Shown here: positions 1-64,000 of the stretch, in pieces | Layout of the letters: each line of letters starts with the position of its first letter | Position numbering within the stretch: position 1 is the first letter of the stretch | Assembly (NCBI GenBank): GCA_002269645.1 | Contig: NIVC01000055.1 | Span: forward strand, 1-64,000 | DNA length: 64,000 bases | Origin: Macrostomum lignano | Lineage: Eukaryota | Direction of reading: 5' to 3' | Made by a program: the position numbers and the translations under genes | The notes under the pieces: generated by a model | The model's input: only the letters and a program-made list of their open reading frames with translations | Told to the model about the DNA's origin: nothing | The model's database searches: none

Positions 1-29
1 TTGGCGGTCCGACATCCAACAGCTCAAGG
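1..29 (+). CDS. Probable 3' end of an upstream exon of the Kv channel gene (T1-S1 linker)
   Basis: TGG CGG TCC GAC ATC CAA CAG CTC AAG G|GTGAGA gives a phase-1 donor at 30 that matches the phase-1 acceptor CCCTCAG|GC at 762/763. The join reads WRSDIQQLK-G-WQRVKAFLASLRRRCWKILDHPSS. Confidence 0.45.
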
Positions 30-59
30 GTGAGAATTTCGGGCACGGAGCACAGGGGG

Positions 60-548
60 ATGGCCAGGGACTAGCGATGAGTCGGATCCCTCAGGGACTA
101 GCAATGAGTCGGCTCCCTCAGGGACTAGCAATGAGTCGGATCCCTCAGGGACTAGCGATGAGTCGTATCCCTCAGGGACTAGCAATGAGTCGACTCCCTC
201 AGGGACTAGCGATGAGTCGGATCCCTCAGGGACTAGCGATGAGTCGGATCCCTCAGGGACTAGCGATGAGTCGTATCCCTCAGGGACTAGCGATGAGTCG
301 GATCCCTCAGGGACTAGCGATGAGTCGGATCCCTCAGGGACTAGCAATGAGTCGGCTCCCTCAGGGACTAGCAATGAGTCGACTCCCTCAGGGACTAGCG
401 ATGAGTCGGATCCCTCAGGGACTAGCGATGAGTCGGATCCCTCAGGGACTAGCGATGAGTCGTATCCCTCAGGGACTAGCGATGAGTCGGATCCCTCAGG
501 GACTAGCGATGAGTCGGATCCCTCAGGGACTAGCGATGAGTCGACTCC
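60..548. repeat. 27-bp minisatellite (ATGAGTCGGATCCCTCAGGGACTAGCG), about 18 copies, in the Kv intron 30-762
   Basis: Read directly; it explains the MSRIPQGLA and EGSDSSLVP repeat ORFs. Confidence 0.95.
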
Positions 549-762
549 CTCCTTGAAATGGCGCTGGAAGTTCCATTTAAGCAAGGGCTCAGCGGTAAAC
601 TTACGACCCTGGTTCGACCCCGTGTCCGGCCACATTAATTTGGGACTTGTGCTCAATGGCCTCAGGCAACTCACACCCTCTAGGGCCAACCCCCAAGGCA
701 CAAGGATGAGAAAGGCGGGGCTGCTGTACATCCAACTCACCGAGGCAGTTCAACACCCTCAG

Positions 763-1304
763 GCTGGCAGAGAGTCAAAGCTTTCTTGGCCTCGCTGCGT
801 CGGCGCTGCTGGAAGATTCTCGACCATCCGTCGTCGGCTTCCCGCGACCGTGTACGCGGTGCTTCTGACCATCACGGTTCTGTACGCGGTGTTCAGCTTC
901 GTCGCAAGCACGTCGGAGCAGTTCCAGCGGCTGCTGACCCAGCGAGAGATCCAGTTCTACTCAACAAGCACCCCTCCTGGTACGGCAACCACACGGACGC
1001 GCAGACCCGGATCAAAGCCGATTGGCTGGTCTTCTCCGACTGGTTCGCCTTCGCGTGCTCACCTTCGACTTCCTGGTGCGTCTGCTGTGCTGCAAGAACA
1101 GCTGGCCTACTTCAAGAACGCCTACACCGTGATCGACCTGCTCTCCATCCTTCCGTTCTACGTGAACGAGCTGCTGAAGCTCACCTGGGGCATCATCGAA
1201 TTCTCCGAGCCTAACAGCTTCGGGTGACTGAGTACATCGCCTTCCTGAAGATCTCGCTGTTCGTCAGGCTGCTCAGAATCGGTCGGCACTATCGAGGACT
1301 GCAG
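763..1304 (+). CDS. Voltage-gated K+ channel (Shaw/Kv3-like), S1-S4 exon, broken by 5 frameshifts in this sequence
   Basis: Stitching frames gives CWKILDHPSS / LPATVYAVLLTITVLYAVFSFVAST (S1) / WLVFSDWFAFAC-TFDFLVRLLCC (S2) / YFKNAYTVIDLLSILPFYV (S3) / YIAFLKISLFVRLLRIGRHYRGLQ (S4). Donor CAG|GTGCGT at 1305. Confidence 0.85.
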
Positions 1305-1718
1305 GTGCGTCTGCTCTGCCATGTACCTTGAAAACGGTTTGTTTCTAATCGTTGTGACTCTCACTGTAAGATTATCAGTGGACATTGTGATGCTTTTTCA
1401 AGCATAACTTTCGACTGGGGAATGACCAAAATGTGCCTCTTAAAAATGGCAACAAAGTTGAGATGGCAGCTGCTTCCGTTTTTGTTCTGAGATTAAAAAA
1501 TGTCAGAACTTCCCGGACAGCCCCTTGCACCATTGAGCCTTTCATCAACTGCTGTGGAAAAGTTTTAGAAGGACACGCAAATCAATTTTCTCTGTTTCCA
1601 GTCTTCAATCCAAACCAGTACAAAAGCTTCCCAAGGAGCCAAAAATCACAGGCACTTCATCAACTCTTTGTAATTGATTGTTCTTTTACTAATCTTCTCT
1701 GACCCTCCGCCCGCGCAG

Positions 1719-2010
1719 GTGCTCATCTACACGTTGAAAACGTCGCTCCGCGACCTCATGCTTATGGGCGTGTTCGTGGCGCTCGGCACCCTGCTGTTCA
1801 GCACGCTGATCTTCTTCTGCGAGAAGTCGCGCAGCGGCGGCGAGACGCACCTGGCCCCGACAGCGCCCGACAAGAAAAAAGTCGACTGCTCAAAGTGTCA
1901 GAAAGGTGACACCGATTCGAAGTTCAACTCCATGTTCGACGGCTTCTGGTGGTCGCTGGTTACTATGACAACTGTTGGATACGGAGACCTGGTGCCGCAG
2001 ACCAGCTCAG
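1719..2010 (+). CDS. Kv channel exon: S4-S5 linker, S5 and pore loop
   Basis: Acceptor CAG at 1716-1718. Encodes VLIYTLKTSLRDLMLMGVFVALGTLLFSTLIFFCEK...FWWSLVTMTTVGYGDLVPQT, with the K+ selectivity filter TTVGYG. Phase-1 donor GT at 2011. Confidence 0.95.
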
Positions 2011-2414
2011 GTCGGCTCTGAGACCTTCTGTTTTTAAAAAACTAATCCGCTACCTAGATTAGCGGTCCACTTGCACCTGCCGATAAGAGAAAGTCAGGGC
2101 CTCTGTACACACCCTGTGTGAGCGCGTGCATGCTCAGGGCCAGCCGAAAGGCCAATGCATGCAACTGCTTGCCTCACTGGCAGCGGGTCAAGTCTCGCTT
2201 CGATTTGCTAACCAGATATCAAATCGTCACACAAACGTAGTCAGAGCCAATTCATTTAAGACACCACAACGGCCAATATATTTATATTTATAAATTTACA
2301 AAGAATAGCATTCAGTCCAGTAAAAATTTCAAGGGGATTTTTATTCAATTTTGTTGACGTTTTGCTTTTTTGCTATTTTTACAACAAACAGCACTTCCCC
2401 ATTCAGTTTTTTTA

Positions 2415-3110
2415 GCTAGATTAGCAATCCATTTAGTTTTGGTAGCTAGATTAGCAATCCATTTAGTTTTGGTAGCTAGATTAGCAATCCATTCAGTTTT
2501 GGTAGCTAGATTAGCAATCCATTTAGTTTTGGTAGCTGGATTAGCAATCCATTTAGTTTTGGTAGCTAGATTAGCAATCCATTCAGTTTTGGTAGCTAGA
2601 TTAGCAATCCATTTAGTTTTGGTAGCTAGATTAGCAATCCATTCAGTTTTGGTAGCTAGATTAGCAATCCATTCAGTTTTGGTAGCTAGATTAGCAATAA
2701 ATTAAGTTTTGGTAGCTAGATTAGCAATCCATTTAGTTTTGGTAGCTAGATTAGCAATCCATTTAGTTTTGGTAGCTAGATTAGCAATCCATTTAGTTTT
2801 GGTAGCTAGATTAGCAATCCATTTAGTTTTGGTAGCTAGATTAGCAATCCATTAAGTTTTGGTAGCTAGATTAGCAATCCATTTAGTTTTGGTAGCTAGA
2901 TTAGCAATCCATTTAGTTTTGGTAGCTAGATTAGCAATCCATTCTGTTCCTTCAACCGTGTTGGCTAGATTAGCAATCCAATTAGTTTTGGTAGCTAGAT
3001 TAGCAATCCATTTAGTTTTGGTAGCTAGATTAGCAATCCAATTAGTTTTGGTAGCTAGATTAGCAATCCATTCTGTTCCTCCAACCGTGTTGGCTAGATT
3101 AGCAATCCAT
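2415..3110. repeat. 30-bp minisatellite (GCTAGATTAGCAATCCATTTAGTTTTGGTA) with two longer variant units
   Basis: Read directly in the Kv intron 2011-4369; it shares an 18-bp core with the 42-bp array at 23620-27155. Confidence 0.95.
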
Positions 3111-3777
3111 TATTGCACTCTTCAGCAGGGCAGCACTGGCAATCGTGACAGTCCCAGCCTCCTGTCCCATGTCGGATTTGTAAAACCTGGGAGGCCGAAG
3201 TTTACAAGGCTTCCCTTGGGGCCAGTGGAACAGCAGCAGTCGAATCCTCTTTGGTTGCCTCGACTGTCAAGAGCGGTGGGATTTTCAGTCCAACAGGGAA
3301 TCCGCGTCAAGCCCCCGTGGTTTAACAAGCATCTGCGAGGCGTGTACTTCGAAGACAGAAACGGTAGCGTTAGACCAGGGGGCTGAGGCAACAGGACAGG
3401 AAAAGAACAAGCATTTCAAGACTAGCGATAGAAGCCAATCCGCGCATTCGTTTTCGCATCGGCGTTGGGAGGGGGGACAGTTTCTACGGCACTTCATGAC
3501 AGCGCGATAGGCAACAGGCGCGCGACTGCGTTGTGTTTTAACATTTTAACCCATCCTCTCTAACCTCCGATTTGCATTCGGTGAGGCAAGGTAGGGCATG
3601 CAACACACTGAGGAACAAGTTTTTTTGCCGTTGTGAATAAGAGTGCAGATGCAAGAGTGTCTCGATATGCACCGAAATTTATTGCCCCAGATGGCAATCC
3701 AAGTTGCTAAGGAACATTGTCGCCCAATTTGAACCAGCAGTCACGGTTCTCATCAATACTCGATTTCACCCAGCTCA

Positions 3778-4330
3778 AACCGGTACTCACCGGTGTCACC
3801 TATCTCAAAGCGGTACTCACCGGTGTCACCCATCTCAAAGCGGTACTCACCGGTGTCACCTACCTCAAACCGGTACTCACCGGTGTCACCCATCTCAAAG
3901 TGGTACTCACCGGTGTCACCCATCTCAAAGTGGTACTCACCGGTGTCACCCATCTCAAAGCGGTACTCACCGGTGTCACCTACCTCAAACCGGTACTCAC
4001 CGGTGTCACCTACCTCAAATCGGTACTTACCGGTGTCACCCACCTCAAAGTATTACTCACCGGTGTCACCCATCTCAAAGCGGTACTTACCGGTGTCACC
4101 CATCTCAAAGCGGTACTCACCGGTGTCACCTACCTCAAACCGGTACTCACCGGTGTCACCCACCTCAAACCGGTACTCACCGGTGTCACCTACCTCAAAT
4201 CGGTACTTACCGGTGTCACCCATCTCAAAGCGGTACTCACCGGTGTCACCTACCTCAAACCGGTACTCACCGGTGTCACCCACCTCAAACCGGTACTCAC
4301 CAATGTAACCCAGCTCTAACCGGTACTCAC
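3778..4330. repeat. 30-bp minisatellite (CCGGTACTCACCGGTGTCACCYAYCTCAAA), about 18 copies, abutting the Kv acceptor
   Basis: Read directly; it ends about 40 nt before the acceptor at 4369. Confidence 0.95.
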
Positions 4331-4369
4331 TAGTCTCACAGGGTCTCATCCAATCTCACTCACCCGCAG

Positions 4370-4767
4370 GTCGCATCGTTGGCTCCGCCTGCGCCCTCAG
4401 CGGCCTGCTGCTGATCGCCTTCACGGTGCCAATCCTGGTGAACCACTTCATGCTGTACTACTCCCACTCCCAGATCGTGCACGTGTCCAGGAACTCAGTG
4501 CAGGAGTACGCCACCAAGGCCCTGCTAGCCAAGGTGAACAGCTTCGCTGGAGGCAAGGTGAAAAAGATGAAGAAGCTGGTTAGCGAGGGCGCCTCTCAGG
4601 CCACGCACTCGCAGAAGCTGGGCAAGGCCTACTGGAAGAAGCGGCTGCACCTGCGGCCAGCGAGAGACGGCGAGGACGCCGCGGCCTCCAAGCAACGCCG
4701 GGCCTGCGCCAGGCACTCGCAGCCGCTGCTGGCCGGCCCTGGAGCCCCAGCTGAGACCGATCTGTGA
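4370..4767 (+). CDS. Kv channel last coding exon: S6 and C-terminal tail
   Basis: Acceptor CCCGCAG|GT is in phase with donor 2011. Encodes GRIVGSACALSGLLLIAFTVPILVNHFMLYY, which resembles Shaw/Kv3 S6 (GVLTIALPVPVIVxNFxxYY). Stop TGA at 4765-4767. Confidence 0.92.
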
Positions 4768-5504
4768 AAGTTTCCACCTTTCTTTGCCTCCCCAGTCTCT
4801 ACTGTCATCGATATAGCCATATAGTGCTTGTGAAACACTCGCTAATTGCATAGGTTTCTCTCATTTGTACTCTCTACTAGCTTAAAATATTTTTTTGCCG
4901 TTCACTGTTTTACTCACCAATGAAAGAGCGCCACGTCATCCAATCGCGGGGACACCCACCCCAACTCCACTATTTTCAGTTCCCTTACCCTTATTGACTG
5001 GCCTCAGCCAATCAGAGTCCAGACAGTGTCCCAAGTATTGCCGAAGTCGTTTCAAAGCAACCAGAATCACATTATTGTTCTCGGATATTTTTAAGCTTTA
5101 CTGCCTGCTTGCCAGCGACGTATTATGCATGCTCACTCGATCCTGACCTCGCACTCCCTAGCTGAGTAAGTACCTTACCTCGGCTGCATTCTTAATCAGT
5201 GGTGAAGCTATTACTGAGGGAACGAGCTCTTGGCTCGATTGCCTCTGGAAATGTTGTGGGAAAATTGACAGTGTTTAAAAAATGTTTAAATTCTTGAAAA
5301 TAAACTTTTTCGCTTCTTAACTTCGTTGATTATCATTAGTTCAGACGGTTAAAAAAATTGCTTTTTGTCTACCTATCTAACATAGCACACCTAGCACTGC
5401 TCGTCAAAGTTCAGAGTTCACAGTACTCCCAGAGCAAGACAGCGGGTTCATCAGGTGACCGCATCGCTAATAACGCAGGGATCTCACGGAGGAGCTCACG
5501 GAGC

Positions 5505-6377
5505 TCACGGAGATCCCTGCAAATTTTCCAGAGATAACTTGTCCCAGTCGGGCCAGAAGCGCTCCTTCATGCGGTCCACGTACTCGCACAGGTTGGGGGT
5601 GCTCTCCCGCATGAACTTCTTGTGCGGATAATTGATGGGGATGTAGAGAATCTGGGCCAGGTGGCCGAACGCGTAGCAATCAGCCGTTGTGGGCTCGTCT
5701 CCGAACAGGAACTGCTTGTTGCCGAGGGCTCTCGACAGGGCCATGATGTCCTGGAAGCCCATGTCGTACATCTCGGCCACCGAGTTGCGCCCGATGCCGT
5801 GGTAGAACACCTTCTTTCCGTAGCCCCTTGGGAAAGTGAAATACAGAAACTGGCGCAGCAGGTAGCCGCAGAACTCCCAGGTGTTGATGAAGTTGACCAC
5901 GTCCTCAACGTAGCGGTAATAGAAGTAGGAATAGACCGTCTGATTCTCGAGCATCATCTCCAGACCTCTGGCCAGGCCTTCCTGCTCATCCGTGAGGTTA
6001 TCCTTCACGCCAAAGTGCTCAGTGAGCTTGGCGATGATGAGATTGGACTCGTTGTACTCCTGACCGTTGAGCTCCACGAACGGGATTTGGCCTTTCTGGC
6101 TCCACACCATTATCTTGCGCGTCACCGTGTGCGGGATCTTGTGCAGCCGGAGCCACGTCTCCAGTTTGAGGCCGAACGGGGACACGCTGACGATTGTGCG
6201 ACAGCTGGGAAAGTTGAACATGTACACCTTGTCCTTCTCATAGTTGGCCACCCGAGGACCCGTCCGCCTGCGGCGAACAACTCGAGCAGTGGCCCAGAGA
6301 CAGACGGCGACAGCGCCAGAGGCCACAAAGGTGACGGTCTTCGGGCTCTTCGCCCACCAGTTGAGCAGCGAATCCAT
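5505..6377 (-). CDS. FAXC: Failed-axon-connections (FAX/FAXC) / metaxin-like GST-fold protein, about 290 aa, single exon
   Basis: N-terminal membrane anchor, then DKVYMFNFP...SVSPFGLKLETWLRL...SQKGQIPFVELNGQEYNESNLII and LGNKQFLFGDEPTTADCYAFGHLAQI, typical of the FAX/metaxin family. ATG at 6377 (MDSLLNWW). Confidence 0.88.
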   Translation of the reverse strand: MDSLLNWWAKSPKTVTFVASGAVAVCLWATARVVRRRRTGPRVANYEKDKVYMFNFPSCRTIVSVSPFGLKLETWLRLHKIPHTVTRKIMVWSQKGQIPFVELNGQEYNESNLIIAKLTEHFGVKDNLTDEQEGLARGLEMMLENQTVYSYFYYRYVEDVVNFINTWEFCGYLLRQFLYFTFPRGYGKKVFYHGIGRNSVAEMYDMGFQDIMALSRALGNKQFLFGDEPTTADCYAFGHLAQILYIPINYPHKKFMRESTPNLCEYVDRMKERFWPDWDKLSLENLQGSP

Positions 6378-6777
6378 GCTTAAACGGCCTGCTATGCCAG
6401 CAGAGTTTCTGAGAACGAACGGGGCTTCTTTCAAAAGTAGTTTTTAACTGCTTGGCTTCACAGGTGATTCTGCCACAATTTAAAGGCCGAGAGACCCCAC
6501 ATAAAAAGTCTGAGTTCGCCTTCAAACCACCGATTCTTATCTAATCAATTGAGCTTTTCTGAGCTCGCAGATTTTGGGCAGCGAGCCGAACAGAAAGCGA
6601 TAGCATGAACCCCCTGGTATCCAAGGCAGAAGTTGTGCATACTTAGCTTATAAACTTTTACTTTTATTTCTGCGCAATGAAAACGGCAAAAGAATTCGAT
6701 CTCTGATCTTTGCACTTCGATCAGACAAATCGGACGTCTAATCAATTCAGCATCAATGTCCAGCTGATATTCAGTCA

Positions 6778-7606
6778 TTAAGCAGGAGTGCTCCGCATCT
6801 GCACAACGACAACTGGCTCCTCCATCTTGCGCAGCCGCTTACTCAGGCGTTCTGGCAGCACAGACTCAAGCAGTTGCCACCTGGACTCCATAATGAAGCT
6901 CTTGTGCAGCAGGTTGAGCTGTCGCATGGTTTCCCGATAATCGTAGGTGTCCGACACCAGCTTGGACATGACGCCGATCAGAAAGTTGAGCATCACAATC
7001 GCCGTGGTGCTGTAGAGCAAGGTGCTCAGCAGGCGGAAGGACACCCTGACGGATTCGAGCTCACGATGGCTGTCAGGTGCCGTAGAGTTTTTGGCGGCCT
7101 GAGCCTCAACGGTGAACGATCTCACTCCCATGAGGAATTCGTACGCGTCGAAGATTCTGAGATCCCGGATGCCGCTGTCCGCGAGGCCGGCGATCAGCTG
7201 AAATGTCGCCAGAACCGGCAGCACGAAAGAGGCACCAAGGCAGGTGAGCTTCACCTGTTTGACCATCATCAGAATGTAATAGCCCAGTCCGGGCACGTAC
7301 AGAAACACACTGATGACGTGCAGAAGCTGCAGGCAGCTGGACCAGGCGATGAGGCTGTTGCGAACCATCGCGTGGTTCGGATTTCCATCGTCCCAGGCGA
7401 GTCCGGCAGCGAGGCAGGCGACTCCGACGCTGTTCGCCAGCCGGCTGAAGGCCATGTTGCTCACTGGCTCACTGCTGCAGCAGTAGAGCAGAGCCTCTGC
7501 TGCCTTCTGTCTGCAAGTTTGAGGTGAAAGTTTTAAGGACCTGATCAAACTGTTTGACTGTCCGTAAGTTGTCTGAATGCCTTCAAGCTTGGCGCGCAAT
7601 ATGCTT
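6778..7606 (-). CDS. TRPV-like cation channel, last exon (S3-S6, pore, TRP-box region)
   Basis: Acceptor TTATTTAG|A at 7607/7606 completes the GC+A codon from the previous exon. Encodes LQLLHVISVFLYVPGLGYYILMMVKQV (S4-S5), IFDAYEFLMGVRSF (pore-like) and IVMLNFLIGVMSKLVSDTY...RQLNLLHKSFIMESRW (S6/TRP domain). Confidence 0.7.
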
Positions 7607-7698
7607 CTAAATAACCTATCTCACTTCTACCTGTCTGAGACTCTTTTTAGACAGTGAGCTAGCAGGAGATTCCTTTCAGGTCCCAGTTCAGGCCTTAC

Positions 7699-8279
7699 GC
7701 TGGCCTGTCAGCCGCAGCCGGCACCACCGGGGTGTACTCTGAACCGCGTCGAAACTTCCGCACCGCAACAAACACCTGCCGAGCAACCGAAACAGCGTCA
7801 AGACAGTCTACCGACAAACTGACGGCCACCATGAACCAGGCGGCCGCTGAAACTCCCGGCCGAAGGCGCCCGCTTGCCGATGCGTCCACCATCAGTTGGC
7901 TGACTCCGAAGGCGGCGGCAAAGTGCAGACAGACGAGCAGGCTGAGGTCCCAAATCACCGAGGCCAGGTGCTGCCACCGGTGTCTGCTGGTCAGGCGCTG
8001 ACCCAGCACTGCCAGCACCAGCGACTGGGAGCAGCCGCGGTGATAGCCGGCCAGATATTCGATGTTGAAGACGACGGGGACCCAGGCCAGGTACTCGAAG
8101 TCCAGCTGCCCGCTGGTGTCCAGACGAATCTCGACAAGCCGGCGTCTGTCGTCACAATGGAGCTCTCGGCAGATGGCGGTGTCGGAGTCCAGCAGCCAGC
8201 TGAACAGTGAGTAGGCCTGGCTGAAGTCCGCCAGCATCAGCGGCAGCTCCTGATCGACATTTCGATGCGAGAACATCGC
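7699..8279 (-). CDS. TRPV-like channel, middle exon (pre-S1 linker, S1-S2)
   Basis: Acceptor CCGCAG|GCG at 8280/8279 (phase 0); donor GC|GTAAGG at 7698; 92-nt intron to the next exon; hydrophobic helices. Confidence 0.7.
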
Positions 8280-8344
8280 CTGCGGTTTATGGTTTAAAGG
8301 AGTAACATTGAGCAGTAGGTGGATGCTTGGGTGCTGTTGGCGAG

Positions 8345-9150
8345 CACATGATGCACTGTAATGAAGGCACATGATGCACTGTAATGAGGCCCATGATGCA
8401 CTGTAATGAGGCCCATGATGCACTGTAATGAAGGCACATGATGCACTGTAATGAAGGCACATGATGCTCTGTAATGAAGGTACATGATGCACTGTAATGA
8501 AGGTACTCGTACATGATGCACTGTAATGAAGGTACATGATGCACTGTAATGAAGGTACATGATGCACTGTAATGAAGGTACATGATGCACTGTAATGAAG
8601 GCACATGATGCTCTGTAATGAAGGCACATGATGCTCTGTAATTAAGGCACATGATGCTCTGTAATGAAGGTACATGATGCACTGTAATGAAGGCACATGA
8701 TGCACTGTAATGAAGGCACATGATGCTCTGTAATGAAGGTACATGATGCACTGTAAAGAAAATACATGATGCACTGTAATTAAGGTACATGATGCACTGT
8801 AATAAAGGTACATGATGCACTGTAATTAAGGTACATGATGCACTGTAATTAAGGTACATGATGCTCTGCAATTAAGGTACATGATGCACTGTAATAAGGT
8901 ACATGATGCACTGTAATAAGGTACATGATGCACTGTAATTAAGGTACATGATGCACTGTAATTAAGGTACATGATGCACTGTAATTAAGGTACATGATGC
9001 ACTGTAATTAAGGTACATGATGCTCTGCAATTAAGGTACATGATGCTCTGCAATTAAGGTACATGATGCACTGTAATTAAGGTACATGATGCACTGTAAT
9101 TAAGGTACATGATGCACTGTAATTAAGGTACATGATGCACTGTAATGAAG
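8345..9150. repeat. 23-bp minisatellite (CATGATGCACTGTAATKAAGGYA), about 35 copies, in TRP intron 1
   Basis: Read directly; it explains the ITVHHVPSLQCIMYLHYSASC repeat ORFs. Confidence 0.95.
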
Positions 9151-9297
9151 GTAAATCATGCACTATAAAGAACTTAGGAAGGTGTTTAGTGATGTAGTTG
9201 AGTTACATGAATTTTATTTATCAAAGTCGGCTGTGACTACTGATATTTTTGGGCAGGTTCGTGTCTACTTTTAGTAGTCAGCCAAGCATAAATTTAC

Positions 9298-9768
9298 CTG
9301 AAACGCTTCGCTCCGCCGCACCTCCGCCTCGATGGTATCTAAGAATTTGAGCATACGAGACTCCCCCGCTGAGTCTTCTGAGTTGATCTCGCCAGATTCG
9401 ACTAATCTGGCCGCCACATGCAAAACGCTGTCTCCGTTGCGCTCCAACTGTTGGCCTAGAAAAGCTTGCCTACCTTCGCCTAGCAACAGCTTAGCAACCA
9501 GGTTAAAGCAGCGAGATGCGCCGTTGACAACGCACTGGCTGGTTAGCCGGGAGATGTGCAGCTGAAATTTCCACTGGTCGTTGAATTCCTGCAGCGAGTC
9601 GGCATTCTCGACTTTGGAGAGCTTGGCGGCAAAGTCCGAGTCAAAGTCGGTCGCGAGAGCCGCCTCCAGGCCGTGCTCACTCAGCAGCTGCGACAGCAGC
9701 TCAGCGTTGTCGGCTCGAACTGCGGCGGTGACCGCCGACTTGGCGTCTGGCTGCAGCTGCTCCGGCAT
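9298..9768 (-). CDS. TRPV-like channel, first visible exon (ankyrin-like region)
   Basis: AVTAAVRADNAELLSQLL and NGDSVLHVAARL are ankyrin-like; donor TTTCAG|GTAAAT at 9297 is phase 0. The three exons join to about 626 aa; further upstream exons are possible. Confidence 0.65.
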
Positions 9769-9794
9769 GGGGGACTCGGCGCTTCTGCTCGGAG

Positions 9795-9812
9795 TCTGTC
9801 TGTCTGTCTGTC

Positions 9813-9898
<86 letters not shown>
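9795..9898. repeat. (TGTC)n microsatellite
   Basis: Read directly. Confidence 0.97.
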
Positions 9899-9899
<1 letters not shown>

Positions 9900-11239
9900 T
9901 AGTATATCACCTTGTGCCGATGCACTGTACCTTGTCCGATCTTCTGTCCGGTGAGCAGTCTCTCGCAAGGGAAATCAGCATTTTCTGCCATTTTGCTATC
10001 TTATAACTGCAGCGATAATCACAGAAGTCAGTTCTGTCTGACCAGCCGCAGCTCCCAGCCAGAGCAAACACTGCGGGCATCGCATTTGTTTGCCAACTGC
10101 ATCATCCGAATTGACTTTTCTTGGGCCGCTGGGGATTAATTAAATCACTTGTGCGCGCGCACTGCCAGACTTACGAACACCTTGTATTCGTACCTAGTGC
10201 TGCACCCAGGTATACCTTGGCGAAAAAAAATTTTGCCTAGTATTGCGGGAGACAGAAGTAGGCAGAAACTGGTAAGTTCGCTAGCACTTTGCCAAGTAAG
10301 AAATTTTGGCACACAAGTTCAAACCTTGAGCTCAAGAGTTCTCACCCAGTAAACCCGAGAGGAAATTACAGCAGCCACAAGCTAACGTCTGGGATGTAGG
10401 CGTTCTTGTGGGGGGTGGGGGGTGTGAGGGGACAGGAAGAGGATTTTTATCGACTTCTCCATAAGTAACAGCTGTTTAGTAACAGCTGTCATAGCAACAG
10501 AACTTAGGGGAAATCTCTGATATTACTTCCAACATGAGGGTCTCGGAGTGCGGAGGTTGTTGAACTCACACTGTCTGTACTTCGACAGGAAGTGAGAAAT
10601 TGTTGGGGTCGATTAGAACTGCTCGGCAACAGCAGGGCAGGGCTACTTAAGTATATACGTTACTTTATTCGTCCTTGCAGCAGGGTAGAGTGCGCGGGCT
10701 GAGATTAGCAATAAAAGTCGTGACTAATCTGACACCCGCCGCAACGTAAGGAGTTTTATTTATATTACATCGCCTTCTGGATGATCTGGTTTCACTAACG
10801 CAAGCCGAGAGACAGATTGCATCACAGTGACGCAAGTTCTACGGTAAGCTGAGTTCTGTACCCCTAATACTCTTTGAATGTCCGCACTCGACACTGTGCA
10901 ATAGAGTCTGTATTATAAGACCTCATTTCGGTGCAAGACTGAGCTTTGGACTATACGGCCACCGAATCTGCAAGTTCATGGCAGGTCAACACAGTGTTAG
11001 CCATTATGATTAGGTCTTAGTAGTCTTGCTTGAGAAGAATTGTTCCAGATTGTAGCGCAGGCTCTTGCTACAAATTCCTTTATAATTTCAATGAGAGCTA
11101 GAATAGAGGTGAACAGATTGGACTGCTGATGCAGCGACTTGGGTTCGATCTTAGTAGTGTAAAATAAAAAATAAAAGTAGCATAAATTTTTTCATTGAAA
11201 GCTTTTATTAAAGGACTAATTAAAAAGACCTGGATTATG

Positions 11240-11760
11240 GCACAAGATGAACCAAGGATTATTGCACTTGATAAGCCAAGGATTATTGCACTTGATAAAC
11301 CAAGGATTATTGCACTTGATAAACCAAGGATTACTGCACTTGATAAACTAGAAATTATTGCACTTGATAAACCAAAGATTATTGCACTTGATAAACCAAC
11401 TGCACTTGATAAACCAAGGATTACTGCACTTGATAAACCAAGGATTACTGCACTTGATAAACCAAGGATTACTGCGCTTGATAAGTCATGGATTATTGCA
11501 CTTGATAAGCCAAGGATTATCGCACTTGATAAACCAAGGATTACTGCACTTGATAAACTAGAAATTATTGCACTTGATAAACCAAAGATTATTGCACTTG
11601 ATAAACCAACTGCACTTGATAAACCAAGGATTACTGCACTTGATAAACCAAGATTATCGCACTTTGATAATAAGGAATATTGTAATTGATAAACCAAGGA
11701 TTATTGCACTTGATAAGCCAAGGATTACTGCACTAGATTATAAAGGGCTATTGCACTAGC
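11240..11760. repeat. 24-bp minisatellite (GATAAACCAAGGATTATTGCACTT)
   Basis: Read directly; it explains the ALDKPRII / LSSAIILG ORFs and decays into looser copies to about 11930. Confidence 0.92.
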
Positions 11761-11989
11761 TGAGACATCGATTTTTGGACTTGATGAGTAAAGGATTATT
11801 GCACTAGCTGAGAAGCTGATTTTTGCGCTGTCTAAAAAAGAGATTATTGCGCTCGCTGAGACGTGGATTGTTGCAAAACCTGAGAAAGCGATTATTGCAT
11901 TAGCGGAGGTAACATGTCAAATGTTGCATTAGCAACAAGAGCAAGAGCAAGCCTGCATTATGTAGGGTGATGCTTGCTGTCTGGAGGAT

Positions 11990-12440
11990 GCTTGCTCTCG
12001 AGGGGGGATACTTGCTATTGGGAGAGGGGGTACTGGCTACATGTATGGAATTCTTTCTATCCAGGGATGCTTGCTATTTAGGGATTCTTGCTATCTGCAG
12101 GATGCTTGCTATCTGGGTGGATTCTTCTATAATATCTGGGCGGTGCTTGCTATCTGCAGGATGCTTGCTATCTGGGTGGATGCTTCAACAATATCTGGGG
12201 GATGCTTGCTATCTGCAGATGCTTGCTATCTGGGTGGATGCTTCTATCTGGGGGATGCTTGCTATCTGCAGAATGCTTGCTATCTGGGTGGATGCTTCTA
12301 TCTGGGGGATGCTTGCTATCTGCAGATGCTTGCTATCTGGGGTGATGCTTGCTATGAGCATTAGAGGATGCTTGCTATCTGCAGATGCTTGCTATCTGGG
12401 GTGATGCTTGCTATGAGCATTAGAGGATGCTTGCTATCTG
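11990..12440. repeat. Degenerate 19-20-bp tandem repeat (GGATGCTTGCTATCTG core)
   Basis: Read directly. Confidence 0.85.
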
Positions 12441-13113
12441 CGGTCGTTTACTTTTGGAGGGGGGTGCTTGCTGTCTTGGGAATATTTTCTATTTCTATTT
12501 AGGGGAAGCTATATTTTGTAGTCTGTTGTTAATTTTAGAGAAAAAGTGGTTCTTTCACTTTGCAAACATCTTTGTCCGTGACAATTTTACACGAATAAGA
12601 TGGTTTTTAAAAGTGAAGAAGGAATTGGTGTTTAAGAAAATGTGCCTTTTTATTTTTTTCCATGAACTGTTTTTGCTCCTTTCTTATTGGGCGCCCCGAA
12701 GGGGGCCGCACTAGATTGCTAGTTCTAACTAATCTGTTTCAGAGTGTGCACAAGTCACCATCAAGGCCAGTGCGAAGCAAAGAGAATTAGACTGTCCCTC
12801 TCTATCCGAGGTTAATTTTACAACTGACTCAGCCTGCTGCTCACTTCGCTGTGGGTCCCCGCATCGCCAGTAGCCGAGAATAGAGCGCCTTGGAACAACA
12901 GAAAAGTGAAAAAAATAGACGAAAATAGGAGGGTCAGTGGTTTGCCGAACTCGAATTTGAAAGAGAATGCGAAGCGCAAAAACAGCTGGACAGGAGCTCC
13001 CTGCCCTCACCGCACGCCGCCCTACAGCTTTTCTATTTAATTCTTTCGTTTGCTGCAAAAACAAAAAACGCTTGCCACCGCACCAGCCCCGCAGAGCAGA
13101 GCAGCTCAAGTGA

Positions 13114-14862
13114 ATGGCTGCACCAGCTGCACCCATGAATACCTCAGTTTCCTCAGCGTCGACCAACGCCAGCGCCAGTGAGGTGGAGAGCAGGTCGCTG
13201 AGCCGCCGTCGGCGACATCGTGCCAGCTGCCTGCGCCGCTGCTGCGCCGGAGTCTGCATCGCCTCCGCCATCGCCTGCGTAGTTCTCGGCGCCGCCGTAG
13301 CTCTGGGATTCGATCGAGTGTTCAGCGACCATCTCAAGGCGGTGATGCCATTGGCTAACGGGTCCATGTCCTACCAGGGCTGGGAGAAAGTTCCCACCGA
13401 GATCCTATTCCAGGTGTGGCTGTTCAACGTCACGAATCCGAGCGCTGTGGTGAAGGCCGGGGCCGCGCCCGCTCTGGAGCAGCTGGGCCCCTTCACCTTT
13501 GTCGAGACCAGACAGAAGAGGGACATCGAGTTCCACGAGAACGGCACCGTGTCCTACCGCGAGTTCCTCCGGTACAGATTCCGGCCGGACCTGTCAGTTG
13601 GCGATCTCAGGGATTTTCAAGTCACCTCCGTCAACATGCCCTACCTGGTGACCAGCTTCCAGATGAGATTCGAGTCCATCTTTCTGCGCAAGATGGTTGA
13701 CAGCTACCTGCGCGAGTACAGCGGAGGCCTGTTTGTCACCCGCTCAGCGGGAGAGATCTTGCTGGGCTATCGAGATCCCGGCCTAGCCAAGATTGAGTCT
13801 CTTGTCAAAATGTTGAGTCCAAACCAGAGATTCCAGTCGACAACTGGTCTGTTCGCCGGTCAGAACGACACGGACAAAGGCTGCATGCTGGTCAATACCG
13901 GCAGACAGAACCTGAGCCTTTTCAATCAGGTTGAACGGTGGAAAGGTGTCGATCGGCTGAGCTTGTGGAGCCAGGACTGGGCCAACAGAGTGGCCGGGAC
14001 AGACGGCAGCATGTTCCCGCCGCCTGTGCGGCCAGCTGACAGGCTAACCCTGTTCGTACCGGACATTTGCCGGCCCATAGACATTGTGTACAACAGTTCG
14101 GGCACTGTTGAAGGCATCCCGGTACTGCGGTTCCGCCCGCCCCCAGAGCTGCTGATGAATGCGACACTGTGGCCGCCGAACCAGGCCTTCTGCCAGCCGG
14201 ATTGCCTCGATTCGGGCGTGCTGAACGTTACCACCTGCCAGCACAATGTCCCCATCGTGGTATCGTCGCCTCACTTTTTCGGAGCCCCGGCCTATCAGAC
14301 GGCGGTAACAGGGCTCGACCCAACGCCGGATCTGGAAACAGTGGTGAACGTGGAGCCAAACACGGGCTTCGTGCTGAGCGCGCAGCGCAAGATGCAGAGC
14401 AGCGTCATTGTCCAGCGGGTGCCGGGCTTCGAACAGACTGAGCGACTCAATACCTCCCTGCTGCTGATGCCGCTAATGTGGCTGAATGAAAGCGCCAAGA
14501 TCGAGCCGGGCAAGGCTGCGCTGTTTCGTCTGCACCTGCTGACACCAATTCGGGCGGCTACCTGGGGCCAGTGGGTCCTGATCGGCGTGGGCCTCCTCTG
14601 GACGGCCGCAGCGGCTCTCACGTGCAGTCTGACGGCTCGGCGGCGACGGCAGCGGCTGAGGCGCGGAGCGGAGCTCGATCGGGCGCGAGAGGAGTCGGAG
14701 GCGACCGGGACGATTCCAAAGCAGACGGCGACGGCGACGACTACGCTGCGCCTAATGGACGATGACGAGGGCCCTGAGGCGTCCAAGACTATTGGCGTCA
14801 AGTGCGCAAACGGCTGCTCACCTTCAGCCTGCATCGGCTGCCACCTGAACACAGAGGCTTGA
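13114..14862 (+). CDS. CD36 / class B scavenger receptor (SCARB2/LIMP-2-like), 582 aa, single exon
   Basis: N-terminal TM; W..VPTEILFQVWLFNVTNP, EQLGPFTFVE, NGTVSY, VAGTDGSMFPP, LTLFVPDICRPI, CLDSGVLNVTTC, VVSSPHF, VEPNTGFVLSAQRKMQ, LMPLMWLNESA; C-terminal TM. These are CD36-family motifs. Confidence 0.95.
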   Translation: MAAPAAPMNTSVSSASTNASASEVESRSLSRRRRHRASCLRRCCAGVCIASAIACVVLGAAVALGFDRVFSDHLKAVMPLANGSMSYQGWEKVPTEILFQVWLFNVTNPSAVVKAGAAPALEQLGPFTFVETRQKRDIEFHENGTVSYREFLRYRFRPDLSVGDLRDFQVTSVNMPYLVTSFQMRFESIFLRKMVDSYLREYSGGLFVTRSAGEILLGYRDPGLAKIESLVKMLSPNQRFQSTTGLFAGQNDTDKGCMLVNTGRQNLSLFNQVERWKGVDRLSLWSQDWANRVAGTDGSMFPPPVRPADRLTLFVPDICRPIDIVYNSSGTVEGIPVLRFRPPPELLMNATLWPPNQAFCQPDCLDSGVLNVTTCQHNVPIVVSSPHFFGAPAYQTAVTGLDPTPDLETVVNVEPNTGFVLSAQRKMQSSVIVQRVPGFEQTERLNTSLLLMPLMWLNESAKIEPGKAALFRLHLLTPIRAATWGQWVLIGVGLLWTAAAALTCSLTARRRRQRLRRGAELDRAREESEATGTIPKQTATATTTLRLMDDDEGPEASKTIGVKCANGCSPSACIGCHLNTEA

Positions 14863-15319
14863 TTTTTTGCCTTTCAGCTGAATGGATTGACGTCTGCTGA
14901 AATGCTGGTCTCCGTGTTTGTTCAAAGAAACTGGTCAATTTGATAGCTCGTTTGTACTTTGTACCGTATTCTTCATCTGCTATCTGATGGTGTTGGCATT
15001 GGCAGCAGATAAATTTTCACATTGTCTCTCTAATGGCTCGACATCAGGGCAACCCATATAAACTATATACCTTCACAATATACTAAATCTCTAATATTTT
15101 AGTAGATACTAAATGTATGCTAAACAGTACGCTTAAGTTGATACAGTGTGATGAAACGAACAAATATACCATAAATGTATGCTACACGGTATTACATTGT
15201 TTTACATATAATGAAATTGCCAGACAATGTTATACATTGCGCATCCTGCCTAGTCTGCCTGAGCTCTGCTCACTCGTTTTTCCGCCCCTACCTAGAACCC
15301 CTCTGCTAGGTCTGGGCAC

Positions 15320-15830
15320 AGATATCTGTGGGTCTGGGTTTGGGCCTCGCCCCACCCCCACCCCTCTGTAATCCTGCCCCTGAGTCCCTCCTCCAGGGTG
15401 TTGGGCTTGGGCCTCGCCCCCACCCCCTGTTTTCCTGCCCCCCCCCGAGTCCCTTCTCTTCCAGGGTGTTGGGTTTGGGCCTCGCCCCATCCCCATGTTT
15501 TCCTGCCCTTCAGTCCCTCATCGAGGGTGTTGGGCTTGGGCCTCGCCTCCAACCCTCCCCCCCTCTGTTTTCCTGCCCCTGGGTCCCTCCTCCTCCAGGG
15601 TGTTGGGCTTGGGCCTCGCCTCCAACCCCCCCTGTTTTCCTGCCCCTGGGTCCCTCCTCCTCCAGGGTGTTGGGCTTGGGCCTCGCCTCCAACCCCCCCT
15701 GTTTTCCTGCCCCTGGGTCCCTCCTCCTCCGGGGTATTGGGCTTGGGCCTCGCCCAACCCCCCTGTTTTCCTGCCCCTGGGTTCCTCCTATTCCAGGGTG
15801 TTGGGCTTGCCCCACCCCTCCCCATGTTTT
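15320..15830. repeat. Degenerate GC-rich tandem repeat of about 60-66 bp (GGGTGTTGGGCTTGGGCCTCGCC...CCCTGTTTTCCTGCCCC)
   Basis: Read directly; G-runs occur on both strands. Confidence 0.85.
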
Positions 15831-15953
15831 CTTAGAAAAACTGGTGAGCTGGTGAATGACCTTTGTATGCTACAATAAGTACGTACAAGTTAAGTTATAA
15901 ATTAATTTCTATAAATTTTAAAGTTAGGACAGTAACTTTTTATTGGTGATTTA

Positions 15954-16228
15954 TACTCAGCAACATTGAAAAGTCGCCATCACAGAAGATTCCGTCTGTG
16001 GTCGCCACTTTTGAGAGAGTGCAGGTAAAGTCTCTCTCAATATTTGCGAGTGACGCAACTCAGCTACGCCACGGCAGACTTGAGTTGAGGAGTGAAGTGG
16101 GGGGAGCGGTGTGCGAGGGTTGGGCGGATTAAAGCTACCCCGATCAGTTTTCTTGTATATCTTTTATTTCAGAATAGTCCAAGAGAAATTGCTCACTTGC
16201 TCACTCGACTTTTCAATGTTGCTGAGTA
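15954..16228. mobile_element. Tc1/mariner-type MITE, 275 bp
   Basis: Perfect terminal inverted repeats TACTCAGCAACATTGAAAAGTCG / CGACTTTTCAATGTTGCTGAGTA, flanked by TA at 15952-53 and 16229-30. Confidence 0.85.
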
Positions 16229-16625
16229 TAGTTAATGTAAAATAACTTTAGCAATAATATACGAGCCTACAGTTTAAAGTGCGACATATTCAAGTCAAGT
16301 GGCAACAGGCCAAATCAAGTTGCAAATTTTTAATTCAGGGTTACTAAAGCATCATACATAATGCGTCAAGTGATATCCCATTTTTTGCTGCCCGGCCCAC
16401 TCCCACCCCAACTTCTCTGCGCGCCGATTGGGCAGTCTTTCTTGCCCTTCCCCCCCTTGGTTCATCTAATCAGCTCTACCCTGTTGCGGTGTGTGCTGAT
16501 TGGCTGTGCTGGCTCTCTCTACCCCTCCCCCTATTTGTTAATTATTTAATGGTAATTATTTTGCCCTCTGCCTGGGTCCCTCCTCTAGCCTCGGCTCGCT
16601 TAGCGGCACCTGAAGCGTTTTTCAA

Positions 16626-16738
16626 ATTGGTTGAGCCGCTGTCGACCGTGATTGGCGGAGCTCCTATTGGTTGAGCCGCTGTCGACCGTGATTGGCGGAG
16701 CTCCTATTGGTTGAGCCGCTGTCCACCGTGATTGGCTG
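16626..16738. promoter_or_regulatory. 2.8 copies of a 40-bp unit carrying six ATTGG (inverted CCAAT) boxes
   Basis: The unit is ATTGGTTGAGCCGCTGTCGACCGTGATTGGCGGAGCTCCT, with ATTGG at 16626, 16651, 16666, 16691, 16706 and 16731. A regulatory role is inferred only. Confidence 0.45.
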
Positions 16739-16784
16739 GCCGTAAAGACGGTCTCTTACTACAATAGACTCAATTTATTGGCTG
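16739..16784 (+). ncRNA. Degenerate spliced-leader (SL) exon-like sequence, flatworm (Macrostomum) type
   Basis: GCCGTAAAGACGGTCTCTTACTACAATAGACTCAATTTATTGGCTG versus the M. lignano leader as I recall it, (G)CCGTAAAGACGGTCTCTTACTGCGAAGACTCAATTTATTGCATG: 4 substitutions and 1 insertion. The 5' hairpin CCGT-AAAG-ACGG is intact, the terminal ATG is lost, and no GT donor follows. Confidence 0.7.
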
Positions 16785-17514
16785 CTCAATTATGTTGGAT
16801 TTGCTCAGCTTCGCGCATATTAGAAAAGACAAATTATTACAGAAAGCAACCTGGCTCAACATAGAGAAATAAAAACAAGAAACCGAGACTGGCCCCTTCA
16901 ACTTATTCGACTACAACGACCAGCCATTAGTGTACGATCTTCTTTCCGGATTGTCAGACCCGGTAACTAGGTCGCATATTCATATATCGGTATATATAAT
17001 AGTGAGTGTGGTCAGCGCCTACCTAAAGCGTAACATGAGCTTTATTTACCCTGCGCTAAGGCTCACTAACAGTCTAAATTGCGCTCAATCTAATTAGCCA
17101 CGTACTCTTCGTACGAACTTGAGCACTTAGCCAACGTATACAGAACCAGCCTCATATTGGCATCAGCTGACTCAAACTTACGCCTCTTTCTTTGCTAAGT
17201 CTCGAGTCTTACAGTGGGTCTATTTATGTACGGCGTATTCAATATGCATTCACTATAAGTGTGCAAACGTCTGGTACGTTGCATAGGTCGACTAAATAGA
17301 CTGCTGCAAGTGAGACGGCCAAGGCAGATTCTCGCATGCAGCTGTTTATTTGCTTATACTAATAATAACCAAATATAAATGCGCTCGTCTACTCTTTCAC
17401 CAATAGCAAAGTTTGCGTTTTTTGCACTTTTAAAAAGAGAGAAAGAAATTATCGAACTATTCAAAAAGTTTTAAGCTCCCGCGACCGACCCAGGATTTCT
17501 GCAAGCAGGCTCCT

Positions 17515-17865
17515 AATCTCTACTCCCTACTCCTTACTCCCTACTGCCTACTGCCTACTGCCTACTCCCTACTCCCTACTGCCTACTCCCTACTCCCTAC
17601 TGCCTACTACCTACTGCCTACTCCCTACTCCCTACTCCCTACTCCCTACTGCCTACTACCTAATCCCTACTCCCTACTGCCTACGATGTCTGCTCCCTAC
17701 TCCCTACTGCCAACTCCCTACTCCCTACTGCCTACTCCCTACTGCCTACTCCCTACTGCCTACTCCCTACTCCCTACTGCCTACTCCCTACTCCCTACTC
17801 CCTACTCCCTACTGCCTACTCCCTACTCCCTACTCCCTACTGCCTACGATTTCTACTCCCTACTT
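17515..17865. repeat. 7-bp tandem repeat (CCTACTC/CCTACTG)n
   Basis: Read directly. Confidence 0.95.
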
Positions 17866-18788
17866 CCTACTCTCGGTTGTGAGGGAGTTCTGTGAGCCCT
17901 TGAGTGCATATTGTGCTGAATAAAGGCATATTACCAAGCCTATATAATATTGATAGCTATACGGAGCCCAGGTGAGTCCGCTGGAACGGAAGAGCAATGT
18001 GATAATCAGAGCGCTGATGCCTTTAATCAAGTCACAGTACTGTTGCTCCAAAGTAGTGGGCTGGCTGCACTTCTAGCAACTCATCTGGTCACTCTAAAAG
18101 GCGCTTAAAAGTGTAAAAATGCACGCTCCTGACTACTCAAGGAAGAGCTCTTGGCCGATGCGGTTACAATTTAAGCTAAGCTGCAGCAGTCTATCCACAG
18201 CTCACAGTCTAAACGAGTAAGCTGGAGAGTGACTTTTCACTTTCTGCTTTTGGTTACCTAGAGACAAATTTTTCAAGCGCTCCCTGCCCTGCGCTTCAAG
18301 TACTGCATTGATAGCTTCCTTTGTGGGAGGCCTTCATGCCAGACAGACAGGCTTAGGCAAAGAAAATCAATTGCCTCAGTGCCCATAGCAATCTACCAGT
18401 AAGCCCAGGCTTAGGCATTGCCACCTGGGGACTCTCCGGCCGGATTAATTGGATCAGCTTTTGCCGCTTGAACCGTCAATTATCCGCGGGATTAGCTCCC
18501 GAACTAACTAACTAGATGCTCTAGCGGACTGAGCCACAGCTAACTAATTCAGTGTTCATTCATCGAGTCGCTTCGGTTCAATAATGTAAACAAGGTAGCA
18601 ACAGAACGTTCTAATTGTAATGTTTCAGAAGGATGCGCAAAAGTATTATCAAGGATTGCAGAAACATATTCTATGATTTGAAATCCGTCCGAACCAAACA
18701 AAGCTTTCGGGTTTTTTAAATCGGTTTCTATACTTTTAGGTAATTCCTTATTTACATGTGAAAATAACTCCGGAATGTCAAACGGACG

Positions 18789-19523
18789 CTATCGACGAGG
18801 CTTTGTCCTCGGTTGAGACGCTCCGTGACGCGCCGCCACGTGGGGCGCCGCTGGCAGGCCGTCCTGCAGTCCGAGCATCGAGCGAAACTTTCTGCGAAAT
18901 GTTTGATTGCAAAGCGGATAGAGGGCCGGGTTCAGTGTTGAGTTGGCGTAGCCCACCCAGGTGAGCGCCAGCATGAGGTCGCTGCTGATGCAGTCGTGAC
19001 AGAAGGCCACCACTACAAAGATGACAAAATAGGGCAGGAAGCAGGCGGTGAAGGCGCCCATGATGACGCCAAGTTGCCGGACCGCTTTGATGTCCTTCTT
19101 CAAAGAGCTGCTGCGCTTGAAACTGCTCTCGCTATTGTCCTGAGCCGAGTTTGCTGCTGCTGTTGTGGTGGTGGGCGCCATAGCAACTGCCTCTGCGGCT
19201 GTCGTCTCTCTGACCATAGCGTCGTTGGATACCAGAGTCGGCGGTGGCGGCGGTGGGGGCGGGTCAGGCGGGAAGCACCTGGCGCAGGTGTAGCGAAGGC
19301 TGGTGCACGGGGCCCGAACCAGCAGGGGTCGAATGCGTTCGGTCTGGCAGTCGATGATGGCCTCGTCGTAGATGAACTCCGTGTGACAGCGGCGCACGGA
19401 GGCGGCGGCTGAGTCTGGCCGCTGAGCTGGGGTGGATGCGCTCTCGGTTCCGCGGCAGTTGGAGATCGGTGCGGCTCCCTGATGATTGGGAACGGGTGTT
19501 GGAGATCCGGTGCAATGCACTTT
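18789..19523 (-). CDS. HRH1: Histamine H1-like GPCR, exon 5 (ICL3, TM6, TM7, C-tail)
   Basis: Acceptor ACAG|AAA at 19524/19523, phase 0. KAVRQLGVIMGAFTACFLPYFVIF and LTWVGYANSTLNPALYPLCN closely match vertebrate H1R TM6/TM7. Stop at 18789. Confidence 0.88.
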   Translation of the reverse strand, partial: KVHCTGSPTPVPNHQGAAPISNCRGTESASTPAQRPDSAAASVRRCHTEFIYDEAIIDCQTERIRPLLVRAPCTSLRYTCARCFPPDPPPPPPPPTLVSNDAMVRETTAAEAVAMAPTTTTAAANSAQDNSESSFKRSSSLKKDIKAVRQLGVIMGAFTACFLPYFVIFVVVAFCHDCISSDLMLALTWVGYANSTLNPALYPLCNQTFRRKFRSMLGLQDGLPAAPHVAARHGASQPRTKPRR

Positions 19524-20015
19524 CTGTTTTTTTTACCTGAGACTCGGCTTATTGATAGAAATGTTGGAACTGTGCCAGGTGTAAAATGTTGCATAATTTG
19601 CCTAATTTATATACGCAGCTGCGGGTGTCTCATTTCCAGTGTTTCCTGCGCGAAGGTGGTTGACTTAAAAGTGGGAGAAAAATCTTAGACTTTTGTGGCT
19701 ATGTTTTTGCATGTCCCGCCTTTTATCTCAAAATTAGTGTTGTTAGCTAAGTGTATGGGTGCATAAGAAGTTCTGTTGCTTTTGAAAGCAGGCTAAAAGC
19801 TTCAGAGCTTTATACGAGCTCGCAAAATATGTGCATGCACAAATAGACTCCTTAGGACAGGTTCCAGTTGTATGTGGTTGCTATGCGGTGGATAATGGGA
19901 CGTTGCTGTGTGGTCGTTATGGCGTTTCTGACTTGTCAACAACATAGTCAAATCACGACGCCTGCAATCCCCTGCATTCTAGAAAAAAATATCCTACAAT
20001 GAGTCGGCTCGTTAC

Positions 20016-20255
20016 CAGGTGACGACTACTCGTCTTCCCATTTGCCGTGGGGGCAGTAGTGGCGGCTGACTGCTGATAGGCGCTGTGAAACTTCTCCTCC
20101 AGGTGGGTGCGCTTGCGAATCTCCTTGAAGATCCGGCCGTACAGAACATACATGATGGATAGTGGAATGTAGAAGTTTAACAGGCCGGTAACAATCTTTA
20201 GGGGAAAGTTCTCCTTGTACTCTGGATCGCACTGACTTTCTGGGATGTTGTAGAC
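20016..20255 (-). CDS. HRH1: Histamine H1-like GPCR, exon 4 (ECL2, TM5)
   Basis: Acceptor CGCAG|GTC, donor CTG|GTAACG. Encodes VYNIPESQCDPEYKENFPLKIVTGLLNFYIPLSIMYVLYGRIFKEIR. Only the 3' part appears in the ORF track. Confidence 0.9.
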
Positions 20256-20404
20256 CTGCGAGTGTTACAGGAGATCAAATTGCAAGTAAATCGTTAGTCA
20301 CACAGTCAGTTCAATTCGTCAGACCGTCCTGCGCTGTTTATAAACTTAAACTTGATGCTAATTGATTACTAAAATAATTTTTTGGCATTCAAACTGCTCC
20401 TTTG

Positions 20405-20620
20405 CACTGATTGGCTGGATCTTTCGTCACTCTCACTCCACTCTGTGTGACTTCCCCCGCGCCAGCATCGATTGGCTGGCTCTTGTTATCGCAACCTCAC
20501 TCCTCTCTGTGCGCTTTCCCCCTCGCCAGCACTGATTGGCTGGCTCTTGTTATCGCACCCTCACTCCACTCTGTGCGCCTTCCCTCTCGCCAGTACTGAT
20601 TTGCTGGCTCTTGTTACCCT
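20405..20620. repeat. About 4 degenerate copies of a 53-54-bp unit containing GATTGGCTGG
   Basis: Read directly in GPCR intron 3. Confidence 0.7.
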
Positions 20621-21174
20621 CACTCCATTGTTCCATAATCTAATGACCAAATATTTACTCTCCTTAGCGATTGCGACTCGTTTTCCAGCGTCGAATAAAG
20701 TAATCTTTATTAAAGGTCACAATATCGTCTTTAAATATTTTTAGATTCATATTACTTATAAAAGTAGCTAAATATATAGCAAGTCATTAAGCTAGATAAA
20801 CAAAATCAATTTGGCACAGTGAAAATTTTTTTCCCACTCGACCTTCTAAACGCTGCATGCAGCATTGTAAACAGACTTCAACCATCGTGCTGAGTTTTTC
20901 AGCTCGCTTAACTTTATACGCCGATGGGTTAAGTGGCCAAGAGGAGAAGGGATTCGAGAAAGGGAAATTGTAAATGTATTGCGAATGGGAGAGTAGAGGA
21001 GAACTGAGCACGATCTAAGAATCAGACGGGGAAGCCTTTTGTGAGCAGAATTTTTCTGCCTCTTCTGAAAGTTTAGTTTCTTCCATGCAATTATTAAAAT
21101 TCCCTGCACTGCACTGGCACTGGAGTTTTTAGTTTCACTACTGTCCTGTCTTGTCCTGTCTTTCCTAGAATCTT

Positions 21175-21585
21175 CACTGAAGCTGTCCTGTCTCCACTGA
21201 AGCTGTCCTGTCTCCACTGAAGCTGTCCTGTCTCCACTGAAGCTGTCCTGTCTCCACTGAAGCTGTCCTGTCTCCACTGAAGCTGTCCTGTCTCCACTGA
21301 AGCTGTCCTGTCTCCACTGAAGCTGTCCTGTCTTCACTGAAGCTGTCCTGTCTCCACTGAAGCTGTCCTGTCTCCACTGAAGCTGTCCTGTCTCCACTGA
21401 AGCTGTCCTGTCTTCACTGAAGCTGTCCTGTCTTCACTGAAGCTGTCCTGTCTCCACTGAAGCTGTCCTGTCTCCACTGAAGCTGTCCTGTCTCCACTGA
21501 AGCTGTCCTGTCTTCACTGAAGCTGTCCTGTCTTCACTGAAGCTGTCCTGTCTCCACTGAAGCTGTCCTGTCTCCACTGAAGCAG
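21175..21585. repeat. 20-bp minisatellite (CTCCACTGAAGCTGTCCTGT), about 20 copies
   Basis: Read directly in GPCR intron 3. Confidence 0.96.
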
Positions 21586-21951
21586 TCTTTTGAATCAGAA
21601 ATCGTGACTTTTCGAAGGTTTTCAAGCGCAATTTTTTCCTGCCATTCAACATCGCCATTGCAGTTTCATTTGGTTTTCAAGTTTTAATAAAATGAGAGAA
21701 TCAATCCTGCTGGAAAAACTATAAAGTAATTAGGTTTGTTAATAATTTTATGGCAGACTAATTATTAAATGCTGCTTGATAAAAAAGTCAAGCAGCCCAG
21801 GCCTAAAAAACATGGATCGAGAGTTGCACAAGAACTTCTTGCAGTTTTTATGCTTCCGTTCTGATGCTCCACGAGGGCGCTTGCACTCGACAAGCAGGTA
21901 AGAGACTTGGCCTTTAGTCCGAGACACTGAGCTGTAGGTGAGATCGGATGA

Positions 21952-22320
<369 letters not shown>

Positions 22321-22784
22321 AGGCACATGCAGCATCTTGTCCTCATCAAGTAAGGACAGGCATGAGTGCCCCCATAGTAATCTTGGTTGCTGAATTCAGT
22401 AGGCGCTGAGGTGCTTTGAGTTGCAGCGCCATTTTCCCAATTGGATTATTCCCCAGCTCCAGGCCGGGAAGCATCCCATGGGAGCATCAAGTTGGGATTC
22501 TGGGGCTTGAGTAAATTTTATCAGATCATCGCCGAAATCAATTTGAAAATGCAGGCAGAAGTGTGCAAGAAATTGATGGGCCCTGAGCTGATGAAGGAAG
22601 GCACGTATCTCCTGCCAGTTCTGTCCTTCATTCCAGTTAACTCAATCCCATTTCAAGTGCCGATATCTGGCGCTCACAAATGGAGCATTATCTTTTCGAA
22701 TGCAGTCTAAGTTTGTTGTGCCAGTAGGAGAGTAGTTTTTTTATATTGCAGCGTTCAACTTTACTGTCTATGACTTTGATCATA

Positions 22785-23330
22785 GACCCTTTCACTCTGA
22801 TCATAGACCCATTCACTCTGATCATAAACCCATTCACTCTGATCATAGACCCATTCACTCTGATCATAGACCCATTCACTCTGATCATAGACCCATTCAC
22901 TCTGATCATAGACCCATTCACTCTGATCATAGACCCTTTCACTCTGATCAAATAGACCCATTCACTCTGATCATAGACCCATTCACTCTGATCATAGACC
23001 CATTCACTCTGATCATAGACCCTTTCACTCTGATCATAGACCCATTCACTCTGATCATAGACCCATTCACTCTGATCATAGACCCATTCACTCTGATCAT
23101 AGACCCATTCACTCTGATCATAGACCCATTCACTCTGATCATAGACCCATTCACTCTGATCATCGACCCATTCATTCTGATCATAGACCCATTCACTCTG
23201 ATCATAGACCCATTCACTCTGATCATAGACCCATTCACTCTGATCATAGACTCATTCACTCTGATCATAGACCCATTCACTCTGATCATAGACTCATTCA
23301 CTCCGATCATAGACCCACTCACTCTGATCA
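22785..23330. repeat. 21-bp minisatellite (GATCATAGACCCATTCACTCT), about 26 copies
   Basis: Read directly; it starts about 20 nt inside the donor of GPCR intron 3. Confidence 0.96.
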
Positions 23331-23352
23331 CCACCCACGCTCGGTGACTCAC

Positions 23353-23590
23353 CCCTCCATTGGCGAAGGCGTGCCACCCAAGAATGGGAATAATCCACAG
23401 AGCGGATGCGAGCCAAACCAGGAAGATCATGACGCGAGCTCGAGTTTTGGTTCGCTGGTGCAAGTAGAGCAGAGGGCTGGACACGGACCAGTAGCGGTCC
23501 AGGCTGAGGATCAGCAGGTTCAGAATTGACGCGGTGCTGGCAGTGTAGTCCACAGCGAGCCACAGCTGGCACAGGGCTCTGCCGAATTTC
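23353..23590 (-). CDS. HRH1: Histamine H1-like GPCR, exon 3 (TM3, DRY, TM4)
   Basis: Acceptor CACAG|G completes the TG+G Trp codon. Encodes KFGRALCQLWLAVDYTASTASILNLLILSLDRYWSV...RTKTRA...WIIPILGW. Donor GGG|GTGAGT at 23352. Confidence 0.93.
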
Positions 23591-23619
23591 CTGTGCGGCA
23601 TGGTTTAGTGGTGTCCAAG

Positions 23620-26600
23620 AGGCTAGATTAGCAATCCATTCTATTCCTTCATCCTTAATGGTGTTGGCTAGATTAGCAATCCATTCTATTCCTTCATCCT
23701 CAATGGTGTTGGCTAGATTAGCAATCCATTCTATTCCTTCATCCTCAATGGTGTTGGCTAGATTAGCAATCCATTCTATTCCTTCATCCTCAATTGTGTT
23801 GGCTAGATTAGCAATCCATTCTATTCCTTCATCCTCAATGGTGTTGGCTAGATTAGCAATCCATTCTATTCCTTCATCCTTAATGGTGTTGGCTAGATTA
23901 GCAATCCATTCTATTCCTTCATCCTCAATGGTGTTGGCTAGATTAGCAATCCATTCTATTCCTTCATCCTCAATTGTGTTGGCTAGATTAGCAATCCATT
24001 CTATTCCTTCATCCTCAATGGTGTTGGCTAGATTAGCAATCCATTCTATTCCTTCATCCTTAATGGTGTTGGCTAGATTAGCAATCCATTCTATTCCTTC
24101 ATCCTCAATGGTTTTGGCTAGATTAGCAATCCATTCTATTCCTTCATCCTCAATGGTGTTGGCTAGATTAGCAAATCATTCTATTCCTTCATCCTCAATG
24201 GTTTTGGCTAGATTAGCAATCCATTCTATTCCTTCATCCTCAATGGTGTTGGCTAGATTAGCAATCCATTCTATTCCTTCATCCTCAATGGTGTTGGCTA
24301 GATTAGCAATCCATTCTATTCCTTCATCCTCAATGGTGTTGGCTAGATTAGCAATCCATTCTATTCCTTCATCCTCAATTGTGTTGGCTAGATTAGCAAT
24401 CCATTCTATTCCTTCATCCTCAATGGTGTTGGCTAGATTAGCAAATCATTCTATTCCTTCATCCTCAATGGTGTTGGCTAGATTAGCAATCCATTCTATT
24501 CCTTCATCCTCAATGGTGTTGGCTAGATTAGCAATCCATTCTATTCCTTCATCCTCAATTGTGTTGGCTAGATTAGCAATCCATTCTATTCCTTCATCCT
24601 CAATGGTGTTGGCTAGATTAGCAATCCATTCTATTCCTTCATCCTTAATGGTGTTGGCTAGATTAGCAATCCATTCTATTCCTTCATCCTCAATGGTGTT
24701 GGCTAGATTAGCAATCCATTCTATTCCTTCATCCTCAATTGTGTTGGCTAGATTAGCAATCCATTCTATTCCTTCATCCTCAATGGTGTTGGCTAGATTA
24801 GCAATCCATTCTATTCCTTCATCCTCAATGGTGTTGGCTAGATTAGCAATCCATTCTATTCCTTCATCCTTAATGGTGTTGGCTAGATTAGCAATCCATT
24901 CTATTCCTTCATCCTCAATGGTGTTGGCTAGATTAGCAATCCATTCTATTCCTTCATCCTCAATTGTGTTGGCTAGATTAGCAATCCATTCTATTCCTTC
25001 ATCCTCAATGGTGTTGGCTAGATTAGCAATCCATTCTATTCCTTCATCCTCAATGGTTTTGGCTAGATTAGCAATCCATTCTATTCCTTCATCCTCAATG
25101 GTGTTGGCTAGATTAGCAAATCATTCTATTCCTTCATCCTCAATGGTTTTGGCTAGATTAGCAATCCATTCTATTCCTTCATCCTCAATGGTGTTGGCTA
25201 GATTAGCAAATCATTCTATTCCCTCATCCTCAATGGTTTTGGCTAGATTAGCAATCCATTCTATTCCTTCATCCTCAATTGTGTTGGCTAGATTAGCAAT
25301 CCATTCTATTCCTTCATCCTCAATGGTGTTGGCTAGATTAGCAAATCATTCTATTCCCTCATCCTCAATGGTTTTGGCTAGATTAGCAATCCATTCTATT
25401 CCTTCATCCTCAATTGTGTTGGCTAGATTAGCAATCCATTCTATTCCTTCATCCTCAATGGTGTTGGCTAGATTAGCAATCCATTCTATTCCTTCATCCT
25501 CAATGGTGTTGGCTAGATTAGCAATCCATTCTATTCCTTCATCCTTAATGGTGTTGGCTAGATTAGCAATCCATTCTATTCCTTCATCCTCAATGGTGTT
25601 GGCTAGATTAGCAATCCATTCTATTCCTTCATCCTCAATTGTGTTGGCTAGATTAGCAATCCATTCTATTCCTTCATCCTCAATGGTGTTGGCTAGATTA
25701 GCAATCCATTCTATTCCTTCATCCTCAATGGTTTTGGCTAGATTAGCAATCCATTCTATTCCTTCATCCTCAATGGTGTTGGCTAGATTAGCAAATCATT
25801 CTATTCCTTCATCCTCAATGGTTTTGGCTAGATTAGCAATCCATTCTATTCCTTCATCCTCAATGGTGTTGGCTAGATTAGCAATCCATTCTATTCCTTC
25901 ATCCTCAATGGTGTTGGCTAGATTAGCAATCCATTCTATTCCTTCATCCTCAATGGTTTTGGCTAGATTAGCAATCCATTCTATTCCTTCATCCTCAATG
26001 GTGTTGGCTAGATTAGCAATCCATTCTATTCCTTCATCCTCAATGGTTTTGGCTAGATTAGCAATCCATTCTATTCCTTCATCCTCAATGGTGTTGGCTA
26101 GATTAGCAAATCATTCTATTCCCTCATCCTCAATGGTTTTGGCTAGATTAGCAATCCATTCTATTCCTTCATCCTCAATGGTGTTGGCTAGATTAGCAAT
26201 CCATTCTATTCCTTCATCCTCAATGGTGTTGGCTAGATTAGCAAATCATTCTATTCCCTCATCCTCAATGGTTTTGGCTAGATTAGCAATCCATTCTATT
26301 TTTTCATCCTCAATGGTGTTGGCTAGATTAGCAAATCATTCTATTCCTTCATCCTCAATGGTGTTGGCTAGATTAGCAATCCATTCTATTCCTTCATCCT
26401 CAATGGTGTTGGCTAGATTAGCAAATCATTCTATTCCCTCATCCTCAATGGTGTTGGCTAGATTAGCAAATCATTCTATTCCCTCATCCTCAATGGTTTT
26501 GGCTAGATTAGCAATCCATTCTATTCCTTCATCCTCAATGGTGTTGGCTAGATTAGCAATCCATTCTATTCCTTCATCCTCAATGGTGTTGGCTAGATTA

Positions 26601-27155
26601 GCAATCCATTCTATTCCTTCATCCTCAATGGTTTTGGCTAGATTAGCAAATCATTCTATTCCTTCATCCTCAATGGTGTTGGCTAGATTAGCAAATCATT
26701 CTATTCCTTCATCCTCAATTGTGTTGGCTAGATTAGCAATCCATTCTATTCCTTCATCCTCAATGGTGTTGGCTAGATTAGCAAATCATTCTATTCCCTC
26801 ATCCTCAATGGTGTTGGCTAGATTAGCAAATCATTCTATTCCCTCATCCTCAATGGTTTTGGCTAGATTAGCAATCCATTCTATTCCTTCATCCTCAATG
26901 GTGTTGGCTAGATTAGCAATCCATTCTATTCCTTCATCCTCAATGGTGTTGGCTAGATTAGCAATCCATTCTATTCCTTCATCCTCAATGGTTTTGGCTA
27001 GATTAGCAATCCATTCTATTCCTTCATCCTCAATGGTGTTGGCTAGATTAGCAATCCATTCTATTCCTTCATCCTCAATGGTTTTGGCTAGATTAGCAAT
27101 CCATTCTATTCCTTCATCCTCAATGGTGTTGGCTAGATTAGCAATCCATTCTATT
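23620..27155. repeat. 42-bp satellite (GGCTAGATTAGCAATCCATTCTATTCCTTCATCCTCAATGGTGTT-type), about 84 copies, 3.5 kb
   Basis: Read directly in GPCR intron 2; it produces the spurious 1231-aa ORF. Confidence 0.97.
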
Positions 27156-27367
27156 TTTTCAGTACACCATGAACTATCTACTATGTACTTTAACAAAAAC
27201 AAGAAGTGGCATTTTCACTGAAAGACATGAACTGCAGGGGTCTCTAAAGTGGCTCAGCAGGGGCAGGCAGCTCAAGCAGCATTAATTTAATAAAACTTGC
27301 TCTGAAATTTAAGCCGAAGGCTTCGAAGACTTGACTTTTTGATGAGAAATACGGCACAGTGCAGAGC

Positions 27368-27785
27368 CACAGTCAGTGCCATTCTCCCATCTGTCAGTGC
27401 CATTCTCCTATCTGTCAGTGCCATTCTCCCATCTGTCAGTGCCATTCTCCCATCTATCAGTGCCATTCTCTCATCTATCAGTGCCACTCTCTTATCTATC
27501 AGTGCCATTCTCCCATCTATCAATGCCATTCTCCTATCTATCAATGCCATTCTCCCATCTATCAGTGCCATTCTCTTATCTATCAGTGCCATTCTCTCAT
27601 CTATCAGTCCCATTCTCTTATCTATCAGTGCCATTCTCTCATCTATCAGTGCCATTCTCTTATCTATCAGTGCCATTCTCTTATCTATCAGTGCCATTCT
27701 CTTATCTATCAGTGCCATTCTCTTATCTATCAGTGCCATTCTCTTATCTATCAGTGCCATTCTCTTATCTATCAGTGCCATTCTC
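27368..27785. repeat. 21-bp minisatellite (ATCAGTGCCATTCTCTTATCT), about 20 copies
   Basis: Read directly; it starts about 65 nt inside the donor of GPCR intron 2. Confidence 0.95.
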
Positions 27786-27851
27786 CGCACCGAACTCTGC
27801 GGGGCCGCTCCCCAACTCATGAAGCGCAATAAATCATAACCCCGCACTGAC

Positions 27852-27949
27852 CAGCTGTCGGACAGCACGTACACAGCGGATATCGGCATGACAAAAGTGC
27901 CAACCGTGAGATCGGCCGCGGCCAGAGACACAATGAACATGTTGCACAC
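27852..27949 (-). CDS. HRH1: Histamine H1-like GPCR, exon 2 (TM2)
   Basis: Acceptor CAACAG|GTG; encodes VCNMFIVSLAAADLTVGTFVMPISAVYVLSDS; phase-2 donor TG|GTCAGT. Confidence 0.92.
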
Positions 27950-28124
27950 CTGTTGATAAATCAATTTAGGGTCAATAATTTCAGGCAATAAAAGTTATAA
28001 ATTTATTAGCTTCTATACTAAACTGTTGACTGCTTAAGACAATGAAACTCATTTTAAATCAAGCATTGACTTGTCATACAACTCACCATTAGTCATATAC
28101 TCACTGTTGATGGCCATACACAAA

Positions 28125-28505
28125 TTGTTGGTCATCGACCTACTGTTGGTCATAGACTCACTGTTGGTCATAGACTCACTGTTGGTCATAGACTCACTTT
28201 TGGTCATAGACTCACTGTTGGTCATAGACTCACTGTTGGTCATAGACTCACTGTTGGTCATAGACTCACTGTTGGTCATAGACTCACTGTTGGTCATAGA
28301 CTCACTTTTGGTCATAGACTCACTGTTGGTCATAGACTCACTGTTGGTCATAGACTCACTGTTGGTCATAGACTCACTGTTGGTCATAGACTCACTGTTG
28401 GTCATAGACTCACTGTTGGTCATAGACTCACTTTTGGTCATAGACTCACTATTGGTCATAGACTCACTGTTGGTCATAGACTCACTGTTGGTCATAGACT
28501 CACTG
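28125..28505. repeat. 18-bp minisatellite (GTCATAGACTCACTGTTG), about 21 copies
   Basis: Read directly in GPCR intron 1. Confidence 0.96.
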
Positions 28506-29132
28506 TAGTTCATACCTATGGGCTGCCAAGCAACATACCATATCGTTTCTTACCATTTTTATCTGTGCACTTTAATACCCCCGAGCCAGGCACTCTCTGA
28601 TCTGCCGCGGGTCAAGACCATTGGATATTTATACTCACAGCACCTCCCCTCCCAGAAGCAGAGACTATGCAAATGGCTTCCACTGGAACAGAGCAGCTCT
28701 CTTTGATGCCGCGGCTTCCTGACTCAGGATGTGGCCAGGAGATTGCTAATTTCATATTTCTCCTGTCAGCCCCGCTCCTCTTCCGCCTCAATCTTGTTGC
28801 CAAGCTAAAATTAGCAATTCTGCTTTCTCTCAAAGACAGACATCAGCGATTCTGCTTCCGACTCTAGGAACCGCTGGTCGACATTTTGCTGACAAAGAAA
28901 AACTGCCAAACAGGCATTGCTGGCTTTGCTCTGCCATAACGAATTTAAGAATAAAGTATAAGAACACTGAAGAGTGGTAGAGGAGGAAGTTAAAAAAAAT
29001 TTCCGGATTCTTTACCATGGGAAAAACTGTTTAACCGACAAACATCCTGTACCGCAGTTATGCTCGTAAACAAATTTAAAACAATTTGATTAGTAAAAAC
29101 ATTGATAAAAATATTGATAATAGAATAACAAG

Positions 29133-29610
<478 letters not shown>

Positions 29611-30149
29611 CGGGCAGACAGGCATAATACGCTCGTACAATGCCCCCCGGCCATCCCCAAAGAAAAGAAGGAACTGTCAATCACTTTTCTCTCCGTTTCA
29701 TTCCCGATATTTTCACGAAAATTTCCGATATGAAATTTGAAACCAGAATCTCGGGCACACAAACAATCAAGTGTTATTCTATCACAGCGGCGCATCTCTC
29801 GGTCGCATCTGTCTCACTGCAGTCCAACAGAGCAGCAAACTGAAGCTCCGCAGCTGCAGGCCAGAAGTTCATGTTCTTCTTGGCGAGAAACTACTGCCGA
29901 AGCATTCTTATGTTTACAAGGCCTGATTACTCATGCAAATTTAGTCGGCGCATGACATCCCCCCTAGATTAGCGTGTGTCAAGTTGTGGTTGGCTCAAGC
30001 AAACAGTTGGTCTGGATAGCAGCTGACTTGTTGCATGTTTGAAGGCTGAGTAAACAGGGATTTGGGACCAGAGACTGATTGAGACCCGAGTACTGTAGGA
30101 GGTAGACTGACGGGATTCGAGATGTAGTGCATGTGGGCTGAGAAGTTAG

Positions 30150-30380
30150 TGCACGGGTTGGATGTGGTCTGAGAAGTAGGGCTCGGGGTGGATGTGGGCT
30201 GAGAAGTTAGTGCACGGGTTGGATGTGGGCTGAGAAGTAGGGCTCGGGGTGGATGTGGGCTGAGAAGTAGGGCACGGGTTGGATGTGGGCTGAGAAGTAG
30301 GGCTCGGGGTGGATGTGGGCTGAGAAGTAGGGCACGGGTTGGATGTGGGCTGAGAAGTAGGGCTCGGGGTGGATGTGGGC
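30150..30380. repeat. 30-bp minisatellite with two alternating variants (60-bp dimer)
   Basis: GGGTGGATGTGGGCTGAGAAGTAGGGCTCG alternates with a GGGCACGGGTT variant; it begins about 40 nt inside the donor of GPCR intron 1. Confidence 0.9.
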
Positions 30381-30418
30381 TGCTAAGGTATTTAGAGGCT
30401 CCAGCCGCCCGCACTCAC

Positions 30419-30580
30419 AGTCTGCAGTCGTTTCTCCGTCCGAACGGCGTGCAGCACCATGGCGTTGCCGAGGCAGGTTGCCAGGCTCACTGTGCTCAGC
30501 AGCAGGCCAAGGAACACCCGGCTGACAACGGCGCCGGATAGCGGCGCCTCCCAACTGGAGTTTTGGGTCGAGTTCGACAT
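30419..30580 (-). CDS. HRH1: Histamine H1-like GPCR, exon 1 (N-terminus, TM1); the full model is about 490 aa
   Basis: MSNSTQNSSW (two N-glycosylation sequons)...LGNAMVLHAVRTEKRLQT resembles H1R NLLVLYAVRSERKLHT. Donor ACT|GTGAGT at 30418. All five exons join in phase (162+98+238+240+735 nt). Confidence 0.9.
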
Positions 30581-31254
30581 CTTCGGATGCAGACAGAAAT
30601 GACGCGTTCGTCATTAAACGTCATTCTGCTAATCATATTTAAGTCGGCGTTCCTGCAAGCTTTCGATGCAGCACTCGAGAAATTTCTATTGGCCTTGAAG
30701 CTGGAAGCCGTGCCATTGGCCAGCTGATAAGGTAGGGCTTTTTAATTGAAGTAATGGTTCGATGTCTAACATAAATTAATTGCAAAAAATGCTCCCCAGG
30801 AGTACCGCTTGCTTGAAACAACACGTGCATGCATAGATTGGCTTCATCTATACTTCATCTGATTTAGAAATGCAGCCAGGTACGCACGAACACCGAGATG
30901 GAACTGGCTGAGACTACAATTAGACTGCGGATCTGACGATGAATGATTATTCCCGAAAAATGTGTTGAAAGAGAGGCAGGGCATTCCGAAACATCTGCCG
31001 ATTTCCGATGCTCAGCAATCGGTGCGGCTGAGTCTGACTGAGTTCTGACTGTTGACATTCCGCCATCATTGCCCCGACTGAGAGAGAAGCCCCTTCGTCA
31101 ATGTTTCTGTTGAGAAGCTCTGTGGCTTCCCAAAACACTCTTCTTGGGCTGATCTGCACTGGCAATCATGCACTTCCCTCGTGCCCATGCATCCTATATG
31201 AATGAATTAAACCTAATCAGTCCATTTTGTAAGCTACTAGCTACTAGCTTATTC

Positions 31255-31440
31255 TTGCGAGTGTGCAGGACTTGTTTCTCTGTGCAAGACCTTGCGAGTG
31301 TCCTGAAGTGCAAGACCTGCATCTCTGTGCAACACCTGCGAGTGTCCTGTGCAACACCTTGCGAGTGTCCTGTGCAACACCTGCGAGTGTCCTGTGCAAC
31401 ACCTTGCGAGTGTCCTGTGTAAGACCTTGCGAGTGTCCTG
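31255..31440. repeat. 22-23-bp tandem repeat (GCAACACCTTGCGAGTGTCCTGT)
   Basis: Read directly. Confidence 0.85.
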
Positions 31441-31854
31441 TGGAGAACTCTTCCAATCCGCCTGACCATCAAACGCCAGCCAAGGGTTTCAGATACGAGT
31501 AGCGGTGCGACAACAACTGGAAGAGAGGCGAGTTCAGTCCGAGAAAAGGGAGTGCAAGACTCCCATGCAAGAAGTGTCTGACAGAAGCATTCACTGAAAG
31601 CTCGGGATTGCGTAGCTGCACTTCTAGTCCGGTAGAGTTCTTTCAAGCACACGACGTCGGTACGTCGTAAGGGGAAATGAAGGCGAGGATCGGAACAACC
31701 AGAACAAGCAGAATGTCATTCTTCTTGAAGCTCTCATTGGTTTCGGAACGGCAGCCATAAAATTCATATAATCGCAGGTAGTTTAACGCATCTTTGTGTG
31801 TGCCATGGATAGTTGAAATACTACGTGGCACAATTTTAAACTCGTTTCAGTTAA

Positions 31855-32630
31855 ATACATAATAATATAGCATTTTGCAGCCCATTTGGGCTTACGCGCA
31901 TTTAATTTAATCCAAGATACATTTGCCAATGTAACAGAGCTTTTGTCTGTGGTAGCAAGGCTGGCGCAGCGGCATTTAATTTGGTCCAAAAAGCATCCAT
32001 TTGGTCCAAACACTCGTGAGCCATTGGACAAACTCTTGCCTTCTCGCAACCGTCTGCAGGTTGTTGCGCACCGCTGGAATGTCAGCGTCTCTTACCAAAA
32101 GTTTTCAGTTGCTTTTCCAGAGCTCTGCTGATAGTCGAAATCTGATAACCAACTGGAGCTGTTCCCTCAACTTCTGCTGCATTTCGGCAACGTCAACAAA
32201 GGGTTCGTCTCCACTGCATCGAGTAGCAGTTGGACCTGAGGCTCTCGAGCAACTTTCCTTGGCGATTGCCACCCTTTCGCAGGCAATCTCTGCCGGCAGA
32301 GTTTCAACGCGCTGCTAGATGCTGTAAACCACCATTTCTTTCACATTCAGCAACCTTGCAATGTCCTTTGGGTGTTCACCTCCGTCGAGTGCTTCGATCA
32401 CAAGCCAATGACATTCGTTCAATAGCCTAGCATATGGTCCACAATTCTGGGACTGAGCTGCAAATGAACTAAATGGACCAAATTGATGCTTGTTGGACCA
32501 AATTAAATGCCGCTGTGCCAGCCTTGCTACCATAGACAAAAGCTCCATTGCTTTGACAAACATATCTTGGATTAAATTCAATGCGCGTAACCCTAAATGG
32601 GCTGCAAAAAGCTATATGTTATGTAAGTAA
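31855..32630 (-). mobile_element. Non-autonomous DNA transposon with long (about 150-bp) terminal inverted repeats and a decayed Tc1/IS630-type HTH fragment
   Basis: 31855-31990 is the inverse of 32465-32627. The interior reads DIARLLNVKEMVVYSI*QR...KGGNRQGKL...LLDAVETNPLLTL. Confidence 0.7.
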
Positions 32631-33172
32631 TGTTCAGCGGGTTGAATTCTATTATATAGTGGGGTTGTCTGCCTCGCTCCCTTTTGGCTATTAGACGAAT
32701 GATGACACGGAGCTTTGACACGAAAAATTTTAAACATCGATGAATAGATGACAATAATGAAGATAGGAGATAGTGCACGTAAGAATGGGGCTCTAGTTTT
32801 GTTCTTCTTTTGTTTTACTCATAAAAACAGCATCGTGAGTAAAATTTAATCTCCCTTGAAACATTTTAAAAATTAAAATAATCTACAATAATTTTTAGAA
32901 AACAGACGATCTTTTAGATATAATGCCTGCCTGAATATCTGTCTAGAAAACCCACCCATGCAATTTAGTCAGCAAGTTTATTTCTATTATGCTCACAGAC
33001 ACAGGTCGCAGCTCGTGCAGTATTCTAAAATTTCTCATGTAATATTATTACATGATATGAATAAGTAGGCCTATATTCTTCTATAGAGTATAAAAGTACA
33101 TTAGCCTTTTATTTTATCCACATTAATTTTAAACTATGCCCTATAATATTGAAGTTAGGCCTAGATACTAAT

Positions 33173-33290
33173 CAGGGGTGTAGCCAAGGGGAGTACACGG
33201 ACACCAGGGGCATGCTTCCATTGCTAACATTGGAAATGGATTGATGTCTTTGTCCCCCCTCCCTTGACATGAATCCTGGCTATGCACCTG
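33173..33290. mobile_element. hAT-type MITE, 118 bp
   Basis: Ends CAGGGGTGTAGCCA / TGGCTATGCACCTG with an 8-bp flanking duplication ATACTAAT / ATATTAAT. Confidence 0.7.
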
Positions 33291-33667
33291 ATATTAATTC
33301 TAATATTTTTTTACTTGTAATAAATATATCAAGATTAGAGTTAGACCTCTAGGCCATCTGAAAATAAAAACTACAAATGGATGAAAGTCACTAAAAGAGC
33401 CTACTATATATTGCAAGATTGCTCATTCCTTTAGCATATTCATTTATTTTAATCATTTAATTTTATTAATTAATTAATTCTCTATTATTAGATTTTTTAG
33501 ATTTCAAAGCTTATGGGGCATCGCTGAGATGTCAAGGGGGAGTTGATATATTAAGGCTTGTGGGGAGAATTGTTGACATGTCAAGGCTTACAAGGGACTG
33601 CTAGGATAAAATGCAAAGAGACGCTACATGTAGTTTATTAAACCAACTTGTACTGCATTTTTGGCTC

Positions 33668-34440
33668 CCGAATTGGGGGGCGCTGATTGCTAGTTTCTTT
33701 TAGATTTCTTAAAGCACAGCTTCTCTAAACATAGCATGCTAGCATTATCTTGGGCATCCTGCTGTCTAGTTGGTGGGTCCATGAGAATTGCCCGCAGATG
33801 AATTGCCTGCCAAGATTTGCCCATAGGAGATGGGCTTTTTCTGCCAAGATTTGCCTGCAGTGCATTTTGCCTATGAGGGAATTGCCCATGGAGATTTGCC
33901 TGCCAAGAATTGCCTATTGAGATTTGCTCACAGTGCATTTTGCCTGTGAGCAAATTGCCCATAGAGATTTGCCCGCAATACAATTTGCCCTCAAGTGGAT
34001 TGCCTGCAAGCGAGTTGCCCGTAGAGTTTTTCCCATTGTGGTTTGCCTACAATGCTTTTTTATTGCAGATTTTGTCTGCATTGCCTTCCCAATGCTTATT
34101 ATATGTAATACATCTTAGTAAAAAGATTTACACCAAAACTTTTTGATAGTAATTGCATATCAACTGCATATTTTTGGGGGGCCAGGCAATACAGACAGAA
34201 TCTAGCTACCAAATCTACTGTAGTAAAAAAGCATTGTGGGCAAACCTTGGCAGGAAAAAACTCTTCAGGCAACTCGCTCATGGGCAATTCATTGCGGGCA
34301 AATTGCACTGCGAACAAATCTCGGCAGGCAATTCTCGGCAGGCAAATCTCCACAGGCAATTTACTCACAGGCAAAATGCACTGTTTACAAATCTCTTTAG
34401 GCAAATCTTCTGCAGGCATTTCTCGTGCTCCCCTAATTGG
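33668..34440. mobile_element. Foldback-like element built of inverted GGCAAAT/ATTTGCC-rich repeats
   Basis: 33790-34090 and 34210-34420 are inverted copies, giving mirror ORFs QISxGNSxQANL on opposite strands. The outer ends AATTGGGGGGCGC / GTGCTCCCCTAATT are roughly inverted. Confidence 0.55.
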
Positions 34441-35089
34441 TATTGTCATTATCTATCCTACTCCATTTCACTGTATGCCTATGTTGTTTGCCACATCAGT
34501 GATAAATTAGACTTTGTCCAACTACACTTTGCTACCAAAAATGTACTATAGAAAGTAAAGAGACCAATTGACTATCAAATTGTATGGAGCTAAGGCTTAA
34601 GCAAGACAATAAATAATAAGATAAACCATTCTAGATAAAGATAAAGATAAACATTCCTTTTCAAAAAGATATTTATTTGTAGTCAAATTATCAAACTAGA
34701 GTAGAGTGGGTAAGTGAAACACTGCCTAGGCTAGATCAACACTCATAGCAAACTGAATAGCTACTTAAACTAGCTAAGTATATATAAATATACTGCTGGG
34801 TGGCAGAGCAGCTTAGCATCTGACTCTTGCACCACAGTCCTTGGTTTGATTTAATGTGTGGCCACATTCATTTGGGGCTTGTTTAACAAAATTTTCCAAG
34901 GTTATGTGATTCACACTTATGAAGACCAACCCCCTCAAAGCATAGAGTTTACATGACTAGAAAGAAGCATAGAATATATATTTCTGTACATTTCAAATTT
35001 TTTTTCTGAATTCTATATTTCTGTGAATTGTAACTCACACACACCTTTACCAAGACACCATCAATAGAGTACATGAGGTGCTACTAGCT

Positions 35090-35550
35090 TAGAAGTGACC
35101 ACAGATACTGGAATAACTAGATGGGCATATTTTCGTGCAAACTACTTTCAGTTCAGTAGTAAGTAAGTTAAACTGAAGCATTTTAATGTATTTACAAGAC
35201 AAGGCTCATTTATTGGCTCTTACCCCCAAGCTTAAACCCCCCAACTGCGCCTTTCCACGCTACACCCCTGCCCCACCCCAATTTTTATTGCCTTTCTTGG
35301 AATTCCAGTTTAATGTTGCCATGTACATTTCAGTGGCTGACTAATATACATTATTGCTGAACCAATTAGCAAGTTGTTTACGCCTGCTTGTGGGCTTCTA
35401 ATTTTATCAAAGTCATTTTAGCTGCCTTTATTTCTATAAAATAGCTTATGTATTCTTCTTTGCTACTGAACTGTAAGTAGAAAACTGTTTTACTAAGTAT
35501 ATGTTCCAAGTGGCCCATCTAGTTATTTTAGTATCTGTGGAAGTGACTTA
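35090..35550. mobile_element. MITE-like element of about 460 bp
   Basis: Inverted termini CCACAGATACTGGAATAACTAGATGGGC / GCCCATCTAGTTATTTTAGTATCTGTGG. Confidence 0.55.
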
Positions 35551-35673
35551 AGAGAAGAGCTTTGATTTTTGGCCCTTGGCCTGTTTGACTAAACTTATCT
35601 GCCAATAAAAAAAAGTATTTCATATTTAGGTTAATTTCTTTAATTTTTTTCATTGCATGCAGACCCCTGCAGC

Positions 35674-35790
35674 ATGATCACGGACATACAACTGGCAATC
35701 TTTGCTAACCTGTTGAGTGTGTCCCTGTTCCTTTTGGTCATTCTCTACCACTATATTGTGGTAAATCAGGGTAAAAGTCGACCAGAATAA
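35674..35790 (+). CDS. OST4: Oligosaccharyltransferase subunit 4 (OST4), 38 aa
   Basis: Manual translation gives [38 protein letters not shown], nearly identical to animal OST4 ([28 protein letters not shown]...). An acceptor TGCAG lies just upstream. It is below the ORF-track size cutoff. Confidence 0.95.
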
Positions 35791-38399
35791 TGGTGCTAAT
35801 TGCAACTAATTGCAGTTTTCTTCAATTTTATCTGATTTCATCCATCTATCCATTTTTATCAATGTGTTTTAAACTTACATTTTTTGCTTGCTACTACAAG
35901 TAGATAAATTGTGTCGGACAATGATTTTTGTTTGTGTGTGTTGTATTTGAGAAGCAGTTCCCGCCCCTTTGCTTCCATTAATTGTTTGCTATTATTTAGC
36001 TATTCGAGTTAAGCTATTCGACAAAATATACAATACAAATTGGCAACCCAAGAATTAAATCTATCGACCTGTTCGCTTTTTTGTTTCGATAATTTTTTAA
36101 TTAATTTCGCATTGCTTCGTGGTGCAGTTGCAAGTATGGTGTCCAGTTGTCATTGTGTCTATAGTGTGAAAATTTGCTAACTATTCTTGTATAAAAAAAT
36201 TTAAAATGCGTCGCTTTATTTTGCGACGCAGAAGATTTTCGTTTCGGCCAACTTCTGTTCCACTTCTGCTCTTTGAAGCGACAGCTCATTCAGTGCGGGG
36301 GGGATAATTTATTCATTTCTTTTGGATTTTCATTCCCAGGCGCTTTTTGTCGTCTCTTTAAGCTTTTCGCGGAGGAAGCCAATGGACACTTCTGGTGCAT
36401 TTTCTCCGCCGTTCTTCTCCTTGTCTTCCTCTTGGATTTCAGCGGCTTCTCCACTTCAACTGCCCCTGTATGATAGAAATTTTATTAGCGAAAGCGGCAA
36501 TGAAGGAATAATGAGCAGCCCCCCGTATGCACGCCATGCAATGTGTTGATTTATTCATTTGAATGCTGCTGAAATTCAGCATTTACGTTTACTGCCTTCC
36601 CTTTTCTTGCTGATGGTTGATTATGGCAGGTGATGCGATGCAACAGCCAGCTTCACGTAGCTTCATCGTTTGGAATTGAAAAATATATTTCCCCGGCCTT
36701 TTTCCCATCTGTGCAATGCTGATATTGCAAACAATAAGTGTCTAAATTTAACTATTAAAGCCTACGTCTGCATGTCTACGTCTGAAAATTGATAGTAGAA
36801 TGGCGCTGCACTCTTGCGAATCCGGCCTAATTCACTACAAAATGGATACGAGAGTACCGGAGTGTGCTTTTATAGTTGATGCTGATCAACAAGTTTTCCG
36901 TATATAAAATTTAACAAAATTCCCTGTAAACCCGTAACTATAGCATTAAAAATGTTTAAGAAGTCGAAAATTTAATTTAAGACACGTCCAACCATTACGC
37001 TCGTATAACGCCCGTAATGTTAATTAGAGCATTAAACATTTAAGAATTCCAGCATTGAATTTAAGACACGTTGTCTTAAATTGTCTATTGTCTATATACA
37101 ATTGCCTATGGCCAATCCTTTGAGACAATTCTAAGCGGTACGCTAATACATCTACACAATCTACCATTGTCTCACTTAGTAGGAAAAAGCTGTTGCTTTC
37201 GTGTTCTCTAAATATATTACATGGATGTAGATTAGTTTTGTATACATATCGTTTAATGCACTCATAGTTTTGCCAATAACAAGCTGGGCTGATAAAATCT
37301 ATCTAGGACGACTATAATCTATAAAAAACACTAAAAACGATTAAAACAATAAGGATTGTCAATTGATTGTTTTTAATAGGTAAAACTCTCTTCTCGATAG
37401 TGCATTTTGCAGACAAAACCTGCTTTAATGAAATTTGCACGGTTCGCGAGTGTAGCCGCTTTCTGCAAAAATAGCAGTGCTGCAAAATTTTCCCGACTGT
37501 GTTTACTGCGAACGACAGCAATGTCCGAAACGTGCTGAAATTTTAGCCAAAACTCATATCCGCATATCCGCTCTGTTGAATGGTAAAACTAAAACGATTT
37601 GTCATTAGACAACTTGCTTATTGAATGTCAAAAGTATTTTTGTTGTCAAGCGCACCAAACAGTCTCGTAGCTTAAGTTTTTTGTGCGTCAGTGTCGTCAG
37701 TGCAAATTAGGTTTAATAAAAGCCCTATAGGTGGCACCTAGAGCTGTTTACAATTAGCTTAAAGGTAAGGTAGTGCAAATCGGGGCAACTTCATCCGAGT
37801 TGCGGCGCTCAAGGCACACCTGCAACGCAATTATCGAGGCCGCGGCAATTTCGACTGTTAAGAGAGAATGAATTCACTTTACTTTGTCAGAAGGAGCTAA
37901 TGTATAATTACACGAATGCAGCTCTTGATTAGGTAAATACTTGAGTTCTTTCTTGAAACTCCGTCTTACTGATTAACGTTATTGTCTTCAGAGAAGCCTT
38001 TCATTTTGCTTGCACAGGCGCAGAATGCTTTCAAACAAACCACGGCAACGCGTATTGCTTGGACTTGGACACCCCACAATTTTTTGCTGCGCTGAAATGG
38101 AGCAACGCAGGTACACGAAATTCAAGAACACGGGCTAACTTTTGTTTCGCGCCTTCTCAAACAGAATCAAGTCGCCAGCCCGCCGTCTGTCATGGCGCCG
38201 CGCCCGGCTCCAGGACTAGGACCAACCAGGAAGAGGTGGTGGCGCCTCCGGACCGTCGAGATATTCGACGCTTCTGCCAGAAGGTCGGATTTCCCCATAA
38301 GCGCCAGTGTATTCAGTACACCCCTGTGCGCCAATCAGCACTACGCCTCAGTGCAACCTTGCCAAGCCTCCAAATTTCATCAGCACGTCGATCACTTGT

Positions 38400-38763
38400 C
38401 TGCATCAGCTCTGACTTCGTTTGTTACTGACCTTCACTTCTGAGCATGCAAATGTGCCGTCACTCATCGTGGCATCTTGATCACCAGCCGGTTGATGAGC
38501 TCTTAGGCAGCTGCTGCCAGGCATTCAGAACCGCCCGTCGATCGCATCTGTCTGGAGAGACTTTAACTGCTTTTTAAATGTGCGAATTTCCCATTCAGTT
38601 CCTTTATGCCGTACTTTGCGTTGACGTCTGGCGGCGGCAGCCTTCAATTCGTACATTTCGGAATCACCGTTCACCGACGGCATGCACCGAGGACTCTCAG
38701 GAAGTCAGACCAACGGTAATGAGTGCTCAAAATTATTGTGCTATTTTGTGTGGCACGAGCGTA
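38400..38763 (-). mobile_element. Tc1-like transposon remnant
   Basis: The minus strand encodes VLNAWQQLP(fs)ELINRLVIKMPR*VTA, like the Tc1 transposase C-terminus; a TA|CGCTCGTGCCAC end lies near 38762. Confidence 0.45.
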
Positions 38764-38949
38764 TAAATCCAACCAGGTGACTTTGAACTCACACTTTTCA
38801 ATTTGATCATATATTAATTGTACGCTCGTATATATTTAATAAATGCATTAGTTACTTTTCAGTAGAGTATCGTTTACGAGTGCAAGCGTACTCATCATGC
38901 GGTAATTTTGTACATTGTACAATGTATAACTAAAAAGTTATGAGAAAGT

Positions 38950-39580
38950 AACAACAGGAGCACACGATGACGCATGCATGATTGTTGTCATGGCTTGTAG
39001 AGCGCTGGACCGAGCAGCTCAATATCAACATTAAGCCATGCCTTGTCAGAGTCAGAGGCAACTCGAAGACACCTTTCCGTGATAGATACGGCTCCTTGAT
39101 TAATCTGTAGGATGGTGTATCGCCGATGCAAAAATCGAGAATGACCCGCCGAATCATCAAAGCTGTAACGCTGATGTCTTCGTTTAGTCACTATGAATAC
39201 ATGGAAGGCCATCTACATATCGGAGCGAAATGGTCGCATCATCACGCTCAGCGGCCATAGAAGCTTTTTCTTAGACCGGATTCGTCGATCTGCACGCTGC
39301 CCTGAGTAACTACCATCGGAATCTGCTGCGCCGCCTCCTCCGACTGCGATTGACGACGGCTGCTTTTCCGCCGGTTGCGCAGTTCCAGCTGAGTGCTCTG
39401 CCGCGACTCGGACATCCTCGGCGCGTACTGCACACTGTCGAGCGTCTGCGAACCCCGAATAGTTTCGGAGTAAGGCCACTGAGCCGGGAATTGAGTTCGA
39501 ATTATGACATCGTCGCAGCAGCGAGTCCGGTACGTCAGTTTTGGTATAAAGTCTGCTTGGTGTCTGCAATTCATAGGAGT
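38950..39580 (-). mobile_element. Possible Merlin/ISXO2-type transposase remnant
   Basis: QIPMVVTQGSVQIDESGLRKSFYGR resembles the ISXO2 GxxVQIDESxFxKRKYxRG motif; multiple stops and frameshifts. Confidence 0.35.
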
Positions 39581-40905
39581 GCAATGGCCGGTCGCTTATT
39601 AAACCTGTGCAAATTTTGTTGCATTAAAATTGTCTCTGGTTACGAAGGTGCTCCATCATTCTTCATCATCCTTACACTTCATCATCCTTACACTTCATCG
39701 TCCTTACACTTCATCGTCCTTAGAGCTGTGACTATATGCATGCACTTCAAGAGTCTGGTTAAGACAGAATTTTAAACAGAATTACTGTTGCTCTTGATGC
39801 CACCCGGGTCATAACACTGAGGTTAAAAAAACTGATGACACATACTGCGATCTCCGAGAATGCATAAAATACTGCAAAAGTCACGCTTTATTTTAGTTAA
39901 GAAGTCTTTACTTTACTTATTTGTATAGATGGCTGTATAAAGGCGAATTATTCTAGTGAAGAGTTTGAACAACGGTCTTCCGACTCTACACGTTGTTATC
40001 GTGATTACTTGAGCGCTTAAAAATGGAGACAGCCCTAGAAAAAGGGGGCGTTCACGGAGGTAGACGAAGATTCATTGATGTTCATCATAAGTGAGGAATC
40101 CTGCCCGATAATTTAATGCATCCGAAAGGCTCGTTAACGTGAGCAAATCCTATCACTTCCCGAAGAAATGGCTGGGATATCTCGACAATCTCAAATTTTG
40201 TTGACAATTCAAGAAAATTCTGCTCCAGTGTGACACGAATCGTTGAGCTATAGTTCGATCTACACAAATGAAACTTACACATGGCACGGCTCCATTTCAT
40301 TGACGCTGAAAATGTTCAGCTTTGGCGGAATTTTTCTCCGGCCAGGCCGATCGAGTTTCACCCAGCCTGAAAGTCAGCATCAGGCACTGAACAAAGACGG
40401 CCGCGGCTGCTCCATTCAAGGCCAGCATCGCGTAAATCGACGCCCGCCACAGGCTGGCGAACGGCTTTGAAGTCACGTGACAGTTCTCGCGGCGAATCAT
40501 GATGTCTAGCATGCGGCAGGAGATGGCGCGACCGTTGCGCGTACACGGCGAGGCCCGCTAGAGATAGCAGCACGAGGAAGGCCTTGTATGCCTGCAAATT
40601 TTGAGCGTTAAAGACGGCAGTTGGTTGCTACGACTTTTCTAGTACTTTGTGGCCTCGGGTACAGGCTGCTTCTTGAACGCTTCTCTGGATGCTTGTGTAG
40701 AATTAGTGTGGCCTCGTACAACACGCATTAAGAGATTGTTCATTCTTTCATGACGTGGAAAGGTGTACCATGGTAGTTGTTCAATGTTGATTTATTATGT
40801 GTATCCCCATAATAATGCAAAACACCGGTGCCAGTGTACTTACAAGGACCGAGATTCGAAGAGTTAGCTCCTTTTTCTGTTTGTCTTCTTCAAGCGAATG
40901 AGTTT

Positions 40906-41165
40906 NNNNNNNNNNNNNNNNNNNNNNNNNNNNNNNNNNNNNNNNNNNNNNNNNNNNNNNNNNNNNNNNNNNNNNNNNNNNNNNNNNNNNNNNNNNNNNN
41001 NNNNNNNNNNNNNNNNNNNNNNNNNNNNNNNNNNNNNNNNNNNNNNNNNNNNNNNNNNNNNNNNNNNNNNNNNNNNNNNNNNNNNNNNNNNNNNNNNNNN
41101 NNNNNNNNNNNNNNNNNNNNNNNNNNNNNNNNNNNNNNNNNNNNNNNNNNNNNNNNNNNNNNNNN
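40906..41165. other. Assembly gap (260 N)
   Basis: Run of n. Confidence 1.
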
Positions 41166-41439
41166 AATCCTACTCGGATTCACACCAAAGACTACTCAAA
41201 AATTTTTTGAGTAGTCCTTGATTCACACTCGGATTCACAGAGCCACTGGGTTTTTTAAGCTCAAAGCTTTTGTTCCGTTTCAGTCAGTTTATTCTTGAAA
41301 GCACCCAGTTTTGGTCAATGAGTTCTATAATTAGCATCTGGAGTGGAAACGTGAGCATGAGTGACTCGGAGAGCGGCGCAAGTTTCGCCGCTGCTGAGGA
41401 GGAACTGCACGAATGACGCCGTTTATACGATAAAAATCT

Positions 41440-41720
41440 GCGACGACAAGTACTTCTTGGTCATACGGGCGCTTGGAACGTGGGAAATGACTCAGTGGCT
41501 GAATGTGAAGATCGGACAGTCTACTCAATCAGAAGACGGTACGAGACAACTTGACGCCGAGATCTTGCACCAAAAGGCGGCAGACGTCACAAGAAGTTGT
41601 AGGATGAAGACGTGCAAGCGTTGCTTCCTCTTCTTGAAGATAACACTTTGCTGACCTATCGGCAGATGCAGCAAGAGCTACAATATCTCCATGGAGTTGA
41701 AGCTGGCACAAGCTTGCACT
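41440..41720 (+). mobile_element. Tc1/IS630-type transposase N-terminal (HTH) remnant
   Basis: WLNVK(fs)RTVYSIRRRYETT*RRDLAPKGGRRHKKL*DEDVQALLPLLEDNTLLTYRQMQQEL; related to the interior of 31855-32630. Confidence 0.6.
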
Positions 41721-42380
41721 GATGTTCCTATAATTCAAATGGCTTTGCGAAATTGACTGCTTGTAGGGTAAATCGATTGGACAGATAAACAACTTTGGCC
41801 ATAGAACCCAGAGAAATTGACTGGGCAATGCTATAATAGTATAACTTTTGCTAGCAAAACAGTGTTTTCCATGTCCTACAAATAATTGTCGTTAAGTCAA
41901 TCTGACAGTATTCCGCAGCCAGACCAATTCACGGCTTCCAGGTGTTTGATGTCGACGGTCTGGACATGGACATTTTCGAAGTGCCCAGGTTCAGAGCTTC
42001 AGAGCGGATCTCGGCGTGGTTGTGAAACTGAATCAGATTAATTGCATTCAAGAAAACTTGTTCTTAAAATGCGGAAACGAGTTCATTTTACAGTGTAATC
42101 GGTTGGCCCCTCTAGATTCCGCTGTATACGGTGCTGTTACATCCAGGAACGCAACACGCGGTTTGCGTTTCTGTTGCTGCCGCAGACGATCACAGTCGAT
42201 TTTCTCTATTGTTACTAACTTTTTCAAGCTGCTGACAATAATCTTCGATGAAGGAAGGTATTTTGTAAAAAACGTGAACAATTTGATAGAAGCAAACGGC
42301 TGAGTACATTGGCGTGCTAATATAACAGAACAAATGGTCAATTTGGATCGAAGTTTATTTTAACTGTTAGTCTCAATCTA

Positions 42381-43016
42381 CACTCAGCAACATTTAAAAG
42401 TGCCCCCCAACCTTGCGCCAAGGGTTCATGGGCAGCACGATCGATGGTTTCGCCAATTGGTTTTGGGCCATAGACAAATGAGCAAAAAAAGGCACGAAAG
42501 TAAAGACCGATATCTGGTGTCACAGGGAAAAGCGTTACAGTAACGCGTGTACAGGAGTTAACTGGAGGCATCTGGACGCAGGTGACTGATGGCGTACTTT
42601 GCGTTGGCCGTCCAGACCACCGGATATGAACCCGATTGAGCACGTGTGGGATTTCCTGAAGCGCACGATTAGTTGCAACAATCTCTATCCCCCCAGAACA
42701 GGGTCCAGCTGCGCAATGCGCTTTCAGTCGCGTGGCAACAGCTTCCACAAGACTTTCTGCGGCGCCTTTTTCGGGAATGCCTCGACGAGTAAGCGGTCTG
42801 TTGGACGCTCGCGGTTGTTATCTATACCTGTTACTGACTGTGCTTTAGACACGTACACGGCGTGGAAATTGGCATGGACTTGTTTCGCTGTTCATTCTTT
42901 GTTGCCTTATTTTGATTGTCTATGGCCCAAACATAGTTAAAAACCTTTCAATCCCTAATCGTTCAGCTAGTGTAGCCTTTTGTGCAGACGTGGACACTTT
43001 TCAATGTTGCTGAGTG
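42381..43016 (+). mobile_element. Internally deleted Tc1 element, 636 bp
   Basis: TIRs CACTCAGCAACATTTAAAAGTG / CACTTTTCAATGTTGCTGAGTG with TA flanks (42379-80, 43017-18). It encodes the transposase C-terminus WPSRPPDMNPIEHVWDFLKR...GMPRRVSGLLDARG. Confidence 0.88.
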
Positions 43017-44183
43017 TAACTAACTACTGTTTACCTATACTGGATAAATTAAGCGTGCAGTTTTGAAACGTACCATTGAAGTTCACCATTGAAGTCGATT
43101 GAAACCAAGTCGCAGCCCTGTCCATCTGCTTTGCAGAAGACTTGAAAAATTCTTCTTGTTCAAGCTGTCTCAGGCCTCAGCTCATTCATTTTCGTCCGGC
43201 TTTTCTTCCTTCAAAGTCTTCGAGTAAAACAGCTGCTTAGCTCTTCCAGATAACGGCTTGCTGGTTCAGAAATAACCCACTCAGCTCTTCTGTTAATAAG
43301 CCGGAGATCAGTTTGGTCAGGCGGATTACTTAGGTTCAACATTTTCTAGACTTGGCAAAACTCTGTATTTTCCCTCCCCGGATTAAAGTGAACAAGTATT
43401 TCTCTCTCACTTTCCTCTCATGAACTTTCGTCTATGGCTCAACTCTCTACCCATCAGCGAATCAAAAACAGACGTTGACCTTAGACAGTATTTATTAGAA
43501 ATGTGCTCGTTGTCTATGGCCCAAACCCACAACTTTATCATATAGGATTTCAACGCTGGATGTCTGATTTCTAATTTGTCTGACAAAAGCTGTACCCAAT
43601 ACCCTTTGACCACAAATACGAGCTACCTCATAATGCAGCACCTGTACGATCAGCAAAATGTACTTTTATTCACCTAGTATCATTTGAGAAGCAACTCAGC
43701 AAGCCTATCGAGCTCATTTCTTTAAAGCTGAAAATTTTTGTTGATCTGAGACGAATTATTTTTTAAGACAATGCTGCGAGCGCAGAAACTTGAGAGTCTC
43801 TTGAAAGAAACGAATAAGAATGCTAGATTTTTTCCATTTCGCTGAGTTGAAATTCTAATCCAAGTCTTGGCATTTTTTGGTAACCGATTGAAACTGCCAA
43901 GAATTGATGAGAGAATTTGATACTCGTGAGATGGCGCATGGTCTTAGATTGTCTGGAATTGCCCGACTGAATCTGGGTTTTTAGTCTGGCAATTGAGTTG
44001 CCATACAGTGCTAAACTAATCTCATCAGGTTTCACAGAAAAAACCAAGTTGACCTGATGGAGCGTTTAGACTTTAGAGTCACCCGATTGGCATCCAGTAT
44101 AAACAAACATTTGAGCGTGTTCTCTAAGAAATCGGACAAAATGGATCTGGATAAACCGGAACAGGACAAACCGGAAATTACAG

Positions 44184-44752
44184 GTGGACTGTAAACCCAC
44201 CTTGCCCATCGTCAGGGGAAGGGATTCAAGTGCATCATCCCGCCGTGAGGCAGACCCCCACTGGATGTTGGCGTCAACTGGAGAAGTCAGGTCGTTCACT
44301 GCTTCACTGACGGATCGTTCTGCGAGGGCACGGCGAGTTCATATAGCCGTTTTCCACAAGGTTGATGCGATCCTGCAAGAGAGAGCCTCCATCTTGGTGC
44401 GACTGTCTCGGTTTTTCAATCCGTAGTCATGAACATTAACCAATGTGCTTAACCAATGTGTCCTCTCTATCAACGAAGCCTGGAGACACCATCTCGGGTA
44501 TCCACTAAGATTGGACGAGCTGACCACCCCGGACCGGATCCGTGACCTGACTCGTCCGGGGCACTCGGGCCAGATGAAGATCGCAGACGCCATGCTCTCG
44601 CGAGCTCTTTTGCTGCTATTGAGGGGTGGGCGCAGCCATAAGGTAACGCCTCACTGTTTCCTTGCTTGATGTTGCGATTGGGCTTCGCGACCTGCGCTCT
44701 GCCCCCGTCAGTAGTGAGTAATTGACAGAGAAATTGACAGAGAAATTGACAA
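44184..44752 (+). mobile_element. Decayed non-LTR retroelement fragment (RNase H) with a tandem-repeat tail
   Basis: [12 protein letters not shown]...LHLGATVSVFQS...RLDELT...PGHSGQMKIADAML is RNase H-like; it is followed by (AATTGACAGAGA)x2.5. Confidence 0.55.
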
Positions 44753-45560
44753 GCCGGATCTGGATAAACCGGTTTCCAGATTTGATGATTGCTAATCCAG
44801 AAATTTCTACTTTGGAAAGTGAAGAATTCTGTTAATCAACAAATTTTCCACACGATGCATAAGAATAGAGTAACTATAATGATATTCAGAAGTTCAATTC
44901 AGAGTACAGCTCAACTCGCAGACTGCTTTATCTTCGATGCAACAATAAAGAAATTGAAAAAAAACTGATTAAGTACGCTACGTATTTCTTGTCAAAGTAA
45001 ATTTGTTTTTTGCTTTTGAGCTTACGAAACGGCAAACACTGGACGCTGGACATATATGACTCGGCTAGAGAAATATCCTCGAATCTCAGATTTCTTCCTT
45101 TCAATCACTCATTGAAATCCGCTTTGATCCGTTGGACTTCCTGCTTGGAGAGCGGCCGCTGCTCCAAGTCTTTCCTGAACCGGGCATTTCTAGGAAAGCG
45201 GGGTTTGAGAAACTAATCAGATCGCATCAGGTCAGAAGCTAAGAGTGTGTAATTAAACTTGAGAAAATTGATGCAGAAATTGAATTGTTATAATCGTGGG
45301 GGCGGCTCTTTTTTTCTCGCCCTATGTCTTTGCACTTTAACTGAGATCAGGCAGTACGTATTAACACGTTCGCGAAGCTGCGTTGATTTTGCAAGATTAG
45401 TGCGGGACAAACTCATCTCAAAGCTGTGAGAAACATCAAATATATTTTTTTCCAACCAAAACGGTTTTACTACAGTCCGAACTCGGTAAAGCATGCGATA
45501 AAAATAGGGAACTGGACACAGAGAATGTGATTTATTAGCCGAGCTGTTCTTGAAAATTAG

Positions 45561-45566
45561 TTTATT
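45561..45566 (-). terminator. Candidate polyadenylation signal (AATAAA) of the peptide precursor gene
   Basis: TTTATT on the + strand, about 130 nt downstream of the stop. Confidence 0.4.
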
Positions 45567-45697
45567 GCAAGTTTGTCACAGCATTTAACTCCGAGCTTAT
45601 ATGCTCAATGGGGATCGTCATGCTTATCTGTTATACATCATTTTGCACCTAGTAACATTTAGATCACTTTCAATTTACATTTCAAATCCAAATTATT

Positions 45698-46267
45698 TTA
45701 GGCGCGTTTGTAACGGTCGTTGTTCTCGAAGAACTTCTTGTAACGGTCGTTGTTCTCGAAGAACTTCTTGTAACGGTCGTTGTTCTCAAGAAATTTCTTG
45801 AAGCGGTCGTTGTTCTCGAAGAACTTCTTGAAGCGGTCGTTGTTCTCGAAGAACTTCTTGTAACGGTCGTTGTTCTCAAGAAATTTCTTGAAGCGGTCGT
45901 TGTTCTCGAAGAACTTCTTGAAGCGGTCGTTGTTCTCGAAGAACTTCTTGTAACGGTCATGCCTGTCTAGAAACTTTTTGAAGCGGTCGTTGGCGCCAAA
46001 GAACTTCTTGTAGCGGTCGTTAGCGCCAAAGAACTTCTTGTAGCGGTCGTTGGCTCCAAAGAACTTCTTGTAGCGGTCGTTGGCGCCAAAGAACTTCTTG
46101 AAACGGTCGCCGCCGAAGAATCGCTTGTTGTCTTGGTGCTCATGGTGGGGGTGCTCAACAGCATGGGAGTCGCTGGGAGCGGCGTCTGCCATGACGGTAG
46201 CTGCCACGGTTAGTAGCAGAAGCCCGGAGGCCAGCAAGCGAATGGATCCGCAGCACGAAACCGGCAT
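45698..46267 (-). CDS. Secreted multi-peptide (neuropeptide-like) precursor, 189 aa, single coding exon
   Basis: Signal-peptide-like MPVSCCGSIRLLASGLLLLTVAATVMA, a His/acidic spacer, then 14 peptides separated by KK/KR: FFGGDRF, FFGANDRY x3, FFGANDRF, FLDRHDRY, FFENNDRF x4, FLENNDRY x2, FFENNDRY x2. The ORF-track start at 46297 is a TTG; the first ATG is at 46267. Confidence 0.88.
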   Translation of the reverse strand: MPVSCCGSIRLLASGLLLLTVAATVMADAAPSDSHAVEHPHHEHQDNKRFFGGDRFKKFFGANDRYKKFFGANDRYKKFFGANDRYKKFFGANDRFKKFLDRHDRYKKFFENNDRFKKFFENNDRFKKFLENNDRYKKFFENNDRFKKFFENNDRFKKFLENNDRYKKFFENNDRYKKFFENNDRYKRA

Positions 46268-46370
46268 CTTTGCTGTAGCAGTCGCAGCTCTCTGCAATGT
46301 CTTGAAAAATTTGACGATAATATGTTTTGCAGTCGGTGAGCAGCGGATGAGCTTTAGACGGAGGCGGCAG

Positions 46371-46377
46371 TTATATA
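46371..46377 (-). promoter_or_regulatory. TATA box (TATATAA) upstream of the peptide precursor
   Basis: CTATATAAC on the minus strand, about 105 nt upstream of the ATG. Confidence 0.5.
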
Positions 46378-48824
46378 GACGCTATACCACCCCCCCCCCC
46401 CTAGTAACGTCCTCATCCCTACGCATGCCATTCTCACATTCCTATTGGCTGCAGGCAGGCGGCGGGCTTTGGTAAATGAAAGGAAATCAAGCTAGCTAAC
46501 GGAGAGCAAATCCCACCTCCGCAGAATCGGAGCTGCTTCAGGCCTTAATGAATCGTCAGCAGAGCTCGCATCGCATGTTCCGACTCGTAATTAGACAAAA
46601 TCAACTGGAGACAACTAGTGAATGCTTCGAACAGAAGAAATTGGCTGCTGCAGACGAGCCGAAACAGAATGGAAGCATAGCCTTTTAGGACGCTTTCTGG
46701 CTAGCTTGTACTAGCTGGAACATGGCTGACGCTGGCATTGATTACTCATATCTCAACATGGCTCACTATACTTCATACATTTAATGGAATGCATGCAAAT
46801 GGTGCATGGAGTACAATTTTTGCGCACTGTATCTTATTTCTGATAGCGCACGTTCCGATTCGAACTCATTTCTCTGAACGAGGGTCCAACAAAGCGAGCC
46901 TGGTTCGTTCAGTGCGCATCCAATTAGACATAAAATTGGTTTACGCTGTGCAGAAGCCCGCCCTTCATTTGCAATTTAGGGATCAGAAAAAGAAGCGATA
47001 TCTTTGTACTCTGCGACGATTCATGTCTCCTAGCGCACACTGACAGCCTGCGCTCTACAAATTAACTCTCAGATTTTAGGAAATCAAGGATATCAAATAT
47101 CAGATTTAAAAATTATGCTAATGTCAAAAATTCGTCAGGAATAGCCCCTTGAAAGGACAATAAACCCCTCACGGAATATTTTCTCCAGTAGAGGGAAGCA
47201 AGCAGCAAATAGACATGGGAGTCAGTGCTGCTGCAGATTCGCTCAGCTGGATCATCTGGCCGAGGCACTCAAGGGTGAAATGCTCAGTAACTTCCGAACT
47301 CTTATTGTACCTGATTAACTCTTTCGAAAGTTTTATTAATAATTCTGTGAGGCAACCAGGTTTTCCGGTCCATCTATTGTTGCAGGCTCGTATTTTTGCT
47401 CACGCAAATCATGCTGGTCCACTTGTCAGGCAAACTCAATTTTGATTGAGACTAAACACACCAGCTGGTTAATTAACATCTTACTCTCTGAAGCCTTGAC
47501 ATTGAGGTGGCCTTGTAGGCCTCACTGATTAGGCTGTAGGAGGTGGACTATTGTTTGTTCGACTCACAAAACAGAAATTTCAGTAAAAATGCGGCAAAGT
47601 AATCTGCAAAGCTTTTCAAGAGCGTCTGGAGCTGCACGGAGTCCAGTGCCCGCGATCGGCTCAAGTTGTTGAGCGGCCTGCCGCCGGGAGCCCCGTGAAA
47701 CTTGATGACCGCAGGAGTAGAACGGCCGGCTGCGCTACCGGATCAAATTCGCCGTACTGCTCGCCACTCTGAATGCACACAGGGCGGTAGGTCGGAAAAT
47801 TCACTGCTGAATTAAAATGCAAATGAGGCGACGCACTTTCGGATCGACAGAATTGCGCCAGTCTCTTGAGACTGCAGTTTGAGACGAAGGATAAACTCGC
47901 TTTTTTGTGTGCCGTCATTGCTGGAAAATCAAGCACGGAAGGACTGACTGCTCGGGGATCGTTTCAAGACACCGCGACCTCGGTCCTCAGGCTTTGTTGG
48001 GCTGTTGCGACTGCTTGATCACGGGAGCTTATTTATTAGAAAAATCGCACAGGGAAGGAGAACTGCTCCGTTGAGTAGCTGAGACGAGAGAAGAAAGAAG
48101 ATGGAGAGTTCACTTAACTCGCCCTAAGGCGGTTTCTCGCAACCGGAGTTAGAAAAGTCGAAGTTTACCAGCTTTTCCATTCCCCTCCCCCGACCAGTCT
48201 TCCCTTCTGCGGGAGGCAAGACCAGCTGAAAAAGGCTGTCGAGTCGGTTGTTCTAGAATCAAGTCGAAGGGTTTATATCCTTGAGCAAGCACTCTAATGC
48301 TCGAATCGAATGCTGCTACAAGGACGCTGAAGGCGATTCGACGCTGCAGGCTGTCCAGTCGCTCCCCTCTGGGGACTATTAAATAATGCCTGCATCGAGT
48401 TCCAGACTCATCTGAGCCCCCTCTCTGCCTCCATCCTCGCCGCACTTCTGCTAGTTAGTTCAGTGACCGCTTGCATTTTAAAATACTGCGTAAGCTCCAA
48501 CTGGTGACATGACAGGCACGGCACGCATACATCGCGTATAAGATGAGCGCGACAACATTGATGAGCTTCTTCTGAATTGATTTCATCAAACCGTAGCTCA
48601 TCCTCAAACTATCCTCATCGCGTAGCAGCTTAATATGGTGACGTCAGCATGTTCTGTAGCTCAGTTTGCAACTAATCGTACCGTGTCGAAAAAAGAAAAT
48701 CCTAATACAAAAAAGCAATTTTTATTGTAAAATATTGTGTCGAAGGCATATCTACAAGGAAATAGTTCGTGTAACTAGCAAGGAAAGGAGTAACATTTTT
48801 TTTATAAACTACATGTATGCTAGC

Positions 48825-49785
48825 AAACTTCGGCTAGCACATTTCGGCTAGCAAACTTCGGCTTGCAGATTTCGGCTAGCACATTTCGTCTAGCAAACTT
48901 CGGCTTGCAGATTTCGGCTAGCACATTTCGGCTAGCACATTTCGGCTAGCACATTTCGGCTAGCACATTTCGGCTAGCACATTTCGGCTAGCACATTTCG
49001 GCTAGCGGATTTCGGCTAGCAAACTTCGGCTAGCACATTTCGGCTAGCACATTTCGGCTAGCACATTTCGGCTAGCACATTTCGGCTAGCACATTTCGGC
49101 TAGCACATTTCGGCTAGCACAATTCGGCTAGCACATTTCGGCTAGCGGATTTCGGCTAGCAAACTTCGGCTAGCACATTTCGGCTAGCACATTTCGGCTA
49201 GCACATTTCGGCTAGCACATTTCGGCTAGCACATTTCGGCTAGCGGATTTCGGCTAGCACATTTCGGCTAGCAAACTTCGGCTAGCACATTTCGGCTAGC
49301 ACATTTCGGCTAGCACATTTCGGCTAGCACATTTCGGCTAGCACATTTCGGCTAGCGGATTTCGGCTAGCAAACTTCGGCTAGCACATTTCGGCTAGCAC
49401 ATTTCGGCTAGCACATTTCGGCTAGCACATTTCGGCTAGCACATTTCGGCTAGCACATTTCGGCTAGCACATTTCGGCTAGCGGATTTCGGCTAGCACAT
49501 TTCGGCTAGCAAACTTCGGCTAGCACATTTCGGCTAGCACATTTCGGCTAGCACATTTCGGCTAGCACATTTCGGCTAGCGGATTTCGGCTAGCAAACTT
49601 CGGCTAGCACATTTCGGCTAGCACATTTCGGCTAGCACATTTCGGCTAGCGGATTTCGGCTAGCAAACTTCGGCTAGCAAACTTCGGCTAGCGGATTTCG
49701 GCTAGCAAACTTCGGCTAGCAGATTTTGGCAAGCAAATTTCTCGCTAGCAAACTTCGGCTAGCAGATTTCCTGCTAGCAAATCTC
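48825..49785. repeat. 14-bp satellite (CACATTTCGGCTAG), about 68 copies, with GGAT and AAAC variants
   Basis: Read directly. Confidence 0.96.
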
Positions 49786-52700
49786 GTACTCCCTTTGACT
49801 TTGTACAGTCGCTATTGTCAGTATCCTAGGGAAAATGATGTTTCAAAGCCTCCCTTTAAGCAAGCCATGTCATAAACATAACTCTCCCTTTGATGCTTGG
49901 CCTACCAACGACTCTCAATTGATCCTTGGCGTCTCACCAGTTCCTCTGTAGGTCTTAGCATTTACGCAATTCCCCCAAGAGCATCTCGATCATTCGTCTG
50001 TCACATTTTGTCTCCAATGTTTGTCAAGTTGAAATTTTTTCACTCAGCATTTTTTGAAAACTAAGAAATTTTTACCCATAAACTGGCAGACTGCAGAGCT
50101 CAGAAATTCAGTTCAAGTATCCATCTAGAACTACCCTTCACAGAAGTACTTCAGTGCTTTGGGCCTTGCACACCTGCTGGGGAACACGTGACAAACAATA
50201 AAATTTACTTGAATGGCAGGTCACAGGAAATTTTATTAGGAGTCTGAGAGAAGGTGTTAATCCCTACCAGTAGTTGTCAGCTGGCTCGATGCCGAAGTCT
50301 TAAAAGTACATTTTGCCTAGCCGACACAATCGATATTGGCAACTTCTGTTTTTCGGCAAAAATAGCGCAAGATTTTAGATGCAATATGGTCACATGATAT
50401 TGTTATCCAGCCTATATTTGATTCAGTCCATAAAATTAGTAAACTATTTCCCCGCCAAAAATGTAGTTTATTATTTGCTTTGCTTCTTTTTCCATATTTT
50501 CACCTACCTGAGCCTTCTTCTTCAAACAGACACGCAAAGCCGACTGTGGTCATGCATGTGTTGAGTCTCCTTTGCCGAGCAAACGGCACTATAGGCCCGG
50601 TTCTGTTGCATTCACGGCGACATCCAGGCCTACAAGTCAAGACACGAGCGAAAGTAAAAATTCGGACGCGATTTGGGCCGCTTAATCCTTCCCTTTTACC
50701 CCGTCTGAGTCCCCAAAGCTGCTTCAACACGCAGGTTTCAGCCAAAGGAAAATTAATAAGTTTTTCCTGAGCTGTCAGCTTTCCCCATCGCGGCCAGAAA
50801 AATTGAAAAGACCCGTTGAACCGTTAAAAATTATTTTATTAAAATTGTCTGTCAGTTTGGCCTGCTAATGCTGAGTTAGATTGGAATTAGCCAAGCAGAG
50901 AGGACGAGCACACTAAACCTAGTCAGTTTCATGCTTCCCAAGCCTCACGCGTACGGCCGTACTCAAGAAGGAAACTGTATATTTTGCGGATATTTCAAAT
51001 AGAAGACAATTCAGCAATAAATGACATCATGATCTGCAGTCATAAAAGCAGGGCCACAGTTAATGTGCGTCTGAGGGCCTGGGTGCAAACGTCAGCCGAG
51101 GGCGTGGCCCTGTCATAGGGCGCCTGCAGCATCAGCAGCACCTCTTGCAGGGACCATATGGTGCAGAAAGGCCACCACCTTCCAGTGGTACGTGACCTAC
51201 TCCATGAGCGGCTCCACGAAACGGTGGAGCCCTGAAAAAAGAAAGAAAAGAGCAGCTACTACAGCGGCTGTGAGGAGAGCGACTCGGCGCAGTGGATGGA
51301 GTCGTCTAGCTTGTTTCGCCGACAGCGTGGCGATACAATGCCCCCCCCCCCCTGGTGACTGGTGACTTTGATCGCCCCAAAATACTTGATAAAACCCTTT
51401 ATGCCTCTATACAAGAACATAAAAGTATGGTTAGATTACATATGTACGTGTATTAATAGCATCAATGGTTTAATATCATGCAGGGCGAGTTTCGGTTAGC
51501 AGAGTCATTGTCACTATAACGTATGCCTATAAATTGCAACAAAGAAATAAGAGCTGCGTTTAGCTAATCAATATTGCCGCGGATGCTTTTTCAATCTATT
51601 TAGGATCCATCTCTCGCGGCACACTTTATCCTGGCCATTCCAACCATGAAAGTTTGGTGTGCATGCGATTCTTGAAACACATGAGGAGCAGGGCAAGCAC
51701 TGACAAGCCCCAGGGCAAGTAAAAGTACACACCCAGCTAACCAAGTTCATTGTTCTATCAAAAATTTTTAAATCAATTTTCAACTGTTTGTTAGAAAGTG
51801 AATTAGCCAAAACAACTTGTAGAACTTGTTGAGATGGAAGAAGCATTCGATAGTCAAAGTGCCTGCAAACTCAATTAGAAAACTGCTTTTTCTATCAGAA
51901 GGCTCTCTGATCCTGTGCATGCATATACTCATAAGCATGCAATGTGTGCAACGACAAGTTTTTCTAAATCCTTACCAGCTATCAGATCCTCTTGTTGGGC
52001 CTCTCATCTCCTAGTAACTGTCATACGATAATTCGATCAATATTTCTCTTGCATGCAGAAAATAAGAATAAAAACTACGCATTGTGAAATTTTCAAAAAG
52101 CGACCTTTTTGGAGATTAGGCGGCCTTTTTAGTTAAAGAGCATGCATTTTTCTACCGAAAACATATCCGTCAGAGCGTCTCCTAGCTGAAATTCATTTTA
52201 CAATATGCCTCTTAGAGGCGAACATGTTTAATTACTGTTGGAGACTAGTCCATTGTCCGTGGAGAACCATGCATTTACAGCAGAGACTGCATGTTCACAC
52301 AAGCGTGACATCAAGTCGGCCTGTACAATCGGCCTGCATATGATGCTTAAATTAAATAGGGATTGGGATGCCATGTAGACAACCCAGGCGCACTAGTTAC
52401 TTTTTACTGTGCATGTGTAGGAGTAGGTTTAAGGATGTTTTTACGTGGATGGGATCAGCCGCTGCAACCCTAGCCCATGTTTTTTTTACATTACAAAAGC
52501 CGACGGCCATAACCAAGGAAGAATTGAAGTTGCTCTTGTCGAAAAAATCAGGAACCTGGTGTTATTATACATGTCTAATGTATAATTAGAGTTTAATAAA
52601 GGGCCATGAGCCCAAAGGGCTGTGACACATCCAAACACAGAGTTTTGATTTTGAAACTATTTTTGTTGTGTTGGCTAGCTATTTCAACCCCGCTTGAATT

Positions 52701-55381
52701 GCATGACTCTGCAGCCTTTTCCGAGTCTCCTCTCCTTGGGTAGGAGTTACGATCGGGGTGACCTGGCCCATCATTAACTTTCCGGCCGATACTTTGATGT
52801 TTTTCTATAAAAAATTAATGCGACCAATTAATTGATCGATGTACTGCGCATAATTTCCTCGTAAATACATATTTCTCGTTTTAATTCCAGCATCCTGTCG
52901 GAAAGTGAAAATCACTCGAGAGAAAGAAATGGCGGGATAGGTCAGCTGGAGCTAGATATGTAGCCGGAAGTAAAGTTCCAGATTTAGCCAACTGGTCCGA
53001 TCCTAGTGGTCCTTGGTTGCATGTCTATTGCAGTCCGTTTGCTCCTATCCTCCAGAGCCTTACTTCAGGCTCTATTCCGAAGTTGGCATCCTTTTTTCCA
53101 AATTAGAAATTCATTGCGTACCGAAAGGTACTTTGTGACTGAATGGCAAGCTGCCAGAAGATCTCGGCTTTTATTTCTATAAAACAAAGAATAAGATGGC
53201 TTAAATATTTATTCGACAGCTATATATTTTTGAAAACCAATTGTGATTTATTTTAAATAGTACTGCGGATAATTCTAAGCAATAGCTTCAGAATATTGCA
53301 TTTCTTTTCAAAGAAAGTCGCATGGCAAATTTTTTAAACAAGCTAACTGTATATTTAAAATTTAATTGTATAATTAAAAAAACTCGGATTGATTGATTCA
53401 TTGATTGATTGATTGTCAACCTTTTGATGACTTGTCAGATTTTCAGTTAATCGTAAATGGTAGTAATACATTAATAATAGATTGTTCCCTTATCATCACT
53501 GTATCGTCAAACTAGTCAGTTGAGATAAAGTTTGAGACTCGAGACTGAAAAAAAGGCTAAGCCCAAGTGGACTTCTTCAAGTTTAGGTCGATAAAATTAT
53601 CCCGATTTTCCCTTTTTCTGAAACTATTGCCAGACACTTAAATCGGAAATGCTGAGCATTATCCAAAACCATATACAAACAAAATTATGATCCTATCAAG
53701 ATTCAAAACTGTAACTAATTTATCAATATCAACCTAAAATTGAGAAGAAGTCTAACCAAATATAGCTATAGGCCTGATATTAGATCAGAACATATTTGAA
53801 CTGATTGTCTTGGTGCAGCCATTCTAGTTTGCTTTAGCCTATATTGTATATTAGCATTATGTAATAGCCAAAGCCAGTCTTTCTTTAAGAACTATTCCCT
53901 AATTCTTTAATGTATGTTATGACTCCGTTGAATTAGTTATATTTGTATTCTTTGTTCTTTATCAATTAGCTAAAATCAAAATTTAAAATCACACTTTGAA
54001 TATATTTTTGACCCTTAGTGTCTTTTATAATTATATGATAGGGCCTAGCAACAAATTAAAAGTGAAAAAATTATGATTATCATAGGACTGGCTGACCTAA
54101 ATTTAAATCTCACTAGGGCCTATTGCTACTAAGTTGTCAGTGTTCTTTTCATTTTATCTCTGTTAAATGCTTTTAAAAATTGTAGTAAGGGCTATATTCT
54201 AGAATCTAGATCATATAGTATAGGCTATGCCTAAAAATTTGGGCATGCATTGGCTATACATGCCAAAAGTAGATGTGCACAGTTGGTGTGTATCACTCCT
54301 AAGAAAAGTGTGCGTGTATACCTGGCATGCACTTTATAGAGTCACATGGAAGAGTTATTGTGAAGTAAAAAAGATGAAAAAAGTTCATTCTTAAGTGTAA
54401 ATTTCAAGCTTTCTGGGTTTTGTAAGCTTGTAATAAAGCATTTAAACAAATCTTTGTGTGCATTTATTTTCTACTATACAAAGTACAGCTGAAAAAGCAG
54501 AAAAAGTAACCAAAATACTTGCCAAAAAAGGTTCATTATGCAATTCAAAAAGGTTTTTTATCAACACAACATAAAAAAGGTCATTTATTGTCACAACACT
54601 GGCATAGTTTTGAGAATGGGCATGCACTCAATTTTTTTGCATGCATTTGTATAATTATTCAATTTTTTGGGTGGTGCACCCAGCATGATCTAGAATATAG
54701 AGTAGGGGTAAATTATTTTAAATCTCAATCACTATTACAAACTTACAATAAGGCTGTTTATTCTAAGCTTTATTTACTACTATCATCAAAGGGATCCTAG
54801 TCATTTTGTCAATTGCCATTTTGTCAACTAGACACATTGTCAACCTGTTTTCTATATTGGTCGTTTTGTCAACCAACCAATAGGATACTTTCAAAGCTTG
54901 GTTATTTCATCAACTGTTCAATAGGACAATGTCAACTTTTGGTCACCTCGTCAAGTGCCAATAATACATGCCCCACATGAAACTTTTTTCCCTTCTGACT
55001 TGTATTCTTAGTATCTTAGACATAGTATCTCTAAAACTACGTGTTGTTTAAGTCTCTAAAACCACTGTATTCAGTTGCATGTTTATTCAATGCAGCCCTC
55101 CTTTCTCATTCTGGGCTTGGGACCAGACAATGGTGGAGTTACTGCCACAAAGATGCAGTTTGTATAGTAAAAAAGGAAAAATGCTTTGCACAAAATCACA
55201 AAGATCACAAAGGCCACCACAAAGGTCACAATCAAATATAAAGCTGAAGATATGTGCAAAATATACAGTATACTTCTACACTGTATACACTTATACTATA
55301 TACACTTCAAATAAACAATAGTCACAATTTTAATTAATTAGTCATATTAAAACATACTAGTCCTGCTGCTACTGCTGCTGC

Positions 55382-55384
<3 letters not shown>

Positions 55385-55430
<46 letters not shown>

Positions 55431-56433
55431 TATACCAGATGTAATTCTGTGCACTTCCATCTCTCTTTCACCCAGTGCTAGAACCTCATGGCCGCTCCAG
55501 GCTTACACCAGAGGTCTAATAGGCCTTCAAGGTCGAGCTCTACTCTCTTGCTCCTGGTGGCATGGCACTCCAATAGGTGACTGCTACTTTCTTCCTCTTC
55601 GTTGCATAGCCTGCAGCGGGCATTGTTCTGCTTTCCAATCCTCATCCGATACTGATTTAGTTCTAATGAGTGGCCGGCTCGAAATCTCCTGAAGCTGACA
55701 GCTTCGCTGCGGCTGCTGCTTTCTTCCTTCCACTGCTCCCTTAGTCCCTTGCTATATGTCTCTCCGCTGCAGTGGTGCCTCCACTTCCACTCTCTAGTGA
55801 TATTCCGCATCACGGTCTGTTTCACCGGGTTGGCAAGCATGCCTGCCGGTTCTAGCACCCCATCCACCACCTCCTTGGCCACTGTGTCCATCTCCTTGTT
55901 GCCAGCCAAGCCACAGTGGGCCGGCACTAGCACAGCAAGATCACAGTGCCCATCTCACTGGCCATCTGCAGATTGCTGATGATACTGTCCACTATCGGGT
56001 TGGCCTTGCCGTTTTCTATAAGTTGGAAGCTACTCTTATTGTCTGTGGCGACACAGATGGTCTTGCTCTCACCCTGGTCTCGGATCCAGACAGACGTGGC
56101 CAATAGCGCTCTCAACTCAGCTTGGAGCAAGCTGCAGGACTTGCCAGCATTAACTTTGATGTTAGTTGTAGTGCTCCAGCCTACCAAGCTTCTGGTAGTC
56201 ACAATGGCCCCGCCCCCACCTTTGCCAACTTCGCTGATGGATCCATCCGTGTAGATGATGACATCAGCCTCTGCCACCTTCTCATCTAAGATATCTCCCG
56301 CAAGCTCCTTATTCTCCGCCGCAGTGCCTTTGCGGTACCCTTCCAAGCTGATCTCAAAGCCTCTTTTTGTCCATGGGGGCGATCTGCACCACAGCCCATC
56401 TTCTTCCACCATCACATCCAGCATTCCATTCAT
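55385..56433 (-). mobile_element. 5'-truncated non-LTR retrotransposon (RNase H plus C-terminal CCHC-type finger), (AC)n tail
   Basis: IIYTDGSI...QAELRAL...VATDNKS...(fs)VPAHCGLAGNKEMDTVAK...CRLCNEEEESSSHLLEC; (TG)n at 55385-55424. Confidence 0.88.
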
Positions 56434-56441
56434 GCTGCTGC

Positions 56442-56443
<2 letters not shown>

Positions 56444-56475
<32 letters not shown>

Positions 56476-56950
56476 GCCAGATCAAGCTGTGCCTATGCCA
56501 TTCCTCTTCCACCACTTCCAGAAGGTGTGCGCCGCTTTCTCCTCCGTCTACCAGTCACCAAGAGTCTAGATGCCCAACTCCTGTCTTTTCTAGAAGGTGG
56601 CCAAGTGGTCACTGACATGCTCGTTGCTTTCCTCTTCAAGCCCACAGCCTCTGCAGATGCCATCCATTTCTTTGCCAAGGCTTTTCCTGTAGCTTGCTAG
56701 TTTGAGTGAGTGGCTAGTTCTAGCTCTCCTGAAGCTGGTGGCATCTCCTCTGCTTTCAAAGGTGGTCTTCTTAATGGTTGTTTGGTTGCCACTGTAGGTC
56801 CTTTCACAGCGTGGGTGTGCCCATCTAGCTTTTTTAGCTTTCTCAGCTTCTGCCACCTTGATCGCCTGACGCACAGCGCTCTTGCCCACCCTTGCCTCTT
56901 GCTGGTCCTCCTCGCAGGCTGCCGCAGCCACCTTGTCTGCTGTTGTCGCT
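56444..56950 (-). mobile_element. Second 5'-truncated copy of a related LINE, (CAA)n tail
   Basis: ADKVAAAAC (end of RNase H)...FRRARTSHSLKLASYRKSLG...CRGCGLEEESNEHV; (TTG)n at 56444-56476. Confidence 0.8.
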
Positions 56951-59119
56951 GTCTGTATGCAAACTAGGGAATGTGGCCAAGGTGCAAGCATTGGAGCAGG
57001 AATGCATGGATTGACAACTCACCAATGCAATACTGTGCCCAGTATTGCTCCACACTCATCTGCAGATGCTCGTACTGTGCTCTGTGCTGGCACTCCTGAG
57101 CACCCTAGTGCACTAGTGTGGCATGCACTGGCACAAGCTTGGCCTCCATGTGCAGCAGGTGCAGGAGTGGGTAGAGTATCAACTGCACTCTCTTGGCCTG
57201 CTGCTTGAGTCTCTGGTGCCAGCCCTTGACCTTGTTGTTGGTATACATATTGATTGGCAGTACACACTGACTTTGTGGACTCCGTTGACCAGGTTTAACA
57301 GCCAGGTTGCGCTCATGTACTCAGCCAGGTCTAGCAGGAGCGCCGCGTGCCAGTGCAAACTGGAGGTCAACTGGAGGCTGCGGGTGCCCAACCTCACAAG
57401 ACCAATTGGCGATGCGCACCAGCTGATTGATTGGGCTAATGTTCCCGGTCTCTAGCAACTTTGCCTCCACGATTGCTGCAGCCAATCTAAAGCAGTGCTG
57501 CTTTGCATCCTCCTTGATCTCGGCAACCAATTGGAGCTTCATTCCCTCACGCACTTGTGGTTTGCAGATGTGAGCCGCTTGGCTACTTCAAACGTTGCCC
57601 TGACTGTCTTCAATGGCAGAAGCCGGGCACTTCAACCTAGAATTGCGTTGGGTGTAGCACCAATAGTGACCATTATTCTTTTTGACATTCTGCCCCAATA
57701 CATATTCTCAAGCTTTAATGCATTGAATAAGTGACGGCTTTTGCTTCTTGGTGCCCTTGCAAACGATGACAAATTCCTCTAGATCACTGGGCCTCATTGA
57801 TTTTTGTGGTGAATTCAGAAGTAGTGAAAGAAAATGGAAAGTGTGAATGATTCTTGCCTTTATAGCAGCATGCTTGCTGCATATGTATACAAATTAATAG
57901 AGAATATTCTGGAAAGTCTAGAAGTTTCTGGAATAGTACCCGATAATAACAAAAAAGTAGTAAGCCAATATGATCTGCATTAGTTGATGTACATGTTATG
58001 ACATTTGCAAACTGTAGCTAGCCAGTTGACAAAGTAACTAATATTCTCAGGCCCTTTTGTCAACTGACTAATGAACCAATCTAAAACCTTGGTCATTTTG
58101 TCAACTGCAAGTGAGACCACCTTAAAATGTTGGTCAATTTGTCAACCAATTTGACAAACTGGCAGTTGACAAAATGACTAGCACCCCATCAAAGTTGTCA
58201 TAGGAATCTTCTTTCCTTTATTTATTTATCTTGGCTAAGGGCTATTGCCTCTAACATATTCAAGATATCCTGTTGTTTACCTTATAGGGCTTATTTATTT
58301 AGGTAAGATTAGGCTCAAACCTATTAATACATAGACTACCTCCTATGCAATGCTGGGATACTTAATATTGCCAATGGGACAGGCTTTATCTACTCTCAAG
58401 CTCATACATGCGCAACCTCCTTGGTTTATACTGGCTATGCAACTTACTTTTTGACCAAAAATATGACTTATTTGTAAAAGAAACCCTAAAGCAAAAATTA
58501 ACCTAATTTTGGATAAACAGGAAAAGCAACTATGACTGTCTTATTAAGATTAAATGCTTTGTAATCTAGTTAGTACTATGTCTGTATTCTTTTGGGTAGG
58601 CATTTTTGCAACTTACCCTTGGTCTACTACAATTTAAGTTAAAAAGCAACATTTAAAAAAATATAAGGTCGGCCATAATTTTTATATATGTTAGGCCTGG
58701 TAGAATCACCTTAGAAATAACAGATTTCATTAGATAAGCATGGATATAACAAATAAAGAATTTAGCAAGTAGAGCTTTATCCTACACTGCTTGAATAGAA
58801 AAGTAGAAGAAATTGTCAGAGCATTCTTAGAGATTTGAAAGCATCTAATATTGCTTTATGAGACACAGGTGTTCTCAACTTATATATTATGCTTTTTGCA
58901 TTTGTCTATATTCATACATGCGCAACTGCTGGCCGACCTGGCCGATCCGGCCACCGTAAATCGTGGCTGACCAGGGGTAAGTCGCAAAATTGAGTCAACC
59001 AAAAACCGAAAAACACAAGAACCAAGAAAGGCAAGAGGAAAGCGAAAGAAAGAGCAGTTCAGGGAAAATGGTGAAGCAAAAGAAAAACAATTCGCAAAAG
59101 AAGCAAGCTAAGTTGTAAA

Positions 59120-60440
59120 AATAATCAGGTAAGTCGCAAAAAGGATTAGGTAAGTCGCAAAAGAAGCAAACTAAGTCGCAAAAAGGATCAGGTAAGTCGC
59201 AAAAAGGATCAGGTAAGTCGAAAAAAGGATCAGGTAAGTCGCAAAAAGGATCAGGTAAGTCGCAAAAAGGATTAGGTAAGTCGCAAAAAGGATCAGGTAA
59301 GTCGCAAAAGGGTTAGGTAAGTCGCAAAAAGGATTAGGTAAGTCGCAAAAAGGATTAGGTAAGTCGCAAAAGGGTTAGGTAAGTTGCAAAAAGGATTAAG
59401 TAAGTTGCAAAAAGGATTAGGTAAGTCGCAAAAAGGATTAGGTAAGTCGCAAAAGGATTAGGTAAGTCGCAAAAAGGATTAGGTAAGTCGCAAAAAGGAT
59501 TAGGTAAGTCGCAAAAGGATTAGGTAAGTCGCAAAAAGGATTAGGTAAGTCGCAAAAAGGATTAAGTAAGTCGCAAAAAGGATTAGGTAAGTCGCAAAAG
59601 GGTTAGGTAAGTCGCAAAAAGGATTAGGTAAGTCGCAAAAAGGATTAGGTAAGTCGCAAAAGGATTAGGTAAGTCGCAAAAGGATTAGGTAAGTCGCAAA
59701 AGGATTAGGTAAGTCGCAAAAAGGATTAGGTAAGTCGCAAAAGGGTTAGGTAAGTCGCAAAAAGGATTAGGTAAGTCGCAAAAAGGATTAGGTAAGTCGC
59801 AAAAGGATTAGGTAAGTCGCAAAAGGATTAGGTAAGTCGCAAAAAGGATTAGGTAAGTCGCAAAAAGGATTAGGTAAGTCGCAAAAGGGTTAGGTAAGTC
59901 GCAAAAGGATTAGGTAAGTCGCAAAAAGGATTAAGTAAGTCGCAAAAAGGATTAGGTAAGTCGCAAAAGGGTTAGGTAAGTCGCAAAAAGGATTAGGTAA
60001 GTCGCAAAAAGGATTAGGTAAGTCGCAAAAGGATTAGGTAAGTCGCAAAAAGGATTAGGTAAGTCGCAAAAAGGATTAGGTAAGTCGCAAAAGGATTAGG
60101 TAAGTCGCAAAAAGGATTAGGTAAGTCGCAAAAGGGTTAGGTAAGTCGCAAAAAGGATTAGGTAAGTCGCAAAAAGGATTAGGTAAGTCGCAAAAGGATT
60201 AGGTAAGTCGCAAAAGGGTTAGGTAAGTCGCAAAAGGATTAGGTAAGTCGCAAAAAGGATTAAGTAAGTCGCAAAAAGGATTAGGTAAGTCGCAAAAGGG
60301 TTAGGTAAGTCGCAAAAAGGATTAGGTAAGTCGCAAAAGGATTAGGTAAGTCGCAAAAAGGATTAGGTAAGTCGCAAAAGGATTAGGTAAGTCGCAAAAA
60401 GGATTAGGTAAGTCGCAAAAAGAAGCAACTAAGTCGCAAT
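59120..60440. repeat. 20/21-bp satellite (GGATTAGGTAAGTCGCAAAA[A]), about 63 copies, inside the hAT-like element
   Basis: Read directly. Confidence 0.97.
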
Positions 60441-60954
60441 AAGAGGGAAGTAAGTCACAATCAGAGGCAATCAGGGGGTAGTAGGTGCAAGTGTGGCAGG
60501 AGAGCAAAAACAGAATAGAAGCCTTCAACCACAGACAAGATCTTTGAAATCAGAAGCCCGCGTCAACAGTTTCCCATTGATTTCTTAAACTCTGGAGCAG
60601 GGGTCGGCAAACTCCGGCTCGCGAAGCCCCTCTATCTGGCCCTCGCCCCTCGGGTTCTTTGAAACTTCCTAACTAGCAAGGTTGGTGTCTCTTTAACTCT
60701 CATCTCTCTCTTCTTCTCTACCTTGCCTCCCCTCTTCTCTCTCTCCCCCTTTTCCCTCTTCTCTCTCCTCTCATTTTTACTCTCCTCTCTTCTCCCCCTT
60801 TCTCTACCCTTTCTCCTCAATGCCCTCTTCTCTCCTCTTATCTTCAGCAAAAATATGTGCATATTTTCTTACTTCAAAGTAGAGGGAATAGAAGATTAGA
60901 GATAAGCAAACAGAGGAGAGGCGAGCGTTCCCGTTGAATTTTTAGTTTTTAAAG

Positions 60955-61980
60955 TAGGCATGAAAGGTGAAGAGTTTTACACCGTCTGCCTCACTTTCGC
61001 CTCTCTTATGCCTATTTTGTGCCACTTGTGCACCGCGTGTTCACCTGAGTGCCTCTGCAGGGTCAGAAGGTGAATATAAGGCACGAAATAGGTGGTAGGG
61101 GCACAGGTGTCATAGGGGAGTTTGGTGTATTAAAGGTGCACAGTGTGCATTGGAGGCACAAAAGGTGAACAAAGTAGGAATTGGGGGCATTGGTGGAGTG
61201 AAAGGTGAAAAAGGTGCGCTGTGGTGGAGGTGCATAAAAAGTGTACAGTGTGCACTGGAGGCACGAAAGGTGAACAAACGGTGCACAGTGGGCACTTTAG
61301 GTGTAGAGGCAATGCAAGGGGCGTTCCAACTTGCGAAAGTTCTTTGCTACTTTTTCTTATTATTCTTTAAACAGATTCAAAGCTTTTCATCACTTTTCGG
61401 AACTTTTCCTGAGTATTTGAAAGTTATTAAAACTTATCAGTACAGGAAATGCTTACTTTTGTGGTTAGTCAGGATCAGGAAGGGGATAGCAGCAATTAGT
61501 ATAGGTGTAAATAAAGCTTTTCTATGTTCGATCTGTGCGTGCAATGTACGAGTATGTAACTCTCAGTTAATTTTTTGTTACTGATTATTAATGCGTTAAT
61601 TCGTGCATAGGCATGAAAGGTGAGCGAGGTGCACAGAAGAGGCACTTTGGGGTCTATTTCGAGCGTGTTTTGGAAATGCACCTGTATACATATTTACGCT
61701 GCAACATGTACACCTTATGCACCTCTAATTCACCTTTTGTGCACTTTCTGCGCCCCTTCAGCACCTTTACTGCCCCTACCGCCGCAGCCAATCAAAATTG
61801 AGAATTCACCTACTGCCTGACCACTTCACCGATTTTACACCTTTCATGCCTCTTTTCAAAAATATTGGTGACATTTAGGCATAAAAGGTGCACTCAGGTG
61901 CATTTCCAAAACACACACGTAATAGGCCACCAAAGTGCCTCTTTTGTGCACCTCGCTCACCTTTTGTGCCTCTGCAGGTG
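60955..61980. repeat. Block of nested inverted and direct repeats (GGCATGAAAGGTG / CACCTTTCATGCC, GTGCAC), flanked by a CT-rich tract (60690-60850) and an AG-rich tract (62010-62420)
   Basis: 61611-61683 is the inverse of about 61897-61970; GGCATRAAAGGTG occurs at about 60957, 61611 and 61878. Confidence 0.65.
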
Positions 61981-63815
61981 CATAACTTTTCCAACGGGGT
62001 TGCGATGGGAGAAAAGATAGAAGAGGAGAGGAAAGCTGAGGGAGGAAAAAGAGATGAGAGAGAAGAGGAGATTAGAGGAAAGAGGAAAGAAAAGATGATG
62101 GATGAGATCAGAAGAGAGGAAAGAGGAAAGAGGAGAGAGTAGATGAGAGAAGAGAGGATAAAGAGGAGATGAGAGGAGAGTGAAGAGAGGAGAGATGAGA
62201 GAGTAGAGAAGAGAGGAGAGATAAGATGAGAGAGTAGAGTGGAGAGAGACGAGAGGGAAGATAAGATGAGAGAGTAGAGTGGAATGGAGAGAGACGAGAA
62301 GAGAGATAAGAATGTAGAGAGGAGACAGAAGAGATAGGAGAGGAGAGGAAAGAGAGGAGAGAGGAGAGGAAAGAGAGAAGGGATAAGGGATGAGAGAGAA
62401 AAGAAAAAGAGGATGAGAAGATTGAGGAATGGAGAGAATTTGCAAAGGCCTCAAATCTTAGTTTAACATGCATTACTCCCATCTTTGCCTTTTTCCTAAC
62501 TGTTAACAAGTTTTTGTTTGAGCATGACTTCAAATTTAGAATCTATGCAAAAATAGTTCCGGGAATTAGAATTCAGTGGTTTAAAAATCTGTGGGTTTTC
62601 ACAGCTTGTATCTCTACTGGATTCGTATTCTGCATCTGATGAGCCATCTGAATCAGGGCTCTCATCTTCCATGCCAAATCGTCTAGCAAATCGTTCTTGA
62701 GCTATAGGTCACACTGTATTCACTTCACTTACTTCTGGACATTCATGAATCATGACTTTTGTAGTATGCTCACTACACTGTACTGACAATTTACTAATTG
62801 CTTCATGCCGCCACTAGATGACATACTGATTAGCTGTTATAAAAACGCGAAATCTGCACGCAGCACTAATTAGCTGGCGAGGCATTTAGCTTTAAAAATA
62901 TGGTTATAGTTACTCCTGCCGTTTACCTAAAGTTTTTGCTTGGCTCTTTCATAGGTAAGTCGCATTTTTTATCGAAAACTAAGTCGCACGGCCAGCGTAA
63001 TTTCAGAAGTTGCGCATGTATGTCTATATTGATTTATTTCATTAAAATCAAAGAGGTAGTTCTGATTGCTTTCTAAATGTATTCCCCAAATAGCTTTGTC
63101 TAATTTTTTTCTTAATAGAATCTTTTGTGCTTATGCTTGTCATGTGCACCCCTTACTATTTTTTGTGTGTGATTTATTGGTTTTGCAATTTGTAATTGCC
63201 TACTGCCTTGAGCATGGGGTCACCTGGCTGAATCAGCTGGGTCAGCCATCTGTCATGTATCTATATAGACAATAGCAGGTCTCTCGAATCTGACTAACAA
63301 CCTTAGCCCCAAGTAGTACTTTCTTAGTTCCCAATAAGTTGAGTCCCATTCAGATTCTAATCACTCATTCTCATGTGCAGACCTCTCACAGAGGGAATGC
63401 TTAGGGTGTGTATGTACTAAATATTCTTTTGATATTCGTTTCTTAAAAGTTTGCAAAGAACAACTTTTTATTGTTTAGCATGTACTCGGGCACTTTACTA
63501 TACCTTGAGGGGTTGGCCCTGAAGGGCGTAAACTTCACGAGCAGAGCCAAGCCGAGATTCCGATTTAGCCCCCTAATTTATGACTGCACTTAGAATCGAG
63601 CCTGGGCTGCTGGCGCATCAAAGTGCCGCGCTGGACCTCCCTACAGCCTCCCATCGAATAGTTGGACAAGATGTTCTTAGATATTCATGTCAAAAGTTGT
63701 TTTATAAAAATGAAAAGTACAAACAGTTCCTAGTTTTGTTGGAATAACTAGACCGTAGTCTATGCCATGCATCAATTTATTGCATGCGATTCTGCATGCA
63801 GCAGAGGCGGCCGCA

Positions 63816-63894
63816 ATGGACAGGACAGTCATTGTATTGCGCAACCCGGACGATCCAGGCTATGGCATATCGATCAGCTTTGCCACAGACCAGT
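63816..63894 (+). CDS. Probable first coding exon of a PDZ-domain protein, continuing at 63955 to the window end
   Basis: ATG at 63816 gives MDRTVIVLRNPDDPGYGISISFATDQ, with an R-x4-5-GYGISI carboxylate-binding-loop-like motif. Donor GTAAGC at 63895; 60-nt intron to AAG at 63954. Confidence 0.45.
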
Positions 63895-64000
63895 GTAAGC
63901 TGATATCGCTGCAAAGTTTTTGCTTTCATGCGAATTTACTAAATCTGTTTCAAGTTGTGCCTTCTGCGAACACAGTACTTGGGGTCCGGAAGGCGATAAG

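Follow-up and report, generated by a model that had tools for sequence, protein, structure and literature searches.

A candidate multi-copy neuropeptide precursor of Macrostomum lignano with 14 tandem FFxxxDR[F/Y] peptides

Contig NIVC01000055.1 of the Macrostomum lignano assembly GCA_002269645.1 carries a single-exon open reading frame that, judged from its sequence, probably encodes a genuine lineage-restricted propeptide processed by prohormone convertases, most likely an orphan neuropeptide or peptide hormone. The compact gene for a secreted protein that a sequence-only reading had proposed here is very probably real: the frame-specific substitution pattern and the codon usage together indicate a protein-coding gene under constraint. 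The window is the whole stretch of DNA that was analysed (64,000 nucleotides, positions 1 to 64,000 of the contig), and all coordinates below are counted from its first letter.

Gene structure

The coding sequence runs on the minus strand from 46267 to 45698 (ATG at 46267, TAA at 45700-45698) and occupies 570 nt and 189 codons in a single exon. The encoded precursor consists, in order, of MPVSCCGSIRLLASGLLLLTVAATVMA, DAAPSDSHAVEHPHHEHQDN, KR-FFGGDRF, thirteen 10-codon units of the form KK-F[FL]xxxDR[FY] and KR-A followed by the stop codon. The 14 tandem copies share the general pattern F-[FL]-x(2-3)-D-R-[FY]. All of the parts that had been named in the sequence-only reading (TATA box, signal-peptide-like start, His-rich spacer exactly as quoted, 14 peptides and AATAAA) were located, on the minus strand. 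Their coordinates are presented in Table 1.

Table 1. Features of the precursor gene and its flanks (window coordinates)
Feature	Position	Strand	Remarks
CCAAT motif, putative promoter element	46444..46448	-	181 nt 5' of ATG; sequence match only
TATATAA, putative TATA box	46371..46377	-	110 nt 5' of ATG
Predicted 5' UTR	46268..46345	-	5' end inferred ~30 nt 3' of TATA box
Complete single-exon CDS, 189 codons + TAA	45698..46267	-	A at -3 of ATG
Predicted signal peptide, residues 1-27, predicted cut VMA/DA	46187..46267	-	Heuristic
Acidic His-rich spacer DAAPSDSHAVEHPHHEHQDN, residues 28-47	46127..46186	-	Side-chain charge -5, 5 His
First unit KR-FFGGDRF, sole 7-residue peptide	46100..46126	-	In-frame 3-nt deletion
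GAN class, KK-FFGANDRY x3 + KK-FFGANDRF x1	45980..46099	-	Unit comparison
Divergent unit KK-FLDRHDRY	45950..45979	-	Core altered; KK, F and DRY retained
ENN class, 8 units	45710..45949	-	Tandem-repeat and translation reading
Terminal KR-Ala-stop	45698..45709	-	Final site R-Y-K-R/A
AATAAA, putative poly(A) signal	45561..45566	-	131 nt 3' of stop
Second AATAAA	45531..45536	-	161 nt 3' of stop

No ATG lies between the TATATAA and the start codon, so translation would start at the first AUG. TATAWA and AATAAA each have a background frequency of about 0.7 per kb per strand; at this frequency of TATAWA, the TATATAA lends weak support. A polypyrimidine-AG stretch (tttttcaag) at about 46311-46303 could act as an alternative, spliced-leader (SL) trans-splicing acceptor. 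A scan for sigma-70 promoters and terminators returned nothing, its model being irrelevant for a eukaryote. Carriage on a mobile element was ruled out, as no terminal repeats flank the precursor gene.

The N-terminus (MPVSCCGSIRLLASGLLLLTVAATVMA/DA) is signal-peptide-like, with one Arg in the n-region, an uncharged hydrophobic core of 16 residues and V/A at -3/-1; the call was made by a crude heuristic rule, which also fires on 16 of 140 ATG ORFs (a background of 11%). Removal of the signal peptide would leave a pro-protein of 162 residues with a net charge of +17, containing 19% Phe, 17% Lys, 5% Tyr and no Cys. AlphaFold2 gave no confident fold for the precursor (pLDDT 52, pTM 0.22), a low-confidence result that is compatible with a precursor and not diagnostic of one.

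Seven distinct sequences make up the 14 peptides: FFGGDRF (one copy), FFGANDRY (three), FFGANDRF (one), FLDRHDRY (one), FFENNDRF (four), FLENNDRY (two) and FFENNDRY (two). The two sequence classes distinguished earlier were recovered as four GAN and eight ENN units, with two odd units besides. Within the GAN class, two synonymous substitutions and a single non-synonymous one account for all differences among the four units. In the ENN class, the units FFENNDRF, FFENNDRF and FLENNDRY form a 90-nt block, which is followed by its exact duplicate and then by FFENNDRY twice.

The precursor contains 15 basic pairs. The first and the last are KR and the 13 internal pairs are all KK, which agrees with the KR/KK boundaries read previously. 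Wherever a pair follows a peptide (14 cases), Arg occupies P4 (R-[FY]-K-K, and R-Y-K-R at the end); the final site, R-Y-K-R/A, also matches R-x-K-R, the furin-type consensus. Peptidylglycine alpha-amidating monooxygenase needs a C-terminal Gly. No G[KR][KR] site occurs in the precursor, and the claim that no peptide carries the amidation Gly was thus upheld; with no Gly ahead of any basic pair, the products would be free acids.

The signal-peptide-like start and the 14 units bounded by basic pairs support the classic multi-copy propeptide layout proposed for this locus. A signal peptide (heuristic), repeated peptides flanked by basic residues, the absence of a Pfam domain and constraint within the array, all found here, are the generic marks of a multi-copy prohormone, and the precursor appears to be built like a classical invertebrate multi-copy neuropeptide precursor.

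Coding potential

Tandem repetition is widespread in the window, for which Tandem Repeats Finder (TRF) lists 61 rows. Of its 22 tandem arrays, 13 can be read through without a stop in one frame or more, so that a minisatellite with an open frame is no rarity in this DNA. The units of the precursor array were therefore compared as nine distinct unit sequences joined by a minimum spanning tree, and the differences were assessed with a binomial test using an expected synonymous fraction of 0.167. Differences between units comprised 15 synonymous and 13 non-synonymous changes (p = 9e-6 against the 16.7% expected to be synonymous), a result drawn from within one array, the units of which are not independent lineages. 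At a transition/transversion ratio (kappa) of 3 the synonymous excess was still found, with p = 1.4e-3.

For the three core codons the ratio pN/pS came to 0.61. The framework (K, K, F, F/L, D, R, F/Y) had a ratio of 0.07, its only replacements being K->R, F<->L and F<->Y. Purifying selection acts on the basic pair, on the N-terminal F-[FL] and on the C-terminal D-R-[FY], the core of 2-3 residues being freer. The sole length change among the units, a 3-nt deletion in FFGGDRF, keeps the frame.

Among open frames the synonymous excess is specific to the coding frame. It is mimicked only by one antisense frame, which contains stops; such mimicry is an expected geometric effect. Six other in-frame minisatellites of the window were put through the comparison in 36 frames, and the minimum p value was 0.009.

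Codon usage was evaluated by GC3 and by a CAI-like index built on two annotated single-exon neighbours (CD36 and GST). The precursor has a GC3 of 0.79 and an index of 0.69; the GC3 of the annotated CD36 is 0.75 and that of GST 0.82. A background of 109 ATG ORFs has a GC3 of 0.535±0.135, and 3.7% of these ORFs attain the values of the precursor. The non-repetitive N-terminal 47 codons of the precursor have a GC3 of 0.68. A stop-to-stop scan for codon bias recovered the known ion-channel, GST, CD36 and GPCR exons, and within 31-64 kb it yielded the precursor ORF alone.

Missing gene model

The GenBank annotation has no gene model at the precursor locus. An exact-protein look-up likewise returned no record of the precursor from a database that includes the GenBank proteome of GCA_002269645.1. 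Transcripts overlapping repeats, TRF tandem repeats included, were left out of the deposited M. lignano annotation (PMC5730564), and a TRF array makes up about 70% of the precursor CDS. The precursor is absent from GenBank because of this exclusion, and the missing model says nothing about transcription. A multi-copy prohormone gene is by its very design a tandem repeat, and repeat-filtered annotations will systematically lose such genes. The balance of synonymous and non-synonymous changes between units, taken frame by frame, separates such repeat genes from non-coding minisatellites.

Database searches

About 15 billion proteins were searched in total and no homologue of the precursor was found. 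A word-indexed search of 5.8 billion protein clusters produced 28 word-sharing candidates, none of which was significant. Exhaustive phmmer searching of 1.84 billion representatives produced 93 matches; the 11 that were examined individually, among them the two top-ranking matches and the short ones, were rejected as unrelated matches of repeat on repeat, one of the 11 (P0053) being an unrelated amidated precursor of YSEFLG type. Pfam gave sub-threshold noise only, and FARP was not among the matches even at E<=10. JGI metagenomes were scanned with back-translated peptide words and with the degenerate two-unit DNA pattern DR[FY]KKF...DR[FY]KK, and neither scan gave a match.

Queries of the searchable literature with the peptide strings returned irrelevant matches only (e.g. 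'LigandRFs'), and a published neuropeptide repertoire of M. lignano was not found there. The planarian and schistosome prohormone supplements of Collins et al. contain no DRF/DRY-KK/KR motif (PMC2953531). The sequence-only reading had recognised no named family in the consensus, and none emerged from Pfam, the proteins, the metagenome contigs or the literature searched; within the databases and papers covered, the peptide family appears to be undescribed.

Comparison with known peptide families

FMRFamide-like peptides (FLPs/FaRPs) and RYamide/luqin peptides resemble the present ones in their multi-copy precursors and in their Arg-Phe or Arg-Tyr ends, and FFGGDRF fits the FFxxxR[FY] pattern of arthropod RYamide/luqin. 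The sequence-only reading had set the peptides apart from FMRFamide and RYamide; the amidation signal that defines both was looked for in the precursor and is absent, and the precursor is for this reason neither FMRFamide-like nor RYamide/luqin. An FMRFamide-like identity was ruled out by the lack of a G[KR][KR] site and of a Pfam FARP match. RYamide/luqin precursors contain one or two peptides and a conserved Cys-containing C-terminal part; this identity was ruled out by the missing amidation Gly, the 14 copies and the Cys-free pro-protein.

Orcokinin and pedal peptides (e.g. NFDEIDRSGFGFN) are likewise non-amidated, multi-copy and separated by dibasic sites. Their N-terminal x-F-[DE]-x-x-D-R resembles F-F-E-N-N-D-R, a likeness of 3-4 residues. 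Orcokinin and pedal peptides have 13-20 residues with a conserved hydrophobic C-terminal half of G-F type, whereas the present peptides have 7-8 residues, end right after D-R-[FY] and are too short for this type. Planarians possess separate pedal-peptide-like genes, ppp-1 and ppp-2 (PMC2953531).

The closest parallels in layout are found among flatworm prohormones. Planarian SPP-15 contains eight contiguous copies of FDPIQFG-KR, the same arrangement of peptide, basic pair and peptide, and schistosome npp-26 encodes five predicted free-acid peptides of [x]FDPI[L]F/Y type with KR as the sole separators (PMC2953531). SPP-15 and Sma/Sja-NPP-26, from the same phylum, share with the precursor a signal peptide, a short spacer and abutting short peptides with a basic pair between them. 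These peptides have 6-8 residues, an N-terminal aromatic residue beside an acidic one and a C-terminal F/Y. The NPP-26 peptides, of the form [S/N/E]xFDPI[L]F/Y, have no amidation Gly, like those of the precursor; SPP-15, unlike the peptides predicted here, is amidated. The two systems differ from the precursor in their FDPI[QL]F motif and KR sites, compared with FFxxxDR[FY] and KK, and the copy number of the precursor (14) is higher. The FDPI motif occurs in none of the 14 precursor peptides, and no homology to SPP-15/NPP-26 was detectable.

The free acid NYMDFFGLNGDMQRF of Schmidtea mediterranea SPP-12 (...DMQRF-KK-QQFF...) has been confirmed by MS/MS, and pQQFFRNHRPEIEWN, the peptide that lies downstream of it, was found as well (PMC2953531). 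The detection of both peptides means that a flatworm does cut and trim the R-F-K-K junction, with a free acid ending in RF as the product. Cleavage at KK/F is documented for planarian SPP-13, and the SPP-12, SPP-13 and SPP-15 genes are expressed in the brain and nerve cords (PMC2953531).

Triclad SPP-12 and Dugesia 'neuropeptide-49' (NYMDFFGLNGDMQRF-KK-...) resemble the precursor in the free-acid RF end, the KK that follows it and the P4 Arg. The ordered residues F-F-G-[LA]-N-(x)-D-(xx)-R-F-K-K are common to SPP-12 and FFGANDRF-KK, in an alignment that needs two gaps. SPP-12 is present as a single copy of 15 residues in a precursor of 70-79 amino acids, compared with 14 copies of 8 residues, and its signal and spacer regions show no similarity to those of the precursor. 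Pairwise BLASTP of the precursor against SPP-12 gave E = 0.13, which is not significant. The SPP-12 query retrieved three triclad proteins only, none of them from M. lignano, and the peptide is invariant in the three triclads. The resemblance to SPP-12 is a lead to a possible relationship.

Orphan prohormones are common; S. mediterranea has 19 'spp' genes (PMC2953531). The sequence-only reading had spoken of an undescribed signalling system. Its motif is indeed unmatched, but the claim was overstated in that free acids ending in F/Y are not unusual in flatworms (SPP-12, npp-26). The kind of gene is ordinary: orphan, lineage-specific, non-amidated precursors are already known in flatworms, and no concept is challenged.

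Proposed processing and function

The gene would be transcribed from the TATA promoter. The product would enter the endoplasmic reticulum co-translationally, the signal peptide being removed after Ala27, and would be sorted into regulated secretory granules. A PC2-type convertase would then cut on the C-terminal side of KR48-49, of every R-[FY]-K-K and of the R-Y-K-R that closes the array. At the cleavage sites that follow peptides, P4 would be occupied by the Arg of DR[FY], and a basic residue at P4 favours convertase cleavage. A carboxypeptidase E-type enzyme would trim the C-terminal Lys/Arg and, in the absence of a C-terminal Gly, the amidating monooxygenase could not act. Processing would yield 14 peptides with free-acid ends, of 7 distinct sequences, and an acidic His-rich peptide of 20 residues. 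The calculated [M+H]+ values are 845.394, 973.453, 989.448, 1070.490, 1088.480, 1104.474 and 1121.549 for the 7 sequences and 2229.929 for the His-rich peptide. Release would most likely be by neurons or neurosecretory cells, and the peptides would act on some putative receptor.

Of the dibasic sites, KK is in general the one used with the lowest efficiency. It makes up 13 of the 15 sites of the precursor, which counts against processing; the intact +17 Phe/Lys-rich decapeptide polymer might work uncleaved. The PC2 homologue of M. lignano is an essential gene with expression in the nervous system (PMC4490696).

We also consider, tentatively and with less confidence than the propeptide itself, that the precursor may be the founding member of a group of Macrostomum- or flatworm-specific free-acid FFxxxDR[F/Y] neuropeptides with a receptor of their own, possibly a multi-copy offshoot of the lineage from which the triclad SPP-12 peptide arose, and that it marks a blind spot of annotation. 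If this were true, an entire class of genes for peptide signalling may have been lost from the M. lignano annotation through its repeat filter. M. lignano is the flatworm model with working transgenesis; a real system would offer an orphan ligand for receptor deorphanization and for studies of behaviour, regeneration and reproduction.

The same processed peptides might instead be made in a non-neuronal gland (prostate or seminal, cement, pharyngeal or epidermal) and act outside the body: as a pheromone, as an allohormone received by the mating partner, or as a secretion for defence or digestion. Such an origin is unlikely, although the sequence evidence for a processed, secreted propeptide fits it equally and although the failure to find a homologue is as expected of fast-evolving reproductive and secretory proteins. 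The last site of the precursor, R-Y-K-R, is of furin type and counts for a gland; the 13 internal sites, with Lys at P1, are poor substrates for the furin-type convertases of the constitutive pathway and count against it. Short multi-copy peptides with conserved termini are, moreover, most typical of neuropeptides. Expression of planarian prohormone genes also extends outside the CNS, to the pharynx, the adhesive glands and sub-epidermal cells (PMC2953531), but the sole documented PC2 homologue of M. lignano is nervous-system-specific (PMC4490696).

Rather less probable is a secreted cationic polymer of Phe/Tyr/Lys decapeptides that remains uncleaved and functions through cation-pi and charge interactions as an adhesive, cement, eggshell, rhabdite or mucus component. 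The composition and charge given above, the strict 10-residue period and the His-rich N-terminal segment would suit such a material, and purifying selection on K, F and Y would likewise be expected in it. Decapeptide repeats of Lys and aromatic residues are typical of marine adhesive proteins, and M. lignano has prominent adhesive and cement glands; its known adhesive proteins, however, are thousands of residues long, and 162 residues are few for a structural protein. The prevalence of Phe over Tyr is a poor fit to the DOPA/quinone-tanned eggshell and adhesive proteins of flatworms. Every boundary is dibasic with a P4 Arg, KR stands at both ends of the array and a single Ala at the terminus; this layout is readily explained in a propeptide but would serve no evident purpose in a polymer, and so counts against the latter, as does the cleavage of an identical R-F-K-K junction in planarian SPP-12 (PMC2953531). 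Among the neuropeptide, gland and polymer readings the sequence cannot decide.

Least probable by some way is a non-functional locus, either a 30-bp minisatellite that is open by chance beside a fortuitous ATG and a hydrophobic stretch or a dead or never-transcribed relic: open frames are found in 13 of the 22 arrays of the window, GenBank has no model and the databases searched no similar protein, the exact 90-bp block duplication is ordinary minisatellite dynamics and sequences as short as the promoter and poly(A) motifs are frequent, but the coding frame is the only open frame that shows the synonymous excess (p = 9e-6 to 1e-3), the six control arrays lack this excess, the codon usage is gene-like, the N-terminal 47 codons included, and unlike that of 96% of background ORFs, the sole length change is in frame, the stop immediately follows the array and the repeat filter accounts for the missing annotation (PMC5730564).

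Genomic neighbourhood

The precursor gene has no annotated gene within 10 kb. The best matches of a neighbouring GPCR are histamine H1, 5-HT1A and dopamine receptors; it is thus aminergic in type and not a peptide receptor, and a precursor-receptor linkage was ruled out. An intronless ORF of the CD36 family is located at 13114-14862, about 32 kb from the precursor. This neighbour is present on three contigs (one member of its cluster is named BOX15_Mlig025211g2 [Macrostomum lignano]) and is the same residue for residue on NIVC01000055.1 and NIVC01004234.1. In the CD36 region of NIVC01000052.1 the identity of the aligned blocks ranges from about 91 to 98% and is mostly 94-97%, which suggests that the precursor locus has a homeologous copy in the assembly.

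Tandem arrays and their reading frames

The density of tandem arrays in the window is extreme, with 61 rows returned by Tandem Repeats Finder for positions 1-64000. At least one stop-free frame was found in 13 of the 22 arrays examined. When differences between repeat units were tested frame by frame, a weak synonymous excess was obtained for array 65-551 (27-bp unit, frame +0, QGLAMSRIP...; p = 0.019) and for array 27373-27785 (frame +1; p = 0.009), values that are compatible with multiple testing.

Arrays 2399-3109 and 23621-27155, 20 kb apart, have in common a 17-nt core, GCTAGATTAGCAATCCA, which is present in 85 exact copies over both arrays. Their unit lengths differ, being 30, 69 and 129 bp in one and 45 bp in the other; the 45-bp array comprises 78 copies across 3.5 kb. 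The two look like a single satellite family diverging in its higher-order period.

Genes and mobile-element remnants of the window

The coordinates of the features are listed in the table.

Features of the window
Feature	Position	Strand
Kv-type potassium channel gene, last exons	1674-2018 and 4309-4764	+
CD36/LIMP-2-like gene, intronless, 582 aa	13114-14862	+
GPCR gene, last exon	18789-19520	-
GPCR gene, TM2 exon	~27.85-27.99 kb	-
GPCR gene, exon 1 (N-terminus and TM1)	30395-30610	-
Scaffold gap, 260 N	40906-41165	
Mobile-element remnants	42379-43018 and 55400-57000	

The model deposited for the Kv-type channel gene on the sister contig has BTB_2 and Ion_trans domains. In the window, 30-bp minisatellites that partly run on in the same open reading frame lie between the last exons of this gene, the arrays concerned being 2399-3109 and 3766-4330.

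A rhodopsin-family GPCR gene of aminergic type, about 12 kb long, appears to occupy positions 18789-30610 of the minus strand; the top PDB matches were receptors of the histamine H1, 5-HT1A and dopamine types. Of this gene, the deposited model covers no more than the 3' 275 residues, the first of which lies within TM5. Minisatellites fill the gene's introns, and a 21-bp array in the gene is open, sharing one open reading frame with the TM2 exon.

Three contigs of the assembly carry the CD36/LIMP-2-like gene (loci L001-L003), and an identical protein is encoded by two of the three copies. Around the third, on NIVC01000052.1, the DNA is approximately 91-98% identical per aligned block. These copies illustrate that the DV1 genome is redundant or neopolyploid.

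The scaffold gap lies 4.5 kb downstream of the peptide-precursor gene in the minus-strand sense of that gene. One mobile-element remnant is a small element whose terminal inverted repeats are 27 nt long and 93% complementary; between them lies a fragment of a DDE_3/Tc1-mariner transposase. The other is made up of retroelement pieces, namely RNase H and zf-RVT fragments.

A probable unrelated peptide precursor

Among the phmmer matches to the M. lignano precursor was P0053, a 131-amino-acid protein from a public collection carrying RYSEFLG-G-KK five times. It looks like a multi-copy amidated neuropeptide precursor unrelated to that of M. lignano, and was matched solely because of its repeat architecture.
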